Program-made: the position numbers and the translations under genes
Shown here: piece by piece, positions 1 through 64,000 of the stretch
How positions within the stretch are numbered: the stretch's first letter is position 1
Layout of the letters: every line of letters starts with the position of its first letter
The notes under the pieces: generated by a model
Told to the model about the DNA's origin: nothing
The model's input: the letters and a program-made list of their open reading frames with translations, nothing else
Database searches by the model: none
Assembly: GCA_020632095.1 (NCBI GenBank)
Contig: JACKGF010000001.1
Span: 669,366 to 733,365, forward strand
Length of the DNA stretch: 64,000 nucleotides
DNA from: Candidatus Nomurabacteria bacterium
GTDB lineage: Bacteria; Patescibacteriota; Minisyncoccia; Phycocordibacterales; UBA918
Direction: 5' to 3'

Positions 1-291
1 GTTGTCATCCAAATATGAACCAAAACAACTAATCGGTAGGCCCCTATCGACACCAAAGTTTGACCACACTGGTGACGCCAATGAAATCCAGCCTTTTGAC
101 ATGTATTTATAAAATTTGTCCGAAAAACCTTTTCGTTTCAGTGTTTTCTCAGCTTTGTCAGCAATTACTCGCACTCGTTCTTCGGGTGTTTGTTCGGGAG
201 ATAAGTATCCTCGAGATAGAAATGTGCGACTGTTTTCGTTCAACCAGTACCAAGGTTCCATAAATGTTCTATGATTAGTCTTTAATAATTT

Positions 292-1605
292 CTAAAATAA
301 GTCGTCGCTAGTCACGCTTGATGAGCGTTTGTTGTAGTTGATTGAGCGTTTTTGGAAGAAATCTACGTGCTTAGTAGCAATAACTTCGTTATCAAACCAG
401 TCTGTTTCCTCCAACAACGGCTCACTGACTTCAAATATCCGCGGTAGCCCGATTGAAGCTAGTGAGTTATTGAAGCGATTCTTCACAAATTCTTTCACAT
501 TCGCCGATGGCAAGAAATCCAATTCCCCTTGCTCAAAAATCCAGTCAATAATCTTACTCTCTGACTCATACGCCTCCTCACAAGCTTTAATCAACATGTT
601 GTTACACTCATCATCAAACCATTCTGGATGCTCTTTTCTAATGATATTAATCACGTCGATACCAAACATACCATGAAGATTTTCTTCCTTCGAAGTCGCC
701 TCCACCGCGTTACTGATTCCCTTAAACAAGTTTCGATGTCGGTTAAATGACATAATAATAAGGAACTGAGAAAATAGCGACACATGCTCCACAAACAGTG
801 AAAAAAGCATGATAGCTTGAGCGTATTCCTTGTCTTCAGTCGTGCGCGATAGTTCGTTCACCTTATCAAGATAATTCATTCGATCCTGAATAGCTGGAAT
901 GTTCTTAATTTTAGTGAACTCGTCATTAAGACCGAGGATTTCCAAAAGATGAGCGTAGGCATCAGTGTGACGCACTTCACTTTCAGCAAAAGTAGCCCCT
1001 ACCGAACCGATCTCTGGCTTTGGCAATTTCTTGTAGATATCTCCCCAAAAAGTCTTAACCGCCACTTCGATCTGTGCAATCGCCAACATAGCATTCCTAA
1101 TAGCATTTCGCTCCGACTCGTTTACATTGACATGAAAATCCTGCACATCGGAAGTGTAATTGAATTCGGTATGGACCCAGTACGAATGTCGAACAGCATC
1201 AGTGTATTCATACAATTCTGGATATTCATACGGCTTTAAGTTTTGCCGCTTAGCAAAAATATCCCGCTCGCGTAGCTTGCGCCGTTCGTTACGGTAAATA
1301 ATGTACGCTTTAGCAGTAGCAAAATAATCCTTCTCCATCAAGGCTTGTTCTACCAAGTCCTGAATTTCTTCCACTGCTGGATTACCATCCACACACTTAT
1401 GTGAGGCTGGGTCGTCTGGATCTGCGGCATGTGCCTTAACGCACATGTCTACAACTTTTTTATGAGCTAGTTCAGCCACCGCTTCAGCATCGACACGGTT
1501 TCCTTCGCCGGTTTCTGCCAGTGCTTTTGCGATAGCACTGGTGATCTTGCTAATATCAAATGGTTGAACTGACCCGTCTCGTTTTCTAATACCCTGAATT
1601 TCCAT
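292..1605 (-). CDS. nrdB: Class I ribonucleotide reductase small subunit (ferritin-like diiron R2) with N-terminal ATP-cone domain
   Basis: N-terminal ATP-cone signature (MEIQGIRKRDGSVQPFDISKI); R2 diiron ligand motifs (EVRHTDAYAHLL, EENLHGMFG, VEHVSLFSQF); C-terminal acidic tail ..SDDLF typical of R1-binding tails; TAG stop. Confidence 0.8.
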   Translation of the reverse strand: MEIQGIRKRDGSVQPFDISKITSAIAKALAETGEGNRVDAEAVAELAHKKVVDMCVKAHAADPDDPASHKCVDGNPAVEEIQDLVEQALMEKDYFATAKAYIIYRNERRKLRERDIFAKRQNLKPYEYPELYEYTDAVRHSYWVHTEFNYTSDVQDFHVNVNESERNAIRNAMLAIAQIEVAVKTFWGDIYKKLPKPEIGSVGATFAESEVRHTDAYAHLLEILGLNDEFTKIKNIPAIQDRMNYLDKVNELSRTTEDKEYAQAIMLFSLFVEHVSLFSQFLIIMSFNRHRNLFKGISNAVEATSKEENLHGMFGIDVINIIRKEHPEWFDDECNNMLIKACEEAYESESKIIDWIFEQGELDFLPSANVKEFVKNRFNNSLASIGLPRIFEVSEPLLEETDWFDNEVIATKHVDFFQKRSINYNKRSSSVTSDDLF

Positions 1606-2057
1606 ATCAATCTTTAATAAATTGGAGCTAATAGTGACTACAAGGATTGCGAACAGACATAATTGGTGGAAGAATTACTGTTTAAACAGTCAATTAGGTC
1701 TATGTGCAATCAAGGTCGCGACAAACACACAACCAGATTAACCTGGTTACAAATTCTTTTTGAGAATTGTGTGTCTTACCTCCGACACACGATGGCTTCG
1801 TGTGATGATCCAATATTAACATTTATTTGCTTTCAGTATCCATATCTTGCGTACGTAAACTAAGGGTATTTTATAGCTCAGGTACTTAAATCTGTGGATA
1901 ACTACTGCATAGCAAAAATAGAAATCATTATTGCTAGCCTGCCAATATATACATGGTTATTTTTTTGTTTCCCATTAGTAAAATAAGTTGACAACGCGAT
2001 TATAAATTTCCTCTTTTGGTAAATTAACTGGTGTAATTAACAAATTATCTAGTGAAT

Positions 2058-2519
2058 TTACCAAGCTGTATAGCGAAAAACCGCTTCGATTGGACGATAA
2101 TCTACTGGGTGTTTAGCAACTTTTTTAACCCTATGATCAGTCGACACCACTTCCCCTTTAGACAAGGCTAAACCAACATGAGCGTTTGAAGTACCATCCT
2201 TAAACTTAGTTTTAACATAAAAAATCACATCCCCAGGCTCAATGGTGTCAACTTCTACCGTCTGCCAATTACTATCATTAACAATTACTTCCTTTAACTT
2301 CAAAACGGTCGCTCGAGGCTTTTCAATAACTCTCAGCAACATCAAAACTGAACTCACATAAAAAGCACAAGAGAATTCCCCGTCGTTAAGAATATCGGTA
2401 ACAGCGCCCGAATCTTTCAGACGCACAAACATCGAGTTAAACATCTTGCTCCCGATACTATTCTCAATAATTATTAAAAAAGATTCCTTTCTCAAGATTT
2501 CAATGTTTGAATCTGACAT
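2058..2519 (-). CDS. Hypothetical protein, possible NlpC/P60-like papain-fold hydrolase
   Basis: Cys-containing segment GEFSCAFYVSSVL followed by GDVIFY...AHVGLAL, resembling the Cys/His arrangement of NlpC/P60; weak. Confidence 0.3.
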   Translation of the reverse strand: MSDSNIEILRKESFLIIIENSIGSKMFNSMFVRLKDSGAVTDILNDGEFSCAFYVSSVLMLLRVIEKPRATVLKLKEVIVNDSNWQTVEVDTIEPGDVIFYVKTKFKDGTSNAHVGLALSKGEVVSTDHRVKKVAKHPVDYRPIEAVFRYTAW

Positions 2520-2624
2520 GGCTTAATTATAGCAAAGCAATTTAACTCTTTTGGAGTTTTTAACGAAAACAGCCAAAGAAAAATCCCGCCGGTGAGGGCG
2601 GGATTTGGTTAAAAAACGAAATGA

Positions 2625-4118
2625 CTAAAGAACTTCGTTGGCGTAATCTGCCAACCGCGAACGCTCACCACGCTGGAGAGTAATATGGCCGGCGTGCGCC
2701 CATCCCTTGAAGCGATCGACGACATAGGCGAGACCGGAGCTGCCCTCGGTAAGATAGGGCGTATCGATCTGGGCAATGTTGCCGAGACAGACCACCTTTG
2801 TCCTAGGACCAGCCCGCGTAATCAGCGTCTTCATCTGCTTCGGCGTCAGGTTCTGTGCTTCATCGATGATCAGGAATTTGTTGAGGAAGGTCCGGCCGCG
2901 CATGAAGTTGAGCGACTTGACCTTGATCCGGTTGCGAATCAGATCGTGTGTAGCCGCACGGCCCCAGTCGCCGGCATCGTTTTCGCTCTTGTTGAGTACC
3001 TCGAGGTTGTCTTCGAGGGCGCCCATCCACGGCCCCATCTTCTCTTCCTCGGTCCCCGGCAAGAAGCCGATATCCTCCCCCACCGACACAGTGACGCGAG
3101 TCATAATGATTTGACTGTATCTCTTAGAATCAAGGACCTGCGTCAGCGCTGCCGCCAAAGTGAGTAACGTCTTGCCAGTGCCAGCTTGACCAAGCAAGGT
3201 AACGAAATCAATTTCCGGATTCATCAGCAGATTCAACGCGAAATTTTGCTCACGGTTACGGGCATTGATTCCCCAGACATTGTTCTTGGGGTGAGTATAG
3301 TCGGTCAAAGTTGAAAGAACGGTTGCTCCGTCCGATACCTCACGCACCATTAACTGAAAAGGTGTTTCTCCTTCCATTACAAGGAACTGGTTGACTGGAT
3401 ACGGCGGGCGAGACGTTCCCTTAAAAGAGTACAAAACATGCCCATTGTCTCTGCCTGTCTCCATTCCTTCCGCGTACTCATTCCAAAACTCTGAACTCAA
3501 TTCACGTACGCCGGTGTACAAGTTATCGGTGTCTTCCAACACCTTGTCGTTAAAGTAATCCTGCGCTTGCAGCCCAAGCGTGCGGGCCTTGATCCGCATG
3601 TTGATGTCTTTGGACACCAGGATCACCAGACGTTTCGGATGCTGACGTTGCAGGTGGATAACGACCGCCAAAATCTGGTTGTCGGCTTTGGCCGTCGGTA
3701 GTCCTATTGGGAGTTCACTGGCGATTACCTCTGTCTGAAGGAAAAGGCGACCGTTGGCCATTCCACCAGACAGTCCGTTGAGTGCGATACCCTGGTCGAT
3801 GGCGTCGTCCGTACTGTTGACGATCTCGTCGAGTTTTCGTGTCGCCTCACGAACATTGCGGGCAACCTCAGACACTCCCTTCTTGTGATTATCCATTTCC
3901 TCAAGGGTCATAATCGGCAGAAAGACGTCGTGCTCTTCGAAGCGGTAGACACTCGTCGGGTCGTGCATCAAAACATTTGTATCGAGAACAAACAATTTCG
4001 GACCTACCACCTCAGCGACTGCAACATCAACGGGTTTTTTAGTGGCCACGGTAAAACCTCCATATTTAATCAAAAAGACCAGAGTACCACTCTGGGTACA
4101 GCTATGACTGTTATACAC
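2625..4118 (-). CDS. PIN domain + PhoH-like ATPase (YlaK/PhoH2 family)
   Basis: N-terminal PIN motif VLDTNVLMHDP; Walker A LLGQAGTGKTLLTLAAA; Walker B FLIIDEAQNL; GC-rich relative to surroundings; true start may be internal. Confidence 0.85.
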   Translation of the reverse strand: MYNSHSCTQSGTLVFLIKYGGFTVATKKPVDVAVAEVVGPKLFVLDTNVLMHDPTSVYRFEEHDVFLPIMTLEEMDNHKKGVSEVARNVREATRKLDEIVNSTDDAIDQGIALNGLSGGMANGRLFLQTEVIASELPIGLPTAKADNQILAVVIHLQRQHPKRLVILVSKDINMRIKARTLGLQAQDYFNDKVLEDTDNLYTGVRELSSEFWNEYAEGMETGRDNGHVLYSFKGTSRPPYPVNQFLVMEGETPFQLMVREVSDGATVLSTLTDYTHPKNNVWGINARNREQNFALNLLMNPEIDFVTLLGQAGTGKTLLTLAAALTQVLDSKRYSQIIMTRVTVSVGEDIGFLPGTEEEKMGPWMGALEDNLEVLNKSENDAGDWGRAATHDLIRNRIKVKSLNFMRGRTFLNKFLIIDEAQNLTPKQMKTLITRAGPRTKVVCLGNIAQIDTPYLTEGSSGLAYVVDRFKGWAHAGHITLQRGERSRLADYANEVL

Positions 4119-4205
4119 TTACTTTTTGAGCAATACAAGACTTGGGGTTTATGGAGAAACAGCAAAAAGGCCCGCGGCGAAGCCGCGGGCCTTTTTGACA
4201 CCTTT

Positions 4206-4601
4206 CTACTTCTGCAAACTATCGCGAATCTCCCGCAGCAATTGAATTTCCTCTGACGGCTCTTGTGGTTTCTTGGCTTCTTCTTTTACCTTCTTTTCCT
4301 CCATTAGACCCTTAGCTTTATTGATGGCTTTGACTAAAATAAAAATCACTAAAGAGACAATTAAAAAATCAATGATTGATTGCAGGAATACACCATATGT
4401 AATCTCAGCATCACCCACGATGTACTTCAGACCAGAGAAATTTTCTCCGCCCATAATCAAACCAATAGATGGTGTAATTATATTACTCACCAGAGAAGAA
4501 ACTATTTTTCCAAAAGCAGTTCCAATAACCACTGCGACTGCTAGATCAATTACATTCCCCTTAATCGCAAATGCTTTAAACTCGTCAATAAAACCTTTCA
4601 T
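4206..4601 (-). CDS. mscL: Large-conductance mechanosensitive channel MscL
   Basis: MKGFIDEFKAFAIKGNVIDLAVAVVIGTAFGKIVSSLVSNIITP closely matches the MscL N-terminus and TM1; charged C-terminal helix. Confidence 0.9.
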   Translation of the reverse strand: MKGFIDEFKAFAIKGNVIDLAVAVVIGTAFGKIVSSLVSNIITPSIGLIMGGENFSGLKYIVGDAEITYGVFLQSIIDFLIVSLVIFILVKAINKAKGLMEEKKVKEEAKKPQEPSEEIQLLREIRDSLQK

Positions 4602-4841
4602 AGAAAATGATTAAGTGATAATAAATCTTGCTACATAAAACCCAATTCCTGCTCCTAATAGAAAAGTGAAAATAAGGGTTATCATCATTGCTACTTGATC
4701 CATATTTAATAAGTATACATTGTATGAGAGTAATTCGACAGCTAAGCCCTCGACTTTTGCGCCAAAAATAGGTATAACTATGGCCACAACGAGTGTGGTG
4801 CGGTGAGGCATACGCCCCACCGCACCACACTCGTCCAAAAT

Positions 4842-4914
4842 GGCGGCTATAGTATAACGGTTAATGCATCGGTTTGTGGTACCGATAATTCGGGTTCGAT
4901 TCCCGGTAGCCGCC
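4842..4914 (+). tRNA. tRNA-His (anticodon GTG) with encoded G-1; CCA not encoded
   Basis: Cloverleaf folded by hand: G-1 + acceptor GCGGCTA/TAGCCGC, D-stem GTAT/ATGC, anticodon stem TCGGT/ACCGA with loop TTGTGGT, T-arm TCGGG-TTCGATT-CCCGG, discriminator C. Confidence 0.9.
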
Positions 4915-4996
4915 CAATAAAGTAGCTAGAAACATTTGATTCAAATAATACCCAAATATTATACTTTGGTATTGGTATATGAATACACATACTATT

Positions 4997-5113
4997 TTGA
5001 ATGTTAAAACCGACAAGAAGTTGAAAGCTGAGGCCAAGAAAAGCAATCAAAAGCAAGTGCCGAGAGATGTTGGTGTTCAACCATTAGGCCGCACGGCCTT
5101 CACTTTGTATTGA
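4997..5113 (+). pseudogene. Remnant of DinJ/RelB-family antitoxin N-terminus (partial duplicate of 7921-8182), including operator-like palindrome upstream
   Basis: Approximately 100-nt near-identical copy of tatactttggtat..tatgaatacacatactattttgaatgttaaaaccgacaagaagtt.aaagc.gaggc.aa.aa; translates LNVKTDKKLKAEAKK.. then diverges; stop after 38 codons. Confidence 0.4.
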
Positions 5114-5169
5114 CTTTCAATACTTTTTTACTATTCTAAATCACAGAAACTCAATTACACCAAAGTGAG

Positions 5170-5754
5170 GTGAACATGAATCGTACTATTATAACCATCA
5201 CTGGTGCATCTGGTGTTGGCAAATCAACTCTTGAAGAAAGCTTAATCGAACACTTTGGTGGTGGCAGAATCGTCTCACACACATCACGAGACCCACGCCC
5301 AGGAGAGATTAAAACAAACTATGTTTTTTGCCAAAAATGGAAGTTGCGTTTTTGGATGTGCATTAACATCTTCTGTAGGACGGATTATTTATGGGTTATA
5401 AATGCCCATGGGAATCTGTATGCAGCACACACATCTCAATTCTATACTGCACTCAACGAGACTGGTTCGATTGCGTTTGGCTGCATATCGGACGGGTGTC
5501 ATCAGATAGTGGCCGATAGGTTTGAACCTGAGGGTATTGTCTGCAAAGCTATCCATCTGCTGCACCCAGGTGATTCTGAATTACGCCGTCGACTTGAAGG
5601 GCGCAAAGAAGATCCAGTCACCATTGAGAGACGCATCGAAAACTCCACAAAGTTAGAGAAAAAATCTCTAAAAAACCCTAATCTTTACCTGATTGAACCA
5701 GGTTCACCAGAGCAGGTTTTCAATCAAGTTATAGATATAATACACACCACCTAA
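5170..5754 (+). CDS. Divergent guanylate kinase-like P-loop protein (paralog)
   Basis: P-loop GASGVGKST; HTSRDPRPGE resembles the Gmk TTRxPRxGE motif; ..GNLYAAHTS resembles GNYYGTS; LRRRLEGRKED resembles LxxRLxxRGxD; central region divergent. Confidence 0.55.
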   Translation: MNMNRTIITITGASGVGKSTLEESLIEHFGGGRIVSHTSRDPRPGEIKTNYVFCQKWKLRFWMCINIFCRTDYLWVINAHGNLYAAHTSQFYTALNETGSIAFGCISDGCHQIVADRFEPEGIVCKAIHLLHPGDSELRRRLEGRKEDPVTIERRIENSTKLEKKSLKNPNLYLIEPGSPEQVFNQVIDIIHTT

Positions 5755-5836
5755 CCAAAAGCGCTCTGCAAATCCAGAGCGCTTTACTCATTTACAACGC
5801 CACAACTATTTATGAACGTGCTACTATCAAAGTATT

Positions 5837-6283
5837 ATGTCTACTAAATCATTACCCTCACTACCAAACTGCTTCTATCGGGTCAGCATAAAAGGACTCA
5901 TACTAAATGAACAAAGAAACAAGTTTTTAATTGGTAGAGACGAGGCAGGCTTTTGGGATCTACCTGGAGGCGGTCTAGAGTGGGGGGCTGCGCCGCAAGA
6001 AGATCTTACCAGAGAGATTGAAGAAGAAATGCAGTTGGCAGTTACAAAAGTTGCCGATCGGCCATGCTATTTTCTCACTGGACGACAAACAGTGAATCCA
6101 AATGTTCGCATCGCAAATGTTATCTATGAATGCCAAATTGCCAATTTTGATTTCACTCCTACGCCTGAATGTCTAGAAATCCAATTTGTAGACACAAAAG
6201 CTATTATTGATTTGGAAGTATCAGACACCGTGAGAGAGTTAATAAAAATATTTGATCCACAAAACCACACACAGCCGATCTAA
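5837..6283 (+). CDS. NUDIX hydrolase
   Basis: Nudix box GGGLEWGAAPQEDLTREIEEEMQL (GX5EX7REUXEEXGU). Confidence 0.85.
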   Translation: MSTKSLPSLPNCFYRVSIKGLILNEQRNKFLIGRDEAGFWDLPGGGLEWGAAPQEDLTREIEEEMQLAVTKVADRPCYFLTGRQTVNPNVRIANVIYECQIANFDFTPTPECLEIQFVDTKAIIDLEVSDTVRELIKIFDPQNHTQPI

Positions 6284-6489
6284 AGAGCTTTTGTTATTGA
6301 GGGAAATATGAAGTTGAGTATTCTACTCAACAACAACCCTTGCCTCTTCTAACCATTCCACCACTAAATCCTCAAACTGTTTCCCCCCGAGAGACAGCAC
6401 GTGCCCAACATTTTGAGGCTTGTCTACAAGCTTATATCAGATACCTTAGTGAAAGGGTTGAATTAATAAGTGTTATGAATAATCTACTC

Positions 6490-6948
6490 TTATGCTTCCA
6501 AAGTAGCAATATCAATCTTTTTCATTTGCAGTAACTTCTCCCAGGCACCTGGAGTGAGCATTATGTCCTCGATGTTTTCGGGATTGATCTGCCACGATAG
6601 ACCATACTTATCTTTACACCATCCACACACACTTTCTTCTCCACCATTCCTTGTTAGCGCATCCCAGTAGTAGTCTATTTCTGCCTGGTCTTTACAAGCG
6701 ATATTAAAGGATACTGCCTCATTGAAAGTAAATTCATTTCCTGCATTTATTGCCACAAATTCTTGTCCCAGCAATTCAAAATAAATAGCAAGCACCTGAC
6801 CAGCAAATGGTTCCTGGAAATCCAACAATCCCTCGGTCGGATAATATGACTTGGTGATGATTTTTGCGTCTTTGAAAACTGTTAGATAGAAGTCCACTGC
6901 CTCCTCGGCATTTCCTTTAAACCAGAGGTTTGGAGTTATTTTTTGCAT
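6490..6948 (-). CDS. VOC/glyoxalase-superfamily protein of the PhnB/YjdN type
   Basis: N-terminus ITPNLWFKGNAEEAVDFYLTVF typical of PhnB-like VOC proteins. Confidence 0.55.
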   Translation of the reverse strand: MQKITPNLWFKGNAEEAVDFYLTVFKDAKIITKSYYPTEGLLDFQEPFAGQVLAIYFELLGQEFVAINAGNEFTFNEAVSFNIACKDQAEIDYYWDALTRNGGEESVCGWCKDKYGLSWQINPENIEDIMLTPGAWEKLLQMKKIDIATLEA

Positions 6949-7159
6949 AGTTCATTTTAACACCATATTAGGTATGTATATAGTCGGTTCATTTATTTGC
7001 TCGAAAGTAGTTCGAATATTCTCCACTACGTCTTCCCTCCAGTGAAAATAACTTGTTTTTACCAAGGTATACATACATATTTCAGTTCTGATATTTCATA
7101 ACTTGCAAGCTTATTATAATTTGTTATGATTAAATCATATTAAATTATCATATAATCCT

Positions 7160-7366
7160 ATGACTACTCTATCCGTACCACTTACCCCAGAACTCGCAAA
7201 GTTCGTAGAAGAAGCTACTAAAAGTAGTGGACTTACTAAGTCTGACATAATGCGTCAAGCACTAACTTTTTATGCAGAGGAACAGGCTGTACGCAAAATA
7301 CTACTTGCTTCAAATGAACCATCTCTTAAAGGTGATTTACGTGAACTGATGAACAAAATAAATTAA
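7160..7366 (+). CDS. ParD/CopG-like ribbon-helix-helix antitoxin
   Basis: 68 aa; LTPELAKFVEEATKSSGLTKSDIMRQAL is a ribbon-helix-helix-like N-terminus; 1-nt gap to the downstream toxin gene. Confidence 0.6.
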   Translation: MTTLSVPLTPELAKFVEEATKSSGLTKSDIMRQALTFYAEEQAVRKILLASNEPSLKGDLRELMNKIN

Positions 7367-7367
7367 T

Positions 7368-7625
7368 ATGCTCATCAGCTATAAACCATCGTTTGTTCGA
7401 GAGTTTAAAAAATTACCTGTTGAACTACAAGAAGAAGCAATGGAGAGAATAGATCTTTTCAAAGACGTTAAAAATCATAAAAAATTAAAAGTTCACAAAC
7501 TCAAAGGAAGACTCAAGGACTTCCACAGTTTTTCTGTTACTTATTCACATCGTATCGTTTTCAGTTATGAATCAAAGGAAGAAATAGTGCTTATCGCAGT
7601 TGGAGACCACGATGTCTATAAATAG
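7368..7625 (+). CDS. RelE/ParE-family toxin
   Basis: 85 aa; pattern F.KLP...Q......I.....P......KLKG.....HR.....YRIV....EEIVLIAVGDHDVY matches RelE/ParE. Confidence 0.7.
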   Translation: MLISYKPSFVREFKKLPVELQEEAMERIDLFKDVKNHKKLKVHKLKGRLKDFHSFSVTYSHRIVFSYESKEEIVLIAVGDHDVYK

Positions 7626-7769
7626 TGAGTTGGTGTAGAGTCACTTACGTTTACTCCATTTCAAATCCAGGCATGAACTGCCCCGATGCAAGGATGCGGA
7701 GTAAAGTTGGAATATACAACACTGCATCTCACTTTCCTTGAAACACAGCTCAAACCCCTCTTACTGACG

Positions 7770-7832
7770 CTGTTCAGGTTGTCGCTCTTACGAGCTGGCA
7801 ACCTCTTGCAAAAATGCCCCGCACTTTCTCAC
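7770..7832 (-). repeat. Copy A of a structured-RNA-like motif family (GTGAGAAAGT.YGGG..A.TTT.GCAAG + GNRA hairpin)
   Basis: Reverse complement reads GTGAGAAAGTGCGGGGCATTTTTGCAAGAGGTTGCCAGCTCGTAAGAGCGACAACCTGAACAG; homologous to 35684-35748 and 56847-56909 with compensatory stem changes. Confidence 0.5.
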
Positions 7833-7920
7833 TCTACGACGTCGCCCCTAAAGAAAGTAACTCCGCTTGACGCAAATAATACCAAAGTATATACTTTGGT
7901 ATATGAATACACATACTATT

Positions 7921-8182
7921 TTGAATGTTAAAACCGACAAGAAGTTAAAAGCCGAGGCTAAAAAGTTTCAGAAGAATTGGGTGTGCCTTTGAGCACTGTT
8001 ATTAATCTTTTCTAAAGCAATTTGTGCGCGATAAAGAGATAACTCTTTCCGCCAATCAGTACCGCCCTACCCCATACCTTGAAAGTATCCTTGAACAAGC
8101 TCAGTTAGAGTACGAAGCTGGTGATTTTGTAGGACCATTTAAAACTGGGGATGATTTTACTGCTCACTTGAAGTCTTTGTAG
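7921..8182 (+). pseudogene. DinJ/RelB-family antitoxin, disrupted by two frameshifts
   Basis: Three frames concatenate to MNVKTDKKLKAEAKK / VSEELGVPLSTVINLF / LKQFVRDKEITLSANQYRPTPYLESILEQAQLEYEAGDFVGPFKTGDDFTAHLKSL, a full-length DinJ-like antitoxin; perfect palindrome ATACCAAAGTATATACTTTGGTAT upstream is a candidate operator. Confidence 0.65.
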
Positions 8183-8183
8183 T

Positions 8184-8445
8184 ATGCAGTACATCCTTTC
8201 GAGACGATTTGAAAAAGATTTTGCAAAACTCCCCCCAAGCAACAAAAAAGAAAGCTATCGCTACATTTGAAAAATTTGTGGAAAATCCTCAAAATCCTAC
8301 CCTCCGAAATCACAGCCTACCTGGAAAATGGAAGGGGCACTTTAGTATCAATATCACTGGTGACACTCGCGCAATATATTTTGTTATCGAAGACGATGTG
8401 GTGAGATTTGTAGCGATTGGTTCACATAGTGAATTGTATGGTTAG
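8184..8445 (+). pseudogene. YafQ/RelE-family toxin, frameshifted at an A-run
   Basis: MQYILSRRFEKDFAKLPPSNKK (frame 0) continues as KAIATFEKFVENPQNPTLRNHSLPGKWKGHFSINITGDTRAIYFVIEDDVVRFVAIGSHSELYG (frame +1); frameshift at caacaaaaaagaaagc; starts 1 nt after the antitoxin stop. Confidence 0.65.
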
Positions 8446-8566
8446 CAATATATTTTAGTTGGTTTTTCTTCCGACTGTTTTTGTCCAGAAATGCTATCGT
8501 TTCTCCGACAACTTAATGTAGTGAAGACAAATACCGAGCCTGCAAGCTCTAAGTAGTAACAAAATC

Positions 8567-9895
8567 TTACCGAATCCCAGTGTCGCAGGATAAATTTTTG
8601 ATTAGTAGCTTGTCTGATTCGACAGTAATTTCCTCCCAAGCACAAGTGGGAAAAGGTTGACCACCGAGCGCTTGCAGGCGATATTCGCCGGGTGGCAGCA
8701 TGACTTTATAATTACCCTCCTTATCTGTTTCGACACTGGCAAAGAGTGAGCTCCTCGAACTATTTTTTTCAATCACTTGCACAGTGGTTACAAACGGTTG
8801 GTCATCACACTCGGGTTGAGGTGGGTTTTGTATGACGGGACAAATTGGTCCACGCAAGACAACACCTTGCACCCCAGATTCAAAAGGTAAAATACTAGTT
8901 GGCCCTGATGGTTTTTCTTCTCCAAACTCAATCGGAATTTCTACCGCGTCGTCATTTTCCGGCAGGCCAGACGGATTGTCTTTTTTCAAAATAATCGCCC
9001 CCCGCCGATACGGAGTACTGGTCGCTAAGTCATAACTTACAGTGCCCGTAAATGGTACAAATTCCTCGGTCATCCAATCACCGTCGGCCGTAGCAAAACC
9101 AGTCCCGATAATTAACCCATCCCAATCGACCACCACAAGCGGGAACGAGGCTTCGAAAAACCAACTTCCTCTCGCTTGGCCAGTAACGGTAACGGGACTA
9201 CTAATAACCTGCCCCGCCTGTGGTGAACCAACCCGAATGAGTTCGGTTTTAGTCACCTCTTTTTCCGTGTCATCGGTAATCGAAATTTTGTCACCTAAAA
9301 ATTTTGGTTGTCTGTTAAAAGCCAGATTTAATACGGCTTTCTCGTTAGCAAAAATCTCTCGTATATTATTTCGAAACAACATATGTCCAACATCAGCATT
9401 GACCCCATAGGCTTCAATCCCCAACTGACGGGCGATAAAAACTGAACGCGGTAAGTGAAATGATTGCGTGCAAATCAATATCGAAGAAACCGAAAAAATA
9501 TCTCGGGCACGGTACATTGAGCTATAAGTATCAAAGCCAGCGTAATCGAGAAAAATATCTTTGTCTGGCACACCTTTATCCATCAGATACAACCGAACAG
9601 GATTAACCTCATTATATTCGATAGTACTGTTGTCTCTCGAAACTAAAATCTTCGTAACCTTTCCAGCTTGATACAAACCTATGGCCATATCAGCCCGGTC
9701 TGTAAATATTGGTGACAATGAGCCGTCAGCTAAAACTGCTGCCCCGAGTACTAGTGCAGTTTGGGCGACTGGTGCTTCAGTCACACTCTCGTAAATATAA
9801 GGTTTAGTTGTGGTATAAATATAAATATTTGAAACCAAGACACACAAAATCAGCAGTCCAAAAACTCCCAAAATTATTTTAATAATCCCTTTCAT
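8567..9895 (-). CDS. Membrane-anchored SanA/YdcF (DUF218) domain fused to Gmad2 Ig-like and carboxypeptidase-regulatory-like C-terminal domains
   Basis: N-terminal TM; DUF218 region ALVLGAAVLADGSLSPIFTDRADMAIGLYQAGKVTKILVS..YAGFDTYSS; Gmad2-like GSWFFEASFPLVVVDWDGLIIGTGFATADGDWMTEEFVPFTG. Confidence 0.55.
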   Translation of the reverse strand: MKGIIKIILGVFGLLILCVLVSNIYIYTTTKPYIYESVTEAPVAQTALVLGAAVLADGSLSPIFTDRADMAIGLYQAGKVTKILVSRDNSTIEYNEVNPVRLYLMDKGVPDKDIFLDYAGFDTYSSMYRARDIFSVSSILICTQSFHLPRSVFIARQLGIEAYGVNADVGHMLFRNNIREIFANEKAVLNLAFNRQPKFLGDKISITDDTEKEVTKTELIRVGSPQAGQVISSPVTVTGQARGSWFFEASFPLVVVDWDGLIIGTGFATADGDWMTEEFVPFTGTVSYDLATSTPYRRGAIILKKDNPSGLPENDDAVEIPIEFGEEKPSGPTSILPFESGVQGVVLRGPICPVIQNPPQPECDDQPFVTTVQVIEKNSSRSSLFASVETDKEGNYKVMLPPGEYRLQALGGQPFPTCAWEEITVESDKLLIKNLSCDTGIR

Positions 9896-9953
9896 TGCAA
9901 TATTATACTCTCAATTTTAAAGGTTGTGTTTTTAGACGACTGTTTCCCTCTCC

Positions 9954-10202
9954 TTAGCCCCGAATAAGCTTAAGCAAAGCAAGTAACACCACAGCCCCAA
10001 TCACCGCCACCATAAAACTGTAGAGATTGAAGCCACTAACTCCACCTTTATCAAAGAAATTCATAATCTACCCGCCCAAACTTGCCCCAATCACACCCAC
10101 CACAATATCCAGAATTAAGCCTTGGTGTCCATCGGTCCCCATAATCATAGACCCCACCCAACCAGCCAACGCACCGAATATTACCCAAACTAAGATACTC
10201 AT
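9954..10202 (-). pseudogene. GlsB/YeaQ/YmgE-family small membrane protein with one in-frame TAG (codon 45) at a position conserved as Trp
   Basis: MSILVWVIFGALAGWVGSMIMGTDGHQGLILDIVVGVIGASLGG*IMNFFDKGGVSGFNLYSFMVAVIGAVVLLALLKLIRG matches the YeaQ/YmgE family (..VGGWI..); TAG at 10068-10070; not in the ORF track because each half is under 60 aa. Confidence 0.55.
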
Positions 10203-10242
10203 ATAGTTTTATATTATTTTTGTAATCTACTTTTCCTTTTTA

Positions 10243-10635
10243 TTACTTGTAACAAGTGGCTAACTTAAGACCTTCAGTAAAGGATGGATTGGCTCCGTTG
10301 GTAATCTCATCGATTCTAGCCGGACCCAAACTAGACTCCGCGCACGCCACCATTTCCGGAGTGACAGTAATGGAGTCAGTGTCGATACCAAGCGCCCCGA
10401 GTAATTTTTTCTGTCCCGCTGTCAAATTAGAAGCCGAGATGATTTTATCTTCAGTTACCGCTACGTCACTGGTGATACCAGACCCGTCAGAGCTTGTCGT
10501 GTCTGATGCAGAAGTTGGCACTGAGGTTGAACCACTTATATATGTGTTTCCTACCGAACTAAACCGTCCGATCATAAAACCAACAGCAAACACTACTACG
10601 ATAAGAATTCCCAGCAACACGTTTTTAGTATTCAT
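10243..10635 (-). CDS. Hypothetical secreted/membrane-anchored protein
   Basis: N-terminal TM helix, Ser/Thr-rich linker. Confidence 0.4.
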   Translation of the reverse strand: MNTKNVLLGILIVVVFAVGFMIGRFSSVGNTYISGSTSVPTSASDTTSSDGSGITSDVAVTEDKIISASNLTAGQKKLLGALGIDTDSITVTPEMVACAESSLGPARIDEITNGANPSFTEGLKLATCYK

Positions 10636-10814
10636 AATATTATATTTTTTGCTCGTTTAAGAGTGCGCGCAATTTAGTAGTAATAGGCAATTAAAATTAC
10701 CCTCTTATTCATTAACTATAGCACTTTATTACTGTATGTGATAGATAAAAATAAAGTTACGACTCTAAAATTTTTACTTTCATTTATTGTCGGTAATGTT
10801 GCTATACTATTCAC

Positions 10815-12722
10815 ATGATAATGTGGCACCACAAATCCAAGCTGACATCCTGCCTAGTAGTCACTTCACTAATAGCTGTTATTATCGGCAGCACATTTTT
10901 ATTTCTAACCTCGCCAACTACTCCGCCCCCAGTACCCGATAAGCCTTTATATTTAGACGCTTCATTACCCATAACAGAGCGTGTTTCTAATTTATTGTCA
11001 TACATGACCCTGGAAGAAAAAATTGGGCAAATGACTTTGGTGGAGAAGGATAGTATTAAAAAATTAAGTGACATTAGCGACTATCACCTCGGGGCGCTCT
11101 TGAGTGGCTCAGGGTCTAAGCCCGAAGAAAATACCGTGACTGGTTGGAAACAAATGATCGATACTTACCAAGCTGAAGCGACCCAATCTAGGCTCGGTAT
11201 TCCATTACTCTACGGTTCTGATGCAATTCACGGACATGCACACGTACCTGAGGCGACTATCTTCCCACACCTGATTGGCTTAGGTGCGAGCGGAGATTCT
11301 GAATTAGTGAAAAAAATAGCCTCTGCAACGGCAGTAGAAATGATGGCCACCGGTGTGAATTGGAATTTTGCACCCAACTTAGACATGCCTCAAGACATCA
11401 GGTGGGGTCGGGTGTATGAAACTTTTTCGGACGACCCAACCTTAGTTACAAAACTAGGCGCAGCCTACGTGCAAGGCTTACAGACCGCCGCAAATAATAC
11501 TGACGAGCAATTACAGGTTCTCGCCACCCCGAAACACTTCGTCGGACTCGGAGGAATGAGCTGGGACACATCACTAAACAAAAACTTTAAAATCGACCAA
11601 GGAGTTACCGACGCGAATGAAGCATTACTAAACGAAGTTTATCTACCGCCCTTCGCTGCCGCTATAGATGCTGGCGCCTTAAATATTATGGTTGGTCTCA
11701 ATACTTGGGGTGATGATCGTATGGTTCGACAAAAACATTTGCTGACTGATGTATTAAAAAAGCAGTTGGGGTTCAAAGGCTTTATTGTCTCTGACTGGTA
11801 CGGAGTGCATGAGGGCACGCATAATACTTTTTGGGCCACCACGGTCGCAATCAACTCTGGCGTCGACATGGTCATGCTTCCTTTTGACTATGAAACTTTC
11901 ACTCGACAGGTGAAGTGGGCAAATCGACTCGGCTTAATATCCGACGCGCGCATTGATGACGCTGTGAGCAGAATTCTCTACGCTAAGTTTTCCCTCGGTT
12001 TGTTTGACCAAGCAGGATCTACGGAGACGCTTACCACCATTCCCAACCAAGCTCACCGCGCACTAGCCCGCGAAGCGGTAGCCCAATCCTTAGTGTTGCT
12101 CAAAAATGAAAACTCTATCCTACCCCTCAAAACAAATGTTAGAAAAATTCGCGTGGCTGGCAGTGCTGCCAATAATATTGGAAAACAATCTGGAGCTTGG
12201 ACAATTGAATGGCAAGGTGTTGATGGTAACTGGCTTCCTAACAGTACTTCAATTCTGGCTGGGATTAAGGAAATTGCCAATAAAAATACTCAAATTGAGT
12301 TTGAAGAACAGGCACTATTTTCGACTGATTCCGACCAAGCCGATGTTGGTATCGCAATTGTAGGTGAATCGCCTTACGCTGAAGGTTGGGGCGACAACGC
12401 TAAACCATCATTAAGTGATGAGGATTTGACTACAATTAAAAACCTTAAGCAAACCAGTCGATCGGTCGTGGTGATTCTAGTTACCGGTCGCCCACTCATT
12501 ATTACTGACGAAATCAAAGACTGGGATGCAGTTGTGGTGGCTTGGTTACCAGGCAGCGAAGGAGCCGGTGTAGCCGACGTACTTTTCGGCACCAAACCAT
12601 TCACCGGCTCCCTCCCCCTACCTTGGCCTTCAAATATTAATCAGCTACCAATCACCATAAATGGCGAATCAAGCAATGACAGTAATGTGCTGTTTTCAAG
12701 ATATTTTAAACTCCTCTATTAA
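10815..12722 (+). CDS. Glycoside hydrolase family 3 (beta-glucosidase / BglX / NagZ-like), membrane-anchored
   Basis: GH3 N-domain motifs (NWNFAPNLDM..RWGRVYETFSDDP; KHFVGLGG; GFKGFIVSDW) and C-terminal domain; N-terminal TM. Confidence 0.85.
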   Translation: MIMWHHKSKLTSCLVVTSLIAVIIGSTFLFLTSPTTPPPVPDKPLYLDASLPITERVSNLLSYMTLEEKIGQMTLVEKDSIKKLSDISDYHLGALLSGSGSKPEENTVTGWKQMIDTYQAEATQSRLGIPLLYGSDAIHGHAHVPEATIFPHLIGLGASGDSELVKKIASATAVEMMATGVNWNFAPNLDMPQDIRWGRVYETFSDDPTLVTKLGAAYVQGLQTAANNTDEQLQVLATPKHFVGLGGMSWDTSLNKNFKIDQGVTDANEALLNEVYLPPFAAAIDAGALNIMVGLNTWGDDRMVRQKHLLTDVLKKQLGFKGFIVSDWYGVHEGTHNTFWATTVAINSGVDMVMLPFDYETFTRQVKWANRLGLISDARIDDAVSRILYAKFSLGLFDQAGSTETLTTIPNQAHRALAREAVAQSLVLLKNENSILPLKTNVRKIRVAGSAANNIGKQSGAWTIEWQGVDGNWLPNSTSILAGIKEIANKNTQIEFEEQALFSTDSDQADVGIAIVGESPYAEGWGDNAKPSLSDEDLTTIKNLKQTSRSVVVILVTGRPLIITDEIKDWDAVVVAWLPGSEGAGVADVLFGTKPFTGSLPLPWPSNINQLPITINGESSNDSNVLFSRYFKLLY

Positions 12723-12771
12723 AATTAACAACCCAGGGGTAGAACCCCTGAGTATACTTCCGGTGTATGAG

Positions 12772-13200
12772 CTATAGTAAACGGAGCTGTTCTGTCTGCT
12801 TCGTCTTTCCTTGGTTTCTTACGTATCTTTCAACTTGTTGCCAGCTTCCCTTTTCAGAGATAGTAGAAATAAAGTAACCATCACTCCAAAATTCACCTCC
12901 CCACAACTCCTTCCGCAATTCAGGAAATTGCTTAAAGAGTTGTTTGGTTGTGATTGACTTAAACATACCCACTATCTCACTACCACTGTATTTAGGATGG
13001 AATGAACACAGTATGTGAATGTGATCACCGTCAGTACCCAATTGTTCAAACCAAACGTCATAACGTTCTGTCATAGCAGCAGCAATTTCCCGAATTGCTC
13101 TGGTAATAGGTGGTTCTAACAGTGCTTTACGGTATTTCACAGGAAAGACTATGTGGTAGTGGGTATCGAACACGCAGTGGTTACTTTTGACAATGCTCAT
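12772..13200 (-). CDS. tnpA: IS200/IS605-family Y1 (HUH) transposase TnpA, no adjacent tnpB
   Basis: HYHIVFPVKYR and HIHIL motifs (HUH and Y1 region); 142 aa; GC-rich subterminal hairpins at 12733-12753 (CAGGGGTAGAACCCCTG) and 13247-13267 (CCCCGCGGCAGAGCCGCGGGG). Confidence 0.85.
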   Translation of the reverse strand: MSIVKSNHCVFDTHYHIVFPVKYRKALLEPPITRAIREIAAAMTERYDVWFEQLGTDGDHIHILCSFHPKYSGSEIVGMFKSITTKQLFKQFPELRKELWGGEFWSDGYFISTISEKGSWQQVERYVRNQGKTKQTEQLRLL

Positions 13201-13306
13201 ACTCTTAGTTTAGTTGAAAACCTTAGGTTTTCAAACTTTCCGAAGCGGAGACCCCGCGGCAGAGCCGCGGGGAATATGGGGATTTAAAAACATTTAATAT
13301 TAAATT

Positions 13307-14005
13307 GTGATAAAATTTGTGAATATGGATATTCTCGGGCAAAAAAATTCTAACCCAACGATAAAGAGTAAATCTATGTTTAGTCACAAAAACGTAGTTA
13401 TTGTAGTTTTTTTACTCACTCTTTTTAGTATTGGTATAATCAGTGACTACAGTGAAAAACTGGCTAGTGTAGGAGTTATTCTTTTTATTACAATATGGCC
13501 AGCCTACATTTTGCTATGGTCTCACATAAATAAAAAAAAGTTATTAACTCATACTGACTCAAATACTGCTGTTACTGATCCGGAAGACTCAAAATATTTA
13601 CTTAATCGAACTTCCACAACAAAAATTGACTCAGAAATAATTAATTTGACACCTAAACTTGAAGCTAATCAAATATCGCTCTTTCGACCATCTTGGGTAA
13701 AATACTTAGCATTTTTTAATTTATTATTATTTGTAGTTGGAGGTAAATATATTTTAACTCTTCCTCTTGCAACTTTTATAGGTCTGGCCTGGGGTGGTAG
13801 AAGTGTTAATTTAGTTCTTGTAATGAGCATTATATCGTCCATTGGAGCTCTATGTTTCGTAATATTTTCCACTCTTTCAATTATCCTTGGGTTTAGAAAA
13901 AAGTATTCAAATTACTTTACCAAAGCATCAAAAATAATAATGTTTATTCCGGTTATCTCGCTCATTCCAACTTCAGTTTTTATTCTTTACTTAATATTTT
14001 CCTAA
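13307..14005 (+). CDS. Hypothetical multi-pass membrane protein
   Basis: Several hydrophobic helices; no recognisable motif. Confidence 0.4.
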   Translation: MIKFVNMDILGQKNSNPTIKSKSMFSHKNVVIVVFLLTLFSIGIISDYSEKLASVGVILFITIWPAYILLWSHINKKKLLTHTDSNTAVTDPEDSKYLLNRTSTTKIDSEIINLTPKLEANQISLFRPSWVKYLAFFNLLLFVVGGKYILTLPLATFIGLAWGGRSVNLVLVMSIISSIGALCFVIFSTLSIILGFRKKYSNYFTKASKIIMFIPVISLIPTSVFILYLIFS

Positions 14006-14152
14006 TCTTTATCTCACCAAGACATAACCAGGAGTTTTTATCAGATTGAAAGTTTTTTACAAATAAAAACCACGGTTACCAGAACTATAAACAATCTCCC
14101 TAAACCAAACAGTAATTTCACACCTTAAAATCAAAATGATATACTAGCAAGT

Positions 14153-14695
14153 ATGTCGAATTATGAATCAAAAATCGAACACAATGTCGCACAAGCTATA
14201 CGTAAATTAATTCAACAATTAAACGATAATGATTTTATTTGGGGTAGAGATGAACTGAGAGGACTTGGAGCTGAGACAGCTCTTAAAGTAATAGTTCAAA
14301 CCGCTTGTGATCAAGGAGGTATTAGTGAATTAGGTAATCTGGAAGAAACTTTGATACAAATAGCCAAAGCTACTTCACCCAATGCTGACTTAAACAAACT
14401 TGAATCAAACCAAGGAATTGCTGACCAACCTTCCCCAGAGAAGGTCTTATCCGCGCTTGAAAAGCTAGCGACCAAAACCTATTCCCTGTCTTCAGAATTA
14501 GCCGAAGTTTATCTACAAAATCTAGAGCTTCAATACACTTCAGAAATAACAGCTTGTGAACAAGAATCTAACTGTATAAATAGTGTCCTAGCAACAGCTG
14601 TAAAACGGGCAGTCTCTACTGGCATTGACGGCGAACAAATAAAAGAATTCCGCAGCAAAATTGAATCTTGGGCATACCTCCCAGAAGCAGCGTAA
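14153..14695 (+). CDS. Hypothetical protein
   Basis: Intact 180-aa ORF; helical composition; no motif. Confidence 0.4.
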   Translation: MSNYESKIEHNVAQAIRKLIQQLNDNDFIWGRDELRGLGAETALKVIVQTACDQGGISELGNLEETLIQIAKATSPNADLNKLESNQGIADQPSPEKVLSALEKLATKTYSLSSELAEVYLQNLELQYTSEITACEQESNCINSVLATAVKRAVSTGIDGEQIKEFRSKIESWAYLPEAA

Positions 14696-14887
14696 CAACA
14701 TTCAAATTGTAATAACTTAAAATGAACTACCCCGGCCTGAAGGCGGGGGTAATATTCCTTGAATATACAAAATCACAGCCACTTACCTGGTGAAGTTTTA
14801 GACTGACTTTGAGTGCTATATTTTATGTAAAAACTCTTCATATTATCCTCACAATCTTTCAAAGAGAATTTCTGATAAAATAAAGTC

Positions 14888-16087
14888 ATGTCTATAGAAA
14901 ACCAAACTACAAATACCGAATCTTCTGGTGAGAAAAAAATTACTGAATATATTGAGAGAATCTACCAAGGGGAAATTGATCCAGATGACATCACTCCAGA
15001 AAAGTTAGGACCATTTTACTCTAAAGTTAGAGATTATTTTATTGAACAGATTCCTTCTCGATATAGCGACGATTCATGGCCAATAGAATTAGTGGCAGAT
15101 ATGTGGAACCCCGCCCAACCAATAGACTCAGAAGATGTAGAAAAACAACGCCTTACCCGTAGAATTGCTCTACATTGTTACGAACTTAGTCTGAGTGAGG
15201 CTCAAAATAAAACCATTGGACATTTACCAGTCGGAAAACTGCCTGACCCAGTCGTCCGAGAAACAACAAGCTTAAGTGCTTCAGAAGAAATGCCCACACC
15301 AAATCAACCTGCCTCAGAAACCAGCCATTCTCTATCGGTTGAAGAAAGAAAAAAACTTAACGGCTGGCCGGCTAGCTATGAATTGGCTAAGATTGCTATT
15401 AAAGAAGGTGTCGATTTGTCTTCTTTATCACGTGAAGAATATGCATCATTTGCAATTCAAAATCACTTAACTATTGACGATAGCCAATTACGAACTGCTC
15501 CATGGCAAAGGATGTGCACCTCGGTTGAAGAAATAGTCTCAAAAAATAAAGAAGAGGCTTTAAAAATAACCGAGGAATCAGACAAATCTTTTGCCCGCTT
15601 TTGTTACGAAATGAAGGATAAAGCTAGTCAGCGTGATCGCTTTATATCTGACAATATTAGAGTCCGAGAAGGAACCAAAGATTCAGATTCATGGTTATAT
15701 TTCGGAATCAATACCGACAGTAATAAAGAAGGCGCGGAAGCTTTAGAAACATATAAATCTTACGTCTCTATTAAAGACCTCAACTCACTAACTCCCGATA
15801 GGTTCACAGAGTTTATGCGCCTCCTCCAAGAAACAAACTATAAAGGTGATGTTAAAATTTTCCAAGACATGGCTGGACAGGGTATCAAACTAAACGACCA
15901 AATTGTCATACACGGCAGTTCAGAAGCAGACGCCAGACTAGGACTTGAATTAGCCGAAAATTTTTTCGGTAATGACTTAGACCAAAAAAGCTTTGGCAAG
16001 GATGAAATAATTGACGGAGAAAAAATGAGCTACAGTCAAATTTTAGCCCAACAAATCACAAAGGCCATTCATACTGAAAACTCCTAA
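14888..16087 (+). CDS. Hypothetical protein
   Basis: Intact 399-aa ORF; no motif recognised. Confidence 0.4.
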   Translation: MSIENQTTNTESSGEKKITEYIERIYQGEIDPDDITPEKLGPFYSKVRDYFIEQIPSRYSDDSWPIELVADMWNPAQPIDSEDVEKQRLTRRIALHCYELSLSEAQNKTIGHLPVGKLPDPVVRETTSLSASEEMPTPNQPASETSHSLSVEERKKLNGWPASYELAKIAIKEGVDLSSLSREEYASFAIQNHLTIDDSQLRTAPWQRMCTSVEEIVSKNKEEALKITEESDKSFARFCYEMKDKASQRDRFISDNIRVREGTKDSDSWLYFGINTDSNKEGAEALETYKSYVSIKDLNSLTPDRFTEFMRLLQETNYKGDVKIFQDMAGQGIKLNDQIVIHGSSEADARLGLELAENFFGNDLDQKSFGKDEIIDGEKMSYSQILAQQITKAIHTENS

Positions 16088-16123
16088 ATAACAATATTCT
16101 TTAAATAGTCAGGACAGAACGAA

Positions 16124-16924
16124 CTATTTACTGATATTCCTTCTAGGTATTAATTTTGAACTTGCCCAAAGACCATCAAAGAAAACCTCCATTGTATTAC
16201 TAATTTCAATAGATTTAATTAATACGGCTGAGGATTCATCATACGAATTAATAAAAGCTACACTGTTATCAAAGATAATTATTGTATTACTGAACTTACC
16301 CTCAAGAGCTTTTGGAATAATCCTCGGCTCCCTAAACTCAAAAGCAGTTTGACTAATTGTTCTTTTCTTCAAAAAGCTTGATTCCCACAATGATCTAGCT
16401 CTTATTCCTCGTTGTTTTCTAATTTTTATAAAATAATCACTGTATTCCTTACCACTTTCTGAAAAGAAATTTCGTGTAGGAGAAATTATTTTCCACTTTC
16501 GACTAGCACAATATAGAGCTGTATCAATAACAGTTTTTACACCATCGAAACCATTGTAAGCAAATACTTCAGTAGCAATACTGTTCTGGGTTGAAATTTT
16601 ATCAAATAAAGGCAACAAATTGATAAAATCGAGTTGTTTATTTTTTAACTCATCAATTTTTTCAACAAAACTCCTTTCAATAAGATTTGGATCTTTCATG
16701 GTGTATTTATTTACTCCCGTTTGTATATGCAAGCCAACCAAACCCTTCTGTTCCAAACTACAAAGTGCACTATGAGCAGTAGTTCTTTTGATACCAGCCC
16801 GTTTTGCAATCTCAGCGGTTGTCTGAGAGCCAAACTGTAAACCAGTTACGTACAGAGTAATTTCCGTTGAAGTAAGACCTATCTGACTAAGGAATGATTT
16901 TATATCACCATTTATTTTTTTCAT
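16124..16924 (-). CDS. TrmB-family HTH transcriptional regulator
   Basis: N-terminal wHTH LGLTSTEITLYVTGLQFGSQTTAEIAKRAGIKRTTAHSALCSLEQKGLV; start taken at internal MKKINGD. Confidence 0.6.
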   Translation of the reverse strand: MKKINGDIKSFLSQIGLTSTEITLYVTGLQFGSQTTAEIAKRAGIKRTTAHSALCSLEQKGLVGLHIQTGVNKYTMKDPNLIERSFVEKIDELKNKQLDFINLLPLFDKISTQNSIATEVFAYNGFDGVKTVIDTALYCASRKWKIISPTRNFFSESGKEYSDYFIKIRKQRGIRARSLWESSFLKKRTISQTAFEFREPRIIPKALEGKFSNTIIIFDNSVAFINSYDESSAVLIKSIEISNTMEVFFDGLWASSKLIPRRNISK

Positions 16925-17056
16925 ATAAATCCTATAATACATAATTGCTACTATTTGTCGACGACATATCGTCGTCACATATTACCAAAATCGTTTTATC
17001 AAACTAAAATAATGATTGTAGTTGTTCTTTAAAATCAATCATTAAGGAGATTAAAA

Positions 17057-18301
17057 GTGGCTTCCAATAAGAAAGTTCATATCATTAGTGGCGGAACCAT
17101 CTCGAAGGTTCGTCCTCATTTCGCTCTTAGCGCTCCGGCGTATGGTGCGGTTGGAAAGACCCTCAAAGAGCTGGCAGTCGCTCAATTCCCCACCATGGAC
17201 ATTGTTCTACATCTAACCCGGATGGCAGGCGGAAACCGCAATCTGGAAACAGTTGAAGATGTAGGCCGGCTGGTAGAAGAACTGAGGAATGATTCCCTTA
17301 CTAAAGTGATAATCATGGCCGTCGCTATGGCTGACTTCTCTGGCGAAGTAAACGCTGAAGTTGGCCGTCTCAAGACCAATACTGGTCCACTTACCATGCA
17401 ACTCACACCCAACGAGAAGATTATCGATAATATTCGTAATCTTCCCAATCAGACTGGCGTGGTTCGGAAAGATATTTTCTTGGTGAGTTTTAAAGCGACT
17501 GCTGGTGCCACCGGTGCCGAGCAGTACCAAGCAGCGCTCCATAATCTGAAACGTTCAAGTTCAAACTTGGTATTTGCCAACGACCTTGAAAACCATCGTT
17601 GTATGGTGGTAACACCAGAAGAAGCCCGGTATCACGAAACCACTAACCGACTTGAGGCGCTGCAGGGTTTGGTCGAAATGACTGAAATGCGCTCCCATTT
17701 GACGTTCACCCGCTCGACAGTAGTAGATGGTGTTCCGGTAGCTTGGGCTTCCCCGCTGGTGCCAGAAGCTTTACGCACTGTAGTGGACCACTGCATCCAA
17801 GGCGGTGCCTACAAGCCTTTCCATGGAGCAACAGTTGGTCACTTTGCCGTGAAGTTAACTGATACTGAATTTTTGACTTCTCGTCGCAAGACGGACTTCA
17901 ATCAATTATCTGAAACGGGACTGGTCCATATCAAGACAGACGGACCAGATAGTGTCGTTGCTTTCGGCAGTAAGCCATCGGTCGGCGGACAGTCACAGCG
18001 CAGTATTTTTCGAGAACATGAAGGTATGGACTGCATCGCGCATTTCCATTGCCCGATTCGGGAAGGCTCACTAGTGCCACAAGTCTCACAACGTGAGTTC
18101 GAGTGCGGCAGTCATGAATGCGGACAAAACACTTCACAAAACCTCGGTATTTTTGGCAGAATCAAAGCTGTCTATCTCCAAGAGCATGGGCCAAACATCG
18201 TGTTTCCACGAGACATAGACCCGTCTGAAGTAATCGACTTCATCGAAGCCAACTTCGACCTTTCAAAAAAGACTGGGGGTTACCAACTGGAAACTGCCTA
18301 A
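17057..18301 (+). CDS. Fusion of a CoaB-like (phosphopantothenoylcysteine synthetase / DFP fold) domain and a class II aldolase/adducin-like domain; GC-rich
   Basis: N-terminus HIISGGTISKVRPHFALSAPAYGAVG, ..VAMADFSG.., LTMQLTPNEKIID, LVSFKATAG parallel the CoaB motifs (ITAGGT.E.IDPVR.ISN.SSGKMG, AAVADY, VVGFAAET); C-terminus KPSVGGQSQRSIF...CIAHFHCP parallels class-II aldolase KPSSE...VVHTHSP; local GC about 50% versus about 37% background. Confidence 0.5.
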   Translation: MASNKKVHIISGGTISKVRPHFALSAPAYGAVGKTLKELAVAQFPTMDIVLHLTRMAGGNRNLETVEDVGRLVEELRNDSLTKVIIMAVAMADFSGEVNAEVGRLKTNTGPLTMQLTPNEKIIDNIRNLPNQTGVVRKDIFLVSFKATAGATGAEQYQAALHNLKRSSSNLVFANDLENHRCMVVTPEEARYHETTNRLEALQGLVEMTEMRSHLTFTRSTVVDGVPVAWASPLVPEALRTVVDHCIQGGAYKPFHGATVGHFAVKLTDTEFLTSRRKTDFNQLSETGLVHIKTDGPDSVVAFGSKPSVGGQSQRSIFREHEGMDCIAHFHCPIREGSLVPQVSQREFECGSHECGQNTSQNLGIFGRIKAVYLQEHGPNIVFPRDIDPSEVIDFIEANFDLSKKTGGYQLETA

Positions 18302-18579
18302 TAAAACCTAGACGTGGTTGGGTTGGGATAGGTATCCCAACCCAACTCTGTCACCATCAATTTTTGAAGTACTTTCGTACCCAAGCCATAGTCTACCTAT
18401 GGCTTTTTTGTATAGATTACGACACACAACATCACGTCGCTATATACCCACTAATAAATATTCATCTCTACACACATTATATTAAATTAAGATATTTCCC
18501 CGACCTTGAACAAATTACCCCTCATAAAAAATCTCCCCAATCACACACCTTCTCTTAATGATATTCCTAAGGTGTTCAG

Positions 18580-18625
18580 AAGACTCTAAAAACCTTTCGG
18601 TTAACCGAAAGGTTTTTAGAGTCTT
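18580..18625. repeat. Perfect 23-bp-arm inverted repeat centred on GTTAAC
   Basis: AAGACTCTAAAAACCTTTCGGTT|AACCGAAAGGTTTTTAGAGTCTT; lies between the fusion gene and the TnpA pseudogene. Confidence 0.6.
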
Positions 18626-18879
18626 TGGTGTGTGGTATTAGAAACACTGTATTAATTAATATAGGTGTTTGTGCGTTTGAGGTGGGGATTCAAGGGGATA
18701 ATTAATCAGTTGACTAAACCGCCTTTCAGTAAAACAAACCCCGACTTCGGTCGGGGTTTGTTTTATATCTAAAAACCTTCGGCTTCAGCCGGAGTGTACG
18801 TTTGCAGGCAACGCATACACTAAATACAATACGTATACGCAAACGTACCATTAAAACCCTATCACATTGTTATTACGAA

Positions 18880-19289
18880 ATGAAATACCACCTGGTATGG
18901 ACTCCAAAATACCGAGGTAAGGTACTAGGTCCACAAAAGGTTAAAGACGAGTTACGAAGAACCTTTGAAACCATAACAAGATGGAAACACTGGGAAATCA
19001 TTGAACTCAATATCCAAGAAGACCATATACACATGATTCTATCAGCTTCACCTAGAGACTCCATCTCATACATAATGCAGATGATTAAAGGCACAAAAGC
19101 TCAGCTTGGTTAAAAAAGAAAATTAAAAGAGCTCATGGTCTTTATGAACAAAAGTCACCATGGGCCAGAGGCTATTTTGTTTCTACGATTGGTCTAGATG
19201 AAATGATTATCTGTCGGTATGTTAAACACCAACATCACCATAATCAAGTTGATCAACCATCTCTCTTTACCAAACTTATCTCTGATTAA
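18880..19289 (+). pseudogene. tnpA: IS200/IS605-family TnpA, frameshifted at an A-run
   Basis: MKYHLVWTPKYRGKV..HIHMILSASP..MIKGTKAQLG then a +2 frame continues ..KKKIKRAHGLYEQKSPWARGYFVSTIGLDEMIICRYVKHQ; frameshift at ggttaaaaaagaaaatt; hairpins on both sides (18726-18758; 19301-19316; 19354-19375). Confidence 0.6.
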
Positions 19290-19636
19290 CTATGTATCTG
19301 CCCGCTTCGCGGGCCTGAAGCTCACGCCGTTAGGTTGAGCCAAAGCCACCGGCCCTAAGGCCGGTAGTTGTTTACTTACAAAACCAACGTCCGTGGTTCA
19401 TTACAGATTGGATAGAGTTTGATTAACTTAATTTAATAGAAAAAATTATTAAACAAACATCTACTCGTCCCCCACCTAAAGAAGGTGACAAAAAGGAGGT
19501 TTTTGACAATGATGATTAATATTTATAAAAAATATTAATCTAGATCTAATGATGGGTTTTATTGGATTTGTGTAAGTGAGCTATTTTTAATTCTACCTTT
19601 CAAAACAAATTGTTTAAAATAACAAGAACTTTACTA

Positions 19637-21685
19637 CTACAGATAACTCACTTCACCTGTCGAGCCGTTAATAGAAATGGAGGATTTTTCAACCAATGGT
19701 TTTTGGACACAAACTACTGGTAGACCAAGCTCGCGAGCGACAATGGCCATATGTGATAGTAAGCCACCTTGTTCGGTTACGATTCCCACTATTTTATCTA
19801 GATGTTGAGTGAGGTCGGGGGTCAAAAATTTTGTATACAAAATTTTTGACCCTGACACAGCATCCAAGTCCTCCACTCGCACCAACGACCCTTCCGTTAC
19901 TCCAGCCGAAAGGCCAATGCTTTCCTGACTAAGATTTTCATCCTGATAAATAAAACTAGCAATTCGCACTGGAAAACTAAACTTTTGATTATCTAAATAT
20001 TGAGACTCTCTTTGCTTGCAAACTTCAAGTGATATTGACTCACTTACTAATTCATCAACTGTAGCAAAATAAACCAGCTCTGACTCTTCTTTAAATACCA
20101 CTTCCCCATAATCTTCAACAGCACGCCGCACATGACTGATCAGACAAACACTAGCAATCCGCGCCTTTTCCCGTAAGGCCATATAATCTCTAGCTTTCTT
20201 TATGTAGGGAGACAATCCATGCCGACGCCACTCTGGTAACCGGTTCCACCAATTATCAAACTGTTTCGTATTTTCAATCACTGATTTATTACCTGTTTCT
20301 ACAAAATCAGATTTATCATCAATCGAAACCGAGTTACCAACTAGACTATCAGATTCATAAGTGAACTTATTTTGCTCAAAATTCGCCAACTGAGGTAAAT
20401 CGTAATTCAACAATCCTGATAAATTTGTCGCGTCATTTTTTAGCAGATGTCTCAAAGTAGTTAACGCCTTCTGTGAACGTAGGTTTACTTCAAAAATCAA
20501 AGCATAATTTTCTATAAAAAACTGCCATTTTTTCTCAAGAGAATCTGATTCATCTAAATTCACACCCAGCAACTCATCCACCCTTTGATTTAATTTTTGA
20601 TACGGCGCTAGAGACATAAAACTTAAAGCGACTTGATTGGCAAAAGTCACAAAGGATCCAGACAAACATTCAATTTTAGGTATTTGTGAATTAAACTTTT
20701 TATAACCCAATATCGGAAACAACGAACGTACTTCTGCCTGCTTATCGACAAACAATTCGTTTCCAAACATTCTCAATTGATCAGTAGCAAAATATTTTAC
20801 CCCACACTTCTTATAAGCTTCTTCAATCGGCCCCCCCTGCGCATACATAGCCTCAAGCATTGATAAAGCTAACGGACGTGGTTTAGTGAAGGTTTCTGCC
20901 AGCGTTGTTTGTTCAAAATAGTAATAATCTTCATTTTTTAACTCATTTTCCAAATATTTAATTCCCTGCCAATTTGCCTCCTTAACACTGGTGACTGGTC
21001 TGGTCTGCAAAATGTATACCCTTTCATCTTTAATCGCCCATTCGATATCCTGTGGCCACTGATAAATATCTTCTATTTCCCTAGCCAACTTGGCTAACTC
21101 TTCTGTATGTGAAAATTTAAATTTATGTATATATGAACGCTCAAATAAAAACTTTATTTGTTTAACACTCTCTCCTCCCACCACAGTTTCACCTACTCCA
21201 TGATTGTATTCCAATACCATCTCCCGTCCGCCGGTGGGATTTCGTGAAAAAATAACACCCGCTAGATCCGGGTCTATACATTCTTGAATAATTACTGAAA
21301 ATCTAAAATCATTACCTAGTTTTAACCTTGCATCATCCACTACTGACAGAATCGCTTCCGATAATGTTTCTTTAGTGACTTTAAGTATAGTTTTAAACTG
21401 ACCAGCGGAGGAACTGGTTTTTCCATCTTCTATCAATGCCGCCGATCGAACAGCGTAAAAATCAGTCGGTAACTTTTCATCAATCTCATTCTGGAGATTT
21501 ACCAGCAAATTATTATATTCAGACGATTTATTTACCTTAGCCTGAACTAAATCACCAACAACTTTAGTCGGAACCACTACAAACGCTGGAACATTAAAAC
21601 CGGCCGCGGTAAGCTCGCGTAAGCGTTGTGCCTTAGAGCCAATTTCAAACCCTATCTTTAGATCATTTTCGTTTAATAACAACAT
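19637..21685 (-). CDS. PEP-utilizing enzyme family protein with rifampin-phosphotransferase/PEP-synthase-like architecture (N-terminal ATP-grasp/PPDK_N, C-terminal phosphohistidine swivel domain)
   Basis: N-terminus KIGFEIGSKAQRLRELTAAGFNVPAFVVVP (PPDK_N-like); C-terminus GGLLSHMAIVARELGLPVVCV (PEP-utilizers His motif); no TIM-barrel domain. Confidence 0.7.
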   Translation of the reverse strand: MLLLNENDLKIGFEIGSKAQRLRELTAAGFNVPAFVVVPTKVVGDLVQAKVNKSSEYNNLLVNLQNEIDEKLPTDFYAVRSAALIEDGKTSSSAGQFKTILKVTKETLSEAILSVVDDARLKLGNDFRFSVIIQECIDPDLAGVIFSRNPTGGREMVLEYNHGVGETVVGGESVKQIKFLFERSYIHKFKFSHTEELAKLAREIEDIYQWPQDIEWAIKDERVYILQTRPVTSVKEANWQGIKYLENELKNEDYYYFEQTTLAETFTKPRPLALSMLEAMYAQGGPIEEAYKKCGVKYFATDQLRMFGNELFVDKQAEVRSLFPILGYKKFNSQIPKIECLSGSFVTFANQVALSFMSLAPYQKLNQRVDELLGVNLDESDSLEKKWQFFIENYALIFEVNLRSQKALTTLRHLLKNDATNLSGLLNYDLPQLANFEQNKFTYESDSLVGNSVSIDDKSDFVETGNKSVIENTKQFDNWWNRLPEWRRHGLSPYIKKARDYMALREKARIASVCLISHVRRAVEDYGEVVFKEESELVYFATVDELVSESISLEVCKQRESQYLDNQKFSFPVRIASFIYQDENLSQESIGLSAGVTEGSLVRVEDLDAVSGSKILYTKFLTPDLTQHLDKIVGIVTEQGGLLSHMAIVARELGLPVVCVQKPLVEKSSISINGSTGEVSYL

Positions 21686-21687
21686 TT

Positions 21688-22995
21688 TTATTTAACCAGA
21701 TGTAAAACTCCACCAACGGCTTTTGTACCCGAAGCATTGGTCACTGTGCCAGAAACAATCGCTCTGATTCTTTCGTCTTCTTTTTGCTTAAAAGGTACCT
21801 GTGAAGCTAGGGTAAAAACCGCATTATTGAACCCAGGGGCCCTTACCTGCCAACTTATTTTTCCATCGTTATCTTTACTAGTCTCAACCTCAGCCTCAAA
21901 ACTTTTCTTACTTGTTCCCTCTTTCTTATTTTTATAAAGCAACCAAGTGTGTGATGGGTACTCCGGGGTATTTGACTGCACTACGGAATTATCTATCAAG
22001 TAAAAATTTTCATCCTCATCCCATAAGACGAATTGATGAGTTGTGGCTTCGACATCTTTATAACCTGGGAAGAAAATCTTTTTACTATAGTCTGAAGAAT
22101 AACTACTCTCAACTAAAGCTTGAGCCGCAAAAGTTTGACCTCGATATTTAACTTCTGCCGTCCCCACACTCTGAAATTGAGTATAGGTTGGTTGATTTCT
22201 TGTGACAAAATCTCCTGCAATATCTGAAATAGTTATCTCCATCGGTTCACCGTTTAACAATACTGTTGTTTGATACTTATCTCTCGGTGATGAGTCTGAA
22301 GCCCACTTTTTTTCAATACTTTTAACAAACCGATTTGTCACTAAATCTGTACCGTCAGAATACTTTGCATCATAGTCTGAAAAGAAGCTGTTTTGGTAAT
22401 AACCATTTAAAAAAGTGTAGTGGGAAAACATTCCGTTACCTCTTTCAATTCGATTAAAATCAACTTCCAAAATGAACGGCGTAGATGTTGCTCCTCCATA
22501 AATTGTAACAGCATCACTTAAGAACCGTTTATTACTACTGTCACTACTAGTCGACACGAACGAATCAGGTGATGGTAGCGGGTACTTTTGATTCAACCTT
22601 TTAATTAATTGTTGATAATCAGTTCTTGGTACACTCTCTTCTATCTTCTGTTCCAAACTAGCCTTAACTGATTCCAATAACGCAATGTGTTCCAAGTAAC
22701 TAACTTGTTGTCTTTTAACTTCTAAACCATAAGATATTGCAATTGCAACCAAAACTATCGTAGCAATAACACTAATTATCAACCAAACCTTTTTGTTGGA
22801 GAGTGCCAACCAACGGCGACCGGTATAAACAATACTAGAAAACACTCCCCCTACCACCAAAGCAGCAATGCTGAAAAACTGTACTACCGAAGACCCCACA
22901 CTAAATATCATATCCGGAGGCAAAAGCGCATGGGCTGGCTTAGGAATGAATAGTATGAATATAAAAATGAAAATCAAACCTGCAAAATTCATCAC
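21688..22995 (-). CDS. Hypothetical membrane protein, translationally coupled to the PEP-utilizing enzyme gene
   Basis: Two N-terminal TM helices plus a large extracytoplasmic domain; 2-nt gap to the downstream gene. Confidence 0.4.
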   Translation of the reverse strand: MMNFAGLIFIFIFILFIPKPAHALLPPDMIFSVGSSVVQFFSIAALVVGGVFSSIVYTGRRWLALSNKKVWLIISVIATIVLVAIAISYGLEVKRQQVSYLEHIALLESVKASLEQKIEESVPRTDYQQLIKRLNQKYPLPSPDSFVSTSSDSSNKRFLSDAVTIYGGATSTPFILEVDFNRIERGNGMFSHYTFLNGYYQNSFFSDYDAKYSDGTDLVTNRFVKSIEKKWASDSSPRDKYQTTVLLNGEPMEITISDIAGDFVTRNQPTYTQFQSVGTAEVKYRGQTFAAQALVESSYSSDYSKKIFFPGYKDVEATTHQFVLWDEDENFYLIDNSVVQSNTPEYPSHTWLLYKNKKEGTSKKSFEAEVETSKDNDGKISWQVRAPGFNNAVFTLASQVPFKQKEDERIRAIVSGTVTNASGTKAVGGVLHLVK

Positions 22996-23077
22996 TAAAT
23001 TATAGCAGGCTAAACAACATCTTTCTCGTCTTATCTGAGTAGTTTTACATTTAAATACACACTGTTAAAATAGTGTC

Positions 23078-23347
23078 ATGGAAAAAATATCTATCCCAGA
23101 AAACTCTCTACCAAAAATAGGTGATCTTAAGGTAGTAGAGGGAGTTACTTATGAATATGTTGATTCTGGATACACTCTACGAAGTTACTATTCCCACGAT
23201 GGACCTGGTTGGGACACTAAACACCACCTAGCCAACAACGAATATTCGCTAAAAAAATTTGGTCGAACTTTTACTGTTAGGGAAGCTTTTGATCCACAGT
23301 TACTGCCTGAAACTCCGTATCTAGTATGGAAAGAAGTTATAGAGTAG
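23078..23347 (+). CDS. Hypothetical protein
   Basis: ORF only. Confidence 0.3.
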   Translation: MEKISIPENSLPKIGDLKVVEGVTYEYVDSGYTLRSYYSHDGPGWDTKHHLANNEYSLKKFGRTFTVREAFDPQLLPETPYLVWKEVIE

Positions 23348-23403
23348 TTTCGAGTAAAAAATAACAATTTAGTATTGATGATTATTTACTGAGCTGAACT
23401 TAA

Positions 23404-23691
23404 TTAATGTAAATTCATTTTATTTGAATAATGTAGCTGAGCCAGTTTAAGAGCCTCTAAAGCTATTTCCAATTCTTTATTAACTTTATAGGCATCTATT
23501 GGATGCATTAACACTCCCCCGGCCTCATTAATTTCACTCACCTTTCTTACTGCCAAATCATAGTTAGCTTTAGCTTTTTTTAACTCTTCATAAAGATCAG
23601 GATGTCCCTCAAAATTGTTAATTCCATTGTCTAATGGACTTTTTTTATTAGGCACATTACTTCTTGGTGTATTTTCCATTCCTGTATACAT
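23404..23691 (-). CDS. Hypothetical protein
   Basis: ORF only. Confidence 0.3.
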   Translation of the reverse strand: MYTGMENTPRSNVPNKKSPLDNGINNFEGHPDLYEELKKAKANYDLAVRKVSEINEAGGVLMHPIDAYKVNKELEIALEALKLAQLHYSNKMNLH

Positions 23692-23805
23692 AAATTTATT
23701 ATACAGTATTTCACATTAGGCAACATTTTTAGTATTGCGTTATCTTTCAAATTAGGTATATTCAATATTGGCAACCGCCCTTTGTAATTTAACAAGGAGA
23801 ACATC

Positions 23806-24036
23806 GTGAAACGATTTCTTATAGTACTTTTACTGGGGGCCTTGCCCCTTGTTACCACAGGCTGTGTAAACGCAGCCGTGATGGCTCTAAATCTAGCAGC
23901 AACTGGTGCAGGCAACAAAGTTGCAGCCAACGCAAGAGGTAACACCTGCTACAGATTGGAGTCATCAAATGAATATAAAAATATGTCACAAGCCGCTCAA
24001 CACAGGGCGAGAATCAGAAACAACTGTGACACATAA
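23806..24036 (+). CDS. Small lipoprotein
   Basis: Signal peptide with lipobox LVTTGC. Confidence 0.4.
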   Translation: MKRFLIVLLLGALPLVTTGCVNAAVMALNLAATGAGNKVAANARGNTCYRLESSNEYKNMSQAAQHRARIRNNCDT

Positions 24037-24126
24037 GAAAACACGTCACAAAATTCAGCCAATAGTTTCCTGTTGGCTGAAATCTTTTGACGCGAAGAGA
24101 CCAAATTTTAATACAAAATCTCCAAA

Positions 24127-24465
24127 TTATCCCAGAGTTAAGTAAATCGAAACCGCCATCAAATCGCTGTCTGCCCATATTGTTCCCCTATCGCTAATAT
24201 AAAAGAAGGCCTCATCTATCACAAATTTGTGAAGTCGAATATTCTCATCATTTGTAACCGGGGTTTGAGTAAAGAGCCGACCAGTAACAGTGTGCCCATA
24301 AAATCCACCCCAACCATCATTATAGAAATCGGCTGGCTCTTCGTGAGTACTGTTGATATAATTGGCATTAGTATAGACTGCCGGTACTTCGGCCCACGCC
24401 AACTGAGTAGGCAAAAAGCTACCCATCAATATAGCCATCATTAGGAATCTCTTTTTCATAATCAC
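24127..24465 (-). CDS. Hypothetical secreted protein
   Basis: N-terminal signal peptide. Confidence 0.35.
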   Translation of the reverse strand: MIMKKRFLMMAILMGSFLPTQLAWAEVPAVYTNANYINSTHEEPADFYNDGWGGFYGHTVTGRLFTQTPVTNDENIRLHKFVIDEAFFYISDRGTIWADSDLMAVSIYLTLG

Positions 24466-24581
24466 TATAAACCACAGATTTTAATATTTAGCAACTGGTG
24501 TGCTTGAATCCCCACCTCAAAAACGCAAAGTTGCTTATCTTGTAATAAAAATAATTTGAATATATTGATACAATACAAACA

Positions 24582-25262
24582 ATGAACAGGACCATCAAAA
24601 CACTTTTGATTCTTTCCACTCTATTTCTACCCATCGCTTTTTTGGGTGGAGAACCAGCTTCAGCCCGTGGATTTTACTATCTTATTTGGCTATACCTTTT
24701 TGCCCTCTTTACCAGAAAGCAAAGTTTTTTTGAAAATCTAGTCAACCAAATACCTTTTAGTGATGCAACTAAATTCATCGGCCTAGGAATACTAATGATA
24801 GTTATTGAAGAAACAATTGCTTCTCTAGCCGTAAACATACTCTCCTACCCAAGCCCCTTAGAACTCTTTAACATCACCTTACAATTTTATGCCAATAACT
24901 TATTACTATTGCCAGGTTTTATCATAGCTTGGTATTTTCTCCTTAAAAAAATCAACTACACTAAACGTGAGGTTTTTATTTTGGTTGGTATATTTGGACT
25001 ATTTGCCGAAAAAACAATCCTGCACGTCATACTCATTTTTCCCTTTGGGCTAGCTTTAGTATTACCAACAATGTTTACCTATATGGGAATTATCGCTCCT
25101 TCTCTACTTTCATTAAAACAAGTTGGCACTAAGGAATTATCCAAAACCTTACGCTACGCACTTGGCCTACTGCTACCAATACTATGTTCTGTTCCCTTTC
25201 TAATTATTCACACCATTCTTGTTCAAGCAGGATATATAGATGTAACAGTCTTAACAAAATAA
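24582..25262 (+). CDS. Hypothetical polytopic membrane protein
   Basis: About 6 hydrophobic helices. Confidence 0.4.
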   Translation: MNRTIKTLLILSTLFLPIAFLGGEPASARGFYYLIWLYLFALFTRKQSFFENLVNQIPFSDATKFIGLGILMIVIEETIASLAVNILSYPSPLELFNITLQFYANNLLLLPGFIIAWYFLLKKINYTKREVFILVGIFGLFAEKTILHVILIFPFGLALVLPTMFTYMGIIAPSLLSLKQVGTKELSKTLRYALGLLLPILCSVPFLIIHTILVQAGYIDVTVLTK

Positions 25263-25280
25263 TACAGCAACTAATTAGAC

Positions 25281-26213
25281 CTAACGACTAACTCTTATCT
25301 CATTCCTTATCCTTAACAAATCTGGGTACTGATAAAAGAAATTTACTTTTTGATTTTTAACCATGTCACCAGACGGCCGAGTCAGCAAAACAAAATCTGT
25401 AAAAGTTTCAGAAAAATCTTCTTCTGGACTCAAGGCAGCATAATCAGTCACGTATTCATTTCTATGATTTTTGTAATATTGGTAGGCTTTTTCAAAAGAG
25501 TCGTCGCTGTTTGCAAAGATAGTCGCCCTGGACAAATCTTCGGTTGACCAAAACTTTTCAACGAAATCTGCTATATATGAATTTTCAAACGGACACCCTT
25601 TTTCTGCGAAATATTTATCACACTGTGCATCTACCGGTAATGGCACGCCAAGCATCTCATCATACGAAAGAACGTGTGCAAATTCATGAACTATCAACTC
25701 AGTATTTGCATTTGAGTCAACATCATCAATCACCTCTTCATTGGCACCAAACAACCAGCTGACGTGGTGTGGCGGGATTGTTTCCACATATGCGTCGATA
25801 CCTCGGTCACTATCAGAAAAAACTACAAAACGTTCAATCCGGTCTCGATATTCCAAGGGGAACAATTCCACCACCCGATCAAAATACTTCCAGTGTTTAA
25901 CATTAGTTATATTTAGACTACCCTGCCCAGAACCAACATCATAGTTAGACACTACCTCAACTGATTTTGTAAATTCACCTAAAAATTTTTCCGATTCTAA
26001 TTCTTTTTGTTTTTTCAACTGTGCCTGCAGGACAACGATTTGTTTTTGTAGTTGAGCAATAAGCTCAAGCGCCAGCTCTCGATAAGCAAGCTCGCTATCT
26101 GTCGTTGCCGCCTCAATTGTAGCCAGTGGAAAACTGAAACTTAAAACTAAGATAAAAACAATTATTATTTTTTTCATACAATTAAGCCAGACTCCTTGTA
26201 TCCAACACCTCAA
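25281..26213 (-). CDS. Secreted putative zinc metallopeptidase (HExxH)
   Basis: Signal peptide, coiled-coil segment, TELIVHEFAHVLSYDE motif. Confidence 0.4.
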   Translation of the reverse strand: MRCWIQGVWLNCMKKIIIVFILVLSFSFPLATIEAATTDSELAYRELALELIAQLQKQIVVLQAQLKKQKELESEKFLGEFTKSVEVVSNYDVGSGQGSLNITNVKHWKYFDRVVELFPLEYRDRIERFVVFSDSDRGIDAYVETIPPHHVSWLFGANEEVIDDVDSNANTELIVHEFAHVLSYDEMLGVPLPVDAQCDKYFAEKGCPFENSYIADFVEKFWSTEDLSRATIFANSDDSFEKAYQYYKNHRNEYVTDYAALSPEEDFSETFTDFVLLTRPSGDMVKNQKVNFFYQYPDLLRIRNEIRVSR

Positions 26214-27471
26214 CCGGCAATGTCACTACAAATTTTGTACCAACATTTTCTTCCGACTCAACCGTAATATTACCTTTCAAAATTTCGACTGATTGCTTAA
26301 CTACATATAACCCAAGCCCTGTCCCTTCTGTTTGGTGAGCTTGTGCATTACTGGCTCTAAAGAATTTTACAAACATTTTATCCAGCTCTTCCGCTGGAAT
26401 ACCGATACCAGTATCAGCCACCACAATCCTGAGAGTATTACTTCTCAAATCATAAGTTAGAGTCAGAGTTCCTTCCGGTAAAATATATTTAACGGCATTC
26501 GAAACTAGGTTACTGACAATAATATGAAACAATCTCGTGTCTGTTTTAATATAAGCCTGTGGTGGTTCATCACTCCTCTCAATCTTTAATTTCTTTTCAG
26601 TAATTTTTTCTTGGAATTCATCCAGAGCCGAGTCAAAAAACTCGGATAAATTCACCTCCTCTATTCTAGTCGAAAAGGTTCCCATCTCTAATTTAGAAAC
26701 ACTCAGGAAATCATTAATCAAACTAATCATCCGCATTACATTGCGTTCAATTTTCTTTAGATATCTGGTTTGATCTGGAGTAACAGTTTCTCGCATGTTT
26801 CGTTGTAGTAATTCAACATTCCACCTAATAGCCGCAATTGGTGTCCGTAATTGGTGAGTTGCCAAAGCCACAAACTCTGACTTAGCAGTGTCAACATTTT
26901 TCTGCTCTGTAATATCCACTAAAGAAACCAGTCTTTGTTGTTTATTTCTATGATTATAAACAGACAACATTACCCAGATATTTTCTCCTCTGGCAGACTG
27001 AAGTAACACCTCTTCATCATTGATAGTCAGACCCGCAGAAATCTTTTGTTGGAGAACTGACACATCCATTCCAGTATCTGATGAAACTCTCTGATAAAAA
27101 TTTACCTGTCCCATGGTATCGGCTGTGGTTTGTAATAAATTAACCGCGGCGGGATTAAAATTCACAATAGCACCAGACACATCCATTGTGATGTACGCTA
27201 CTGGACTACGCTCATACAAAGAATCAAAAACCTGACTATCAGAAAACTCACTTTTCTGCGACAGGGTTGCATACCAAGCATCAAGCTTAATTCTGATAAA
27301 AAGCAATAGGAATAACAAAAAAACAATGAGACCAGCCCCTTGATACAAACGTGAATCTGAATATGATCCTCCGTGCAAAAGCCAAACCGAACCCAGTACC
27401 ACAACTATCAATAAGAATATTAAAATTAATTCTAATATTCTAAGAAAGGTAAATACTTTAGAGGAATACAT
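26182..27471 (-). CDS. Sensor histidine kinase (TM + PAS + HisKA + HATPase_c)
   Basis: H-box ATHQLRTPIAAIRW; N/G boxes (SNLVSNAVKY, DTGIGI, GTGLGLYVVKQ); two N-terminal TM helices. Confidence 0.8.
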   Translation of the reverse strand: MYSSKVFTFLRILELILIFLLIVVVLGSVWLLHGGSYSDSRLYQGAGLIVFLLFLLLFIRIKLDAWYATLSQKSEFSDSQVFDSLYERSPVAYITMDVSGAIVNFNPAAVNLLQTTADTMGQVNFYQRVSSDTGMDVSVLQQKISAGLTINDEEVLLQSARGENIWVMLSVYNHRNKQQRLVSLVDITEQKNVDTAKSEFVALATHQLRTPIAAIRWNVELLQRNMRETVTPDQTRYLKKIERNVMRMISLINDFLSVSKLEMGTFSTRIEEVNLSEFFDSALDEFQEKITEKKLKIERSDEPPQAYIKTDTRLFHIIVSNLVSNAVKYILPEGTLTLTYDLRSNTLRIVVADTGIGIPAEELDKMFVKFFRASNAQAHQTEGTGLGLYVVKQSVEILKGNITVESEENVGTKFVVTLPVEVLDTRSLA

Positions 27472-27545
27472 ACCACCATTCTAACAAGCTCTACTCTTTC
27501 TTGGTAGTCATACACACACTCAAAATCATGCTAATATTATTAGAT

Positions 27546-27917
27546 ATGGATAAGCGTATTTTAATTATTGAAGATGAACCTGATATTCGAGAAGCGATGG
27601 CGGAAGCCATTACCCAAGCCGGCTATGAAGCCCTGACCGCTGAAAACGGCCAAGTTGGTCTTGAGATGGCACTTGCTGAAAGACCAGATATTATTTTACT
27701 AGATATTATTATGCCGATTATGGACGGCCACCAGATGCTGGCCAAACTACGAATACACCCGTGGGGCAAATCGGTTAAAGTAATTATGCTCACCTCGATG
27801 GATGATGTAAAAAATATTGGTATGGCCCACGAAGGTAGTATCACCGACTATATTATAAAAGCCCACAGTAGCCTCGATGAGATTGTAAGCAAAGTAAAAA
27901 TGGCGATTTATACTTAA
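27546..27917 (+). CDS. Single-domain response regulator (CheY-like receiver)
   Basis: ILIIEDEPDIRE...DIILLDIIMPIMDG..K receiver motifs; no output domain. Confidence 0.75.
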   Translation: MDKRILIIEDEPDIREAMAEAITQAGYEALTAENGQVGLEMALAERPDIILLDIIMPIMDGHQMLAKLRIHPWGKSVKVIMLTSMDDVKNIGMAHEGSITDYIIKAHSSLDEIVSKVKMAIYT

Positions 27918-27988
27918 AAAGTGTTTAGCTAAAACATAATTAGAAAAGCCGTCGGTAATGATACCCGACGACTTTCTTCGTTTACCTC

Positions 27989-28708
27989 CTATCTGCGATA
28001 TGGTCCACCATCATTGCGGCGATAGCCTCGGTGTTCACTGTGACTACGGTCATCGTATCCCTGCCGATAAACTTTTCTTTCTTGACGAAAACAACTAGCC
28101 GGCAACTCCACGTAGGAAGGATAATTGATATTTTCTTTACGGGCAAAAGTCTCAAAGCCGATAGCAATTGCACAGTTCTTTGGAACGACACAAGCACCAA
28201 AATCTTCCATGTTATCACGTTTACAGTGTCTGTAATCTCTGTAGACACGAAACTCGGACGCTTTAAAAGTAAAAGCATCTACAAAGGACCAGATTAGATT
28301 GTCACCCGCTTTGTCGATCTCCCAAACGGCCGCGATAATGCCATTTTGTTCACTGAAATCTACAAGATACGACTCGTAGAACTGGTTACCTACAGATCCC
28401 CAAAAACACGATCCCCCTAGCGGTATATTTGAGTCACTGGCGGCATATAACTGCTCTTGGTTTAAAACGTTACCCAAACTGAGGTAGATTTTACTCTCCT
28501 TAAACGGAACTTTGGCTTCCCGAAGCACCGGGACACTACCAGACATATCCACACGAGTGACCAGGTAGTTTTTTTCAAAACATCCCAACTTTCCAACTTT
28601 AGTTACCTGTGCATGAGCCGAAGCTGGGAAAGCCATCGTGATGGCTAAGAAGAAGACTGCAATCAAAGTGCGCAACATACTGATTCTCCTTAAGAATTGT
28701 CGAAACAA
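27989..28708 (-). CDS. Hypothetical secreted protein with Arg/Tyr-rich C-terminus
   Basis: Signal peptide; C-terminal YDDRSHSEHRGYRRNDGGPYRR. Confidence 0.35.
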   Translation of the reverse strand: MFRQFLRRISMLRTLIAVFFLAITMAFPASAHAQVTKVGKLGCFEKNYLVTRVDMSGSVPVLREAKVPFKESKIYLSLGNVLNQEQLYAASDSNIPLGGSCFWGSVGNQFYESYLVDFSEQNGIIAAVWEIDKAGDNLIWSFVDAFTFKASEFRVYRDYRHCKRDNMEDFGACVVPKNCAIAIGFETFARKENINYPSYVELPASCFRQERKVYRQGYDDRSHSEHRGYRRNDGGPYRR

Positions 28709-28794
28709 TTAACGTCAAAGAGCAACGTCTATACCTACCATTATAGCACAAAAACCTTGATTTTTCAAGGTTTTATTAAAATACGACTTACTTA

Positions 28795-29241
28795 TTACTC
28801 AGAATACTGCTCCAGAAATTGCTTAACTTCCACAAACATTGACTTGGTATCTTGATAATCCAATCTTTCAGCTGCTTCTTCTATAGTGTACCAACCAGCT
28901 TCCTTAACTTCAGACGTTTGTAGGTTTATTTTTGTATCACTGATAATTCCTAAATAAAAAATCACCTCCTTATTGATTCGTACCCCATCAAAAGAGAAAA
29001 CGTACTTGAGAGAAAATGTTGGTTCAGGAAGTATTCTGTCGGCTGTCATTCCCACCTCCTCAAACAATTCCCTTTTAGCCGTTTCAATTTGTGTCTCACT
29101 ATTTTCTGAATGACCCTTCGGAAAGATCCAATATGAGTTGTTTCCAATTCGACTAAATTGATGAATGAGAAAGACCTTCCATTTTCCCTCCACTTTAGTT
29201 ATCGGAATAATCCCGAACGATTTATCTGTTTTAGATTCCAT
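28795..29241 (-). CDS. NUDIX hydrolase
   Basis: Nudix box GHSENSETQIETAKRELFEEVGM. Confidence 0.75.
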   Translation of the reverse strand: MESKTDKSFGIIPITKVEGKWKVFLIHQFSRIGNNSYWIFPKGHSENSETQIETAKRELFEEVGMTADRILPEPTFSLKYVFSFDGVRINKEVIFYLGIISDTKINLQTSEVKEAGWYTIEEAAERLDYQDTKSMFVEVKQFLEQYSE

Positions 29242-29256
29242 AGAGGTTTAGTATAA

Positions 29257-29328
29257 CAGTTTGCTTGTTTCGTGGACACAAAACACCGGCAAAGGCCGGT
29301 GTCTGTTTTGTGTCCACGACTGGAGTTG
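29257..29328. repeat. 72-nt direct repeat (copy 1) comprising a tRNA-Leu 3'-end fragment plus a long bulged hairpin
   Basis: Identical to 29448-29519; contains gtccacgactggagttg (reverse complement of the tRNA-Leu T-loop and acceptor 3' strand) and hairpin GTGGACACAAAACACCGGC-AAAG-GCCGGTGTCTGTTTTGTGTCCAC. Confidence 0.85.
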
Positions 29329-29447
29329 GTCACAAGTTACTAAGTATAATTGTTCACTTCGTTCCAATTCTACTAAGTACTTTCGACCCCGCCTCGACTG
29401 CAGCATAGCTGCATGTCTGCGGCCTTCAACTCCAGACACAAGCAAAG

Positions 29448-29519
29448 CAGTTTGCTTGTTTCGTGGACACAAAACACCGGCAAAGGCCGGTGTCTGTTTT
29501 GTGTCCACGACTGGAGTTG
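29448..29519. repeat. 72-nt direct repeat (copy 2), overlapping the genuine 3' end of tRNA-Leu
   Basis: Exact duplicate of 29257-29328. Confidence 0.85.
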
Positions 29520-29585
29520 AACCAGCATGAGGAAACCCTCACTACCCCCTCAAGGTAGCGCGTCTACCAATTTCGCCACGTGGAC
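29502..29585 (-). tRNA. tRNA-Leu (anticodon GAG), type II with long variable arm; CCA not encoded
   Basis: Hand fold of the reverse complement: acceptor GTCCACG/CGTGGAC, D-arm GCG-AAATTGGTAGA-CGC, anticodon stem CTACC/GGTAG with loop TTGAGGG, variable stem GAGG-GTTT-CCTC, T-arm GCTGG-TTCAACT-CCAGT, discriminator A. Confidence 0.85.
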
Positions 29586-29706
29586 ATAATTTGAGGTCGG
29601 GTCATTATGCCTGATGTTACTTGGTAATTCAAGAGACGACAATACTTTAGCAATGTAAAAGGCCGTCGCATAGCGTCGGCCTTTTACTAATTATTGAGAA
29701 TAATTA

Positions 29707-30294
29707 TTAGTCTTTCTTCTCCTCTGCCACTTCTTCAGTTACTTCAGGAGTTTCGGCTACCACTTCTGCTTCTGCTTCAGGATTTTCCATAACTTCCTTT
29801 ACAGCTGCAACCGCCTCAACTACATCGACAACTTCGGCTTCTGTAACTTTTATCGCTTCTTCTTCAGCCACCTTTGCTGCTGCCGCTTCTCGGGCTGACA
29901 CTTCAGCTCCTGATTCAGTAGACATAGATACTAGACTCATTCGACGCATTTGACGCTTAATCTCTCGATTAACCTTTTCACGAATGTGATAAAGCTTTGC
30001 GCGACGAACCTTCGCTCGCTTCACAATTTCTAACTTATCGATTAGTGGTGAGTATAGTGGATAAATCTTTTCCACTCCTACGCCACTAGCAACTTTACGA
30101 ACTGTAAAAGTAGCTCCCGGTTCATTACCGTGCTTACGAGCTAAGACTAATCCTTCAAAAATCTGGATACGAGTCTTGCCCTTATCCTGAATTATCTGGT
30201 GGACGCGCACAGTATCACCTGACCTAAGGCCAAGCGCTTTGCGTTCCTCCATGTTTACTGGGGAAATGTTTACCCCTGCTAATGCTGCTTTCAT
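29707..30294 (-). CDS. rplS: 50S ribosomal protein L19 with a C-terminal Ala/Glu/Val-rich acidic extension of about 75 aa
   Basis: Core GDTVRVHQIIQDKGKTRIQIFEGLVLARKHG..FTVRKVASGVGVEKIYPLYSPLIDKLEIV matches L19; tail EAEVVDVVEAVAAVKEVMENPEAEAEVVAETPEVTEEVAEEKKD. Confidence 0.85.
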   Translation of the reverse strand: MKAALAGVNISPVNMEERKALGLRSGDTVRVHQIIQDKGKTRIQIFEGLVLARKHGNEPGATFTVRKVASGVGVEKIYPLYSPLIDKLEIVKRAKVRRAKLYHIREKVNREIKRQMRRMSLVSMSTESGAEVSAREAAAAKVAEEEAIKVTEAEVVDVVEAVAAVKEVMENPEAEAEVVAETPEVTEEVAEEKKD

Positions 30295-30358
30295 AATATT
30301 TGTTGAATAATTAAACGAATGAGCCGTTTAAACGTGCCACAATCTACCACAAAGCGCC

Positions 30359-31174
30359 TTATTCTGCAATGCGTTCGGCCGCTTCTTCAAACTCTTGCGG
30401 AATCGGTGCAATAAATCTCTCCTCAGCCCCAGACGGGAGAGTCAATTCTAAGATGTGAGCATGGAGAGCTAAACGTTTTATTTCGAGATTATTTGAGTTT
30501 TCAAGTTTATAATCCCCATACAGTGTATCCCCTACAATAGGCCTATCTACAGCCCTTAAATGAGCTCTTAGTTGGTGTGTACGCCCGGTTTTAGGCACAA
30601 GCTTCAGATAAGAAAAAGGTTCATCTAAATACTCGCCCATCCCAATCCGTTCAAATTCTGTAATTGCTTCTCGCAACACGCCCTTGGCTCCCCGCTCAGC
30701 TGACCGTCGCCTGTGATCCTTTCCATTTCTACCAATCGGACGATTGATAGTTCCCCATCGATCATTCATTCTGCCGTAAACCAAAGCCCGATATTCTTTA
30801 TAGACGGATCTATCTTTAAATAATTCCTTTAAATACTGATGAGCCTCTTGATGTTTAGCCAAGATCAAAACTCCAGATGTTTCTCGGTCCAGTCGGTGAA
30901 CCACTCCAGACCGGTTCAACTCATCACCCTTAGGTGAGTAACCTTGCTCCCCGACGTCGCGTGCTTCCGGCACGCGACCAACAAACCAATCCACCACCGT
31001 CGGCGCATTTTTATTAAAGCCATCCTCATGCACCAACCAACCGTAAGGCTTGTTAATAACCAGCACGTCAGCATCCTCAAAGAGGACAATCGGTTCACTC
31101 TTAGACGCCTCCTCCACATTCTCGATTTCCATATTCATGAGTATGTCCTCAAAAACAGTTTTGGTCAAAGCCAA
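30359..31174 (-). CDS. RluA-family pseudouridine synthase
   Basis: Catalytic motif HRLDRETSGVLILAK; LVINKPYGWLVH. Confidence 0.8.
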   Translation of the reverse strand: MALTKTVFEDILMNMEIENVEEASKSEPIVLFEDADVLVINKPYGWLVHEDGFNKNAPTVVDWFVGRVPEARDVGEQGYSPKGDELNRSGVVHRLDRETSGVLILAKHQEAHQYLKELFKDRSVYKEYRALVYGRMNDRWGTINRPIGRNGKDHRRRSAERGAKGVLREAITEFERIGMGEYLDEPFSYLKLVPKTGRTHQLRAHLRAVDRPIVGDTLYGDYKLENSNNLEIKRLALHAHILELTLPSGAEERFIAPIPQEFEEAAERIAE

Positions 31175-31207
31175 ACAGGGCCTATCTGTTGAATAAAGCT
31201 CACTTTA

Positions 31208-31480
31208 TTAATGAATGATTGAAAACTCATCAAACGACTTGCTCGGACTACGCCAATCTACCGCCACACTAGCGACCCTTGACAACGAAGACCCTTCATT
31301 TAAATATTCCACAAAAGCCTTCAACTCGTCTGGAAAACCTTGAGCTACTACTACGACCGAACCATCTGACTGATTCTTCACATAGCCAACCAATTTTAAT
31401 TCGGTCGCCGAATCCTGAGCATAAGTCCGATACCTTACCCCCTGAACTTCGCCAGTAACTACACAATAGATTTCTGTCAT
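31208..31480 (-). CDS. acyP: Acylphosphatase
   Basis: 90 aa; VTGEVQGVRYRTYA and GYVKNQSDGSVVVVAQG match acylphosphatase signatures. Confidence 0.75.
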   Translation of the reverse strand: MTEIYCVVTGEVQGVRYRTYAQDSATELKLVGYVKNQSDGSVVVVAQGFPDELKAFVEYLNEGSSLSRVASVAVDWRSPSKSFDEFSIIH

Positions 31481-31610
31481 AGCGAACAGTATACCCCGCA
31501 GGAATAAATTGGCACAATATTGTCAAAATCCTAAAAACTTCATGGATTTTAACTTCACGAGAAGTTAAAAAACCCGAACGAGTCAAAGGTATCAGTAAAG
31601 AAAAAAGTCT

Positions 31611-34600
31611 TTGCCATTTAGATTAAAATGTACTACATTTACGCATATTATGGAGCATAAGAAGTACGCACAAGTACTCAAAAATTCTCTAAAGAAGACA
31701 GTGGGACCGAAAATATACATCCGTGGTGACGGGTATTACGACCATGGGAGAATTGATAATTTTGATATCACGGTAGCACACAGTGATAGTACAGTAACAA
31801 TCGAAGGAAAAGTAAGAGGTACCCGTAATTACAAAACATCGGGAGTATATGATTCACACAAAACGACATTCACTAATCTGAACTGCAGTTGTCCATATAG
31901 GTACAATTGTAAACATGCCACGGCACTGGCGTTGAAGTTTATTGAAGAGTGTGAATACATCTGGGGTGATTTTGCCGATAACCATGACCCGTCTGACGCG
32001 TCGCGCCAGAGGCACGACGTATCAGGTGCGAAAGATTTTAATGAACTATCCAAAAGACTTAACTTTTTAGGAATTGATACTTCCAACCTATCGAAGGATA
32101 TCTTGGAACAATTACAAGAGGCCGTAATAAAAACTAATCCCCTTCAACCACTTTTTTCTGATCTTGCAGACATGCAAGATCACACACATTTGAAACAGGC
32201 CACACAATCAATAAACTATACAGCAACTAAAGTGGGGTCCGAGCAAAAACCATTTTCTGAACGTTATTTTGTAAACATAACTGCACATTACACTAGTGTA
32301 AGTATACAATTTTCTCAATTTAGTAATAATTACTATTACAACAACAGTAGTATTCCAGAACTTGATAAACTGTTACGTGAAGAAAATCTCACCAAACAAG
32401 AACAGGTGCTCATTGAATACGTAAAACACACCCACGCCTTCATGTATTCAAGTAATACGACAGATTATGGTGAATTGTTTAAACTAATAAGGGATTCGGG
32501 GCTTATCGTGCGTGAAGCAGGTCAATATGGTAAAGCCATGTCAGATTTTCATTTTGCAGAAGAACCGAAGAAGTTGCCAGCACGACTGTATGATGCGTCT
32601 GAAAATGTTGAAGGCTGCATTCCTGAATTTATTTTTGAACTCGATCCAAAGTATAGCTACAGCGCATCCATGTCATTGCTTGTAGGTAAAAATAATCTCG
32701 TTGTTATTGATAAGGATAAAATCTACATACATAAAATACCTAGAAAGATACTACAACTTATCAGTCGTGCTACTGAAAACCAACACACTTCCTACGGATA
32801 TAAAGTAAGTGAAGATAGCCCGCATACAACATTAACTCATAGCGAGGTAATACACATCAACTCGCTTATAACGAGTATGCATAAATACTTAGATTACACT
32901 GGTACTTTAGAAGCCAACTTCACAGTAACAGAAAAAGCCAAAGCCAAAGCAGTGATTGTGGCCGACTATGATTACGGATCACCAAAACTAATCGTTTCAC
33001 CATCAATTGACTACGGTCTGAAAAACATACCAATTGGTCAATTGCTTATGTACCGTGCTTCGAGCTATGGTAGCGGTATCAAGCGTAAGAAGGTACCTGG
33101 ACTAAGTAGTACCATGTTGCTTTGGCGTGAAGGTAGCTCCATTTGGTATGTCAGAAGAAATAAAACTATGGAAATTAAACTCTTCATTGACATAAATGAG
33201 AATCATGCCGCTCTGGGATTCAATCAAAAAATGAGTGTTTATTTAGCGAGTAATAAAACAATCAATGAGTTCATCATCTCCTTTTGGCCAAAAATCGAAG
33301 CCCTTGGATACGACATCATTTTTCCAAATGACGACTTCACAGTCGCGCCAGAAACTTTTACCGCAAATGCAGATATTAATCTTGATACCGAAAATGATTG
33401 GCTTACTTTTGATGTAGAGACATACTGTGGCGATGGTAAGGTCGATCTACAAACTTTGCGCAATTACATCAGTGGTAAAAGTGAGTTTTTTAAAGATATT
33501 GATGGAAACCTGCGTAAGGTTGAGAATAAGGATGATTTGGAACGCTTCATACTGATGCTGGAGAGTTTTTATGAACGCGAAAACGGACTCTTTGAAGGAC
33601 GAACATACAATGCCTGCGAACTTGAAAGCGTATTCACCGAATCTGATTACTATACCGCAAAGTTCAATTCTGGTTTCAAAAAATTTACCCAAGAAGCTAA
33701 ACGAGGTAGACCAGTGAAGAAAGTACGCCTGCCCAAGCACTTTGAGGAAATCATGCGCGCCTATCAAAAAGAGGGTATCGACTGGGCTCATTTTTTACAA
33801 AAGTATCATTTCGGTGGTGTGTTAGCTGATGACATGGGACTAGGAAAAACCCTACAGACCCTAGCCCTCATTTCAATGTCCACAAAAAAGAAGAACAACC
33901 GACCCTCTCTAGTGGTGGCACCAAAGTCCTTATTATATAACTGGATGGATGAAGTTACAAAATTTGCTCCACATCTGAAGGCGGCCACCCTTGATGACCT
34001 GCCCTCAGAACGCAAAAAAATTCTTAAAAACGCAGCCAAATATGATGTACTTATTACCTCATACCCTATCTTACAAAAAGATTTTTCTGAATATGAGAGA
34101 CTCAATTTAAAATTCAATTATTGCATCTTGGACGAGGCCCAATCGATTAAAAATCACCAGACCAAAAACGCGCAGGTTGTAAAAAAAGTGAATGCTTCTT
34201 ACCGTCTAGCTCTAACTGGTACACCGCTTGAAAATACTGTTGCAGAAATATGGTCGATATTTGAATTTTTAATGCCGGGTTTTCTGGGTAAAAATTCCAC
34301 GTTTGTAAAACAGTACCAAAACCCAATAATGAATAAAAATAGTACCGCTGCTATCACTCATCTACGTAGAAAAATTTCCCCGTTTATGTTACGTCGAACA
34401 AAAAGTGCTGTGTTGAAGGAATTACCCTCAAAGATAGAGCAAGTAAGTCACGTTGAATTAACAGACGCCCAAAATGTCCTCTATCAAGAAGTGCTAGCGA
34501 ATATCAAACAAGAAGTGTTTGATATCGTAAAAGAGAAAGGATTTAAAAATGCCCACATTCACATTCTTGCCGGATTAACTAAACTTAGACAGGTGTGCAA

Positions 34601-35153
34601 CCATCCGTTTTTATTGCTGAAAAAAGGAGACTATCGTGAGTATGAGTCGGCAAAAATGGAATTGTGTCTGGAGCTCGTGCGAGAAATTTCCTCAGCAGAC
34701 AGGAAAGTACTTGTATTTAGTCAATTTACATCAATGCTCGACATCTTAGCCTGTGAACTGGATGGCCAACAAGTGAGATATTCTTACCTTTCAGGAAAGA
34801 CCCGTAAGAGGCAAGATGTCATAAAAGCATTTACTGAGGACCCTAAAATATCAGTGTTCCTGATTAGCTTAAAAGCCGGAGGTACCGGACTGAATCTAAC
34901 AGCCGCTGATAACGTAATTATATTTGATCCATGGTGGAACCCAAGTGTGGAACGACAAGCTATGGATCGAGCACACAGGATTGGTCAAAAAAATTCCGTG
35001 AATGTGTATAGGCTTATCACCAAAGGAACTATCGAGGATAAAATTGTAGCCCTCCAACAACGCAAAAAAGCGCTGTTTGACAGTCTCGTCAGTGAAAGCG
35101 CTGACCTATTCAAAAAACTCACTTGGGAAGAAGTGCAAGGGCTATTTGAATAA
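31611..35153 (+). CDS. SNF2-family helicase (RapA/HepA-like) with N-terminal SWIM zinc finger
   Basis: SWIM CSCPYRYNCKHATALAL; helicase motifs I LADDMGLGKTLQTLAL, II ILDEAQSIKN, III LTGTPLEN; C-terminal helicase domain (VLVFSQF.., DPWWNPSVERQAMDRAHRIGQ). Confidence 0.85.
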   Translation: MPFRLKCTTFTHIMEHKKYAQVLKNSLKKTVGPKIYIRGDGYYDHGRIDNFDITVAHSDSTVTIEGKVRGTRNYKTSGVYDSHKTTFTNLNCSCPYRYNCKHATALALKFIEECEYIWGDFADNHDPSDASRQRHDVSGAKDFNELSKRLNFLGIDTSNLSKDILEQLQEAVIKTNPLQPLFSDLADMQDHTHLKQATQSINYTATKVGSEQKPFSERYFVNITAHYTSVSIQFSQFSNNYYYNNSSIPELDKLLREENLTKQEQVLIEYVKHTHAFMYSSNTTDYGELFKLIRDSGLIVREAGQYGKAMSDFHFAEEPKKLPARLYDASENVEGCIPEFIFELDPKYSYSASMSLLVGKNNLVVIDKDKIYIHKIPRKILQLISRATENQHTSYGYKVSEDSPHTTLTHSEVIHINSLITSMHKYLDYTGTLEANFTVTEKAKAKAVIVADYDYGSPKLIVSPSIDYGLKNIPIGQLLMYRASSYGSGIKRKKVPGLSSTMLLWREGSSIWYVRRNKTMEIKLFIDINENHAALGFNQKMSVYLASNKTINEFIISFWPKIEALGYDIIFPNDDFTVAPETFTANADINLDTENDWLTFDVETYCGDGKVDLQTLRNYISGKSEFFKDIDGNLRKVENKDDLERFILMLESFYERENGLFEGRTYNACELESVFTESDYYTAKFNSGFKKFTQEAKRGRPVKKVRLPKHFEEIMRAYQKEGIDWAHFLQKYHFGGVLADDMGLGKTLQTLALISMSTKKKNNRPSLVVAPKSLLYNWMDEVTKFAPHLKAATLDDLPSERKKILKNAAKYDVLITSYPILQKDFSEYERLNLKFNYCILDEAQSIKNHQTKNAQVVKKVNASYRLALTGTPLENTVAEIWSIFEFLMPGFLGKNSTFVKQYQNPIMNKNSTAAITHLRRKISPFMLRRTKSAVLKELPSKIEQVSHVELTDAQNVLYQEVLANIKQEVFDIVKEKGFKNAHIHILAGLTKLRQVCNHPFLLLKKGDYREYESAKMELCLELVREISSADRKVLVFSQFTSMLDILACELDGQQVRYSYLSGKTRKRQDVIKAFTEDPKISVFLISLKAGGTGLNLTAADNVIIFDPWWNPSVERQAMDRAHRIGQKNSVNVYRLITKGTIEDKIVALQQRKKALFDSLVSESADLFKKLTWEEVQGLFE

Positions 35154-35311
35154 GTTTAGAAGAAGCTCATGAGTATCGTATACTCACATAGTAACCAATA
35201 CTGAATTAGAGACGACCGAGGCAAAGGGGCCATTTCAGGGACCCACCGCTTGTATTTTTCTGAAAAATTAGTACGATAGTGCTTACGTTCAAATAACGTC
35301 AAAATATTTCC

Positions 35312-35384
35312 GCGCGATTAGCTCAGTTGGTAGAGCAGCTCGTTTACACCGAGAAGGTCAGGAGTTCAAGTCTCTTATCGCGCA
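35312..35384 (+). tRNA. tRNA-Val (anticodon TAC)
   Basis: Acceptor GCGCGAT/ATCGCGC, D-arm GCTC-AGTTGGTA-GAGC, anticodon loop TTTACAC, T-arm AGGAG-TTCAAGT-CTCTT, discriminator A. Confidence 0.9.
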
Positions 35385-35391
35385 CACAGGT

Positions 35392-35444
35392 AAAACAAAG
35401 ACGCAATTCTTTTTTAGAATTGCGTCTTTGTTTTAGAAACTGAA
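35392..35444 (+). terminator. Strong hairpin directly downstream of tRNA-Val (candidate intrinsic terminator)
   Basis: AAAACAAAGACGCAATTCT-TTTT-AGAATTGCGTCTTTGTTTT, perfect 19-bp stem flanked by A/T runs. Confidence 0.6.
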
Positions 35445-35502
35445 CTGCTTCAGTTTCGTGCCTGTGTGCGAGGCGGAGACATATTTTCCTCCCCTTTCCT
35501 AG

Positions 35503-35577
35503 GGAGGGAAATAGTCGAGCCGGGGTAGCGAACACTTAGTAGAATTGGAACGTAGTGAACAATTATACTTAGTGATT
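35503..35577 (+). repeat. Approximately 72-nt core element shared (about 85% identity, inverted) with 29329-29400 next to tRNA-Leu
   Basis: gtcgagccggggtagcgaacacttagtagaattggaacgtagtgaacaattatacttagtgattcgtgacc aligns with the reverse complement of gtcacaagttactaagtataattgttcacttcgttccaattctactaagtactttcgaccccgcctcgac. Confidence 0.8.
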
Positions 35578-35683
35578 CGTGACCACTAAAATCCCCAACC
35601 CACATGCAAACTGCTTTGCTTCCGGAGAGACTTGAAAAGAGCGAATTTATCGCACGGAGCGGAGCGAGTATGATTTGAGCGCC

Positions 35684-35748
35684 GGGTGAGAAAGTCTGGG
35701 AGACTTTTGCAAGAGGTTGCCCGCTCGCAAGAGCGACAACCTGAACAG
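35684..35748 (+). repeat. Copy B of the structured-RNA-like motif family
   Basis: GGGTGAGAAAGTCTGGGAGACTTTTGCAAGAGGTTGCCCGCTCGCAAGAGCGACAACCTGAACAG; inner stem AAAGTC/GACTTT; hairpin GGTTG-CCGCTC-GCAA-GAGCG-CAACC. Confidence 0.55.
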
Positions 35749-35820
35749 AATTCGTAGAATTCGAGTAGTACAATATTTTGGAGTTCGGAGAACGAACAAA
35801 ATATTGATACGAAGGTGACC

Positions 35821-35834
35821 AAGTCTCTTATCGC
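35821..35834 (+). repeat. Duplicated tRNA-Val 3'-end fragment (aagtctcttatcgc), about 440 bp downstream of the tRNA
   Basis: gaaggtgaccAAGTCTCTTATCGCagacag matches tRNA-Val 35357-35383 (gaaggtcaggagttcAAGTCTCTTATCGCgcaca). Confidence 0.6.
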
Positions 35835-35906
35835 AGACAGACACTTTACAATACAATATATTCGTTATACTGTTCGACTAGCTGAAAGTTCACTTGGAGA
35901 TTTACC

Positions 35907-36467
35907 ATGCTTACTATTTATGTAAGTCCTCACAGTCACCAGCTTACTACCGCTGATGGTCAGGTTATGACCGTCAGAGGAGTGTTTGTGAGTAAGGAAG
36001 GTGGCTTAGTAAGTTTGAGAGACTTTGAATCACCATCTGATTTGGAAGATGTGCAAATTATACTGGTGCAGGGACGGTTGAAGCATAAAATCCTTCGGCT
36101 CCCCATGGACCTCAAACAGGCTATAATTCGTTTTTTGTGTGAATATCACGCAAGGATAAACATAGAGTTTGATTGCTACGCATTTGCAAATATGGTCAAA
36201 GGAGTAGAAATTCACAAAGTTCATGACATGGTTGCTTTCTGGAAGACATCTCATAAACCAAGGAGAATGCCTCTCGGCTCAATTGTTTTCTTACTTAGTG
36301 GAGATAACGCGTTTCATCATGCTGCTATCTATATCAGTTCTAGTCTATACATTTCAGTGTATGGGGCTGGTGGCGACTTTGAAGTAGCGACCCTGAAAGC
36401 AATGAAGCGAGACTACCACGCAAGTGAGGTCGTTGTTGCACATCCACGAGAAATACCATTATGGTAA
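35907..36467 (+). CDS. Hypothetical protein (first gene of the array)
   Basis: Intact 186-aa ORF. Confidence 0.4.
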   Translation: MLTIYVSPHSHQLTTADGQVMTVRGVFVSKEGGLVSLRDFESPSDLEDVQIILVQGRLKHKILRLPMDLKQAIIRFLCEYHARINIEFDCYAFANMVKGVEIHKVHDMVAFWKTSHKPRRMPLGSIVFLLSGDNAFHHAAIYISSSLYISVYGAGGDFEVATLKAMKRDYHASEVVVAHPREIPLW

Positions 36468-36592
36468 ATCTTTTTAGGAACTAAATCCGGGAAGAGACTT
36501 TAGGAATAACCACCCCACGACACAAAGGCACCCCGCTTTCTGTGACGATGGGGTGTCTTTTAATATGCAGGGCTCTTCTCTTATAAAACCAT

Positions 36593-36617
36593 TCTAACAT
36601 CGTCCCACAAGGTGCAA
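36593..36617 (+). repeat. Inter-unit conserved motif, site 1
   Basis: ttctaacatcgtcccacaaggtgca; embedded in a ~110-nt element about 80% identical to site 5. Confidence 0.7.
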
Positions 36618-36654
36618 GTAAGAACCCAGCTCCTTAACTAGCACTTTTTTTCGT

Positions 36655-36948
36655 TCAAGTCTCTAGCTGTTTTTTTCTACTCACAATCATGTATGTGCCA
36701 AACCAAGAACCGATTGCAATTGGAATAATGTATAGATAATTCTGAACATAACTCAACACTCCAAGCGCCAATAAAAAGTGCATCAGCGCTCCAGTATTTG
36801 CAGCCTATAAAGCATTAAGCTCGGTTACAGCGAGAGTGTAATGTGCGTACATGGCATCAACTATTAAGTAAGCAATAAAGACACCGGACGCAATTAAAAA
36901 ATTGAAGGTTTCAATTGATTGGTAAAAGCTTTCGATAGAAAATTCCAT
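36655..36948 (-). pseudogene. Small two-TM membrane protein ORF with a single in-frame TAG (codon 48)
   Basis: MEFSIESFYQSIETFNFLIASGVFIAYLIVDAMYAHYTLAVTELNAL*AANTGALMHFLLALGVLSYVQNYLYIIPIAIGSWFGTYMIVSRKKQLET; 98 codons open apart from the TAG at 36805-36807. Confidence 0.35.
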
Positions 36949-36977
36949 GCCAAAATTATACCTTTTCTTTTAAAACC

Positions 36978-37002
36978 GTTCTAACGTCGTCCCACATGCT
37001 GC
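36978..37002 (+). repeat. Inter-unit conserved motif, site 2
   Basis: ttctaacgtcgtcccacatgctgca. Confidence 0.7.
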
Positions 37003-37064
37003 ACAATTCATTTTAGCTTTATTACAAAGGAAAATTTATTTGATTCCTTGGTACAATCATACGT

Positions 37065-37589
37065 ATGCAAATGATTGTTATTGGTCCTATGGGTAGCGGC
37101 AAAAGCACGCTAACAAGAAAGATTTCTCAGAAATTTAATATTCCAAGACTTGAATTGGATCGACTGTGGTTTGATGCTGGTGGTCATGATTGCTTAATGA
37201 ATGGTTGCACAAAAGAAGAGAAGCAGTTGGTTAAGGAAGAAATAAGCAAAAAGATTTCAGATTTTCTATCATCGAACAATCAATGGATCATAGATGGTAC
37301 TCATTCTACAATTCGACCATTACTGGCCGAAAAAGCTGATACAGTAGTCCTGATTCAAAGGCCGATACTGAATCGACTTTTTAGTCATGTAGTTAGGGTA
37401 ATCAAAGGTAAGGACCGACACCCTGAGACAGGCTTTTGGCAGGACCTTAAACATACCCTAACTATTTTTGATAGGTGGTTGCATAGTGGACATAAGAATC
37501 AGACTGATGCTGTAATGCCTTACAGAAACAAATTGGTTACTCTAAGAAGTTTTGAAGAGATTGATAGTTATTTTAATTCGCTTGTATAA
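37065..37589 (+). CDS. P-loop NTPase / adenylate-kinase-like (AAA, topology-modulation-protein-like) small kinase
   Basis: Walker A IGPMGSGKSTL; size and pattern like shikimate/adenylate kinase-like proteins. Confidence 0.5.
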   Translation: MQMIVIGPMGSGKSTLTRKISQKFNIPRLELDRLWFDAGGHDCLMNGCTKEEKQLVKEEISKKISDFLSSNNQWIIDGTHSTIRPLLAEKADTVVLIQRPILNRLFSHVVRVIKGKDRHPETGFWQDLKHTLTIFDRWLHSGHKNQTDAVMPYRNKLVTLRSFEEIDSYFNSLV

Positions 37590-37593
37590 AAAG

Positions 37594-37618
37594 TTCTAAC
37601 GTCGTCCCACAGGGTGAA
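37594..37618 (+). repeat. Inter-unit conserved motif, site 3
   Basis: ttctaacgtcgtcccacagggtgaa; followed by a bidirectional terminator hairpin (37621-37655). Confidence 0.7.
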
Positions 37619-37654
37619 CTCTAAAACTAAACCGCCAAATTGGGCGGTTTAGTT

Positions 37655-38065
37655 TTAATTACTCTCAACGTACTTTTTAAAATTATCTAGATAAGCCTGC
37701 CACCCCGCACGCTGCATTTCGACAGGGTTTTCAGATTCTGGTTCAAAGCTTTGACTAATGTGTACTCCTGCTGGTGACTCTTCAAATTCCACGTTTACAC
37801 CCCTGCCGTCATCCAACTTATACTTTAATAATCGGTTTTCAGTTACTTCTGTATAAGTACCATTGAAGTTAAATTCGACACTTCCATCTTTGGCGAACAT
37901 TCGACTTGAAAACGATCCCCCTTTTTGTATGTCATTAACAATTCCTTCAGCACCCCAATCATCTGATGCAAATGCCCACCCAGCCATATGCTCAATACCA
38001 GTCCAGAAATCCCATACTTTTTGAAGCGGCGCTTGAATGGTTGTTTCAATAATTATTTTTTCCAT
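37655..38065 (-). CDS. SRPBCC-superfamily protein (Aha1/activator-of-Hsp90-ATPase-like)
   Basis: MEKIIIETTIQAPLQKVWDFWTGIEHMAGWAF resembles the Aha1/SRPBCC N-terminus; start taken at internal M. Confidence 0.55.
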   Translation of the reverse strand: MEKIIIETTIQAPLQKVWDFWTGIEHMAGWAFASDDWGAEGIVNDIQKGGSFSSRMFAKDGSVEFNFNGTYTEVTENRLLKYKLDDGRGVNVEFEESPAGVHISQSFEPESENPVEMQRAGWQAYLDNFKKYVESN

Positions 38066-38095
38066 ATGTTTATGGTACATCATTAAAGAGAAAAA

Positions 38096-38120
38096 TTCTA
38101 AAGTCGTCCCACAAGTTAAA
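38096..38120 (+). repeat. Inter-unit conserved motif, site 4
   Basis: ttctaaagtcgtcccacaagttaaa. Confidence 0.7.
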
Positions 38121-38188
38121 CACTGAAAATAAGCCTGTTTTTCAAGGTTTTTGCATACGTAAGTAAAAAAGTAGATACTTTAGAACTT

Positions 38189-38566
38189 TTGTCTACATCG
38201 CTGAGTTTTACATCTTGGAAACAGTCAAAGGATATACACATGAAAGAAGTTTCAGTTGATGCAACAGGTGTCCGTTTTTCAGTATTAAGAGGCGGTAAAG
38301 AAGTTGGTCACGCATATCTTTATATGCTCAACAATGATTTACACAATAAACCCTTTGGTTTACTAGAAGACGTGTATGTAGATTCAAACTATCGAGGTGA
38401 AGGTGTTGCCACAGAATTACTTGAAGCGGTGTTGAAAAAAGCTCAGGAAAAATGCTATAAGCTAATTGCGACAAGTCGTAACGATGGAACACGCACTGCA
38501 GTTCACGAATGGTATACCAGACTTGGTTTCGATAATTATGGAACGGAGTTTCGACTTAACTTCTAG
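38189..38566 (+). CDS. GNAT-family N-acetyltransferase
   Basis: VDSNYRGEGVATELLEAVLKKAQEKCYKLIA (GNAT motif A: R/Q-x-x-G-x-G/A). Confidence 0.7.
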   Translation: MSTSLSFTSWKQSKDIHMKEVSVDATGVRFSVLRGGKEVGHAYLYMLNNDLHNKPFGLLEDVYVDSNYRGEGVATELLEAVLKKAQEKCYKLIATSRNDGTRTAVHEWYTRLGFDNYGTEFRLNF

Positions 38567-38632
38567 TTACAAAGAGACACTTTCTGAATCAGCCCTGCAT
38601 TTAATATGCAGGGCTCTTCTTTTGTAAAACCG

Positions 38633-38657
38633 TTCTAATGCAGTCCCACCTGGTGCA
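38633..38657 (+). repeat. Inter-unit conserved motif, site 5
   Basis: ttctaatgcagtcccacctggtgca; preceded by terminator hairpin CAGCCCTGCAT-TTAATA-ATGCAGGGCTC. Confidence 0.7.
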
Positions 38658-38674
38658 CACTGAATTCGAGTTCC

Positions 38675-38992
38675 TTAATATCCACTTTTGCCGTTCAAAT
38701 TTCTAGCTAGTTCACTGATTTGTTTTGCTATTTTAAGATCTGAGTCAGTTATTTTATCGCCCACATCATGAGTACAGTATGAAAACCGAACCTTATTATA
38801 GGAACTACAAAACTCTGGGTGGTGATTCATTTCTTCTGCTACAGTAGCGACGTTGTTAATAAATTTAATTGCATCAGCAAAAGTACGGAAGACAAATTCC
38901 GCTGTAATTTTGTTCTCAATGACTTTCCAATCTGGTAAATCTAAAAGTAATTGTTGAATAGCCGTTTCTCCAAGAATAGTATGCTTTGACAT
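38675..38992 (-). CDS. Pterin-4a-carbinolamine dehydratase (PCD/DCoH)
   Basis: EEMNHHPEF......YNKVRFSYCTH matches the PCD signature [E]-x3-H-H-P-x5-Y-x12-H. Confidence 0.75.
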   Translation of the reverse strand: MSKHTILGETAIQQLLLDLPDWKVIENKITAEFVFRTFADAIKFINNVATVAEEMNHHPEFCSSYNKVRFSYCTHDVGDKITDSDLKIAKQISELARNLNGKSGY

Positions 38993-39014
38993 GTTTTTAT
39001 ATACTAAAATTAAA

Positions 39015-39473
39015 TTAAATTTTTTCTTCCCCTAGATATACCTCAAACAAAAGTACTTTTGGTACTATCCCTTTTGCCCTAGAGATCATCAGCCTAGTAT
39101 TGCCAGACACTAAATGGTACCGGTTCCTAAACTTCATAATGATTGGAGCATCAAGTGTCGTGCCCGCGTCAAACTTACCTTGAAGTTCTTCCCAGTCTCT
39201 TTTCTGTACACCCCCAGGATTTGAATATTTGTGCACGGACTGCCAATCCCCCTCTTGAAGCATATTTGACTCTGTATTTTCCAAAGCACTCCAAACATCT
39301 TCACCCAAAGAAATCATCTCACCCTCATGAGCTAAAAACATCAACACCGAAGAATCTATCTCAAATTCTCCATCTTCTCTAAATTCTCGAGACACCCTTT
39401 CAAACTCGTTAACTTCATGCTCGATATCAGGATATTTGAAATAGTCTGATGATTTTTCTATCGATTCGTTCAC
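39015..39473 (-). CDS. Hypothetical protein
   Basis: ORF only. Confidence 0.35.
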   Translation of the reverse strand: MNESIEKSSDYFKYPDIEHEVNEFERVSREFREDGEFEIDSSVLMFLAHEGEMISLGEDVWSALENTESNMLQEGDWQSVHKYSNPGGVQKRDWEELQGKFDAGTTLDAPIIMKFRNRYHLVSGNTRLMISRAKGIVPKVLLFEVYLGEEKI

Positions 39474-39508
39474 ACTGTGATTATATCAGTCGCACCCACG
39501 CAAAAACA

Positions 39509-39532
39509 CTCTACGTCGTCCCGTATCGCGCA
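39509..39532 (+). repeat. Inter-unit conserved motif, site 6 (diverged)
   Basis: ctctacgtcgtcccgtatcgcgca. Confidence 0.55.
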
Positions 39533-39598
39533 CTAATTTGACAACCTGCAGTATTTAGTTCACTATTTTAATAACCTTAAATTACAGGAGACAGGCTA

Positions 39599-40012
39599 AT
39601 GAAGGTTGTTGTCCTTTTTATATCAGCTGGACTTTTTTTTGGAATATGGCCACTTTTAATGAATAAAAGTGGTTTACCTGGTTTTGCTTCTGCCGCTCTT
39701 TTTTCTGGCATAGCGTTTCTTTTCGTGACACCTATAGCAATTGGTAGCGGACAGCTTCAACAGATTAATTTCTCTGGACCGCTAATGTTTGCTGTTCTCG
39801 CCGCTATTGTTGGAGCACTTGGATTACTTGTGTTCAATACTGGATTATCGGAAGTAAAAACCGGACAGATTAGCGGAATGTTCACGACAATGATCATGGT
39901 TCAACTTTCTGTGCCCGCAGTCTATCAGATGTTTCTATCTGGAGACCTTTCTCTTAAAAGGATTGCCGGGATTGGCGGCGCATTTGCCGTAACTTATCTT
40001 TTGACGAGTTGA
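39599..40012 (+). CDS. Hypothetical 4-TM membrane protein
   Basis: Hydrophobic helices; terminator AAAAGATCG..CGATCTTTTTTTT at 40041-40080. Confidence 0.4.
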   Translation: MKVVVLFISAGLFFGIWPLLMNKSGLPGFASAALFSGIAFLFVTPIAIGSGQLQQINFSGPLMFAVLAAIVGALGLLVFNTGLSEVKTGQISGMFTTMIMVQLSVPAVYQMFLSGDLSLKRIAGIGGAFAVTYLLTS

Positions 40013-40100
40013 ACAAACTTACCTAAATCAAGACTCGTCCCAAAAGATCGTATGGTTAAGCTCAGCGATCTTTTTTTTATTTTTAATATGTTAAAACAGA

Positions 40101-40123
40101 CCTGATCGTCCCACACTTCACAC
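40101..40123 (+). repeat. Inter-unit conserved motif, site 7
   Basis: cctgatcgtcccacacttcacac; second partial copy gactcgtcccaaaag at 40033-40047. Confidence 0.55.
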
Positions 40124-40130
40124 AAACACC

Positions 40131-40622
40131 TCAAAGCTCAATTTTTCCTCTCGTGACTTCAAAATACAATTTGGCTACAGCAGCCTGCGTCACTGGACTA
40201 AACTCACTATTCATAGATTTTTCATATAGTTCTTCAAGGGAATAATCCTTAGTACCTAAAATCTCCCCATCAAGATCTTCAGACACCACACTAAGCTGTC
40301 TCGCAACAAAGTAGTAGCAAATATCATTCACTGTTCCGGTAGATTTATGAATGACTAGTTCTTGCCAATCAGCCGCTTCTAAACCTAACTCTTCCAAAAG
40401 CTCTCTCTTGGCTGCCTGAAGTGAAGCTTCTCCCTGCTCGATAATTCCAGATTGAATTTTTTCTCCAACCTTATTATCACCAAGAATTTTTTCAACAGTC
40501 AATCTAATCTTCTTTTCATCCGTAACAAGAAAAGTATGTACAGAATCTCTTAAAAACACCCTCTCTATACCATTTTCTTTGGTAACTTTTATAAAATCTC
40601 CCAAAAAAACTTTTTCTAACAT
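40131..40622 (-). CDS. NUDIX hydrolase
   Basis: Nudix box GIIEQGEASLQAAKRELLEELGL. Confidence 0.75.
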   Translation of the reverse strand: MLEKVFLGDFIKVTKENGIERVFLRDSVHTFLVTDEKKIRLTVEKILGDNKVGEKIQSGIIEQGEASLQAAKRELLEELGLEAADWQELVIHKSTGTVNDICYYFVARQLSVVSEDLDGEILGTKDYSLEELYEKSMNSEFSPVTQAAVAKLYFEVTRGKIEL

Positions 40623-40639
40623 ACTAAAATAGTTTAATC

Positions 40640-41365
40640 CTATAATCTTTTATACAACAACCTAAAAATTACTTTATGGAAATTTGCTAGCTGCTTATTT
40701 TCTATTATCACCACTTGCTCTGCGGTTAAGTCAATAATAGTAATCCGATCTCCATACACAAGCTGAATAATATTTTGCTCGAACTGTTCGGCTTCCACTG
40801 GGATAAATTTTATAAACCTTTCCAGACGCGGTTTCTTCTGCTTACCCGACGCCTGATTACTAATAACCAAACGTTCTAATTTTTTCTTATCTCGCCTTTC
40901 ACGGTAGTCGCGGGCCAAATACTGATTAACACTAGCCAAATCGCGCTCAGATGTGTAACGATAAAAAGTATCACCTTTGTCTGAATGAATGATAACATCA
41001 TCAAAAGCCGCCCTAATACCTGCAGGGCCGTACAAAAAACGGATACTTTGTGGCACTTCTTTTTCTCTTTCTTTTGCGTACCTCTCGACTATTTGTCCTG
41101 ATTCTTGATCAGACAGCTTCATGACTGACTTAAGTTTACGAATACTTTCCGCGCTGTAATATGTACGACGCCCGATATTATTAGACCTGATTAATCCATT
41201 CTTCAACAATTCTTTCAAACAACGATAAACCACCACTCTCGATACTTTCGCACGTATAGCAATTGTTGCCACCAAGAGTGAGTCTTTGCTTTTGTATATA
41301 ACTTCATACACCTGGTCTGCATGTTTTGGATAACCCAACCGTTTGAATATATCTTTTAATTTCAT
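40640..41365 (-). CDS. TrmB-like HTH transcriptional regulator
   Basis: N-terminal wHTH (VYEVIYKSKDSLLVATIAIRAKVSRVVVYRCLKELLKNGLI) plus C-terminal domain. Confidence 0.5.
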   Translation of the reverse strand: MKLKDIFKRLGYPKHADQVYEVIYKSKDSLLVATIAIRAKVSRVVVYRCLKELLKNGLIRSNNIGRRTYYSAESIRKLKSVMKLSDQESGQIVERYAKEREKEVPQSIRFLYGPAGIRAAFDDVIIHSDKGDTFYRYTSERDLASVNQYLARDYRERRDKKKLERLVISNQASGKQKKPRLERFIKFIPVEAEQFEQNIIQLVYGDRITIIDLTAEQVVIIENKQLANFHKVIFRLLYKRL

Positions 41366-41472
41366 ATTTAATATGTATCACTTTTGTTACACTTATACAA
41401 CTTTTTCTGCACCCATTCCTTTTTTCATCTATTCTGTACAAGGTCATTCACGTTCATTGAAAGGAGAAAGAC

Positions 41473-41778
41473 ATGGCAAACGTCAAAGCTATTAGTCCGC
41501 AGGAGGTTATCAATTACCGCAAAGAGTCCATCCCGAACGAAGTAATCGAGGTGTTTAATGAATTGATTGCGGAAAATTTTAACGGTCACTGCGCTTACGT
41601 CAGACAAGATGAAGCAGTGAAACGCATCGTGGCCAAAGGTATCAATAGAAATCACCTGTTCAATCGTGGTTGGCTCGATATCGAGGATATTTATCGGTCA
41701 ATGGGTTGGAAAGTCGAGTACGACAAACCTGCTTACGACGAAAGTTATGAAGCGAGTTTTGCCTTCTCCATAAAGTAA
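41473..41778 (+). CDS. Hypothetical protein
   Basis: ORF only. Confidence 0.3.
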   Translation: MANVKAISPQEVINYRKESIPNEVIEVFNELIAENFNGHCAYVRQDEAVKRIVAKGINRNHLFNRGWLDIEDIYRSMGWKVEYDKPAYDESYEASFAFSIK

Positions 41779-41902
41779 TTAGTTTCCAAAAAGCCCCACG
41801 ATATTTTGTGGGGTTTTTCTAAAATTTAATTTATCTATGTCCCTCCTTTACACATCAACCCCATCTTGATAAGGTCTCAGTAGACAAACAAGGAGAAGAA
41901 AA

Positions 41903-42481
41903 GTGGTAAAAATACAACCTATCGCAGAAGGCATTGTTGAATCTTTAGCTATCAACGGTGAAACGAGACAAAGTATCATGTTTGAAATTGATGGTCCAGT
42001 TGGTGACTCTCACTCGGGATTTGTTCGTAAGCTAAGTGGACACGATGGTGCTTATATCGCCACCTCTACAAGATCAAAAGGAGATTTGTTTTATAACTTC
42101 AGATCATGGACAGGACTTTCGATGGAAGAAATAGAGGCGGTCGAAAAAACACTTGGTTACAAAATACCTGTCGGTTGTCTACTGGAAAATATCATTATTT
42201 CCGGAATTCCAAATTTTTCTAAGTTGGAACCAACCAGCAGGCTACACTTCCCTCCTCACAGAGTTGGAAAAGAAGTCAAACAGGCAATACTGGCAGTATG
42301 GGAAGAAAACGGACCCTGTCGTACAGTTGGTGAACGTTTGGAAAAAGAGCACAAGATAAAAAACTTAAAGACTGATTTCATCCGTGAAGCGCGAGGTAAG
42401 CGTGGTGTCTTCGGACCTGTTCTTTCCGCTGGTATTATCCAACAGGGAGATAAGGTGCTCGTGTTCCCGCCAGTTCGTTAA
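41903..42481 (+). CDS. MOSC-domain protein (YiiM-like)
   Basis: GCLLENIIISGI...conserved Cys in ENGPCRTVGERL; size consistent with MOSC. Confidence 0.55.
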   Translation: MVKIQPIAEGIVESLAINGETRQSIMFEIDGPVGDSHSGFVRKLSGHDGAYIATSTRSKGDLFYNFRSWTGLSMEEIEAVEKTLGYKIPVGCLLENIIISGIPNFSKLEPTSRLHFPPHRVGKEVKQAILAVWEENGPCRTVGERLEKEHKIKNLKTDFIREARGKRGVFGPVLSAGIIQQGDKVLVFPPVR

Positions 42482-42679
42482 TCATTAATCCTTTAGTCGG
42501 TACTCGCTTGCGAGAACCGACTTTTTATTTCCCTTTTCAACCACTGAATTACAACATTATAAAACAAACCAATTCCCTGACAGTAGCGGGATTGAAAAAG
42601 AGAGTAGTTTGTGGCACTGTACTGATCAAGTAGAGCGAGAGGCTCTGTGAGTTCAATACAAGATTAGAGAGGAAACGAA

Positions 42680-43003
42680 ATGGAGAATGAAACAATTGCG
42701 ACAATCAGTGTTGTCTTGTGTTTTATCGGCGGATGTTTTTATATACGTTGGTCTGAAAAAATATCCATACGAAGGGCACTTGCAAAAGAAGGCTTCGCGA
42801 CTGCTGCAGTATTCACTGAGATAGGCGGAGCAAAAACACTCACCGCCACTAGCGAGTCTGGCATGGTATTGGTTGCAAAAGTAATAAAGCAACCTGAAGA
42901 CCTCAATGTCAGAATCAAAATTGCTGTCACCGCACCTTTCTGGGACACATACTACTTCATGGAACTTTCCGACAGAACATTTGTGCAAGCCCAACCTGTG
43001 TGA
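42680..43003 (+). CDS. Hypothetical small membrane protein
   Basis: N-terminal TM. Confidence 0.3.
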   Translation: MENETIATISVVLCFIGGCFYIRWSEKISIRRALAKEGFATAAVFTEIGGAKTLTATSESGMVLVAKVIKQPEDLNVRIKIAVTAPFWDTYYFMELSDRTFVQAQPV

Positions 43004-43093
43004 ACCACAGTCAAAGCTGTACCGCCTTCCCTTCCTGGGTCGGCGGTTTTTTATTTAGTGTCTTCTATAGATTATTGTTTCTTCAACAAATCA

Positions 43094-43717
43094 CTAATCC
43101 TCAATTTTAAGACCAAGTAGCGAAGCTAAGTAAATTGCTTGAGCAGTATCTACTGTCACCTCCCCGAAAGATTCCTTCTCTAGGCAAATATTTTCTATCT
43201 GCGAACTCTTTAAACTTACCTTTTTTAACTTCGCTTGCGAAAACTGAGATTCTCTTAAATCACAATCTAGGAAATCAACATTTATTAAATCAACCCCTAA
43301 AAAATCTGCCTCTTGCAGAACACACGAATCAAATACACAATCTTTAAACTTACTGTACCTAAAATTTGCTACATTCAATTTGCATGACTTGAAATAACAA
43401 TCCCTAAAAATTACGTTTGGCATCTGAATTCCCTGCATCCAGCTACTTTTAAATTCTGACTGCTCTATTAAAAAATCTTTTAGTAAAGCCCCCACAAAAC
43501 TACATTTAGCAAAAATACAACCAACCACCCTCCCTTCCTTTATCTCAACTTTGTCGAAAACAACTTTTTCAAACACACACTGCTCCGCACGAAGCTCTTC
43601 TATTTCAGACCCAGAAACATCTTCGCCTATAATATTTTTCTGCTCTAGGCTGGCTATGTTAAATTCACTTAACATTCCTTCTCTAAGACGCTTTATATCT
43701 ATAACCGGACTTTTCAT
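43094..43717 (-). CDS. Pentapeptide-repeat protein
   Basis: Tandem A(D/N)LxxA/F-type pentapeptides (CYFKSCKLNVANFRYSKFKDCVFDSCVLQEADFLGVDLINVDFLDCDLRESQFSQAKL). Confidence 0.75.
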   Translation of the reverse strand: MKSPVIDIKRLREGMLSEFNIASLEQKNIIGEDVSGSEIEELRAEQCVFEKVVFDKVEIKEGRVVGCIFAKCSFVGALLKDFLIEQSEFKSSWMQGIQMPNVIFRDCYFKSCKLNVANFRYSKFKDCVFDSCVLQEADFLGVDLINVDFLDCDLRESQFSQAKLKKVSLKSSQIENICLEKESFGEVTVDTAQAIYLASLLGLKIED

Positions 43718-43810
43718 CAGCTCATTCTAGCAAGTTAAGTCACATCACACTAAAGTAGTCCTAACGTCATTCAACATAATGTATGAATAAAAAGAGGAGT
43801 TTGTTATCAC

Positions 43811-43827
43811 TATCGTCCCCCACAAGG
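43811..43827 (+). repeat. Degenerate or split copy of the inter-unit motif, site 8
   Basis: tatcgtcccccacaagg, with tcctaacgtcattcaac 40 nt upstream (43760-43776); the motif appears interrupted. Confidence 0.4.
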
Positions 43828-44111
43828 AGAAGCTGGAAGGACATTAAATTAAAAATTTAACCTTTCCTTAACAGATTAAAAATGTTCCTAGTGTTTTTAC
43901 CTGCGGACACGGCAGAAGGTTTCGTTCTTGAGCAGATTTTACCTGAACTATCTAGTCTAGAAATATCTAGCGCTGCTACCGATAATTGCTCTGTCATTTA
44001 TTTTTAAAAGAATGTGTTATATACACAACTACAAACATTGACAAAGGTCAACTTACACACTAAAGTCTCGGAAGTAGTACAAATCAACACACACCTTGAA
44101 GGAGATAAATC

Positions 44112-44867
44112 TTGATTTTCATTACAGTAAACATTATCTGTGTCCTGTTAATTATTTCAGTTCACGAATATGGACACATGTTTTTCGCTAGAAAGTACGG
44201 GATTATTCCCACAAATTTTTCTATAGGATTAGGTCCAGAACTGTTTGGTTTCAACAACAATGGTACGCGATTTTCATTACGACCCTTCCCTTTTGGTGGA
44301 TACGTTAAGTTCCCTCAAGTAGATAAAAGCCTCGTCTCTTTAACAAAAGCTCAAAGAATAAAAGTCTACCTGGGTGGACCGTTGTGGAATCTAATTCTAT
44401 GTAACGTCGCTGCTGTCGTAGCTGTGTCGATAGGCATAATGCCGGAACAAATGAGGGAGCTCCCTCTCCTTATTGCATTTGCTGTTGCTGTTGTTGGCAC
44501 AACTATCCTTTTCATCATAGCTGTCCCATTCACTTTGTATGTCATTTTCGGCCTGTTACTAAACCCCGCAGACAATATAGACAAGGTCAGTGGTCCAATA
44601 GGAGTTTTTTCTGGTAGTGCTGTTCCGGAATCTACATTGATTGACTTTGGGTACACTGGACAAGCTTGTATCATGATCTGGATGATATCAATGGCCATTG
44701 GTTCGTTTAACCTGTTACCTTTGTCAATTCTTGATGGAGGGCATATTTTCAAGGAATTTTTTCCGGAAGACTCGCGCTTCATTAAGGCATGGGGCAAAGT
44801 GACCGGCGCTTTGTTGATAGCTATAATCGCTTATGTGATTATCGCCGATATTGTTAGGGTTTTTTAG
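44112..44867 (+). CDS. M50-family (site-2 protease-like) zinc metalloprotease, membrane-embedded
   Basis: HEYGH (HExxH in TM helix) and downstream NLLPLSILDGGHIF (LDG motif). Confidence 0.7.
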   Translation: MIFITVNIICVLLIISVHEYGHMFFARKYGIIPTNFSIGLGPELFGFNNNGTRFSLRPFPFGGYVKFPQVDKSLVSLTKAQRIKVYLGGPLWNLILCNVAAVVAVSIGIMPEQMRELPLLIAFAVAVVGTTILFIIAVPFTLYVIFGLLLNPADNIDKVSGPIGVFSGSAVPESTLIDFGYTGQACIMIWMISMAIGSFNLLPLSILDGGHIFKEFFPEDSRFIKAWGKVTGALLIAIIAYVIIADIVRVF

Positions 44868-45223
44868 AGTCGGCTGAACCCATCGCCTCAAAGCCGTTCG
44901 ACTCACAAGGTCGGGCGGTTTTTTAATGTATTACCCTCCACAGTAGAATCACTTAATACTTTCATTTATGAAAGTATCAGACTTGGCAGACCAATGCTGT
45001 AACTCGGTCAATCACCAAACCACCGAAGAATCGTGGATAACTACAAGTATCGGCCAATATTTGTCGAGGATCTTTCGTCGAAGTTATGAGGAAGATACTT
45101 TCGCCAAATTTGAATTGAAGTTTATACTTTCGTAAGCCAACCGTAATTCACAATACGCAAAACCCTACTTCTGTAGGTGTTTTCTTTTCATCAAAAATTC
45201 TCACAAAGATGAGATTATTTAAT

Positions 45224-46279
45224 TTAGAATCTTGCAAAGATTTTCTGTTTAGAAACTTTAATACTTACCTGACCCCCATAAGGCATAGGAACTTGAGGGT
45301 CGGTGTGTCCAAAATTTAGATTTTGTACCACTGGGATTTTTCCATTGTATTGACGAACTGTTTGCAAAATAACTTCGCGCTGTCTGGCTCTGTACTCAGC
45401 TTTTTCTGTCACAGATTGTGGCTTATCAAATTCCCACGCTTTCGGCCTACCAACCAAAACTCCTTTCACTCGCGCAATAATTCCCCTTTCCCCTAATGCT
45501 CTAAATACTCTTCCAACATAATTAGCAGTGGGTATTTCCTCGGATGTTTCTATCATTAAAACAATGTCTTCAAACTGTTCTAGTGTAGGGATAGCTACAC
45601 CGTGTCGAAGCATTTCATCTACCGATTCAAGACAACCACCCCACAACAATCCTTCCCCTTCTTCCTCACCGTCCCAAAACCAACCATCACTAACTTCATA
45701 CTCTTTATGCATAGATAATGACTCTGGATCATTCCAATTAATTAAAGTTTGATCACCATCACTCAAACTACTATCGTTGTATTTTTCGGACGGCACTAGT
45801 TCAAATTCACCCTCATCAAATAGAGCCCGCTTAATGTATTCAATAGTATATTCATCCATCGCCCCCTGCTTGGCAAATTGCGTAAACAAAGCGGCACCAT
45901 AGAAAGACGGGATGCTATTAAGAAATAAGAAATTACACAAGTGTGAATTGTCACTAAAACCAAAAAACGGCTTGGGGTTATTTACAAACACTTCTGGTTT
46001 TATATGCTTTACATACGTCACCTGAACATCTCCGCCCAAAGTTGTGATAACAGCCTTAATGTCTGGGTCGGCGAAAGCTGCTTCTAAATCAGCTACCTTC
46101 TCTTTCCAAGTTGCATCGAGTTTAGCAGTGGCTGGATACTCAACTGGAACCAAACCAAATATACTTTGCAATCTATCCAAACCAAGCTTATAAACATGCG
46201 GCCAAACCCCCGGAGCTGCAAAACTAGGAGAAAGAATCGCCACTTTATCCCCCTTCTTTAATTTTGATAATTTTTTCAT
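45224..46279 (-). CDS. S66-family LD-carboxypeptidase (LdcA/MccF-like)
   Basis: GDKVAILSPS..; nucleophile-elbow FGFSDNSHL; C-terminal ..NLNFGHTDPQ.P.P.G. Confidence 0.75.
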   Translation of the reverse strand: MKKLSKLKKGDKVAILSPSFAAPGVWPHVYKLGLDRLQSIFGLVPVEYPATAKLDATWKEKVADLEAAFADPDIKAVITTLGGDVQVTYVKHIKPEVFVNNPKPFFGFSDNSHLCNFLFLNSIPSFYGAALFTQFAKQGAMDEYTIEYIKRALFDEGEFELVPSEKYNDSSLSDGDQTLINWNDPESLSMHKEYEVSDGWFWDGEEEGEGLLWGGCLESVDEMLRHGVAIPTLEQFEDIVLMIETSEEIPTANYVGRVFRALGERGIIARVKGVLVGRPKAWEFDKPQSVTEKAEYRARQREVILQTVRQYNGKIPVVQNLNFGHTDPQVPMPYGGQVSIKVSKQKIFARF

Positions 46280-46472
46280 ATTAATTTAATATTTAGAACC
46301 TAAATACTATTTTATCATTTTTTGAGTACTTAGTGATTAAATAATAATTTTACACATTACAAACATCTAAACAAGCTACCCAATACAAAACAACACCCAC
46401 CTTTGCGTAGTTGTTGTTTCATTTTTCATCTTGTATTGCTACTATTATTGTTCAACAAAAGACAAAACTTAA

Positions 46473-47459
46473 TTAGCATGACTGTTTGTTCAATCGGAGC
46501 ACATCTATCGCAGCAATAGCTTTTCCCAACCGCTCTTGATGTGAGCCACATACAGTAATAAACGAGCGTTTAGTTTCATTCAATTTGTCTACAAATCTTT
46601 TGTGCATATCATGACGAATGTGTTCTCCGTCTCTTGTCCCATCTTGCTCAAATGGTATTTCGTCACCAGTCAAAATGTACAGGTCGTGTGGTGAACTGTC
46701 TGCAACATACTCAACCGCATCAGCCATCTTACCCATGTAGCGTTCATGCCAAACACTAGTCGCAAAAGCGTCTGTATCACATATCACAACGCCATTAGCA
46801 CTCTCTGCCAAACCCTCTTCAAATTGCTTTTGCGCTTTTGCTATACTAACAAACTCTTCAGTGCGCCACTCGACTTCTGATCCTAAAGATAACTTTCCTT
46901 CTGAGAAAAACCGACCATATTCAGGCACCCACACTGTACGGTAGTGTTCTGCCAGTGCTCGAGCTAGTGTGGTGGTGCCAGTAGACTCTGCTCCCAAAAC
47001 ACAGATTCGTTTGACAAAATACGATCGGACACAAGGCTCAAGAAACTGCATAGACTTCATCGGATCAGAGCGCACTAGTGTGCCACTAACCGGAAAAGCT
47101 ACTCTCTTCTTATCGACTAATACATGGACACAACCCAGGAACGATGCGTAGGAGTCACCGTAGGCTTCTGAAGTAAAGACTGCGTCTGGTGTATACCCGA
47201 GAATTTCCTTGGTATAGTCAGCCCAACCTTTCGAATCATCGTCATCAAGCTCACTACTATCATCAATTAAAATGACATGAGCCGTTGGGTGAATTTTTTT
47301 AATCCATGAAGCACGCAATTCCCCAGGCACTGTTTCAGTTTTCTTGTAACAGACTATCACCGTCACTTCCTCACAGGCCGCAAGGGCAGTATCAATGAGA
47401 TACTTGTGCCCGCGATGTGGCGGATAAAACTTTCCAATTACGAGTCCTTTTTCAAACAT
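46473..47459 (-). CDS. nadR: NadR-type bifunctional NMN adenylyltransferase / ribosylnicotinamide kinase (no HTH domain)
   Basis: Nucleotidyltransferase motif GKFYPPHRGH (H-x-G-H); C-terminal kinase P-loop VLGAESTGTTTLARALAE. Confidence 0.75.
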   Translation of the reverse strand: MFEKGLVIGKFYPPHRGHKYLIDTALAACEEVTVIVCYKKTETVPGELRASWIKKIHPTAHVILIDDSSELDDDDSKGWADYTKEILGYTPDAVFTSEAYGDSYASFLGCVHVLVDKKRVAFPVSGTLVRSDPMKSMQFLEPCVRSYFVKRICVLGAESTGTTTLARALAEHYRTVWVPEYGRFFSEGKLSLGSEVEWRTEEFVSIAKAQKQFEEGLAESANGVVICDTDAFATSVWHERYMGKMADAVEYVADSSPHDLYILTGDEIPFEQDGTRDGEHIRHDMHKRFVDKLNETKRSFITVCGSHQERLGKAIAAIDVLRLNKQSC

Positions 47460-47469
47460 ATTAATTCAA

Positions 47470-48180
47470 TTAAATCCGCTTTTTCTCCGCACACCATTCT
47501 CGAAGTGCAAAAATCGCGTGAATAAAGAAAGCAACGTAAAGAGCCATAACAATGTAGGCACCAGCTGTAAAGAATAGAACAATCGAAAGCAGATTGACTG
47601 GACCGAGCCATAACCACCAACTTTCAATTATCTTACGACCAAGCAAATACTGAGCAGTGATACTGGCTGCTACAACTAACGCATCCAACATAGGGTACAG
47701 CGAGCCTGGTGCGAATTGTCCAATTAAACGATAAATTACGTAAGTCCCTAAAGCAAGCACAGCTAGAGTTAGTACTCTTCCCTTCATTCCAAGCTTAGTT
47801 ACCTTTAGCTCGGTACGGTTTGCTCCACCAAAAACCCAGTATGGCCAAGCCCAAAGTTGTATAGCTAGAAAGTAGCCCCAGTTTAGCCATTGTTGTCCAG
47901 GTAAACCAATCTCTTTAAAGAAGAAGCCAAACGCTACTGAACTCACAATCCCCCACGGCCAACAAAGCACATTTTGAGTACGGGTGAGCCAAACACAGCT
48001 TAGACCTGCCCATGTCCCAACGAACTCGTACCAGTTGATTGAAAAATCAGGAATATAATTAGATGCCAAATATTCATACAACGCAGTTACTATAAACATT
48101 GATATAACCACAATTGCATGCTCCTTATGTACCTCTCTGTCTCCAAGTAGTCTTGTTGCCCAGCTATCATATGTATTCAT
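47470..48180 (-). CDS. pnuC: PnuC-family nicotinamide riboside transporter
   Basis: About 7 TM, 236 aa, immediately upstream of nadR (conserved pnuC-nadR pairing); W-rich motifs ..CWPWGIVSS.. Confidence 0.6.
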   Translation of the reverse strand: MNTYDSWATRLLGDREVHKEHAIVVISMFIVTALYEYLASNYIPDFSINWYEFVGTWAGLSCVWLTRTQNVLCWPWGIVSSVAFGFFFKEIGLPGQQWLNWGYFLAIQLWAWPYWVFGGANRTELKVTKLGMKGRVLTLAVLALGTYVIYRLIGQFAPGSLYPMLDALVVAASITAQYLLGRKIIESWWLWLGPVNLLSIVLFFTAGAYIVMALYVAFFIHAIFALREWCAEKKRI

Positions 48181-48379
48181 AAAATCTTAATTAATTTGAT
48201 AATATACTTAGTGTATATTACACACTAATAAATGTCAATCTTGGTTTTTTTGTGCGGTATGTTTAATTTGACTTCCCTATCTTTAGGAGTATATTTCCCA
48301 CTGGGAGAATCTCACCGTTTGTTCTTAATAAAATTTTAGTCTGAGGTGAGACAGACTAAATTGATTTGGAGTATTTGTT

Positions 48380-48616
48380 GTGAAAAATAGTAACGTGGCA
48401 AGATTTTTGGCATTAGCCTCAGTGGTTGTAGTATTCATGGGAATGTTTTTACTAAGTAACGCATTCTTTTGGGGACACGACAGCATCACTGGAAACACCC
48501 TGGTAGACATCAGCCCGACCGACACTTCGGTCATTGTGTCTCTGGCTGTGTTCTACATCGGCATAATAACGGCCATCTCATGGGCGACGCCCACGCGCTC
48601 ACAGGTCGCTCAATAA
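48380..48616 (+). CDS. Hypothetical small membrane protein
   Basis: Two TM helices. Confidence 0.3.
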   Translation: MKNSNVARFLALASVVVVFMGMFLLSNAFFWGHDSITGNTLVDISPTDTSVIVSLAVFYIGIITAISWATPTRSQVAQ

Positions 48617-48813
48617 CCTGCTCGTCCCCCGCTTTTTTTGTAAACGCGGGGGTTCATGTTTTTATACAAAATTATAAATATTTAAAGTAAAAGTAGAAAT
48701 CAGATTTTACCGAACTTCCTTTACAAAAAACAAATTTTGAGGTATTGTTTGGTTTGTTTTAGAGCCAATTCTGGCTTTTATCAGTTCCTGTAGTCAACAA
48801 AAAGGGGTCTATC

Positions 48814-49257
48814 ATGCTACAAACTTCTCAAAAACAGTTGTTACCCGACTCAATGTTTTTGTCGGTCAATTATTGGGGCATTCCTGGAGAATTCCTTCAG
48901 GACCAAAAGAAAATGAAGAAATTGAAGGGGTGTCTGATTGACGTATTGTCAAAAAGAACCGAACTCAACCCAGACCAAATTATTTTTTGGGCAGGAAAAA
49001 ATCTCTCCCTTTTAAACAGGGGCGTTAAGGTTGAAATTACCTGGGATGATAGACATCCCGCTGACAAGCGTATGACTGACCCTGAAATAATTTCTTGTAT
49101 CATCTGGGCTATCTCGAGATCTTTTGGTCAAGACAAGATTCCAGGAGAACTGTCCATGCTCAATGTGTGTGCTATATGGGTGGGTGCCCCCATAACTTGG
49201 GTTTTAGACGGCTACCTGCTAACGGTTGAGAGGATAACTGGGATATCATCAACCTGA
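48814..49257 (+). CDS. Hypothetical protein
   Basis: ORF only. Confidence 0.3.
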   Translation: MLQTSQKQLLPDSMFLSVNYWGIPGEFLQDQKKMKKLKGCLIDVLSKRTELNPDQIIFWAGKNLSLLNRGVKVEITWDDRHPADKRMTDPEIISCIIWAISRSFGQDKIPGELSMLNVCAIWVGAPITWVLDGYLLTVERITGISST

Positions 49258-49359
49258 ACAGTACCCTAGAGAAGGTCACCTAAGTTTGGTGACCTTTGTT
49301 TTATTAAGTTTATAGACACCAGATAAATTAATCAAAATCACCTTAAGGGGATTAACAAA

Positions 49360-49671
49360 TTAATTTTGTCGCATCTGGTTCAAAGAGTCACGGGTACTCT
49401 TGTATAGGGTGTACCCTTTCCGAACATCGATAAAACCTGGAATACTCACCCTCACTCGTTCAACAATCACCAAACCTTTTGAAGCCAACGTATTAAGATG
49501 ACCATGCAAAGCAGAATCAGCGATCTTATTACTTAACTGAACAGCTAGGTTTGGTACACTAACCGCGTCAGAACACCTACACAGTCCCAACAGAATATCC
49601 AACTCTTCTTCTGTAACCTCTTTTCCATCAACAACCCTAGAACTAGATTTATCACGAAACCAACCAAACAT
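49360..49671 (-). CDS. Putative winged-helix transcriptional regulator
   Basis: ..LNTLASKGLVIVERV.. wing-like segment; weak. Confidence 0.3.
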   Translation of the reverse strand: MFGWFRDKSSSRVVDGKEVTEEELDILLGLCRCSDAVSVPNLAVQLSNKIADSALHGHLNTLASKGLVIVERVRVSIPGFIDVRKGYTLYKSTRDSLNQMRQN

Positions 49672-49960
49672 CGCTTTCTCCTTTTAAGAACATTGGAATC
49701 AATTTTCGATAGTACCAGAACTACTTAATAACACAACAAAATATTCCGAAACTTAATCTGTATCTGGTTATACAAACCCCAGTACAAACAATAAAATGGC
49801 GAGTATAAATAGGTCTAGTTGAGATCTTTTAAATCCCTGTCTATTCTATACAAGATAATCAAACACACTTCAATCAACCAACCTCTATTAAGGAGCTGAA
49901 AATGGATACTAAAAACAGCCGCTATGTCTATCCGCAGAAACTGCAGACTATAGCACCCAG

Positions 49961-50302
49961 ATGTTTCTGGCTTGTGAAAGAACCATCCAATACCTAGCCC
50001 AGGAGACATTGAAAAAGTTACAAATAAATCCTAAAGAAATAGTTGTGCTTTGTGTGTTAAAGGGTGCAGATTGGTGTAAAGGATTTATAGATATTAGTGA
50101 AACTGATTATGGAGAAGAGGCTGATCCAGACAGAGGAGTTGAAATTCCTGAGGTAAAATTAATAGTTGCCCCCAAGGATGTCCGGCAAGCTTTTGCTGCA
50201 GCTTTACCAGGAAACGAAAATCTGTTTTTTCTGATTCCAAAAGATGGTCAAGTTAGTGTCTTTGTACTAAATAATGACGGAGTTTCTGTGTACAAAACAT
50301 AA
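49961..50302 (+). CDS. Hypothetical protein
   Basis: ORF only. Confidence 0.3.
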   Translation: MFLACERTIQYLAQETLKKLQINPKEIVVLCVLKGADWCKGFIDISETDYGEEADPDRGVEIPEVKLIVAPKDVRQAFAAALPGNENLFFLIPKDGQVSVFVLNNDGVSVYKT

Positions 50303-50432
50303 ACCTTACTCCAACCATACTTGCACTGAAACACCGGCACCCCAAAAGGGTGCCGGTTTTACAATTGTTTAAACCAATAAATTCCAACCCGGGTGTTTTC
50401 TAACTTACAATTATCTGGTATGGTTATCGTCT

Positions 50433-50507
50433 GCCCCTATAGTTTAATGGATAAAACGAGAGGCTTCTATCCTTTTGATGTGGGTTCGATTCCTACTGGG
50501 GGCACCA
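50433..50507 (+). tRNA. tRNA-Arg (anticodon TCT), CCA encoded
   Basis: Acceptor GCCCCTA/TGGGGGC, D-arm GTTT-AATGGATA-AAAC, anticodon stem AGAGG/CCTTT with loop CTTCTAT, T-arm GTGGG-TTCGATT-CCTAC, discriminator A + CCA. Confidence 0.9.
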
Positions 50508-50598
50508 CGTAGCGAGACCTATCGAGAGGGGTTAATACCCCACTAATCTCGATAAGTCTAGCGAAACAATAAAACCACTCGATTGAGTGGTTTTATTG

Positions 50599-50994
50599 TT
50601 AAAGCAAATTCAACATTTCTTCAATTGACTGCCCGAGTTCAGACTGTGTGTATGTTCTACCACGGCCACAACTTACAGCATCAACGCCATGATGAATTAT
50701 GTTTCTAATAAAAGTCATTATGGTTTCTTCACAAGATCTACCAGAATTTACATCCTCCCAAGCTGGCAAGGTAGTTACCCCAGCTTTTTTAGAAATTACT
50801 TGATCCAACTTCCAAGGCATTCCATCTACATATTTACTTTTACTCACATCCCAACGTTCAGGTGAATAGGTTCGTTGTAGTGCTAAATAAAGTTCTATAT
50901 GGAACTCCTCGGACACAATACCAAACGCTTTGTAATTTACTTCAGCAAATGTCGCGTGCCCAAGCTTAGAAGTATGATGGAGTTTATCATCCAT
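50599..50994 (-). CDS. Hypothetical protein (possibly the C-terminal part of a disrupted ParB-like nuclease-domain protein)
   Basis: ORF; N-terminal ..KLHHTSKLGHATFAEV loosely resembles the ParB GxHR region; weak. Confidence 0.3.
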   Translation of the reverse strand: MDDKLHHTSKLGHATFAEVNYKAFGIVSEEFHIELYLALQRTYSPERWDVSKSKYVDGMPWKLDQVISKKAGVTTLPAWEDVNSGRSCEETIMTFIRNIIHHGVDAVSCGRGRTYTQSELGQSIEEMLNLL

Positions 50995-51005
50995 CAAATT
51001 ACCTC

Positions 51006-51173
51006 CTTGAGTTGATGGCGGGAATTTCTACGAGGTTAAATTTGGTAATGCTCGCCTCGAGATCCTTTTGCTGCTTATCGGATAGTGTTCGAGGATTCTT
51101 TTCGTATGGCACGAGGTCGTCCACTTTTCGTACCTCTGTGTGCCACGTTAGTGATGCTTTTTGCATAATACTT
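51006..51173 (-). pseudogene. ParB/sulfiredoxin-like nuclease domain N-terminal fragment
   Basis: MQKASLTWHTEVRKVDDLVPYEKNPRTLSDKQQKDLEASITKFNLVEIPAIN resembles the ParB N-terminus (..L.PYE.NPR.hs..qi..L..SI..fG...Pi.v); terminates prematurely, +1 frame relative to the downstream ORF. Confidence 0.35.
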
Positions 51174-51418
51174 ATTGTTTATTGTTAAAAACGAAAAAGG
51201 GCTCATGCACGCCAACAGTTGTTGGTTCGTGCATGAGCCCTTATTTAAAAGGTCACCCAATGCGGGGACGTAGATATTCGTTTGTTAAGTTCAATGGTAA
51301 TACAACCATTTATCGATGCAAGCAAAAGTTGTTAAATTACATAGTTCAAACACAGAAATCGAAAAAGAATATGCCGAAACATATACCTATGTAGCCAGGA
51401 AACTGTAGTTTGTATTAT

Positions 51419-52027
51419 CTAAACTACAAAACCTACAACTACTTGAATTGGATTGGCGTGAAATTTAACTCCAACACCATTCACTTTTAACCCCACTGTT
51501 GGGTTTGGGATTTGATCCCCCTCAGCATGAGGCTCATCTTCAGAATAGGAGAAGTCTGACTTTAGCATAGCCAAGTCTAAGTTTGGAAACTTAATCATGA
51601 AAGCCTCCCTGACTCCTTTAATAGTATTCTCTTTAGTGTCAAGAACGAATTCAACATGCTCCCAACCATCTATGTATTTATGGTTCGATTTCGGAAACGG
51701 TAATTCAACTGCAGAAGTCTGCCATGTACCCAAATCAAGCGCTTCATCTAATTGAAACATCGATATCTCTCTTCCATTTACATTTACCGATGAGATCATC
51801 TGACCCTTCTCAAGAAGCTGGGTCTTTAATACATCCACGTCTTGATCGTTTTTTATACGAACGCATATATGATCTATTTGAAGATCTTTGCATGCTTCAA
51901 ATATTCCTAGCTCACCCAGGGCATCGCTGAGTTTTCCTGAAAATACTTTGGTTTGTAACTGGAGTTTCTCCCAAGTAACTTTTGTTTGCCTCTTTGATTC
52001 TGCATTCATTACATACCAGTATAACAA
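51419..52027 (-). CDS. Hypothetical protein
   Basis: ORF only. Confidence 0.3.
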   Translation of the reverse strand: MLYWYVMNAESKRQTKVTWEKLQLQTKVFSGKLSDALGELGIFEACKDLQIDHICVRIKNDQDVDVLKTQLLEKGQMISSVNVNGREISMFQLDEALDLGTWQTSAVELPFPKSNHKYIDGWEHVEFVLDTKENTIKGVREAFMIKFPNLDLAMLKSDFSYSEDEPHAEGDQIPNPTVGLKVNGVGVKFHANPIQVVVGFVV

Positions 52028-52109
52028 TTTATTCTCTAAACAATTAAACCTAAGTCCTCAGGAAAAGACGACATAATACCATTGACTTAAGCCATATTCT
52101 GTGATATAT

Positions 52110-53130
52110 CTTTCTCAGATCCGGCTCCCTCCAGCTACCCCTCAAGTAGGACAGATTGCTCATAATAATACTCACTCGAAATCCTAAAATCAATACACTC
52201 TTTCGGTCGGTCATTCAAGAAGGCATGAATCTCATTCAATTCTTCTTGAGTAACAGACGCAATGTCTCTCCGCTTTGGAACAAAGCATCTAATCCAACGA
52301 TTAGTATTCTCTACCAGTCCCTTCTCCCAAGAATGATAAGGGTGGCAGAAATAGATTGGAGCCTGTATGATTTGTTCTAGTTCCGTCCAGTGACGGAATG
52401 CAATGTCGTTGTCGGTGGTGATACTCTTGACTATAATATTGCTAAACATTTTAGAGAACGCTGCACTGATTGTGTGGCGTTTTCTATTGGGTAACTGACG
52501 TACCAAGCTGTATTTAGTTAAACGGTCAGTAGCCACTAGAAGTACGTATGGACTGTACTTAGAGACAATGAAGTCTAGTTCATAGTGACCTAGCTCATGG
52601 CTACCAAGAGGACGAATATCTATATATTTACGGCCATCATCAGCTGGTTTATGTGTGGTCCGTTTCGGACCACTTTTCTTTTTGTTCCAACGCCAGAATA
52701 GTCGATATTCCAGACCACGACTTTCTATGAACTTGTATATAGCTTTGGCGGAACAGGTAACACCGAGCTCTCGTTTGAGATGTCCACTGATTTGTTTAGG
52801 GGTCCACTTCTTCTCCAATTTGTCTTCTACGAAACGAATCAGGAAACTATCTAGAGCCACCTTGAGACACTGACGTTTAGCCCGCCAACGACGTTGACTT
52901 ACTTTTAGTTGGGCTTGCTTGGCGTCATAGACTCCATTAACCCTATTCTTCTTTAGTTCCTGACTGATGGTGTTGGGACTACGTTTGAGGAAGATGGCTA
53001 TTTCTCTGATCAAACTCCCTGCGTTCAATAACTTTTCAATTACGAAACGCTCCTCAAATTGTATGTGTCTGTATGTTTTCATAGACAGCTAATTTACTTT
53101 ATAGCTGTCCTACTTCAAAGGTGTCTGGGG
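52110..53130 (-). mobile_element. IS30-family insertion sequence (approximate boundaries)
   Basis: Transposase gene flanked by imperfect terminal inverted repeats containing GTAGGACAG (52126-52136) and CTGTCCTAC (about 53113-53123). Confidence 0.55.
52135..53082 (-). CDS. IS30-family DDE transposase
   Basis: N-terminal HTH; integrase core; C-terminal HPYHSWEKGLVENTNRWIRCFVPK parallels the IS30 ..[23 protein letters not shown] motif. Confidence 0.85.
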   Translation of the reverse strand: MKTYRHIQFEERFVIEKLLNAGSLIREIAIFLKRSPNTISQELKKNRVNGVYDAKQAQLKVSQRRWRAKRQCLKVALDSFLIRFVEDKLEKKWTPKQISGHLKRELGVTCSAKAIYKFIESRGLEYRLFWRWNKKKSGPKRTTHKPADDGRKYIDIRPLGSHELGHYELDFIVSKYSPYVLLVATDRLTKYSLVRQLPNRKRHTISAAFSKMFSNIIVKSITTDNDIAFRHWTELEQIIQAPIYFCHPYHSWEKGLVENTNRWIRCFVPKRRDIASVTQEELNEIHAFLNDRPKECIDFRISSEYYYEQSVLLEG

Positions 53131-53197
53131 GTTTTTTGAAAAGAGTCTTCTTTTTCTCACAAAACAGAGAAATTCAACTCACATAAGGAATAAAGCG

Positions 53198-54211
53198 ATG
53201 AATATGCTTACAGAGAAGTTTCAACCCGGCAACGTAAAGTTGAACGTCGTTATCATCGGTCTTGGTAGACAAGCTCTTGAAGAGCACTTGCCTGCAGTAC
53301 TCGATTCTGACAATTATCATCTCATTGGTGTCTGTGATACTAATGAGGAAATGCTTGCAAATGCAAGCATTAACCTCGATGCAGCGGTCGAACGCTTCAC
53401 CGATGTTGCCACAATGCTTGCAACGATCAATGCGGATGTCGCTATTGTCGCAGTACCTCACCATGAGTATCTGCCGATCATAACGGAATGTGCAAAGAAC
53501 GGCGTCCATATCCTGAAAGAAAAGCCCTTTGCGCGCAACATGCGTGAAGCGAAAATCTTTCAGGAGATAGCTGAAAAGGCCAACATACATCTGATGACTA
53601 CTTTCCAAAGACGTTTTCATCCTTTGTATCAGGCTTTTGTGCCGATGATTGCGCGTATCGGAAAAATACACACCATCACCTGCCTATATACAATCTCTTC
53701 AAACAATCCTAATTCTGGATGGAGAGGTAGTAAAAAGAAAGCTGGCGGCGGTGTCTTGCTTGATATGGGATACCACGTGCTTGATCTCTTGATCTGGTAT
53801 TTGGATAGACCAACAATTCTCTCTTCGACCATGCAGATATGCAAACAGAACGATCATGATGTGGAGGATGTTGCTCAGTTCACTTTTGAAGTGAATGGCG
53901 CACACGGCACGGGATTGATTTCTTGTGTACATCCGAAAAAACATGAAGAGTTTGTCGTGATTGGCGAAAAAGGATCGGCCGTTCTGACAAGAAATCGCAT
54001 CGAGCGGTACAACAACAATCAAGTGCTCGTTGACTATCTCGAGTCTGAAAAAGGTTGGCATGCAGCGATGATAAACCAATTGGATTATTTTGCGACGGTG
54101 ATTTCTGGACATATTGAGCCGAAGTACAGTACTCCGCAATTCCAAGTTGATAACCATGTGGTTGTCATCGATGAACTTTACTCTCAAGCTGAGGAGAAAA
54201 CTAATGAGTAA
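53198..54211 (+). CDS. Gfo/Idh/MocA-family NAD-dependent oxidoreductase (WbpB-like sugar dehydrogenase)
   Basis: N-terminal Rossmann NVVIIGLGRQALEEHLPAV; GFQRRFHP; family size about 337 aa; GC-rich. Confidence 0.8.
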   Translation: MNMLTEKFQPGNVKLNVVIIGLGRQALEEHLPAVLDSDNYHLIGVCDTNEEMLANASINLDAAVERFTDVATMLATINADVAIVAVPHHEYLPIITECAKNGVHILKEKPFARNMREAKIFQEIAEKANIHLMTTFQRRFHPLYQAFVPMIARIGKIHTITCLYTISSNNPNSGWRGSKKKAGGGVLLDMGYHVLDLLIWYLDRPTILSSTMQICKQNDHDVEDVAQFTFEVNGAHGTGLISCVHPKKHEEFVVIGEKGSAVLTRNRIERYNNNQVLVDYLESEKGWHAAMINQLDYFATVISGHIEPKYSTPQFQVDNHVVVIDELYSQAEEKTNE

Positions 54212-55412
54212 GACAATTAATCCGAAGGACTACCAACACCCAGCAATCTCGCAAGAGATTGTCGACAGTGTTGGAAAGCAACTTCGCGAAGATATTTCCA
54301 TCTATGACAACGGGGGTATCTTCAAGGAAGTAGAAAATGGCCTTAAACAGCTGTTCGAACTTGAGCACGCCGTGGTTTGTTGTAATGGTACTAGTGCCCT
54401 GTACTCAATGTACTACGGCGCTGGTATCACCCATGGTGATGAGGTCATTGTGCCGGCGTATACATTCTTCGCGACCGCTAGCCCTCTCTTTCTGCTTGGC
54501 GCAATACCAATCCTGGCAGATTGCGACGAAAGCGGAAACATCGATCCAAAAAGTGTTCTGGAAAAGATCACGAACAAAACCAAAGCCATCGTGATAACCC
54601 ACATGTGGGGCATCCCTGGCCAAATGTCTGAGCTTGCGGAAATCGCAGAACAACATGACATTTTGTTGCTTGAAGATGTAAGTCACGCTCACGGGGCAAC
54701 CTATGACGGCAAAGTGATCGGTTCCTTCTCTGATGGCGCAGCTTGGAGCCTGCAAGGCAAAAAGCTGCTTACGTCAGGTGAAGGAGGATTGTTCGCAACT
54801 AGGCATCAAAAGTTTTTTGAACGAGCAATCCTGCTCGGACATTTCAACAAACGTGCCAAGCTAGAAGTACACCTTCCTGAACATGTGGCGTTCACAACCA
54901 CTGGACTTGGGGCAAACCTACGCATGCATCCACTGGGTGCCGCTGTGTTGTTGCCTCAAATACGGAACTTTCCTCAACAACTTGCGGAGCGTAGGGAGGT
55001 TGCTGCATTTTTGACTGACGCCATCAGTTCTATCGATGGGCTGTCAAACGTACCGGTTGCCGACAACGTGAACCCTGCCTGGTATGCATTCAACTTCAAG
55101 TTTGACCAAGATGCATTCGAAGTTTCCCGCGAAAAATTCGTGGAGATTTTGGTCTCACTTGGTGGAATTGAGTTTGATATTCCAGGCTCGACGTGCCCAC
55201 TAAACATGCATCCTTTGTTTACACGGCCACAAGATGTGTGTCCGGAATATGCGGAGTATGCAGGTCGCTTTGAAAAAGGAGACTATCCGAAGGCTGACGC
55301 ATTCCATGCAAGTGTGATCAAACTTCCCACTTGGTACGGGGAGAACTACATGGAGTACGCAAAGTACCATGTTCAAATCTTGAAAGAATGCGCCGATAAG
55401 ACAAAACGTTAG
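54204..55412 (+). CDS. DegT/DnrJ/EryC1/StrS-family PLP-dependent sugar aminotransferase (WbpE-like)
   Basis: ..LLEDVSHAHGATYDGK..; PLP-lysine region AWSLQGKKLLTSGEGG; 4-nt overlap (ATGAGTAA) with the upstream oxidoreductase gene. Confidence 0.85.
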   Translation: MSKTINPKDYQHPAISQEIVDSVGKQLREDISIYDNGGIFKEVENGLKQLFELEHAVVCCNGTSALYSMYYGAGITHGDEVIVPAYTFFATASPLFLLGAIPILADCDESGNIDPKSVLEKITNKTKAIVITHMWGIPGQMSELAEIAEQHDILLLEDVSHAHGATYDGKVIGSFSDGAAWSLQGKKLLTSGEGGLFATRHQKFFERAILLGHFNKRAKLEVHLPEHVAFTTTGLGANLRMHPLGAAVLLPQIRNFPQQLAERREVAAFLTDAISSIDGLSNVPVADNVNPAWYAFNFKFDQDAFEVSREKFVEILVSLGGIEFDIPGSTCPLNMHPLFTRPQDVCPEYAEYAGRFEKGDYPKADAFHASVIKLPTWYGENYMEYAKYHVQILKECADKTKR

Positions 55413-55530
55413 ACTATCTGTTTCGACAGATGGACTTAACTCTACTGGGTCCGAGATAATTTCTCGGGCCCTTTCTTTTGACAAATTTTTGTTTTGTAGT
55501 TTACTACTGATAGAAACGGAGGGCACCATA

Positions 55531-56082
55531 ATGTCGAAATCAAATCTAGTTGTACTTTCTGGTCCTTCTGGCTCAGGAAAAAGTTCTGTCATCAAAGAAA
55601 TAGAAAAAGAACTCCCATGCTCTCTTGTTGTCAGCACGACCACCAGAGAACCGAGATCAGGTGAGATTAACGGTATTGACTATCATTTTCTTTCACGGAA
55701 GTCTTTTCAAGATCTTGCTGCCGCTGGTGAGTTCATTGAATACATGGAGTTCAACGGGAATTTCTATGGAATCCATAAACCTGATTTGCAAAAACATGTT
55801 GATGGAGACAAAACCGTAATCCTTGACTTGTCATGCAGCGGAGCAAGAAAAGTAAAAGGGATTCACAAAGAAGCAACGCTAGTGTTTCTTCTACCCCCTT
55901 CTTACAATATTGCTCGGCAGAGATTGCTCGAACGAGGGATGACGCATGACGAAATTGTTCTGCGCGAGCAAGACGACGATAGTCCTTTGTCGGAAGCACG
56001 ATTCTATGATTTGCTAGTTGTTAACCATACTGGCAAACTCAAAGAGACGGCATCAACAATACTTCGCCACCTAAACGTGTGA
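55531..56082 (+). CDS. gmk: Guanylate kinase
   Basis: LSGPSGSGKSS; STTTREPRSGEINGIDYHF; EFNGNFYGI; LPPSYNIARQRLLERG. Confidence 0.8.
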   Translation: MSKSNLVVLSGPSGSGKSSVIKEIEKELPCSLVVSTTTREPRSGEINGIDYHFLSRKSFQDLAAAGEFIEYMEFNGNFYGIHKPDLQKHVDGDKTVILDLSCSGARKVKGIHKEATLVFLLPPSYNIARQRLLERGMTHDEIVLREQDDDSPLSEARFYDLLVVNHTGKLKETASTILRHLNV

Positions 56083-56116
56083 CGGATGGAGGCGGTGCTT
56101 TGCACTGACTCCTTTT

Positions 56117-56638
56117 ATGTTAAAGTTTAATTTATTATCATCCTCATCAGAAATTATGAAAACAGTATCTTGTACAACAATCGACGGATCAACTAAAGAA
56201 GTACCCGTAAATGAACTAACTTTGCGTGCACAACTATATGGAATCATTATCAATGATAAGTCTGAAGTGCTACTAGTGCCCAATTGGGACGGCTACGACT
56301 TCCCCGGAGGAGGCATCGACTTAGGTGAAACATTTGAAGAAGCTTTTAGTAGAGAGATCGTGGAAGAAACAGGCCTAACTGCAACAATGGATGAAATCTT
56401 CTACACAGACGGAAGTTTCTTTTATCATCCAAATAAAGAAAAAGGATTTCAAACTATATTAATGTATGCAACAGCAAAAGAAGTATCTGGTGAAATTTCT
56501 ACAAAAAACCTCGACGTACACGAACAAGATTATGCTGGTGAAGCGAAATGGTTTTCTCTGGAAGAAGCAAAGACCCTTAAGTTTCACAACGACGTTGACT
56601 CAGTTGAGCTGATCCGACAAGCTATCGAAAAGAAATAG
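56117..56638 (+). CDS. NUDIX hydrolase
   Basis: Nudix box PGGGIDLGETFEEAFSREIVEETGL. Confidence 0.75.
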   Translation: MLKFNLLSSSSEIMKTVSCTTIDGSTKEVPVNELTLRAQLYGIIINDKSEVLLVPNWDGYDFPGGGIDLGETFEEAFSREIVEETGLTATMDEIFYTDGSFFYHPNKEKGFQTILMYATAKEVSGEISTKNLDVHEQDYAGEAKWFSLEEAKTLKFHNDVDSVELIRQAIEKK

Positions 56639-56651
56639 ATACTATCTCTGG

Positions 56652-56708
56652 GTGTCAGATTTGTAACATCTGGCTATAAATAAGCCCCTACCGAGAGGGG
56701 TCAAGAAA
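56652..56708 (+). repeat. Approximately 57-nt intergenic repeat (copy 1) containing CCCCTACCGAGAGGGG hairpin
   Basis: gtgtcagatttgtaacatctggctataaataagcccctaccgagaggggtcaagaaa is about 85% identical to 62024-62080. Confidence 0.7.
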
Positions 56709-56846
56709 GAGCGGCGTGAGTCGCTCGGAAACGCTTACGGGGCTTACTGGGTATTTTTCCGGTACGTCTAGGGGGCACACAGGTAAAACAATGTGCCGGA
56801 CGGAGCATGTGAGGAGCGCGCCTCTTAGCGCAACAAACAGCGAGAC

Positions 56847-56909
56847 GGGTGAGAAAGTCTGGGAGACTTTCGCAAGGTCTTGCGAAGTGACCTTGAGTCA
56901 CTTCTCACC
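56847..56909 (+). repeat. Copy C of the structured-RNA-like motif family
   Basis: GGGTGAGAAAGTCTGGGAGACTTTCGCAAGGTCTTGCGAAGTGACCTTGAGTCACTTCTCACC; hairpin GGTC-TT-GCGA-AG-GACC; GGTGAGAA..TTCTCACC closing stem. Confidence 0.55.
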
Positions 56910-57175
56910 TCTGGCTTGCTTCGCTCGCTAGCCACCCAGAAACTTCCTTTTATCGTTGTGAAAGTTTGCTTTCAAGAAAGCTAAACTTTTAGTCAACTCA
57001 ACATAAACAAAATATAGTCGTTTGTACCTTACTTCTTATTTTGCTAATCATTTTTTTGCACTCCTCCCCAAACCCCTCTTCGCTTGAATGAATTAGGCAA
57101 GGAAGTTTTTGGGTTGCTTTCGCTATGATGCAACAGTTATAGTTTCAGTGTCATAGTTATATGATTTGACACATA

Positions 57176-58318
57176 TTACTTTCTAAACAACTTTATGTAA
57201 TCGTCCATGGCAAAATATCGATTACGAGAGTACCCCGTAAGTTCGCGTAAAATACCAACCTCAACTAAATCACTAACTAGATTATTTGCTGCCGCATACT
57301 GCACTCCTAAATACTTTTCTACATCCTTCACATTTACAACAGGGCGAGAGAAAAGGCGTGCAAGTAATTTCTGTGCACGTGGAGCACGCTTCCCAAGCGT
57401 GGTAATTTTCTGGTCGTAAATTGTACGCAGCTGGATGATGTTTTCAAATGTCTTCTTAGATTTCTTACTGGTCTCAATAACACCTTCCAAAAAGAATAGA
57501 ATCCATTGATCAATATCATTATGACTTCGAACACGATCTAGTGAATCATAATAAGACTGACGATGAGTCTCAAAAAAGTCTGAGATGTACAGCACGGGGT
57601 TCTGTAAATACCCCCGCTCAAGTAGCTGAAGCAGTATCAAGAGTCTACCAATACGACCATTACCATCTAAAAATGGGTGAATTGTTTCAAACTGGTAGTG
57701 GCAAACTGCCACTTTAATTAAAATAGGAATATTACTACTTGTGTTGTGCCAAAACTTTTCCCAATCATCCAGAAGGTCTGGTAACTGTGTGTGGTGGGGT
57801 GGAATGAAATGAGCAGTGTTAATTGAAGCTCCTCCAATCCAGTTTTGACTCGTTCGAATTTCACCAGGCATTTTATACTCCCCGCGAACTCCAGAAAGTA
57901 GGGTGCAGTGTGTTTCTTTAATTAGCCGAGCTGATACTGGCAGTTGTACAAGGTTTTCTATCGCATGATTCATTGCTGAAATATAATTTTGAACTTCCTG
58001 CCAATCATCACGCTTTTCTGGATCAATTTCCTCTGCAGGCAGAAGAGCTTCGTCCATTCCTGTTTTTGTCCCTTCTATTTTTGATGAGCTTACTGCTTCG
58101 GATGCCACATGCATCTGAATAAAAAAATTAACATCGGGAATTAGTGTTCCGTATGCATTAAGCTCACCTAGCAGACGAGTAGCTTCTTCTAGAGAAACAA
58201 GAATTTTATTATTATCAATTTTAAAATCCTTGTTTATATGTTCAGGTAAAAAGTACTCATACTCATGAGGCTTGCCCTTGTCGCAAAAAACTTTATTACC
58301 TAAATTAAATTCTTTCAT
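57176..58318 (-). CDS. Fic-family protein (Fido domain + C-terminal winged helix)
   Basis: Fic motif HPFLDGNGRIGRLL. Confidence 0.85.
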   Translation of the reverse strand: MKEFNLGNKVFCDKGKPHEYEYFLPEHINKDFKIDNNKILVSLEEATRLLGELNAYGTLIPDVNFFIQMHVASEAVSSSKIEGTKTGMDEALLPAEEIDPEKRDDWQEVQNYISAMNHAIENLVQLPVSARLIKETHCTLLSGVRGEYKMPGEIRTSQNWIGGASINTAHFIPPHHTQLPDLLDDWEKFWHNTSSNIPILIKVAVCHYQFETIHPFLDGNGRIGRLLILLQLLERGYLQNPVLYISDFFETHRQSYYDSLDRVRSHNDIDQWILFFLEGVIETSKKSKKTFENIIQLRTIYDQKITTLGKRAPRAQKLLARLFSRPVVNVKDVEKYLGVQYAAANNLVSDLVEVGILRELTGYSRNRYFAMDDYIKLFRK

Positions 58319-58509
58319 ACGGACAGTATAACATATCCTGTTATCTCTTTCAAGCTTAAAAGATACTATGGGTTATTATGTTATGTTTTCAATCACTTAT
58401 GCTTCTCGTCAACTTATAGAGATAGTGCGGATTTTGAAACCAGAGTCTTAGCTATACCCCTACGGAGGCAATAAATCAGTTGGTTTGTTTATTACTAGTC
58501 TTTAATCAA

Positions 58510-59661
58510 CTAGATACAATTTGTGTATTGTATTTTTCGCTTATACCCGTTTAGAACAGCATATACGTTATCTTGTTTATCCTGATACAAGAAAGACATT
58601 TGTCCCGCCACGATAGAGGGAGCAATTCCGAAACGCTTAGAAAGATCTTTGACAGCTTCATCAGCATTAATACTACCCTGATTACTCTTATAGGCCTGCA
58701 GATCAGATAATTCAAAACCGCCCATAAATTGCTTATTAGCAAAAGCATTAGCTTCTTTTTCTTCTTTAGAATCTACTTCATCATCAAGGTCTATAAACTC
58801 CTCACTTTTACCATGGAGAATTAGGTGACCTAACTCATGAAAAAGATTAAACCAAAACTTATCTTCGGTTACAGCAGTATCTTTTTCTTGTCCGCGCGAC
58901 TTAACAATAACCATCGCTTTATCTGTATCTAGCCATTTAGCCGCCCCTTGTAATCCTGTATGTTTAAAGCCTGGCACACACACCAAAATAATCCCTAATG
59001 TCCTCAACTTTTCTTCTAATTTTGGAAAATACTCTTCTGGTTCAAGAAGCGAATATGATTTTATTTCTGATAAAGCAGTCTTCAGTGCTTTTTTGTCAAA
59101 AGGTTCCGCCTGAACCGATTGGGCTTTTCTTTCACTAAGGCGAATAATTGCTGCTATTGTATTCTGATTTATGTTTTTTTGTTCATGTCTTCGAAACACT
59201 ACTGGTTGAATATTTGGGATATATTTCAAAGAGTAAACTGAGAAGAAATTAAGCAAATTTTGTGTGATATTACCGAAATTATTTTTTACCCAAGCATAAT
59301 CCTCTACTACTCCATGTTTTTTAAGCTCTTGATATGTTTCCTTGAAAGGCAAGATGTTTTCTAATACTGCTTCTTCTTCAATATGTGCCTGCTCCTCAAT
59401 CATAGCTAGAGAAGCTTGATAATTACGTGAAAGGCTATTCCAAAAACTTGCTTTAGTACCAGTTACTTTTTCCAATTTAATTGCAACCTCAGATGTTATA
59501 GAAGCTTTACCATTAATTATATTACTTAGATGTTTTTTACTTATTCCTGTCCTACTAGCTACATCAGTAATTGATAAACTTAGAAAGTCCAACTCGTCAG
59601 CTAGAGAAACACCTGGATGAATAGGTTTACTGGGAAAATATGTTTGTGATGTTGTACTCAT
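58510..59661 (-). CDS. XRE-type HTH fused to ImmA/IrrE-family (COG2856) zinc metallopeptidase
   Basis: N-terminal HTH (LSITDVASRTGISKKHLSNIINGKASITSEVAIKLEKV); HExxH NLFHELGHLILH. Confidence 0.75.
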   Translation of the reverse strand: MSTTSQTYFPSKPIHPGVSLADELDFLSLSITDVASRTGISKKHLSNIINGKASITSEVAIKLEKVTGTKASFWNSLSRNYQASLAMIEEQAHIEEEAVLENILPFKETYQELKKHGVVEDYAWVKNNFGNITQNLLNFFSVYSLKYIPNIQPVVFRRHEQKNINQNTIAAIIRLSERKAQSVQAEPFDKKALKTALSEIKSYSLLEPEEYFPKLEEKLRTLGIILVCVPGFKHTGLQGAAKWLDTDKAMVIVKSRGQEKDTAVTEDKFWFNLFHELGHLILHGKSEEFIDLDDEVDSKEEKEANAFANKQFMGGFELSDLQAYKSNQGSINADEAVKDLSKRFGIAPSIVAGQMSFLYQDKQDNVYAVLNGYKRKIQYTNCI

Positions 59662-59669
59662 AGTATGTG

Positions 59670-59993
59670 TTATGAATGTGTTTTTATAATCTCTATCACT
59701 TCAATACTGGTAATAGTTGTGTGATCCTCGATATCATAATCATCAAGGGGTCGAAAATGCAGTCGTGTGGAGTGTTTGTGTTTGAGAATATCGACCTGAA
59801 AAATTTCTTCATGCTTAGGTTCTCGAGGATGGGGACGTAGACGCTGTGGAATATCATCAAGGTTATCGGCAGCGTCTAATTCCTGGAGACACTGAATAGT
59901 TTTATCTGCTACCTGAGCACCAAATTTTTTCTTGAGAGCGATAGCGTCGCACAGTAGTTTTTTGAGTTTGGTATTCTGATAATTAAGCTTCAT
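59670..59993 (-). CDS. HigB-like (COG3549 RelE/ParE-superfamily) toxin, operonic with the HTH/ImmA gene
   Basis: 107 aa; pattern ..KLKKLL......K.......V...I..L..L..A.......RLHP........W.V.I....R..F matches HigB; 9-nt gap to the downstream gene. Confidence 0.5.
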   Translation of the reverse strand: MKLNYQNTKLKKLLCDAIALKKKFGAQVADKTIQCLQELDAADNLDDIPQRLRPHPREPKHEEIFQVDILKHKHSTRLHFRPLDDYDIEDHTTITSIEVIEIIKTHS

Positions 59994-60323
59994 ATTAAAA
60001 ATTATATATCGACCTAACTCATATTATACAAATATAACATGGCAGTATTATAAAACAATAACCTACATGGTTATCAATTATAATAATATATTTTTTCATT
60101 TTAAGCTACTTTTGGTTACTTTGTAGCAACCAAACCCACAAGAGTGTCTTACAAAATAAGAAAAAGTAGATGAGACCGATACTTTATTCTTTTTTAGAAT
60201 ACAGTTTCGGTCTCAGGGTGATTTTTATTGATAAATACCAGTAACTAAAACCCCCAACAAAACGTTAAAGTTGGTAGAAAGGTGACACTTTAATGAGAGA
60301 TTTAATATCTAGACTATAGACTT

Positions 60324-61658
60324 ATGCAAGAAATACCCCAAAATTTGAACAAAAACAACCAACTAATGAGCAAGTTATTAATCCTTTCAATACTTGTGAT
60401 TATCTCTTGGGTAGCAACAATGTTTGTGCGCGGAATTATTCAAGACAGAGAAAATAACCAAGAAACCACGACTACAGAAATCTCCGAACAGTGGAGTCGT
60501 CCGCAGATAATCGCTGGACCAGTTATTACTATTCCAATTGAAAAAACTAGTGTAACGAGTACTGGAGAAAAAATAGTGAACACTACCACCCTCACCCTCT
60601 TACCCCAGAAGCTTTCTTATGAAAGTCAGATCGAATCTCAACTACTTACCAGAGGTGTGTACGATACTCCAGTGTATACATCACACATAAATGGTTCGGG
60701 TAATTTCGACCTCAGAGATATAGAGCTCAAATCTTCAGCTGATACAAAAATTCTGTGGGACCAAGCTGTCGTATCCATTAACGTATCTGACACTCGAGGT
60801 ATTTCATCTATGTTTGATCTGACACTCAACAATAGTAAATATCAGATGCTCCCCTCTTCTGAGTTCTCAACTCTAGATAAAAGTGGGGTGCATACTAACA
60901 TAGCGATTGACCCAGACCAGTCTAACTACACCTTCTCATTTGCAATGCCACTTAAGGGTAGTCGAGAGATATCATTTTTACCCCTCGGTGAAGATACGGA
61001 TGTTGCCCTAATGTCTGACTGGAAGGCACCGAGTTTTACCGGTGAGTTTCTACCAACAGAAAGAAACCTCAACGAAAGCGGGTTTGAAGCTACTTGGAAA
61101 ATTACCTCTTATGGAAAAAATCTACCCCAATATTGGGTTGGTAGTTACTCAACCGTAGACAACGACTCCTTACTCTCTAAAGCTTTTGGAGTTGGTCTAT
61201 ACCAAGAAGTTGATTTCTACACGATGGTAGACCGCTCTACCAAATATTCAATCTTATTCATCACCCTTACTTTCTTAACATTCTTCATGTACGAAGTTTT
61301 GTCTGGACTACGTATTCACCCAGTGCAATATTTGCTAGTTGGTATGGCAATTGCGCTCTTCTATCTTCTTCTCCTATCATTCGTTGAAATTATTGGATTC
61401 CTTCCTGCCTACCTTATCTCAACTGTGGCAATCACAACTCTCATCACTGGATATTGTTTCGGTGTTCTAAAGGCAAAGAAACGGGCATTCGCTATCGGTG
61501 GTTTATTAATAGCTCTCTACGCATATCTATATATTCTTCTTCAGCTTGAACAACTATCTCTTCTGTTCGGATCAGTGTTGCTATTCGGAGTCCTAACAAC
61601 AGTCATGTACATCACCAGAAACCTAGATTGGTATTCACTTAACAAAATTAATAAATAA
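60324..61658 (+). CDS. CreD-like inner membrane protein
   Basis: 444 aa; N-terminal TM, large periplasmic domain, C-terminal 5-TM bundle, as in CreD. Confidence 0.55.
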   Translation: MQEIPQNLNKNNQLMSKLLILSILVIISWVATMFVRGIIQDRENNQETTTTEISEQWSRPQIIAGPVITIPIEKTSVTSTGEKIVNTTTLTLLPQKLSYESQIESQLLTRGVYDTPVYTSHINGSGNFDLRDIELKSSADTKILWDQAVVSINVSDTRGISSMFDLTLNNSKYQMLPSSEFSTLDKSGVHTNIAIDPDQSNYTFSFAMPLKGSREISFLPLGEDTDVALMSDWKAPSFTGEFLPTERNLNESGFEATWKITSYGKNLPQYWVGSYSTVDNDSLLSKAFGVGLYQEVDFYTMVDRSTKYSILFITLTFLTFFMYEVLSGLRIHPVQYLLVGMAIALFYLLLLSFVEIIGFLPAYLISTVAITTLITGYCFGVLKAKKRAFAIGGLLIALYAYLYILLQLEQLSLLFGSVLLFGVLTTVMYITRNLDWYSLNKINK

Positions 61659-62023
61659 TGAAAAACTGGTATTTATTTGGCGCCTACACCGCATTTATAG
61701 TTCTGGTATTAACTGGTGCATACAGGGGCGTGATTCCTACTGAAATTGGTGTAATACCAATGTACGATTCTATCGGTCATTTCGTCCTGTATGGAATTTG
61801 GTTTTACTTACTCCATAGAGCACTACAGAAAAGAAAAGTTATCGTCATGAACTTCCCAATTCCTTTAGCATTCTTAATTCTATTCCCAATTATAGCCCTT
61901 GAGGAATTTGCTCAAAAGTTTACTTCTACGCGAACCTTTAGTCTGACCGATCTATCTTGGGGATTTGCAGGAATGTGTCTCTTTTGGTTCCTAACTCGCA
62001 AGAAAAAACCTTTTAGGCTTTAG
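61658..62023 (+). CDS. Hypothetical 4-TM membrane protein
   Basis: Overlapping start/stop (ATGA) with creD-like gene. Confidence 0.35.
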   Translation: MKNWYLFGAYTAFIVLVLTGAYRGVIPTEIGVIPMYDSIGHFVLYGIWFYLLHRALQKRKVIVMNFPIPLAFLILFPIIALEEFAQKFTSTRTFSLTDLSWGFAGMCLFWFLTRKKKPFRL

Positions 62024-62080
62024 TGTCAGTTTTAAACATCTAGCTATACATAAACCCCTACCGAGAGGGGTTGAGAAAAA
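62024..62080 (+). repeat. Approximately 57-nt intergenic repeat (copy 2)
   Basis: gtgtcagttttaaacatctagctatacataaacccctaccgagaggggttgagaaaa. Confidence 0.7.
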
Positions 62081-62109
62081 TATGTAAAATCAGCTGATAT
62101 TTGATCTAT

Positions 62110-62631
62110 CTATTCGGAAATCTGAATATCAAACTCTGGTAAAATTTCCACACCGGATTCTGTTTGAATGACATCAACTGTTTCTAGGGTTGAGGTTGAT
62201 ACCTCTTCTTTAATGACTAAGTTATCTTGATTATTGATATCACTAGACTCTGGTGACTGTTCAGGATCAATAGATTCACCATCAATATTTGCCTCAGTAC
62301 TTGAAGTGGCAACTGTCTCTATATATGTTTCTGAATCAACTAAACTTTTATAAATATTTTGTTTGTCTCTATAATATTCTAAAGCTAAATTAACCTGACC
62401 TTCGCGATATAAATTATCATTGAATACTTCAGTGGTTTTTTCAACAGAAGTATTTTTATATTCAATATAAATGTGAGCACTCCAAGCAGAACTAACTCCA
62501 AAAATGATAAGCCCCATAAATAAACCGGCAAACCAGTCTCTAGTTGGATGCATGATTTGTGGATTCTTAATTCCATGATTGAAATTAAACACCCTCTTCA
62601 CCAAAGTTGAAAATTCTTTTTTATTCATCAT
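62110..62631 (-). CDS. Hypothetical membrane-anchored protein (possible PilP-like member of the pilus operon)
   Basis: N-terminal TM; position downstream of pilO-like gene. Confidence 0.3.
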   Translation of the reverse strand: MMNKKEFSTLVKRVFNFNHGIKNPQIMHPTRDWFAGLFMGLIIFGVSSAWSAHIYIEYKNTSVEKTTEVFNDNLYREGQVNLALEYYRDKQNIYKSLVDSETYIETVATSSTEANIDGESIDPEQSPESSDINNQDNLVIKEEVSTSTLETVDVIQTESGVEILPEFDIQISE

Positions 62632-63148
62632 AAGTCAAAACTTTTACTTGCAACTTTATATTTGCTTGCCACTCAGTTTTAGTAACACCATTCATACTGA
62701 GTGAAACTAGCCTCGACACATAAGGCAATTGTTCTAAAACTTGTACAAACTGCTGAAGTCTTTCTCTTGAACCTTTAACTGTATAGTCAACCTCAATCCA
62801 CTCAGAATCATCAGTCGAATCAGTCACAGTCTGAACTCCATTAGTGTTGATTGACACGCCAAGTTTAGACCCTGTATCCTCAATCTCATTTAAGAAATCA
62901 ATACTATCACTTTCAGACAGAACGAAAAAATTATTTAGCTCTTCCCTATCTTTTTTTGAACTTTCATATATTTTTATCAACTTAAAGTATGAAGCTTCTT
63001 GAGCCTGATGCTCTTGAAGGATATCAATCTCCTCCCCCAGCCTATCCCCCTCCACACTGACCTGATGCAACATTAAAAAATAAGCAATACCAGTCACACT
63101 AAATAATACTGAGGAGATTATTATATTTCTAATAGTGGAGCGGCTCAT
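62621..63148 (-). CDS. PilO-like type IV pilus assembly protein
   Basis: N-terminal TM + coiled coil; follows the pilN-like gene with overlap. Confidence 0.45.
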   Translation of the reverse strand: MSRSTIRNIIISSVLFSVTGIAYFLMLHQVSVEGDRLGEEIDILQEHQAQEASYFKLIKIYESSKKDREELNNFFVLSESDSIDFLNEIEDTGSKLGVSINTNGVQTVTDSTDDSEWIEVDYTVKGSRERLQQFVQVLEQLPYVSRLVSLSMNGVTKTEWQANIKLQVKVLTYDE

Positions 63149-63690
63149 ACGTCAATTTTTTTAACAATATTAACTGTAATAGAAAACTTTATTTCTTTAT
63201 CTTGGGCTAAATTTGATATCGGTAAATCAACTGTATCTATCTTATCACTCTCTAGCAGACGGTCCCGATACCCAGCCAGAGTTCTTCTGTCTGAGGCGGT
63301 ACCGATTATATTAACTGGAGCAAACTCACCCTCTTTAACACTTAATTCAATCTTAGATAATTCAATACCTTCTGACTGCAAACTTTCAAACAAAGAAATG
63401 TACTCGGAAAAAGTGTTTTTGTTACTCTCATTTATTATCAACTTTGCTTGCTGACTAGATCGAATCAGCTCCTTGGATATTACTTTATAGTCACTCACCT
63501 GCTTGGAGACATCGTTGGCAGACTGTTCATATATACCTACTTGAGAGTTAATTAAAGTGTATGTAGGCCACAGTATTCCCACACTCGCCACCAATACTAA
63601 CGACCATATTAACAACCAGACACTTAAAACTCGAACCCAATATTCAATCTTGATACTTTTCTTAGCACTTGGTGGAATTAAATTAATCAT
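63145..63690 (-). CDS. pilN: PilN-like type IV pilus assembly protein
   Basis: Starts MINLIPP (PilN INLLP signature), TM helix, coiled coil. Confidence 0.6.
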   Translation of the reverse strand: MINLIPPSAKKSIKIEYWVRVLSVWLLIWSLVLVASVGILWPTYTLINSQVGIYEQSANDVSKQVSDYKVISKELIRSSQQAKLIINESNKNTFSEYISLFESLQSEGIELSKIELSVKEGEFAPVNIIGTASDRRTLAGYRDRLLESDKIDTVDLPISNLAQDKEIKFSITVNIVKKIDV

Positions 63691-63692
63691 AT

Positions 63693-64000
63693 CTATACTG
63701 AATTCTTTAAAGCCAGACCAATAGCAGTGGCGTACCCGAAAGAATGCCGTTTATCTATTGGCGGTACTATATTGTCTAAAGAGAAAGTATTTTCCCAAAC
63801 ATTTCCCCGTACACAAGGAACTCCCAGTAACTCGGTTAGATAAGAAGGTAAACCTTTAAGATTTGCACTACCGCCACACAACATAATAGAATTTATTCTT
63901 CTAGCCTCACTATTACCATTTCTTAAATGCCAATACTGCATACGTGTCACAAGCTCATCTTTTACAACAGAAATTGTGCTTATTAGTGCGTTACGCACCA
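63693..64000 (-). CDS. pilM: PilM-like type IV pilus assembly ATPase-fold protein, C-terminal part (truncated by window end)
   Basis: ..IMLCGGSANLKGLPSYLTELLGVPCV..GYATAIGLAL matches the PilM C-terminus. Confidence 0.6.
   Translation of the reverse strand, partial: VRNALISTISVVKDELVTRMQYWHLRNGNSEARRINSIMLCGGSANLKGLPSYLTELLGVPCVRGNVWENTFSLDNIVPPIDKRHSFGYATAIGLALKNSV

Follow-up and report, generated by a model that had tools for sequence, protein, structure and literature searches.

A Patescibacteria-wide family of short structured insertion modules, with three copies, one of them rearranged, in a 64-kb segment of a Nomurabacteria genome

Background

REP/BIME sequences and the miniature elements derived from IS200/IS605 (PATEs) are mobilised by Y1 (HUH) transposases or RAYTs. 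Integron attC sites are built around R''/R' boxes (RYYYAAC...GTTRRRY) and are found with a neighbouring integrase and attI and with cassettes that carry ORFs. A large part of bacterial diversity belongs to the Patescibacteria, whose tiny genomes leave little room for non-coding DNA.

We report that a 64-kb stretch of Candidatus Nomurabacteria DNA (the window) carries three copies, here called A, B and C, of an element that belongs to a Patescibacteria-wide family of structured insertion modules of 75-110 nt, with C present as a rearranged member. The family represents either a major mobile element that has yet to be characterised or an RNA that plays a role across the phylum. It accounts for orphan fragments of tRNA, 5S, rnhB, msrA and comM genes that lie beside the intact genes, for stacked non-coding inserts at the 3' ends of tRNA genes, and for breaks in assemblies. 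Moreover, it provides a testable handle on how such genomes are rearranged and could mark contigs that have been binned wrongly.

Results

Copies A, B and C in the window

The original prediction placed three equivalent copies of a structured-RNA-like motif at 7770-7832 (minus strand), 35684-35748 and 56847-56909. Copies are present at all three positions, and the window has exactly three occurrences of the 15-mer GTGAGAAAGTNNGGG; allowing up to two mismatches gave 7 matches as compared to 1.46 expected, a number reached in none of 100 shuffles. When the window was scanned with a covariance model trained on foreign homologues together with A and B only, the score was 77.2 bits for B (E=7e-20), 70.2 bits for A (E=6e-18) and 40.5 bits for C (E=1.5e-9), and the best remaining match in the 64 kb scored 10.9 bits (E=0.35), leaving A, B and C as the sole members in the window. 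The equivalence of the three holds for A and B, which are full members; C is a rearranged half-element. The core of a full member reads, from its 5' end, GUGAG, hairpin P2, CGCAAGA, the long hairpin P3, UG(A/U/G)ACAG and hairpin P4, and the parts were located as follows.

7753..7832, minus strand: copy A core, with GUGAG at 7832-7828 and P2 at 7828-7810 (GGG triloop), then CGCAAGA
7803-7757, minus strand: 3' part of the copy A core, with P3 at 7803-7777 (GUAA tip), UGAACAG at 7776-7770 and a degenerate P4 at 7769-7757
35686..35765, plus strand: copy B core, with P2 at 35690-35708, P3 at 35715-35741 (GCAA tip) and UGAACAG at 35742-35748
35748-35762, plus strand: P4 of copy B, GAAUUC-GUA-GAAUUC (in the model alignment all pairs of copy B, in P4 and elsewhere, are intact)
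56847..56909, plus strand: copy C, two P2-type modules head to head
56848-56855 with 56902-56909, plus strand: closing stem of copy C, around hairpins at 56856-56870, 56871-56884 and 56885-56903

The A and B cores exceed the predicted extent slightly, P4 lying beyond the ...CAACCUGAACAG at which the prediction ended, and in the model alignment A has lost two of its P4 pairs. Over ~80 nt A and B can be aligned, with ~87% identity in the first 63 nt. The inner stem is AAAGUGC/GCAUUUU in A, and B and C have AAAGUCU/AGACUUU; this predicted compensatory change is real, and the same kind of change recurs across the family at the two apical P2 pairs. Folding of single sequences gave A and B only a slight advantage over shuffles (z=-1.4 and -1.2, respectively), and the three window copies by themselves could not have settled the question of structure. 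As predicted, the copies are non-coding: the overlapping ORFs at 7686-7931, 35647-35856 and 56716-56931 are purely mechanical and lie on inconsistent strands.

Copy C, which is positioned between convergent NUDIX and Fic genes, shares only its first ~28 nt, corresponding to the P2 module, with A and B and diverges after GCAAG. It folds into a four-way junction, and the closing stem noted in the original prediction, GGUGAGAA/UUCUCACC, is what closes it (z=-2.8 for the plus and -4.1 for the minus strand). Read on the minus strand, C contains a second P2 module of a different family subtype, GUGAGAAGUGAC..GUCACUUCGCAAGA. This architecture is unique among the matches listed (at least 118 loci, see below) and in the window, and we infer that recombination joined two 5' modules of different subtypes into the dimer seen in C.

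Distribution of the family

One genome per species was scanned (1.2e12 positions) with the 26-nt pattern GAGAAAGTNNGGGNNNNTTTNGCAAG, which has 19 fixed bases. At least 118 loci were recovered, almost all in MAGs of Patescibacteria, and several copies per genome is the usual situation. We estimated ~4 chance matches to the pattern, in line with ~6 matches, among those listed, that come from unrelated taxa and have none of the remaining architecture. Taxa with the element among the matches listed are Saccharibacteria, Kaiserbacteria, Paceibacteria, Nomurabacteria, Taylorbacteria, Doudnabacteria, Roizmanbacteria and Minisyncoccia, and the family as such spreads from Saccharibacteria to Paceibacteria and Microgenomates. 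Genuine copies were also present in two bins labelled Azotimanducaceae and Acidimicrobiales; since proteins of the window are 65-80% identical to those of one contig so labelled, and 76% identical to those of a Paceibacterota contig, these two bins probably hold mis-binned contigs, and the window would come from a Paceibacteria-like organism.

Building a covariance model and comparing with Rfam had been put forward as checks, and the original prediction was to be given up if a known Rfam family matched or if further copies and covariation were lacking. Many copies, genuine covariation (see below) and no Rfam family were found. The model gave 142 matches in 703 kb of matched loci, often clustered or in tandem. 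With Rfam 15 at gathering thresholds only 4 tRNAs were detected in the whole 64-kb window, nothing relevant appeared around A, B and C at E<=10, and for 18 homologous loci rRNA, tRNA and group I introns were the only matches. No match was detected among 50,697 phage records, nor in IMG/VR, and full-text literature searches, with the sequence itself included as a query, returned no description of the element; it is not mentioned in the report on the group I introns that Patescibacteria carry in their tRNA genes (PMC13011429). We refer to the element as unannotated, having neither an Rfam family nor a published description that we found.

Core architecture and covariation

The consensus P2 is AAAGUCU-GGG-AGACUUU, extended by the pairs U2-A26 and G3-C25, and the consensus P4 is nnnnCU-GUA-AGnnnn. 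At its base, P3 is alternately GGUUG/CAACC, CCUUG/CAAGG or CUCAUUG/CAAUGAG, and its tip can be as short as 4 nt or exceed 100 nt and may even contain a whole tRNA gene. The GNRA tetraloops of the original prediction are real on P3 of A (GUAA) and B (GCAA) but are not conserved in the family.

Structural conservation, as predicted, was borne out by an unguided MAFFT alignment of 88 distinct copies, in which 96.4% of the cells hold standard pairs as compared to 32.6-50.4% (mostly 48-50%) when the 3' partners were slid by 1-3 columns. Double-change cells numbered 299 versus 102.5±6.8 after shuffling (none of 500 shuffles reached 299), and compensatory changes were detected in 13 of the 22 pairs, including 6 of 7 in P3 and all 5 in P4; 28 and 16 double changes fall on the two apical P2 pairs. 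In a wider set of 114 model hits, which includes divergent copies and whose alignment was fitted to the model, all 22 pairs show compensatory change. G·U exceeds A·C by 60:18 on the reported strand (p=2e-6), and the strand named in the original prediction is therefore the folding strand. Hence, P2, P3 and P4 are maintained by compensatory substitution, on one strand only.

Conservation across distant classes extends to the unpaired segments GUGAG, CGCAAGA and UGWACAG and to the loops GGG and GUA, with the invariance of P2 and its flanks being partly imposed by the search pattern. Divergent copies found with the model show replacement of whole stems, e.g. GUGAC..GUCAC and GCGYG..CRCGC. A closing helix of 9-15 bp formed by the flanks is significant in only ~23% of the copies, the majority having none, and a general closing helix P1 was rejected on this ground; at orthologous loci in nine species, individual copies keep covarying outer helices of their own. 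There is no conserved sequence common to the upstream flanks and no U tract after P4.

In RNase P RNA, a single-copy RNA of ~350 nt, GGAAAGUCCGGGC forms the 5' strand of the long-range P4 helix. The original prediction regarded the likeness of the motif to this region as superficial, and rightly so: GAGAAAGUC finds its partner locally, in the covarying P2 hairpin, there are many copies of the element, and none of the RNase P models matched. An origin as an RNase P P4 fragment was consequently rejected.

The copy B insert at tRNA-Val

Copy B is part of a larger insert at the tRNA-Val gene, with the following features.

35386..35834, plus strand: non-coding insert of ~440 nt, extending from the intact tRNA-Val gene (35312-35385) to a 15-nt orphan of the tRNA-Val 3' end
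35451-35460, plus strand: complement of the tRNA 3' end, present in the insert together with a palindromic hairpin, module K and the B unit
35533-35585, plus strand: module K
35625..35829, plus strand: extended B unit, in which the outer helix is formed by GAGAGACUUG (35625-35634) and CAAGUCUCUU (35820-35829)

The insert is flanked by a direct repeat of the tRNA-Val 3' end (35820-34 equals 35367-81). In the outer helix of the B unit, GAGAGACUUG is complementary to the T-arm of tRNA-Val and CAAGUCUCUU is the orphan fragment of its 3' end, and the direct and inverted tRNA-Val copies at B score 15 and 10, respectively, versus 5 for the control. The region 35622-35842 folds into a 205-nt multi-helix structure around B with -68.8 kcal/mol (z=-4.65), and none of 200 shuffles was as stable. 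Module K recurs after the tRNA-Leu gene of the window, where the order is intact tRNA, hairpin, complement, block and orphan; GUGACC directly precedes the orphan at the end of both units, i.e. the B unit and module K. No recombinase is present among the genes that follow B. Contigs from other samples break inside B, which is expected because B is a repeat. No strain-level empty sites were found for B and C, the contigs with the neighbouring proteins (from the same or a 98.7%-identical strain) either carrying the elements or breaking inside them. Copy B may represent one part of a series of small non-coding units stacked by integration at the T-loop end of tRNA-Val.

Copies next to tRNA genes

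Such a position is common in the family: 53 of 157 copies are located within 300 nt of a tRNA gene, and 37 within 100 nt, where ~6.5% would be expected (80 tRNA genes in 834 kb), corresponding to an approximately five-fold enrichment. The tRNA gene lies upstream on the same strand in 31 of these 53. Of 34 copies downstream of a tRNA gene, 15 have a direct orphan 3' end after them and 12 have its complement in front; the controls showed neither. Tandem tRNA-linked units occur at one locus (L101), and a terminator-like hairpin with a U tract separates the tRNA gene from the element in most of the tRNA-linked copies inspected.

In a subclass that has no P2, the intact tRNA is followed by a terminator-like hairpin (in most cases read), the complement of the T-stem and the acceptor 3' strand, GA, P3, UGUACUG, P4 and an orphan tRNA 3' end that starts in the T-loop; here, the orphan provides the 3' strands of both P4 and the closing helix. 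If the attachment site were a stem, this tRNA-linked layout would be the expected trace of integration of a small circle at the T-loop. The layout also mimics the acceptor/T-arm 'minihelix' of a tRNA.

Filled and empty sites

Copy A lies between a ParE-like and a YafQ-like gene, within a composite unit that is 63 nt from a 57-bp direct repeat duplicating the 5' end of the antitoxin gene, beside tRNA-His.

7696..7866, minus strand: composite unit hosting copy A, a copy of host repeat G consisting of GGGGCGACGUCGUAGA, the core and ..UUUGAGCUGUGUUUCAAGG..AUUCCAACUUU

In the predicted fold GCGGAGU (7866-7860) forms an outer helix with ACUCCGC (7702-7696). Repeat G (GGGCGACGUCGUAGAG/GACGUUCGAACUGUGUUUGAGG...) is ~100 nt long and is itself multi-copy in several MAGs, and ARAGORN did not identify it as a tmRNA or tRNA. 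When four empty and six filled copies of G (from four MAGs and the window) were aligned, they differed by a clean indel of 75-95 nt at a single position, the comparison being between paralogous repeat copies and not between strains of one species. Two empty and one filled G copies are located within 8 kb of each other at L031, and one of each is present at L071. At L041 two G copies are filled at this same site, their P2 and P3 being of differing subtypes, which would suggest independent insertions at one site. These data show that the module is a separate stretch of DNA that sites homologous in all other respects may have or lack, and copy A would be an insertion into a copy of repeat G.

With respect to its ends, the element has no terminal inverted repeats, the consensus 5' end GUGAGAAAGU and 3' end CUUCUGUAAGAAG not being complementary. 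The 5' end (G)UGAG is joined precisely after a target G, and beyond this G at the junction the 5' flanks have no target consensus. There is no target duplication when the last 4 nt of the 5' flank are compared with the 3' strand of P4 (1.38 matches versus 1.32 by chance), and a quasi-repeat at the target is confined to the lineage that targets GUAGAG. An internal guide segment was rejected, the variable parts of the core giving no more matches to the flanks than expected by chance.

Orphan gene ends

At least 17 strict copies have, directly 5' of GUGAG, a stretch of 13-39 nt that recurs 70-290 nt downstream (in one case ~790 nt) with 92-100% identity, and in nearly all of these the downstream recurrence continues as an intact gene. 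The junction is X/G in 14 of 17, followed by UGAG or by the gene's own sequence, and the target often resumes for a short stretch beyond P4, at a loss of 0-5 nt. The targets were the following (L numbers refer to loci).

RNase HII (rnhB): after the DEVG codons, L022, L032 and L064
MsrA: before GCFWG, L066
ComM: antisense, at T/IADL, L048, L074 and L091, and diverged in L072 and L013
tRNA D-arm: L002, L042 and L116
tRNA-Ser D-loop: L080, L095 and L099
tRNA-Met acceptor stem: L078 and L079
tRNA-Ile position 38/39: antisense, L012 and L029
5S rRNA: L067

Read directly, the repeat at L048 is ~70 nt. The orphan ComM tail of L072 has diverged yet is still an open reading frame, and at L048 five terminal codons have only synonymous differences; both copies therefore once served as gene ends. 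No continuous ORF was found to be interrupted by a copy. It would appear that insertion at a conserved site survives only where a duplication keeps one copy intact.

Neighbouring genes and strand

The original prediction linked the three copies to toxin or mobile genes, which did not generalise. When all ORFs within ±2.5 kb of ~120 foreign copies were clustered (an 8-kb piece per genome), no recurrent neighbour protein family was detected, only orthologous housekeeping genes; what is general instead is proximity to tRNA genes and orphan fragments. The upstream ORF is co-oriented with the element in 54 cases and opposed in 58, and for the downstream ORF the numbers are 50 and 44. No transposase, recombinase or reverse transcriptase is consistently linked to the copies. 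A large serine recombinase was considered as a candidate partner, its genes being near only 3-4 copies: L043 and L080 (fragments), L031 (edge) and L109, where the contig has 100% inverted repeats and is probably an artefact. No ORFs are present within the tRNA inserts of 135-440 nt, and, on the motif strand, no sigma-70-like promoter was detected upstream of any of the three window copies. The copies are on the G-rich strand in 67 versus 38 cases, and this excess weakly fits a replication-linked single-stranded DNA step.

Discussion

Of the three roles named in the original prediction, small ncRNA, ribozyme and recombination structure, the last fits best, considering the filled and empty sites and the duplicated target fragments. 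With moderate confidence we consider the element to be a non-autonomous module, recently or still mobile, that is moved in trans by an enzyme acting on a folded single strand. Such a module, which is or recently was mobile, would depend on an enzyme encoded elsewhere in the genome, and this enzyme might recognise single-stranded DNA, as for IS200/IS605-REP, integron attC and CTX-phage attP; recognition of an RNA copy would be less likely. Insertions that destroy genes would be purged, such that the survivors are seen in intergenic DNA, in other repeats and at duplicated gene ends. Weighing against mobility, the unpaired nucleotides are conserved to a higher degree than in usual selfish repeats, and could reflect a cellular RNA function; moreover, no mobility gene is consistently linked, the targets share no motif beyond the G, no presence/absence polymorphism was found between strains of one species, and the bias in replication strand is weak as compared to IS200/IS605.

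Another reading, which we find unlikely, if worth serious attention, takes the copies to be cellular genes or domains for small RNAs that share a conserved core for protein binding or catalysis, are often placed in tRNA-like shells and are matured by tRNA-processing enzymes, mobility then being a by-product of duplication and recombination around tRNA genes. The phylum-wide conservation of junction and loop nucleotides, the covariation of all helices and the fact that only one strand folds well (G·U:A·C of 60:18) all agree with an RNA gene, as do the copies near tRNA genes, mostly on the same strand and downstream (31/53), the closing helices of 9-15 bp in ~23% with acceptor/T-stem mimicry in the tRNA-linked copies, and the covarying outer helices kept at orthologous loci in nine species. 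However, no promoter-like site precedes A, B or C, the upstream flanks have no common sequence, and most of the inspected copies have a terminator-like hairpin and U tract between the tRNA and the element. Likewise, filled and empty sites, different core subtypes at one site, tandem and clustered copies and a closing helix that is missing in the majority argue against an RNA gene. A cellular RNA and a mobile module may also both be true.

Splicing of an intron from tRNA, rRNA or mRNA, or self-cleavage between G and UGAG, would explain the precise 5' boundary without target duplication and the location inside copies of tRNA, 5S rRNA and coding sequence, and agrees with the compact multi-helical fold and the abundance of group I introns in Patescibacteria (PMC13011429). 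We nevertheless regard this as quite improbable: the element is never inside a functional gene copy, only in an orphan duplicate beside the intact gene, its orientation with respect to the host gene can be either one (e.g. antisense in tRNA-Ile and comM), and its removal restores no credible ORF (with 6 cases, of 60-107 codons, being marginal). With 75-110 nt it is much smaller than any self-splicing intron known. No Rfam intron or ribozyme model matched at E<=10; around A, B and C this covers hammerhead, twister, twister-sister, hatchet, pistol, HDV-like and hairpin ribozymes, leaving the predicted ribozyme role without support. Group I/II introns were rejected because no credible ORF is restored, the element is always in orphan copies and no intron model matched. 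Even less credible, to the point of being almost negligible, is cis-regulation of an adjacent gene, be it as a riboswitch, as a leader or terminator or through mRNA stability. The structured junction lies between genes, has a variable closing helix and superficially resembles a riboswitch aptamer, but orientation relative to the genes is even (54:58 upstream, 50:44 downstream), the genes beside different copies show no relation to each other, the implied density is several tens of copies per Mb and there is no U tract after P4; a riboswitch or cis-regulatory leader is essentially refuted by the orientation and neighbour statistics. Guide RNAs with a scaffold (IscB/TnpB omega RNA, IS110 bridge RNA) were rejected for want of a linked protein and of a variable segment that matches the flanks. 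The identity between 5' flank and neighbouring gene can be sense or antisense and is better explained by duplication of DNA than by a guide segment.

Returning to a module moved in trans, a further-reaching version, possible though doubtful in our view, is that the family represents an unrecognised Patescibacteria-specific class of protein-less mobile elements of 75-110 nt acting as folded strands and targeting tRNA-like helices and gene ends or, equivalently, a domesticated RNA with an essential phylum-wide partner. A class of this kind would use a host enzyme, e.g. a tRNA-processing, Xer-type or competence-linked single-stranded DNA enzyme, and its integration would yield the partial duplications of gene ends and tRNA ends that are scattered through these reduced genomes.

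Comparison with known systems

We place the element in the broad group of mobile repeats that are small, structured and interspersed. It lacks the features that define a MITE, attC site, intron, riboswitch or guide RNA. Like MITEs such as the Rickettsia palindromic elements and Correia elements, it is small, structured and dispersed, is found inside other genes or repeats and has filled and empty sites; unlike these, it has neither terminal inverted repeats nor a fixed target duplication and is never tolerated inside a functional gene copy.

With integrase-mediated genomic islands at tRNA genes, where crossover takes place in the T-loop or anticodon loop, it shares the order of intact tRNA, insert and orphan 3' end from the T-loop (copy B at tRNA-Val, the tRNA-Leu of the window and at least 10 foreign loci) and the occurrence of tandem units. 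In contrast to integrase-mediated islands, the inserts are only 135-440 nt and are without integrase or any other protein, and the same core is also present at many sites other than tRNA genes.

As for attC and the CTX-phage attP (Xer-dependent integrating elements), the structure of one strand and not its sequence is kept, and small non-coding units may stack in arrays at one site. The tRNA-linked layout of intact target, rest of the unit, complement, structured core and orphan target is also like that of folded attachment sites, because an integrating circle with a stem as attachment site would leave exactly that. Unlike attC, the RYYYAAC ... GTTRRRY boxes are missing, the base of P3 alternating without a fixed box sequence, no integron integrase or attI adjoins the element and no integrase recurs nearby. 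It also differs from both attC and CTX attP in targeting tRNA or gene ends instead of dif or attI, and in that the core can have either orientation within the closing helix.

Together with the folded attachment sites, REP/BIME and PATE elements are the nearest working models. As these, the element is short, non-coding, multi-copy and mostly intergenic, has neither terminal inverted repeats nor target duplication, carries hairpins near both ends (P2 at the 5' and P4 at the 3' end) with covarying stems of which one strand folds, occurs in mosaic combinations of modules and, as proposed here, would be mobilised in trans. It departs from these elements in having no conserved 4-5-nt target at the left junction, only a G there, in having three helices around conserved junction strands instead of simple palindromes and in being conserved phylum-wide and not species-specific. 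As compared to IS200/IS605, no Y1 transposase gene was seen near the copies and the replication-strand bias (67:38) is weak. Taken together, the element has the structural features of miniature elements of the IS200/IS605 type, not their target motif.

Modular composition and clustering of the element

The element, a structured non-coding family with a GUGAG-P2 hairpin (5' module) and the P3 and P4 hairpins, is a mosaic of joined modules, since behind the GUGAG-P2 module a ~35-nt hairpin repeat (GTCACATAAAATTYCAGCAGAAWTTTATGTGTGAC) replaces both P3 and P4 in the foreign contig pieces L005, L030, L094, L097 and L116. Copies can also be clustered; in L067 (520-2250) six copies are present inside 1.6 kb, adjoining 23S-5S rRNA genes, and as read from the sequence one of the six appears to lie in a second, degenerate 5S copy (~1140-1400).

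Repeat G in other genomes

Repeat G (GGGCGACGTCGTAGAGGACGTTCGAAC...), the host repeat around copy A of the element, was located in the following contig pieces:

L031 401-510, 1381-1490 and 5190-5379, repeat G
L071 3143-3332 and 4193-4302, repeat G
L014 3419-3528, repeat G
L041 992-1191 and 1802-1991, repeat G
L006 621-820, repeat G

In its own right, repeat G is an uncharacterised element, present in multiple copies in MAGs of Saccharibacteria and Kaiserbacteria. ARAGORN predicted no tRNA or tmRNA in the repeat at any of the five loci (L014, L071, L031, L006 and L041), the Rfam scan of L031, L071, L041 and L006 gave no family for it, and in L014 and L071 it is positioned back to back with tRNA-His-derived units.

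Intron-bearing tRNA genes

Two tRNA genes have their anticodon loop split by a group I intron, a type of interruption reported for Patescibacteria tRNA-Asn and tRNA-Asp (PMC13011429):

L002 7293-7578, tRNA gene with group I intron
L042 156-443, minus strand, tRNA gene with group I intron

Ahead of each gene lies an orphan 5' fragment of its own tRNA, with the element at position ~26.

Surroundings of copies A and C

The start and operator region of a DinJ-like antitoxin gene is duplicated directly behind tRNA-His as a 57-bp direct repeat, the two copies of which bracket a ~2.9-kb block that includes copy A and guanylate-kinase-like, NUDIX, 3-demethylubiquinone-9 3-methyltransferase-family (PF06983) and ParD/ParE-like genes.

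4972-5028 and 7896-7952, 57-bp direct repeat, 98% identical
5170-6283 and 55489-56638, paralogous gene pairs, guanylate-kinase-like then NUDIX
52135-53082, minus strand, IS30-like transposase ORF (HTH_38 and rve integrase core)

One of the paralogous pairs is close to copy A and the other is directly upstream of copy C. No link to the element was seen for the IS30-like ORF in the window.

Assembly breaks

Of the contigs assembled independently from metagenomes with the same strain, L120 and L121 begin at window position 35727, inside copy B, while L123 and L126 stop near 56751-56757, ~90 nt ahead of copy C; these breaks are consistent with fragmentation of short-read assemblies by the element repeats. 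L109 carries two sets of inverted repeats, which distort its serine-recombinase ORF and probably represent a fold-back assembly artefact of this MAG contig:

L109 62-388/5592-5918, inverted repeats, 327 nt, 100% identical
L109 5911-6049/7467-7605, inverted repeats, 139 nt, 100% identical

The tRNA-Leu insert and module K

29262-29585, minus strand, tRNA-Leu(GAG) and downstream features
29328-29379, minus strand, module K, a ~52-nt repeat (ACTTAGTAGAATTGGAACGnAGTGAACAATTATACTTAGT..GTGACC)
35533-35585, plus strand, module K

Downstream of tRNA-Leu(GAG) follow a palindromic terminator that takes in the tRNA's own 3' end, a complementary copy of the T-arm (29425-29435), a ~95-nt non-coding block, an orphan tRNA-Leu(GAG) 3' end (29311-29327) and, closing the series, a second copy of the terminator. 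Module K is common to the inserts behind tRNA-Leu and tRNA-Val. Because the module-K unit at tRNA-Leu and the B unit at tRNA-Val (the extended structure around copy B) both end in GTGACC directly before the orphan tRNA fragment, our data suggest that they share an attachment junction in the T-loop. Compared with the tRNA-linked copies of the element, the tRNA-Leu(GAG) insert has an identical layout but a different core.

Follow-up and report, generated by a model that had tools for sequence, protein, structure and literature searches.

A CoaB-fold and class II aldolase-fold fusion protein common to CPR bacteria and jumbo phages, likely a resident TrmB-paired enzyme in a Nomurabacteria genome

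A gene richer in GC than its surroundings, divergent from a regulator gene and lying between two IS200-family transposase genes, raises two questions, namely what its product does and whether it was brought in as mobile cargo. The gene (17057..18301, + strand) lies in the window, i.e. the whole 64-kb stretch of Candidatus Nomurabacteria DNA analyzed here, and a preliminary description had read it as horizontally acquired metabolic cargo encoding a CoaB-like domain fused to a class-II-aldolase-like domain. The open reading frame exists as claimed and encodes a 414-aa two-domain protein from a GTG start, 7 nt upstream of which a Shine-Dalgarno sequence, AAGGAG (17044..17049, + strand), was read directly from the DNA. 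About 80 bp 3' of the stop codon, a consensus scan located a terminator-like hairpin followed by a T-run (18383..18405, + strand). The N-terminus is kept in homologs, as seen in a 60-sequence alignment, and the database record with the identical protein is entitled 'hypothetical protein H6784_03265 [Candidatus Nomurabacteria bacterium]'. The full-length AlphaFold2 model has a pLDDT of 86.6. A PDB sequence search with the single protein returned nothing meaningful, the BFVD viral structure library contained no match at E ≤ 0.001 and, in PADLOC, the enzyme matched no anti-phage defence-system protein model.

The N-terminal domain, approximately residues 1-215 (17057..17701, + strand), was delineated using Pfam, Foldseek and residue alignments to CoaB. 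The Pfam DFP model (PF04127) matches residues 3-180 with 44.6 bits against a cut-off of 22, and the N half of the AlphaFold2 model aligned in Foldseek with prokaryotic CoaBs at target-normalised TM scores of 0.65-0.77 and E values down to 4e-12, which together establish the CoaB likeness proposed for this half. In a PDB profile search CoaB was the only match, and it covered the N-domain only. The fold is shared with the CoaBs of S. pneumoniae (2gk4), M. smegmatis (6th2) and E. coli (1u7z), as are the GGT/GPT loop, the cation-binding Asp and the F-x-x-x-T and A-N-D motifs, represented here by G12-G13-T14, D93, F145-K146-x-T148 and A174-N175-D176. D93 is invariant and aligns with the cation-coordinating Asp of CoaB (Msm D281, Eco D279) in both HMM and MAFFT alignments. 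Since these four features are common to both proteins, the N-domain probably binds NTP-Mg2+ at the place equivalent to that of CoaB.

The resemblance has clear limits, however. Identity to CoaB is 15-20%, and the curated equivalog models were all missed: TIGR00521 coaBC_dfp scored 35.7 bits, some 6-fold under its cut-off of 219.7, NF005231 27.6 against 265 and TIGR02114 18.5 against 217.2. The CoaB active-site Arg (Eco R206, Msm R207) aligns with F/L22 (F22 in the focal protein) and the active-site Asn (Eco N210, Msm N211) with A26, so that the loop between GGT and G30 has the length of the CoaB loop without its Arg and Asn; from work on the E. coli enzyme we take R206 and N210 to act in its active site. 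The K-X-K-K loop, which in CoaB contacts the CTP triphosphate and has been described together with the roles of the active-site residues (PMC7794376), is replaced by R104-L105-x-T/S, of which only R104 and L105 are (nearly) invariant. The family also has motifs of its own, the invariant and family-specific H21 and an L-T-K-M-A stretch. As in CoaBC (Dfp), a CoaB-type domain and a second catalytic domain are joined in a single polypeptide, but the order is reversed, the partner being C-terminal instead of N-terminal, and this partner has a metal-dependent aldolase fold whereas that of CoaBC is the flavoprotein CoaC, an FMN-dependent HFCD decarboxylase. A stand-alone form of the N-domain exists as phrog_35624 in Pseudomonas Otagovirus and Caulobacter Bertelyvirus phages; it is 30-35% identical to the N-domain and has the motifs specific to the family, but no aldolase-fold domain. 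In phage PPSC2 it is encoded within a ThyX/RNR/glutaredoxin block. A split version of the fusion was sought in the cultured phages with phrog_35624, and no separate aldolase-fold half was encoded nearby.

The C-terminal domain, residues 222-414 (17720..18298, + strand), was analyzed using Pfam, AlphaFold2, Foldseek, hhalign and MAFFT. Aldolase_II (PF00596) matched residues 255-333 with 29.1 bits against a cut-off of 22.2, over profile positions 15-93 of 183 only; in the relative P0144 the match extends over positions 15-158. The AlphaFold2 model of this domain (pLDDT 84.0) had as its best 34 PDB matches in Foldseek only members of the class II aldolase/adducin superfamily, at TM scores of approximately 0.45-0.57, and this result, together with the above-threshold Pfam match, confirms the class-II-aldolase-like character first proposed for this half. 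Besides the fold, the domain shares with the superfamily a His-x-His plus distal His and a P-S phosphate-pocket motif (P307-S308). In hhalign and MAFFT alignments with the E. coli enzymes, the invariant metal triad H329/H331/H377 matches FucA H92/H94/H155, and S308 the phosphate-pocket Ser of FucA, S71, as well as the AraD equivalents of these residues; P307 is conserved. At the other positions of the FucA phosphate pocket, N29 aligns with H262 and S72 with V309, and T274/S275 lie near the position of T43. Compared with the superfamily members considered (FucA, AraD, MtnB, OtnC/YgbL, 5-deoxyribulose-1-P aldolase, pyruvic oxime dioxygenase and NovR), the identity of the domain is 13-20%, and the MtnB and OtnC NCBIfam equivalog models were missed at about 13 bits against cut-offs of 137-250. 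The carboxylate that in the aldolase and epimerase members supplies a further metal ligand and serves as acid/base (FucA E73, AraD D76) is replaced by the invariant G310, and the surroundings of the site have gained four extra invariant Cys (C326, C332, C350 and C355) as well as H353 and E349. A His-only metal site would be more reminiscent of the dioxygenase members (POD, NovR) and of MtnB than of the aldolases.

Homologs of the whole fusion form 3333 clusters at 90% identity and 549 representatives at 50%. They were found on at least 147 IMG/VR viral contigs, many of them 200-570 kb long, although some of these 'viral' contigs could be misclassified CPR DNA, and in only about 100 of 185,579 species genomes, mostly of CPR and of predatory/parasitic proteobacteria. 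The family is widespread, patchily distributed and accessory, and is common to CPR, some predatory/parasitic proteobacteria and many jumbo phages. At first the combination of domains had not been recognised as a described one. This holds in that neither a description of its function nor a dedicated family model was found, but the combination itself is not unusual, as the number of clusters indicates: database searches returned a common family, the outcome that the preliminary description had itself named as counting against its reading, although the annotation is generic only. The sources likewise give it only generic names, and we found the architecture described nowhere in the literature searched, including a jumbo-phage comparative-genomics overview, a DPANN paper and a Lake Baikal virome paper. 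In the long relatives (P0229 and others), the extra sequence holds no further Pfam domain.

Strong purifying selection on the enzyme is indicated, because more than 100 columns are invariant in the alignment of 60 sequences that are 51-81% identical, and because the enzyme is 77-80% identical across sister loci whose neighbour genes are only 45-59% identical. Distant carriers of the fusion retain 47-62% identity. In the family tree, viral and cellular copies are interleaved and the protein of the window falls within a TrmB-linked clade. The tree supports exchange of the family between phages and cells over long timescales, without involvement of the IS200 elements.

The regulator gene divergent from the enzyme gene (16124..16924, - strand) was confirmed as a TrmB gene, as first described, by Pfam TrmB (PF01978; 40 bits against a cut-off of 25.6) and by a profile match to TrmB. 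It starts at the ATG at 16924, the mechanical ORF extending to 16978, and NCBI gives 266 aa for the identical gene. With P. furiosus TrmB (3qph) and TrmBL2 (5bpd) the protein shares the N-terminal winged helix and the dimerisation helix (profile positions 4-151); beyond about residue 150, no Pfam or PDB sequence match to the C-terminal sugar-binding domain of TrmB was found, and PADLOC gave weak HTH-level matches only. A TrmB partner accompanies the enzyme in 36 cellular loci and in no viral locus (29 of 127 loci after dereplication), and all 24 partners scanned match Pfam TrmB. Like the TrmB sugar-sensing regulators, these proteins are divergent from their presumed target gene, here with a conserved candidate operator, but they are shorter (about 260 aa) and the candidate operator, TTGTCGACRACAYWTCGTCRWCA, is specific to the focal clade. 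In the window this candidate operator, the 23-nt TTGTCGACGACATATCGTCGTCA at 16955..16977, was identified by upstream-region alignment and overlaps the predicted -35 of the regulator promoter; a consensus scan of the divergent region placed promoter-like hexamers at 16961-16934 (- strand) and 16982-17010 (+ strand). Located between regulator and enzyme, it is near-invariant in five of five clade members, is unique in the 64-kb window with 0 occurrences expected by chance, and occurs only at the homologous position (L001-L005, L010, L011 and L173). An operator search for further regulon members found none in the window, and a metagenome scan added only one ortholog locus. The simple motif TGTCRAC is enriched across all TrmB-linked loci (0.59 vs 0.09 per 220 bp); despite this enrichment it was rejected as a family-wide operator, being too loose a motif.

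The explanation that we favour overall, with somewhat better than even confidence, is that the gene encodes a resident two-domain enzyme with a nucleotide and a metal domain, belonging to a conserved accessory family and paired with a TrmB regulator. The TrmB-enzyme pair is ancestral to the Nomurabacteria/Kaiserbacteria clade. TrmB orthologs are 48-59% identical in L004 and L005, the closest being that of L010 (68%) and the farthest that of L004 (47%).

The base composition of the gene bears on its more recent past. The GC excess pointed out in the preliminary description is genuine, with 49.2% in the enzyme gene against 39.9% in the window (+9.3 points), the second highest value among 51 long ORFs. 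Across the family, gene GC follows flank GC closely (r = 0.97), and the mean excess is only +2.8; the value found here is reached by only 2 of 145 loci (about the 98th percentile). Such an outlier could have arisen by a recent allele replacement in which the enzyme gene alone was swapped by homologous recombination with a higher-GC relative or phage donor, no IS element being involved. The GC3 of the enzyme gene (0.47 against 0.24 in the adjoining TrmB gene), the composition of the sister loci (flanks of 46-50% GC, genes of 49-55% GC), the interleaving of phage and cellular copies in the tree and a slight incongruence of identity ranks, the enzyme being 76-80% identical to all four sister copies while the TrmB identities run from L010 down to L004, would all agree with such an event. 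However, the nearest available relatives share only about 71% nucleotide identity, too little to point to a donor, and the protein of the window groups inside its own clade. Other conserved genes of the window are GC-rich as well (PhoH/PIN 52%, DegT 48%, GH3 46%), as would be expected if the genome were drifting to low GC and genes under constraint or high expression followed more slowly. We consider allele replacement possible but rather unlikely. It concerns the history of the gene and is compatible with the function favoured here.

With respect to this function, we infer nucleotide binding, metal binding and repression from homology and conservation. The N-domain would bind NTP-Mg2+ (CTP-like) and activate an acidic substrate by forming an acyl- or phospho-nucleotidyl intermediate; because the Arg, Asn and K-X-K-K of CoaB are replaced, this substrate is presumably not 4'-phosphopantothenate/cysteine. 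The C-domain may employ its His3-bound metal, possibly together with a second site built from Cys, to act on a phosphorylated substrate derived from a sugar or nucleotide; with Gly in place of the catalytic carboxylate, this step would be neither the canonical aldol nor the canonical epimerase reaction. Retention of the cofactor-binding cores with loss of the signature catalytic residues of both parents is the pattern that a new activity usually leaves. In cells, the TrmB-like protein would repress the enzyme gene at the candidate operator until a ligand releases it, whereas phages would carry the enzyme gene without the regulator.

The gene neighbourhood offers some hints as to the substrate. 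The immediate neighbours (within 400 bp) belong to 171 different clusters and, beyond TrmB, every neighbour type occurs in at most about 13% of loci. Among the 127 dereplicated loci, ADP_ribosyl_GH was found in 13 and His_Phos_1 in 9, and other neighbours include Metallophos, HD_4, NUDIX (in the operon in L005), Nuc_deoxyri_tr2(-NUDIX), CYTH, HIT, a DarG-like macrodomain and dNK. The neighbours lean weakly towards nucleotide/ADP-ribose handling, as does the place of the stand-alone N-domain in phage PPSC2, an argument weakened by the general abundance of nucleotide and repair genes in jumbo-phage genomes. For the small protein most often encoded downstream (cluster 2, about 110 aa), no relative turned up in Pfam or the PDB. 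Our leading, and tentative, guess for the substrate is a nucleotide- or ADP-ribose-derived phospho-sugar metabolite.

An alternative assignment would place the fusion in the coenzyme A pathway, with the CoaB-like domain ligating 4'-phosphopantothenate, or an analogue, to cysteine, the aldolase-fold domain replacing the CoaC decarboxylase and the product feeding CoaD/CoaE. CoaB is indeed the sole structural relative of the N-domain, and the class II aldolase superfamily includes decarboxylases: the fold matches of the C-domain include 3-hydroxy-2-methylpyridine-dicarboxylate decarboxylase and YgbL/OtnC, and its weak NCBIfam matches are to OtnC and MtnB. In addition, phage locus L122 encodes directly upstream of the enzyme a true CoaD-CoaE fusion scoring above both equivalog thresholds, and in six cellular loci a MaoC-like hot-dog protein, of a type that typically acts on acyl-CoA, is encoded directly downstream. 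Nevertheless, when CoaD/CoaE were sought in all 165 loci and in the 64-kb window, L122 was the only locus to contain them and the window had none, and no CoaC, CoaA or CoaX was found near the enzyme. Decarboxylation of phosphopantothenoylcysteine requires oxidation of the thiol by a flavin, and it is not obvious to us how an aldolase fold with a His3 metal site could achieve it. The gene is moreover accessory, as its presence in so few species genomes indicates, and the Tn-seq tables of cultivated Saccharibacterium hold no PF04127 or PF00596 protein. The stand-alone N-domain of phages sits among genes for dNTP synthesis, not for CoA. Finally, the N-domain falls far under the NCBIfam CoaBC/CoaB cut-off, and the residues replaced in it are those that characterize CoaB (PMC7794376). 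A role in CoA synthesis appears improbable.

Still less credit can be given to a non-enzymatic role as a ligand-binding or scaffolding protein like adducin, in which both domains would only bind nucleotide and metal. The absence of the canonical catalytic residues of both parent families, and the presence of adducin among the fold matches, could be read in this way. Against this, invariant polar residues cluster at both predicted active sites, as is typical of catalysis (H21, D93, R104, K121, R137-K138-D139, K146, N175-D176 and E188-E189 in the N-domain; H262, S308, Q312-R315, H329, H331, E349, H353 and H377 in the aldolase-fold domain), the metal triad and the phosphate-pocket Ser are retained, and phages carry the gene among metabolic genes. 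We regard this role as very unlikely.

As regards mobility, both flanking IS200-family genes lie outside the regulator-enzyme module. That on the left is an intact tnpA of 142 aa (12772..13200, - strand; Pfam 116 bits, NCBIfam 125.8 bits), and that on the right is a frameshifted tnpA pseudogene (18802..19268, + strand; Pfam Y1_Tnp and tblastn), in which tblastn placed residues 7-81 at 18862-19089 and residues 105-142 at 19161-19268 in a different frame, in agreement with the status first reported for the two genes. Hairpins lie upstream (18730-18765) and downstream (19348-19365) of the pseudogene. The 46-bp palindrome at 18580..18625, between the enzyme terminator and the IS200 remnant and likewise outside the enzyme module, is perfect as described, has no second copy in the window and may be a structure at the left end of an IS200 element or a terminator for both directions. 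Identity between the two TnpAs is 34% over 77 aa, with no nucleotide similarity and no common ends, and they thus belong to different elements. In L004, L005, L010 and L011 the TrmB-enzyme pair and the operator are kept without any IS200; L005, also IS200-free, in addition keeps the downstream PEP-synthase-like and 430-aa genes, its synteny reaching past the supposed right-hand boundary of the 'segment'. The IS200 elements are unrelated later insertions. The proposal that the gene arrived as metabolic cargo in a segment of about 6 kb mobilised by these two elements could appeal to the two tnpA genes flanking 5.6 kb, to the GC excess of the enzyme and to same-organism short-read assemblies that break at both IS positions, where the elements are therefore probably multi-copy, but it is largely refuted, and we consider it scarcely credible, by the unrelatedness of the TnpAs, one of them a pseudogene, by the synteny of pair, operator and L005 downstream genes in IS200-free relatives, and by the compositional non-uniformity of the 'segment', whose TrmB gene is very GC-poor (32.6%, GC3 0.24). 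Elements of the IS200/IS605 type move as single-stranded units whose ends are asymmetric, and we know of none that mobilises flanked cargo as a composite transposon.

At the level of the window the outcome is the more modest one that the enzyme gene is no IS200-borne island. For the family, names assigned automatically, for example 'phosphopantothenoylcysteine decarboxylase' or 'fuculose-phosphate aldolase', are unreliable for this protein, which is among the more strongly conserved function-unassigned proteins common to CPR bacteria and jumbo/huge phages. A bolder reading, to which we give only a slim chance, is that giant phages and episymbiotic/predatory bacteria share an undescribed two-step reaction, possibly one in which a phospho-metabolite related to ADP-ribose, NAD or CoA is activated in a nucleotide-dependent step and rearranged or cleaved in a metal-dependent one, and in its boldest form a flavin-independent substitute for CoaBC. 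If the two-step reading were true, the N-domain would be a new class of CoaB-fold ligase, with the C-domain representing a class II aldolase fold of a variant His3/Cys4 type. The conserved regulator and operator provide an experimental handle, as the ligand to which the TrmB-like protein responds is expected to be the enzyme's substrate or a closely related compound, and knowledge of this substrate would inform both the metabolism of episymbionts and what giant phages supply during infection.

The open reading frame at 17057..18301 (+), located just as in the preliminary description, encodes 414 amino acids from a GTG start, 7 nt 3' of a ribosome-binding site (AAGGAG) read in the sequence, and the N-terminus of the protein is conserved in the alignment of its homologs. 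It is identical to a database entry annotated as 'hypothetical protein' from a Candidatus Nomurabacteria genome. The preliminary description of a CoaB-like domain fused to a class-II-aldolase-like domain was borne out for both halves. The Pfam profiles DFP/CoaB (PF04127, 44.6 bits at amino acids 3-180) and Aldolase_II (PF00596, 29.1 bits at amino acids 255-333, first half of the profile only) scored above their gathering scores, and the predicted folds agreed. Scores against the NCBIfam equivalog models CoaBC, CoaB, MtnB and OtnC were far under the cut-offs. A full-length AlphaFold2 model, built on an input alignment of 60 sequences, was confident (pLDDT 86.6, pTM 0.73), and its N-terminal half resembled CoaB crystal structures (best E 4e-12; target-normalised TM 0.65-0.77 against prokaryotic CoaBs). 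Amino acids 222-414 were modelled separately (pLDDT 84.0); the top 34 structural matches, all distant (TM ~0.5), belonged to the class II aldolase/adducin superfamily, including FucA, AraD, OtnC/YgbL, 5-deoxyribulose-1-P aldolase, pyruvic oxime dioxygenase, NovR and adducin.

The N-terminal domain was compared with solved CoaBs by profile alignment and with E. coli CoaB by MAFFT, both of which agreed. It retains the GGT motif (G12-T14), G30, A90, D93, F145 and A174-N175-D176. In contrast, the active-site Arg and Asn of CoaB (R206/N210 in E. coli, R207/N211 in Msm) are replaced by F22 and A26, and the K-X-K-K loop by R104-L-x-T/S. In CoaB, K-X-K-K holds the CTP triphosphate, and the roles of this loop, D281, R207 and N211 have been described (PMC7794376). 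Stand-alone phage N-domain proteins carry the same family-specific motifs (invariant H21 and L-T-K-M-A), so that, judging from these sequences, this domain type would be a distinct CoaB-fold subfamily able to function without a partner domain.

For the C-terminal domain, FucA and AraD of E. coli served as references in hhalign and MAFFT comparisons. Focal H329 and H331 correspond to FucA H92/H94, H377 pairs with both FucA H155 and the His in the AraD 'HSHGP' motif (H171 in AraD numbering), and P307-S308 match the phosphate-pocket P70-S71 of FucA. Where the known enzymes have a carboxylate to complete the metal site and for acid/base chemistry (FucA E73, AraD D76), the focal family has an invariant Gly (Gly310), and FucA N29 aligns with H262. 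Four invariant Cys (326, 332, 350 and 355), H353 and E349 surround the site, and a second metal site is plausible. In both domains, then, the cofactor-binding cores are kept while substrate-specific and catalytic residues are altered, which suggests a new activity and not that of a PPCS or an aldolase.

The reading of this fusion as a rare architecture proved wrong; no description of it was found in the literature. A word-indexed search returned 3333 homologous clusters, the best 120 of which were all full length (408-491 amino acids, 51-81% identity), and an exhaustive search of 50%-identity representatives gave 549 at E <= 1e-3 and 137 at E <= 1e-30. In a pattern-limited scan of 185,579 species-representative genomes, about 100 carried the family. 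Most carriers are CPR bacteria (Saccharibacteria, Paceibacterota, Nomurabacteria, Kaiserbacteria, Peregrinibacteria, Absconditabacterales); others are Bdellovibrionales, Micavibrio, Polyangiaceae/Myxococcales, and Rickettsiales-like and gammaproteobacterial MAGs, with a few odd bins (methanogens, Armatimonadota). The protein tables of Southlakia epibionticum, a cultivated Saccharibacterium, did not contain the gene, which is thus accessory and not core. The full fusion was also found on at least 147 IMG/VR viral contigs, many of 200-570 kb, and on the 595-kb 'uncultured phage' LR756511.1. The N-domain alone corresponds to phrog_35624 (function unknown), found among cultured phages in Pseudomonas Otagovirus and Caulobacter Bertelyvirus; phage PPSC2 encodes it within the ThyX/RNR/glutaredoxin block. 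When 127 dereplicated proteins were placed in a neighbour-joining tree, viral and cellular copies were interleaved, and the window protein fell in a Nomurabacteria/Kaiserbacteria clade in which every member has the TrmB gene. Copies from MAGs labelled as methanogens (L012, L023 and L040, Methanosarcinales; L032, Methanobacterium) or, for L016, L017 and L019, as Obscuribacterales, Actinomycetes or Armatimonadota were singletons nested among viral sequences and are therefore probably prophages or phage contigs in the wrong genome bin.

The preliminary description had also proposed that the gene is cargo bracketed by two IS200 elements. The elements themselves were found as described, one tnpA being intact (12772..13200, Pfam) and the other broken across two frames, and the palindrome (18580-18625) is perfect over its 46 bp. 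Two further palindromes were noted, one just 3' of the enzyme stop codon (18317-18346; 30 nt, 93% self-complementary) and one, perfect and interlocking with 19-nt arms, within a PEP-synthase-like gene (19819-19852). The cargo idea itself was wrong. The two TnpAs share 34% identity across 77 amino acids, their genes have no shared nucleotide similarity, and neither is repeated elsewhere in the window. The divergent TrmB partner is retained in the close relatives L004 (80% identity), L005 (77%), L010 (79%) and L011 (76%), where no IS200 was found, and L005 also retains the PEP-synthase-like and ~430-amino-acid genes that lie past the right-hand IS200 of the window. Identity between loci is 77-80% for the enzyme versus 45-59% for its neighbours, as expected of a vertically inherited, strongly constrained gene. 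Both IS positions coincide with breaks in short-read assemblies of the same organism, which fits multi-copy insertion sequences landed in a variable neighbourhood. The gene is thus resident in this genome. Three consecutive ORFs (13307-16087, +; 232, 180 and 399 amino acids) without family match separate the intact IS200 from the TrmB gene; they are present in the same-organism assemblies L001-L003, and L004 and L005 carry other genes at this position, so that the region is variable. The PEP-synthase-like protein (19637-21685, -; 11996-14002 in L005) has 682 amino acids, with a PEP-synthase/PPDK ATP-grasp N-domain and a phosphohistidine 'PEP-utilizers' swivel domain but no C-terminal PEP/pyruvate-binding domain. 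Among NCBIfam models it came closest to PEP synthase, prodigiosin ligase PigC and rifampicin phosphotransferase, with scores all far under cut-off. The next gene (21688-22995, -; 14029-15321 in L005) encodes a 435-amino-acid protein that has a membrane segment at its N-terminus and matched no family. Both genes are conserved in L005, at 45% and 48% identity.

The gene is indeed GC-rich, with 49.2% GC versus 39.9% for the window. Across 145 loci of the family, gene GC tracks flank GC (r = 0.97, slope 0.94) and exceeds it by 2.8 points on average, and the 9.3 points of the window gene are reached by only 2 loci. GC3 is 0.47 for the enzyme gene versus 0.24 for the adjacent regulator gene; sister loci have flanks of 46-50% GC and genes of 49-55%. 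The most GC-rich long ORF of the window is a PIN-PhoH fusion gene (2625-4118, -; 52.1% GC, GC3 0.62), and the genes for a DegT-type aminotransferase (54114-55412, 47.7%) and for a GH3 glycosidase (10815-12722, 45.6%) likewise lie well over the window average, so that GC is heterogeneous in this genome. The excess may reflect a very constrained or highly expressed gene lagging in a genome that drifts to low GC, a reading that fits the GC richness of these other conserved genes (PhoH/PIN 52%, DegT 48%, GH3 46%), or it may stem from allele replacement by the copy of a higher-GC relative or phage. Neither involves IS200.

The divergent TrmB-family gene was confirmed by Pfam and profile matches. 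A ~260-amino-acid TrmB-like gene lies divergently upstream of the enzyme in 36 cellular loci versus no viral locus (median gap ~109 bp; 29/127 loci after dereplication). Its N-terminal half matches P. furiosus TrmB and TrmBL2, and profile and Pfam searches found no recognisable relative of its C-terminal half. In the otherwise poorly conserved intergenic region, a near-invariant element, TTGTCGAC[G/A]ACA[C/T][A/T]TCGTC[A/G][T/A]CA, was present in 5/5 members of the window's clade. This candidate operator (16955-16977) is single in the window, with no match in 100 shuffles even with 3 mismatches; all of its other occurrences were at the equivalent place in ortholog loci, including the one extra match of a metagenome-wide scan. 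The regulator has a promoter-like site (16961-16934, -) whose -35 the element overlaps, and the element abuts another such site for the enzyme (16982-17010); both sites are consensus matches only. In L005 the element stands ahead of a NUDIX gene whose sequence overlaps that of the enzyme gene, indicating an operon of the two there. A terminator-like hairpin (18383-18405) lies 3' of the enzyme gene. In this clade the enzyme gene would be controlled by the TrmB-like regulator through this conserved candidate operator.

Immediate neighbours (within 400 bp) in the 127 dereplicated loci formed 171 clusters, and the context is heterogeneous. Besides TrmB, partners verified with Pfam included an unannotated ~110-amino-acid protein (16/127), ADP-ribosylglycohydrolase (13/127), histidine phosphatase and metallophosphoesterase (9/127 each), and HD_4 and MaoC-like proteins (6/127 each). 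Individual loci had, among others, NUDIX, Nuc_deoxyri_tr2, CYTH, HIT, a DarG-like macrodomain, dNK, AAA_28, Thg1, and RNA and DNA ligases. In three Saccharibacteria loci the enzyme is followed by His_Phos and ADP-ribosylglycohydrolase genes on the opposite strand. These neighbours hint at phospho-metabolites of the nucleotide/ADP-ribose type; the link is weak, and jumbo phages often carry genes of this kind in any case. The ~110-amino-acid family (for example L083 2477-2815, L085 7697-8101, L159 7353-7673) is the commonest same-strand downstream partner, in both viral and cellular loci; it has invariant E, G, W, H, N and H and the motif KPSALEGRRLxWxRxAWxxHNLxGHPLMQ...HDxTxP, no Pfam or PDB relative was found, and it is not in the window. 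In the Nomurabacteria relative L011, a 389-amino-acid protein (2790-3959, same strand, 80 bp 3' of the enzyme) has an N-terminal nucleoside 2-deoxyribosyltransferase-like domain (Pfam) and an apparent C-terminal NUDIX box (by eye); together with L005, NUDIX genes thus recur beside the enzyme in the window's own clade. A role in a non-canonical coenzyme A pathway has low probability: a genuine CoaD-CoaE fusion (phosphopantetheine adenylyltransferase/dephospho-CoA kinase, clearing both NCBIfam equivalog cut-offs) lies directly upstream of the focal-family gene in phage L122 (4783-5952, IMGVR_UViG_3300017766_004476), but this is the sole case in 165 loci and the remaining neighbourhood resembles a tRNA-repair and metabolic block. 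This COASY-like phage fusion may merit interest of its own.

Taken together, the focal gene is a member of a functionally uncharacterised family, large and strongly conserved, that is common to CPR bacteria and jumbo phages. The protein is best seen as a novel version of known folds that probably carries a new activity; nothing here overturns expectations.

Follow-up and report, generated by a model that had tools for sequence, protein, structure and literature searches.

The direct repeat at the 3' end of tRNA-Leu(GAG) in the window (the whole 64-kb stretch of DNA analysed here) is the footprint of a 191-nt non-coding element, made up of one repeat copy and a 119-bp spacer, that sits in the T-loop of the tRNA gene. 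The family to which it belongs has not been described before and is represented mostly in Patescibacteria contigs; a literature search that included the core sequence itself returned no description of it. A 12-nt antisense within the element matches the element's own insertion site, which points to target choice by base pairing. With moderate confidence, we lean towards a non-autonomous, guide-bearing insertion family that travels as a single strand and relies on a trans-acting activity, be it an HUH-type transposase or an RNA-guided recombinase.

The elements at tRNA-Leu and tRNA-Val

A repeat search in the window located a 79-nt direct repeat of 96% identity (29250-29328 and 29441-29519), within which a 72-nt core (29257-29328 and 29448-29519) is exact, as the original prediction had it. 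The prediction assigned to this core the last 17 nt of tRNA-Leu; since ARAGORN places the gene at 29501-29585 on the minus strand (29502-29585 by Rfam, whose start is one nucleotide off), the repeat takes in its last 18-19 nt. The bulged, terminator-like hairpin said to follow is present at 29461-29510, but the remainder amounts to 13 nt and not to about 10. The spacer between the copies (29329-29447) is indeed 119 bp long and has no coding capacity, inspection of the ORFs revealing just spurious overlapping ones across it; as the size of the element, however, this figure fails, the true unit being 191 nt. Its boundaries were set by the extent of the repeat together with the register rule described below. 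The features of the locus are as follows.

29501-29585, minus: complete tRNA-Leu(GAG) (ARAGORN; Rfam tRNA, 50.6 bits), the element-borne copy from C56 onward
29329-29519, minus: whole element, 191 nt, CAACTCC...CTTGTGAC (repeat and register rule)
29510-29521, minus: 12-nt target TTCAACTCCAGT in T-loop and T-stem, complementary to AS-a (11/12 pairs)
29448-29519, minus: left 72-nt copy, with element-borne tRNA 3' end, hp1 and left arm of hp2 (repeat search)
29461-29510, minus: hp1, a bulged hairpin in which the 3' strand of the tRNA acceptor is paired (repeat search, folds)
29438-29459, minus: hp2, a perfect 9-bp hairpin with loop CTGC (folds, relatives)
29425-29436, minus: AS-a, the 12-nt antisense ('guide') TCTGGAGTTGAA, between hp2 and P2
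29391-29423, minus: P2, with helix GCC/GGC, internal loop GCA/GA, helix GAC/GTC and a variable apical hairpin (covariation in helices 1 and 2)
29328-29388, minus: P3, a conserved irregular hairpin of 61 nt with apical part GAATTGGAACGNAGTGAACAA (CM, covariation)
29257-29328, minus: right 72-nt copy, with the native 3' end of tRNA-Leu, now displaced, its native terminator and the flank as far as the NUDIX gene promoter region (repeat search)

The insertion junction is TT|C, between target positions 2 and 3; at the right junction the target recurs, starting with its position 3. The element ends in ...GTGAC at 29329, and 29328 is the first base of the displaced copy. No terminal inverted repeat was found between its two ends. 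In hp1, a stem resembling an intrinsic terminator (29467-29504) is followed by a T-run, and a second copy of the hairpin lies at 29270-29319; hp2 varies in sequence among relatives while its structure stays. The minimum free energy (MFE) fold of the 191-nt unit consists of P1, which contains hp1 and hp2, followed by P2 and P3 (z = -13, DNA parameters); for the wider 351-nt region 29240-29590, z is -10.4 with RNA parameters. No sigma-70-like promoter was found ahead of the core, and the terminator separates the core from the host gene; an RNA form of the core is therefore not assured.

The inverted homology of about 85% that had been noted beside tRNA-Val was recovered by the repeat search, the spacer matching 35513-35585 at 86% over 73 nt, and the 40-mer common to the Leu and Val copies had chance matches in 0/100 shuffles. 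The tRNA-Val locus holds two nested elements, with the following features.

35312-35385, plus: tRNA-Val(TAC) (tRNA search, Rfam)
35383-35583, plus: Val element 1, 201 nt (12/12 pairs with 35381-35392; CM 90.9 bits; fold z = -12)
35391-35435, 35436-35457, 35459-35470, 35472-35521 and 35524-35584, plus: hp1, hp2, AS-a, P2 and P3 of Val element 1
35584-35819, plus: Val element 2, an older, partly decayed long-core variant (homology to long-core elements of loci L014, L032 and L063)
35604-35621, 35624-35636 and 35637-35819, plus: hp2', antisense to the tRNA-Val T-arm, and core of Val element 2, the last ending in GGTGAC
35820-35839, plus: displaced native tRNA-Val 3' end CAAGTCTCTTATCGCAGACA, directly after the GTGAC of Val element 2 (repeat search)

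Val element 1 is inserted 3 nt before the tRNA end, at CG|CAC, giving register 2 and the repeat CAC. The duplicated tRNA-Val 3' fragment reported earlier is real (35813-35839, 81% over 27 nt), but these 14 nt belong to the older of the two elements, the one with the long core. In a comparison of assemblies, all 19 strain differences at this locus fall within 35625-35753.

Family members, targets and displaced gene ends

Relatives were gathered with one exact 21-mer, GAATTGGAACGNAGTGAACAA, and the sample is therefore biased towards one subfamily. Two exact-word scans gave 42 distinct relatives, mostly in Patescibacteria contigs and MAGs, and CM searches added further matches, tandem copies included; 5 of 24 genome matches, together with some metagenome matches, were discarded as coding or chance. 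The original prediction had suggested a search beside other tRNAs; the relatives follow no fewer than 14 different tRNA genes. Its central idea, a family of miniature elements that lack an integrase and sit at 3' ends flanked by a duplicated gene end, holds. Targeting is not confined to tRNA genes, however, since ftsZ is also used (L010, L014, L032), as probably is the rplS terminator in L069. Insertions are always co-oriented with, and downstream of, highly expressed genes, and the targets (T-loops, tRNA ends, ftsZ tails) share no common sequence.

On the sense strand of the host gene, the members have a common order: the copied gene 3' end, the terminator hairpin hp1, hairpin hp2, the 12-nt antisense, a two-hairpin core and the displaced native end. 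The elements measure 190-250 nt, of which the core, ending in ...GTGAC, takes up about 110 nt. Right after GTGAC, the 3' end of the upstream co-oriented gene appears again (tRNA-Ser, Phe, Gly, Ala, Met, Lys and Leu; ftsZ). The repeats had been read as attL/attR-like target duplications. The ftsZ locus L014 speaks against this reading: its two ftsZ tails specify an identical stretch of 11 residues although 8 of the codons differ synonymously, and the element-borne tail, with the sequence that follows it, recurs in L032. The element brings its own copy of the gene end that it displaces, and the host gene therefore stays intact. The upstream host tRNAs are complete by ARAGORN and Rfam. The flanking repeats range from 3 to 79 nt across loci, and the displaced copies have decayed at L011, L015 and the Val locus of the window.

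Comparison of strains provides evidence for mobility. In L064, an independent NCBI MAG, the identical 191-nt unit occurs in tandem, with two intact cores and one decayed against one in the window; its L19 is 99% identical to that of the window. This change in copy number could also come from unequal crossing-over between the 72-nt repeats, without transposition. The flank TTATACTAAA downstream of the displaced tRNA-Leu end is common to the window, L064 and L069, and different family members occupy this same tRNA-Leu locus in L068, L069 and L075. At tRNA-Arg in L030, an insert of about 190 nt follows GGGGGCAC, while the homologous site in the window is empty and its flanks are conserved:

50433-50507, plus: tRNA-Arg(TCT), unoccupied homologue of the L030 site (conserved flanks)

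An empty site, which the original prediction had proposed to look for, is thus at hand. An assembly artefact is ruled out, given that the Leu unit is seen independently in L064 and that the ENA assembly L071 reproduces the Val locus of the window. Several short contigs of close strains stop in, or at the edge of, the repeat-containing intergenic regions.

As for the mover, no integrase, transposase or reverse transcriptase (RT) was found in the elements or recurrently beside them at some 46-60 loci, where the only recurring neighbouring proteins are products of syntenic housekeeping genes (e.g. ftsZ, ValRS, SpoU-like). Within the window, which represents 64 kb of a genome of about 1 Mb, Pfam searches of 36 ORFs returned no integrase, Y1 transposase, DEDD transposase or RT. 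The search for a cognate integrase came back empty in the elements, beside them and among these ORFs. One IS30-like transposase is present among the 36 ORFs, and the inverted repeats of its IS are unrelated to the element ends. We infer that mobilisation takes place in trans. Database searches for the sequence were negative as well. The 191-nt unit had no blastn match in phage and plasmid collections, the exact 21-mer had 0 matches in viral contigs, and Rfam 15, run on the whole window at gathering thresholds and on both loci plus 5 related loci at E<=10, gave only tRNAs and chance matches.

Core structure, antisense register and proposed mechanism

The core is conserved as a structure, and on one strand. 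In P3, 95.5% of cells are paired and 8 pairs show compensatory changes; none of 500 shuffles attained these figures, and in slid controls the paired share fell to 20-48%. P2 and P3 together contain 14 covarying pairs, a G.U pair is kept in 31/33 sequences, and the unpaired nucleotides of the core are highly conserved. The CM scores the Leu core at 99.1 bits on the minus (sense) strand and 21.7 bits on the opposite one; for the Val core, the values are about 91 and 16 bits. MFE folds of the Leu element and Val element 1 recover P1, hp1, hp2, P2 and P3, with z of -12 to -13. The internal loops of P2 and P3 are conserved and not programmable, while the antisense is single and contiguous between hp2 and P2. 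The loops of hp2 (CUGC) and P2 show no covariation, and the idea that they pair with each other was rejected; for a canonical K-turn, the strands of the internal loop in P2 have the wrong lengths.

The antisense obeys a register rule. At 19 of 31 loci, at least 11 of the 12 nt ahead of P2 can pair with the end of the upstream gene, compared with 8.7% in a cross-locus null; the other 12 fall below this level, and some of them are decayed copies or automatic mis-placements of P2. At 15 of 18 loci, the junction separates target positions 2 and 3 of this match, the trinucleotide at the right junction being target positions 3-5 (chance 1/64 per locus). Immediately 5' of the junction, the dinucleotide differs between loci (TT, CG, GG, AT, TG, GT), and one guide and target, GGCACCAAGG, is common to tRNA-Arg in L030 and tRNA-Leu in L075. 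For elements at a tRNA end, AS-a pairs mostly with the element's own 5' end, and AS-a could be structural only, closing helix P1 instead of searching for a target.

The mechanism that we favour starts from the fold. Taken as a single strand, RNA or ssDNA, the element forms a three-way junction. AS-a pairs with the left junction, i.e. two host bases and the 5' end of the element, and the base of P3 holds the right junction, so that both junctions and the host flanks meet at the centre. In the proposed reaction, the target would be selected by pairing with AS-a, and strand transfer would always take place after target position 2 and before position 3. Whatever acts in trans, be it an HUH-type single-strand transposase or an RNA-guided recombinase, would use the conserved core as a scaffold for recognition. 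We also entertain, as a tentative extension that we would not yet bet on, a new class of programmable element that encodes no protein: a core of about 110 nt and a 12-nt guide with single-base register would move as a folded single strand, as guide or scaffold of a novel RNA- or ssDNA-guided strand transferase or, more radically still, through its own ribozyme-like cleavage and ligation, and would home to the 3' end of any gene whose end it carries.

Alternatively, the elements could be integrase-less remnants or satellites (CIME-like) of tRNA-targeting islands, recombined as duplex by a tyrosine or serine integrase encoded elsewhere. The core would then serve for arm or accessory binding, and the antisense would be no more than a portion of a terminator-like structure. 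This reading accounts for the gene-3'-end direct repeats that flank the element with the gene restored, and the tandem accretion at one site. The T-loop and the extreme 3' end, moreover, are reportedly classical integrase sublocations in tRNA genes. We nevertheless regard it as unlikely. An integrase was seen neither in the elements, nor recurrently near the 46-60 loci, nor among the larger ORFs of the window; repeat length varies from 3 to 79 nt; and the targets share no sequence, yet each fits the 12-nt antisense of its own element at a fixed register. Duplex protein-binding sites have no need of hairpin covariation, a conserved G.U or strand asymmetry. The strand-specific covarying core and the fixed-register antisense point away from a classical integrase/att mechanism.

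Quite unlikely, in our estimation, is a small self-splicing or reverse-splicing RNA in which AS-a is an internal guide (P1, P10) and P2 with P3 form a novel catalytic core, the carried gene end making the element harmless even when unspliced. The topology is that of group I P1/IGS/P10: the guide pairs with two 5'-exon bases plus the beginning of the intron and could equally take up the start of the 3' exon, which is identical, and both junctions lie at the centre of a three-way junction. The high conservation of unpaired nucleotides and the constant position downstream of, and co-oriented with, highly expressed genes are also accounted for, and in Patescibacteria group I introns are plentiful while group II introns are lacking (PMC13011429). 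However, no ribozyme or intron model of Rfam 15 matched even at E<=10, the core is just about 110 nt, and the signature bases are missing, the TT|C junction being paired with AA in place of a U.G pair and the last base of the element being C in place of a terminal G. In addition, host genes are complete unspliced while displaced copies decay (L011, L015, window Val), a terminator stands upstream of the core, and fixation from RNA to DNA needs an RT, of which none was seen among the larger window ORFs or recurrently beside the elements.

The least probable reading, of a non-mobile sequence arising by local tandem duplication, assembly artefact or a host small-RNA gene beside tRNA genes, agrees with the identity of the two repeat copies at tRNA-Leu, which a recent duplication would produce, and with the contig breaks of related strains at the Leu locus, but it is largely refuted already: independent assemblies reproduce the structure, the core sits next to ftsZ and at least 14 different tRNA genes across many lineages, and the gene-end copy behind it always matches, homologous sites are both empty and occupied, and the synonymous re-encoding of ftsZ tails excludes duplication in situ. 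Two narrower assignments were rejected. Group I and II introns, hammerhead, hatchet and twister, judged by the anatomy, lacked a model match or signature bases. A TnpB/IscB omega-RNA, with the core as scaffold and the displaced copy as guide, would target the intact identical first copy in the element itself, and no nuclease gene accompanies it.

Patescibacteria have tiny genomes and few recognised mobile elements. Across this phylum, the family has spread over many tRNA genes, ftsZ and probably a terminator, with no host gene disrupted. Complementarity at a constant register between the junction and a 12-nt stretch inside the element is a signature of nucleic-acid-guided insertion, here in an element that encodes only structure. 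Were the partner activity to be identified, or shown to be dispensable, a new system for guided DNA insertion could come to light whose programmable part in cis is very small. The core itself is an undescribed, well-supported structured motif and a candidate for RNA family libraries. In practical terms, the elements probably contribute to MAG contig breaks beside host genes, and leftover duplicated tRNA 3' fragments could mislead annotation.

Comparison with known systems

With tRNA-targeting integrative elements and CIMEs, such as streptococcal ICE/IME, the family shares insertion at gene 3' ends, a replacement gene end, flanking repeats, tandem accretion and non-autonomy. Gene-3'-end direct repeats with a restored gene are present as in CIMEs; an integrase or cognate autonomous element was seen neither in the elements nor among neighbours and window ORFs tested. 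Whereas CIMEs and ICEs are kilobases long, the family measures 190-250 nt with no related autonomous element seen, and it has a strand-specific structured core, a fixed-register 12-nt antisense and targets without common sequence. MITEs have terminal inverted repeats that match an autonomous IS and a target-site duplication of fixed length; the family is without such inverted repeats, the ends of the IS30-like IS in the window are unrelated, and its repeats run from 3 to 79 nt and, in L014, differ by synonymous changes.

The non-autonomous derivatives of the IS200/IS605 single-strand transposons (PATEs; RAYT-moved REPINs) are likewise non-coding, hairpin-rich and strand-specific, with subterminal hairpins and no terminal inverted repeats. 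In IS608, ends and target are reportedly recognised by short guide pairing at the foot of subterminal hairpins. In a similar manner, the left junction of the family pairs with AS-a by hp2/P2, and the right-end GAC pairs with GTC at the foot of P3. However, IS200/IS605 use a 4-nt guide and a fixed 4-5-nt target, whereas the family has 12-nt Watson-Crick pairing, mostly with its own 5' end, and no fixed target. It also carries a gene-end copy, and no Y1 transposase is found among the window ORFs tested. As to movement in trans, the ssr9 small-RNA module moves with the ISPpu9 transposase, and an RNA-only module can act selfishly with the transposase in trans (PMC12288879).

The bridge (seek) RNA of IS110/IS1111, a structured ncRNA at the element end that specifies the target by pairing, is a further likeness. 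In bridge RNAs, the guides for target and donor are split and sit in two internal loops, and the core is 2 nt, in contrast to the one contiguous antisense of the family; no DEDD transposase was found in the elements, among the neighbouring ORFs at some 46-60 loci or among the window ORFs tested, and there is no sequence or Rfam similarity to bridge RNAs. The group I introns of Patescibacteria tRNA genes (PMC13011429) share with the family the host phylum, the kind of target gene and a P1/internal-guide/P10-like arrangement over the junction, the last being a topological match only. They differ in that the family has no P3-P9 catalytic core, RF00028 match, U.G pair or terminal G. Further, those introns interrupt the gene in the anticodon loop, whereas the family sits in the T-loop or 3' end and leaves the gene uninterrupted.

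Finally, in CTX phage attP(+), used with XerCD, and in integron attC, sense and antisense segments fold into a duplex that mimics the target, as they do in the family. The order sense, loop, antisense, rest of element and displaced target is that of the product of one strand exchange followed by replication. While in CTX and attC the recombinase recognises a single fixed site (dif, attI), the targets of the family are diverse and match each element's own antisense.

Anatomy and distribution of the element

The original prediction had described a tRNA-Leu 3′ end repeated around a 119-bp spacer, an inverted match to that spacer near tRNA-Val and a tRNA-Val 3′ fragment, all of which were recovered by repeat and ORF searches of the window. 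The direct repeat extends over 79 nt at 96% identity (29250-29328 and 29441-29519), with an exact stretch of 72 nt (29257-29328 and 29448-29519), and the 119 bp between its copies contains no credible ORF. The inverted match covers 73 nt at 86% (29327-29399 against 35513-35585), the tRNA-Val fragment lies at 35813-35839, and the 40-mer shared by the Leu and Val cores has no chance expectation.

Features at two of the window's four tRNA genes
29501-29585, minus strand: tRNA-Leu(GAG)
29329-29519, minus strand: Leu unit, a 191-nt non-coding mini-element in the T-loop of this gene
35312-35385, plus strand: tRNA-Val(TAC)
35383-35583, plus strand: Val element 1
35584-35819, plus strand: Val element 2, nested with element 1

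Read on the tRNA-sense strand, the Leu and Val loci present their parts in identical order, and the element has no Rfam match at gathering thresholds or at E ≤ 10.

Order of parts on the tRNA-sense strand, Leu and Val loci
Part 1: tRNA 3′ end
Part 2: hp1, a terminator-like hairpin
Part 3: hp2, a perfect 9-bp hairpin with loop CTGC
Part 4: segment complementary to the tRNA 3′ region
Part 5: conserved segment of ~110 nt with GTGAC at its end

Species-representative genomes, metagenomes and viral contigs were scanned with the exact 21-mer GAATTGGAACGNAGTGAACAA. The genomes yielded 24 loci, of which 19 are true relatives, mostly from Patescibacteria MAGs (Kaiserbacteria, Minisyncoccia, Paceibacterota, Saccharibacteria, Parcubacteria), and the metagenomes 39 additional loci; excluding duplicates and chance matches, there are 42 distinct instances. 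No member was found in viral contigs, phage records or plasmid records. Most loci have a co-oriented tRNA gene 100-270 nt upstream (Glu, Lys, Val, Ser, Gly, Phe, Ile, Ala, Arg, Met, Thr, Trp, Asp or Leu), and ftsZ lies upstream at L010, L014 and L032/L043. Three true copies (L013, L020, L021) sit on contigs that binning assigned to Flavobacteriaceae (Patiriisocius), Azotimanducaceae and Oligoflexia, representing either mis-binned Patescibacteria DNA or spread outside the phylum.

A structured core and its antisense segment

The conserved part of the element, helices P2 and P3, is a structured single strand. Across 33 distinct sequences, 95.5% of cells in P3 (61 nt) are paired, with compensatory changes at eight pairs and a G.U pair kept in 31 sequences; none of 500 shuffles reached the observed values, and sliding the partners reduced pairing to 20-48%. 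P2 comprises two 3-bp helices flanking a GGA/GA internal loop, and its apical hairpin is variable; the helices occur as GCC/GGC, GGC/GCC, GAC/GTC, GTC/GAC and AGC/GCT. Its 5′ strand was placed by complementarity, so that the percentage paired, but not the diversity of pair types, is partly by construction. Together, P2 and P3 contain 14 covarying pairs. A P3 covariance model gave the two window copies sense-strand scores of 99.1 and 90.9 bits, against 21.7 and 16 bits on the reverse strand, and detected extra copies, often tandem, in related loci. It also gave a weak match (18 bits) to a hairpin at 19810-19859 (GGGTCAAAAATTT...AAAATTTTTGACCCC), probably an ordinary terminator outside the family. 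Both the Leu unit (z = -13, DNA parameters) and Val element 1 (z = -12, RNA parameters) fold as predicted.

Between hp2 and P2 there are consistently ~12 nt, the antisense AS-a, which pairs with the upstream gene's 3′ end at no fewer than 11 of 12 positions in 19 of 31 loci, against 8.7% in a cross-locus control. The trinucleotide after GTGAC is identical to target positions 3-5 in 15 of the 18 loci that are well defined (two loci are off by one), which puts the junction right after the second position of the paired target. This register rule unifies three kinds of insertion.

Insertion kinds (^ marks the junction)
T-loop: TT^CRA..., with 18-20 nt of the tRNA end carried along; window Leu and Val element 2
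3-5 nt short of the tRNA end: CG^CAC, CG^GAC...; window Val element 1, L030, L075
ftsZ, read from the sequences: CG^CCGTACC in L010; TG^CAGTTCC in L014

The host bases paired with the final two positions of the antisense differ among targets, and the loci L030 (tRNA-Arg) and L075 (tRNA-Leu) share an identical antisense and an identical target, GGCACCAAGG. In the predicted fold, the left junction falls 2 bp from the P2-abutting end of helix P1 and the right junction at the foot of P3, so that both host flanks would exit from the centre of a three-way junction.

Carried gene ends and evidence for mobility

Roughly half of the loci repeat the 3′ end of their upstream gene directly after GTGAC, for example as CGAGTCCCACACCCTCCGCA in L008, CGAGCCCGGCCCCAAGCAC in L016 and a 37-nt ftsZ tail in L010. 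Both ftsZ tails of L014 encode VPAFLRRSKLK-stop, and 8 of the 11 codons differ, every change being synonymous; the tail was therefore not duplicated on insertion, and one copy arrived with the element. The L014 tail and its downstream sequence recur within the L032 tandem array. The gene-attached copy remains functional while displaced copies decay, as in L011, L015 and the window Val locus (81%). The window's 72-nt repeat arose in this way too, from a young insertion whose carried copy includes the terminator.

At tRNA-Val, element 2 inserted first, in the T-loop; it terminates in GGTGAC, followed by the displaced Val end (35820-35839). Element 1, with a core of standard type, inserted later, at a point (CG^CAC) 3 nt short of the end of the tRNA copy that element 2 had brought, and its repeat CAC lies at 35584-35586. 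Independent assemblies reproduce the locus (734/753 identity). The window and L071 differ at 19 positions, all of them within element 2 (window 35625-35753; L071 2719-2847) and clustered in the antisense and 5′ core, and no difference is seen in tRNA-Val, in element 1 or in the flanks; local decay, or substitution of another allele, could account for this. Element 2 is a long-core variant (35637-35819), homologous to L014, L032 and L063, with an extra domain of ~100 nt between P2 and P3 (GGGTGAGAA-hairpin-GCAAGAGGTTGCC-hairpin-GCGACAACCTGAACAG-CTGTAAG). This variant may represent a fuller core from which the standard one descends.

In L064 (GCA_020632175.1), whose ribosomal protein L19 is 99% identical to that of the window genome, the same tRNA-Leu locus has one decayed unit and two intact cores, one of these being the exact 191-nt unit. 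(The window L19 gene, 29707-30294, minus strand, encodes a ~75-residue acidic, Ala/Glu/Val-rich C-terminal extension and starts 14 codons later in public annotations.) Other Nomurabacteria have different family members at tRNA-Leu(GAG), namely a relative with a short core and a displaced copy of its own (L068), a decayed 3′-end-type element (L069, decayed core 3556-3664) and a 3′-end-type element (L075). The L068 element (3291-3440), from another Nomurabacteria species, is likewise laid out as terminator, hairpin, antisense and displaced copy AAGTCCTCTCCTAGGCACA; its unrelated-looking core is just ~68 nt and ends in CTGTAAGTTTC, which suggests that several core families have a common architecture. 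L069 also contains a variant-core element (3120-3335), apparently within the rplS terminator hairpin (AAAAGGCCGG^...GACCCC^CGGCCTTTT), so targeting may extend to the loops of terminators; no convincing antisense match was found at that locus.

The occupied L030 site, where an element of ~190 nt follows GGGGGCAC, has its empty counterpart in the window at tRNA-Arg(TCT), whose trailer is conserved. The trailer itself (window 50511-50570; L030, oriented, 518-575; AGCGAGACCTATCGAGAGGGGTTAATACCCCACTAATCTCGATAAGTCTAGCG) shows ~95% conservation across two species with differing tRNA T-arms; it can form a long hairpin and so could represent a small structured element. In close strains, short contigs terminate in or at the edge of these repeat-bearing intergenic regions.

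Possible mechanism and comparison with known systems

No protein-coding sequence was found in or near the elements, and no protein family recurs beside them except syntenic housekeeping genes. The 36 window ORFs tested included no integrase, no transposase of the HUH or DEDD type and no RT; their single transposase is IS30-like, with ends unrelated to the mini-elements. It belongs to an IS30-family insertion sequence (52128-53131) with 27-nt terminal inverted repeats (52128-52154 and 53105-53131) and a transposase ORF (52135-53082, minus strand) matching HTH_38 and, weakly, rve. No promoter was found upstream of the core and hp1 is terminator-like, so an RNA form would require read-through.

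We therefore lean towards a non-autonomous element that would operate as a folded single strand, its antisense choosing the insertion target and its core serving as a scaffold for an activity provided in trans. Within this reading, an IS200/IS605-like ssDNA mechanism and an RNA-guided recombinase cannot be separated. A classical integrase acting on duplex DNA seems unlikely, fitting poorly both the strand-specific covariation and the diversity of targets, each of which matches the antisense of the element inserted there. Slightly less probable still is an intron-like ribozyme, which the topology fits, but the element has no known catalytic core and its host genes are uninterrupted. An artefact or a non-mobile small RNA is very improbable.

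The original prediction of integrase-less miniature elements at tRNA ends holds in outline; in substance it was incomplete, and the carried gene end, the structured core and the antisense are added here. The family itself is well supported, and this structured, guide-bearing mini-element is apparently undescribed: no published description was found in the literature covered, which is that outside subscription journals, the core sequence also having been queried. A precedent for a selfish module made of an RNA gene alone is the ssr9 module of ISPpu9 (PMC12288879), and group I introns often occur in the tRNA genes of Patescibacteria, where they are located in the anticodon loop (PMC13011429).

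Every known system compared has at least one defining feature that the element lacks. Unlike a CIME or integrative island, the element has no integrase, and no autonomous relative was seen near the loci covered or among the window ORFs tested; unlike a MITE, it lacks terminal inverted repeats and a fixed target duplication. The mini-elements have neither the fixed short target of IS200/IS605 nor the split-guide loops of IS110, whose DEDD gene was also absent from the elements, the neighbouring ORFs and the window ORFs tested, and, in contrast to a group I intron, the element lacks the intron core and leaves the host gene uninterrupted. By analogy, it most resembles guided single-strand or bridge-type elements in its presumed working, and an intron in its topology.
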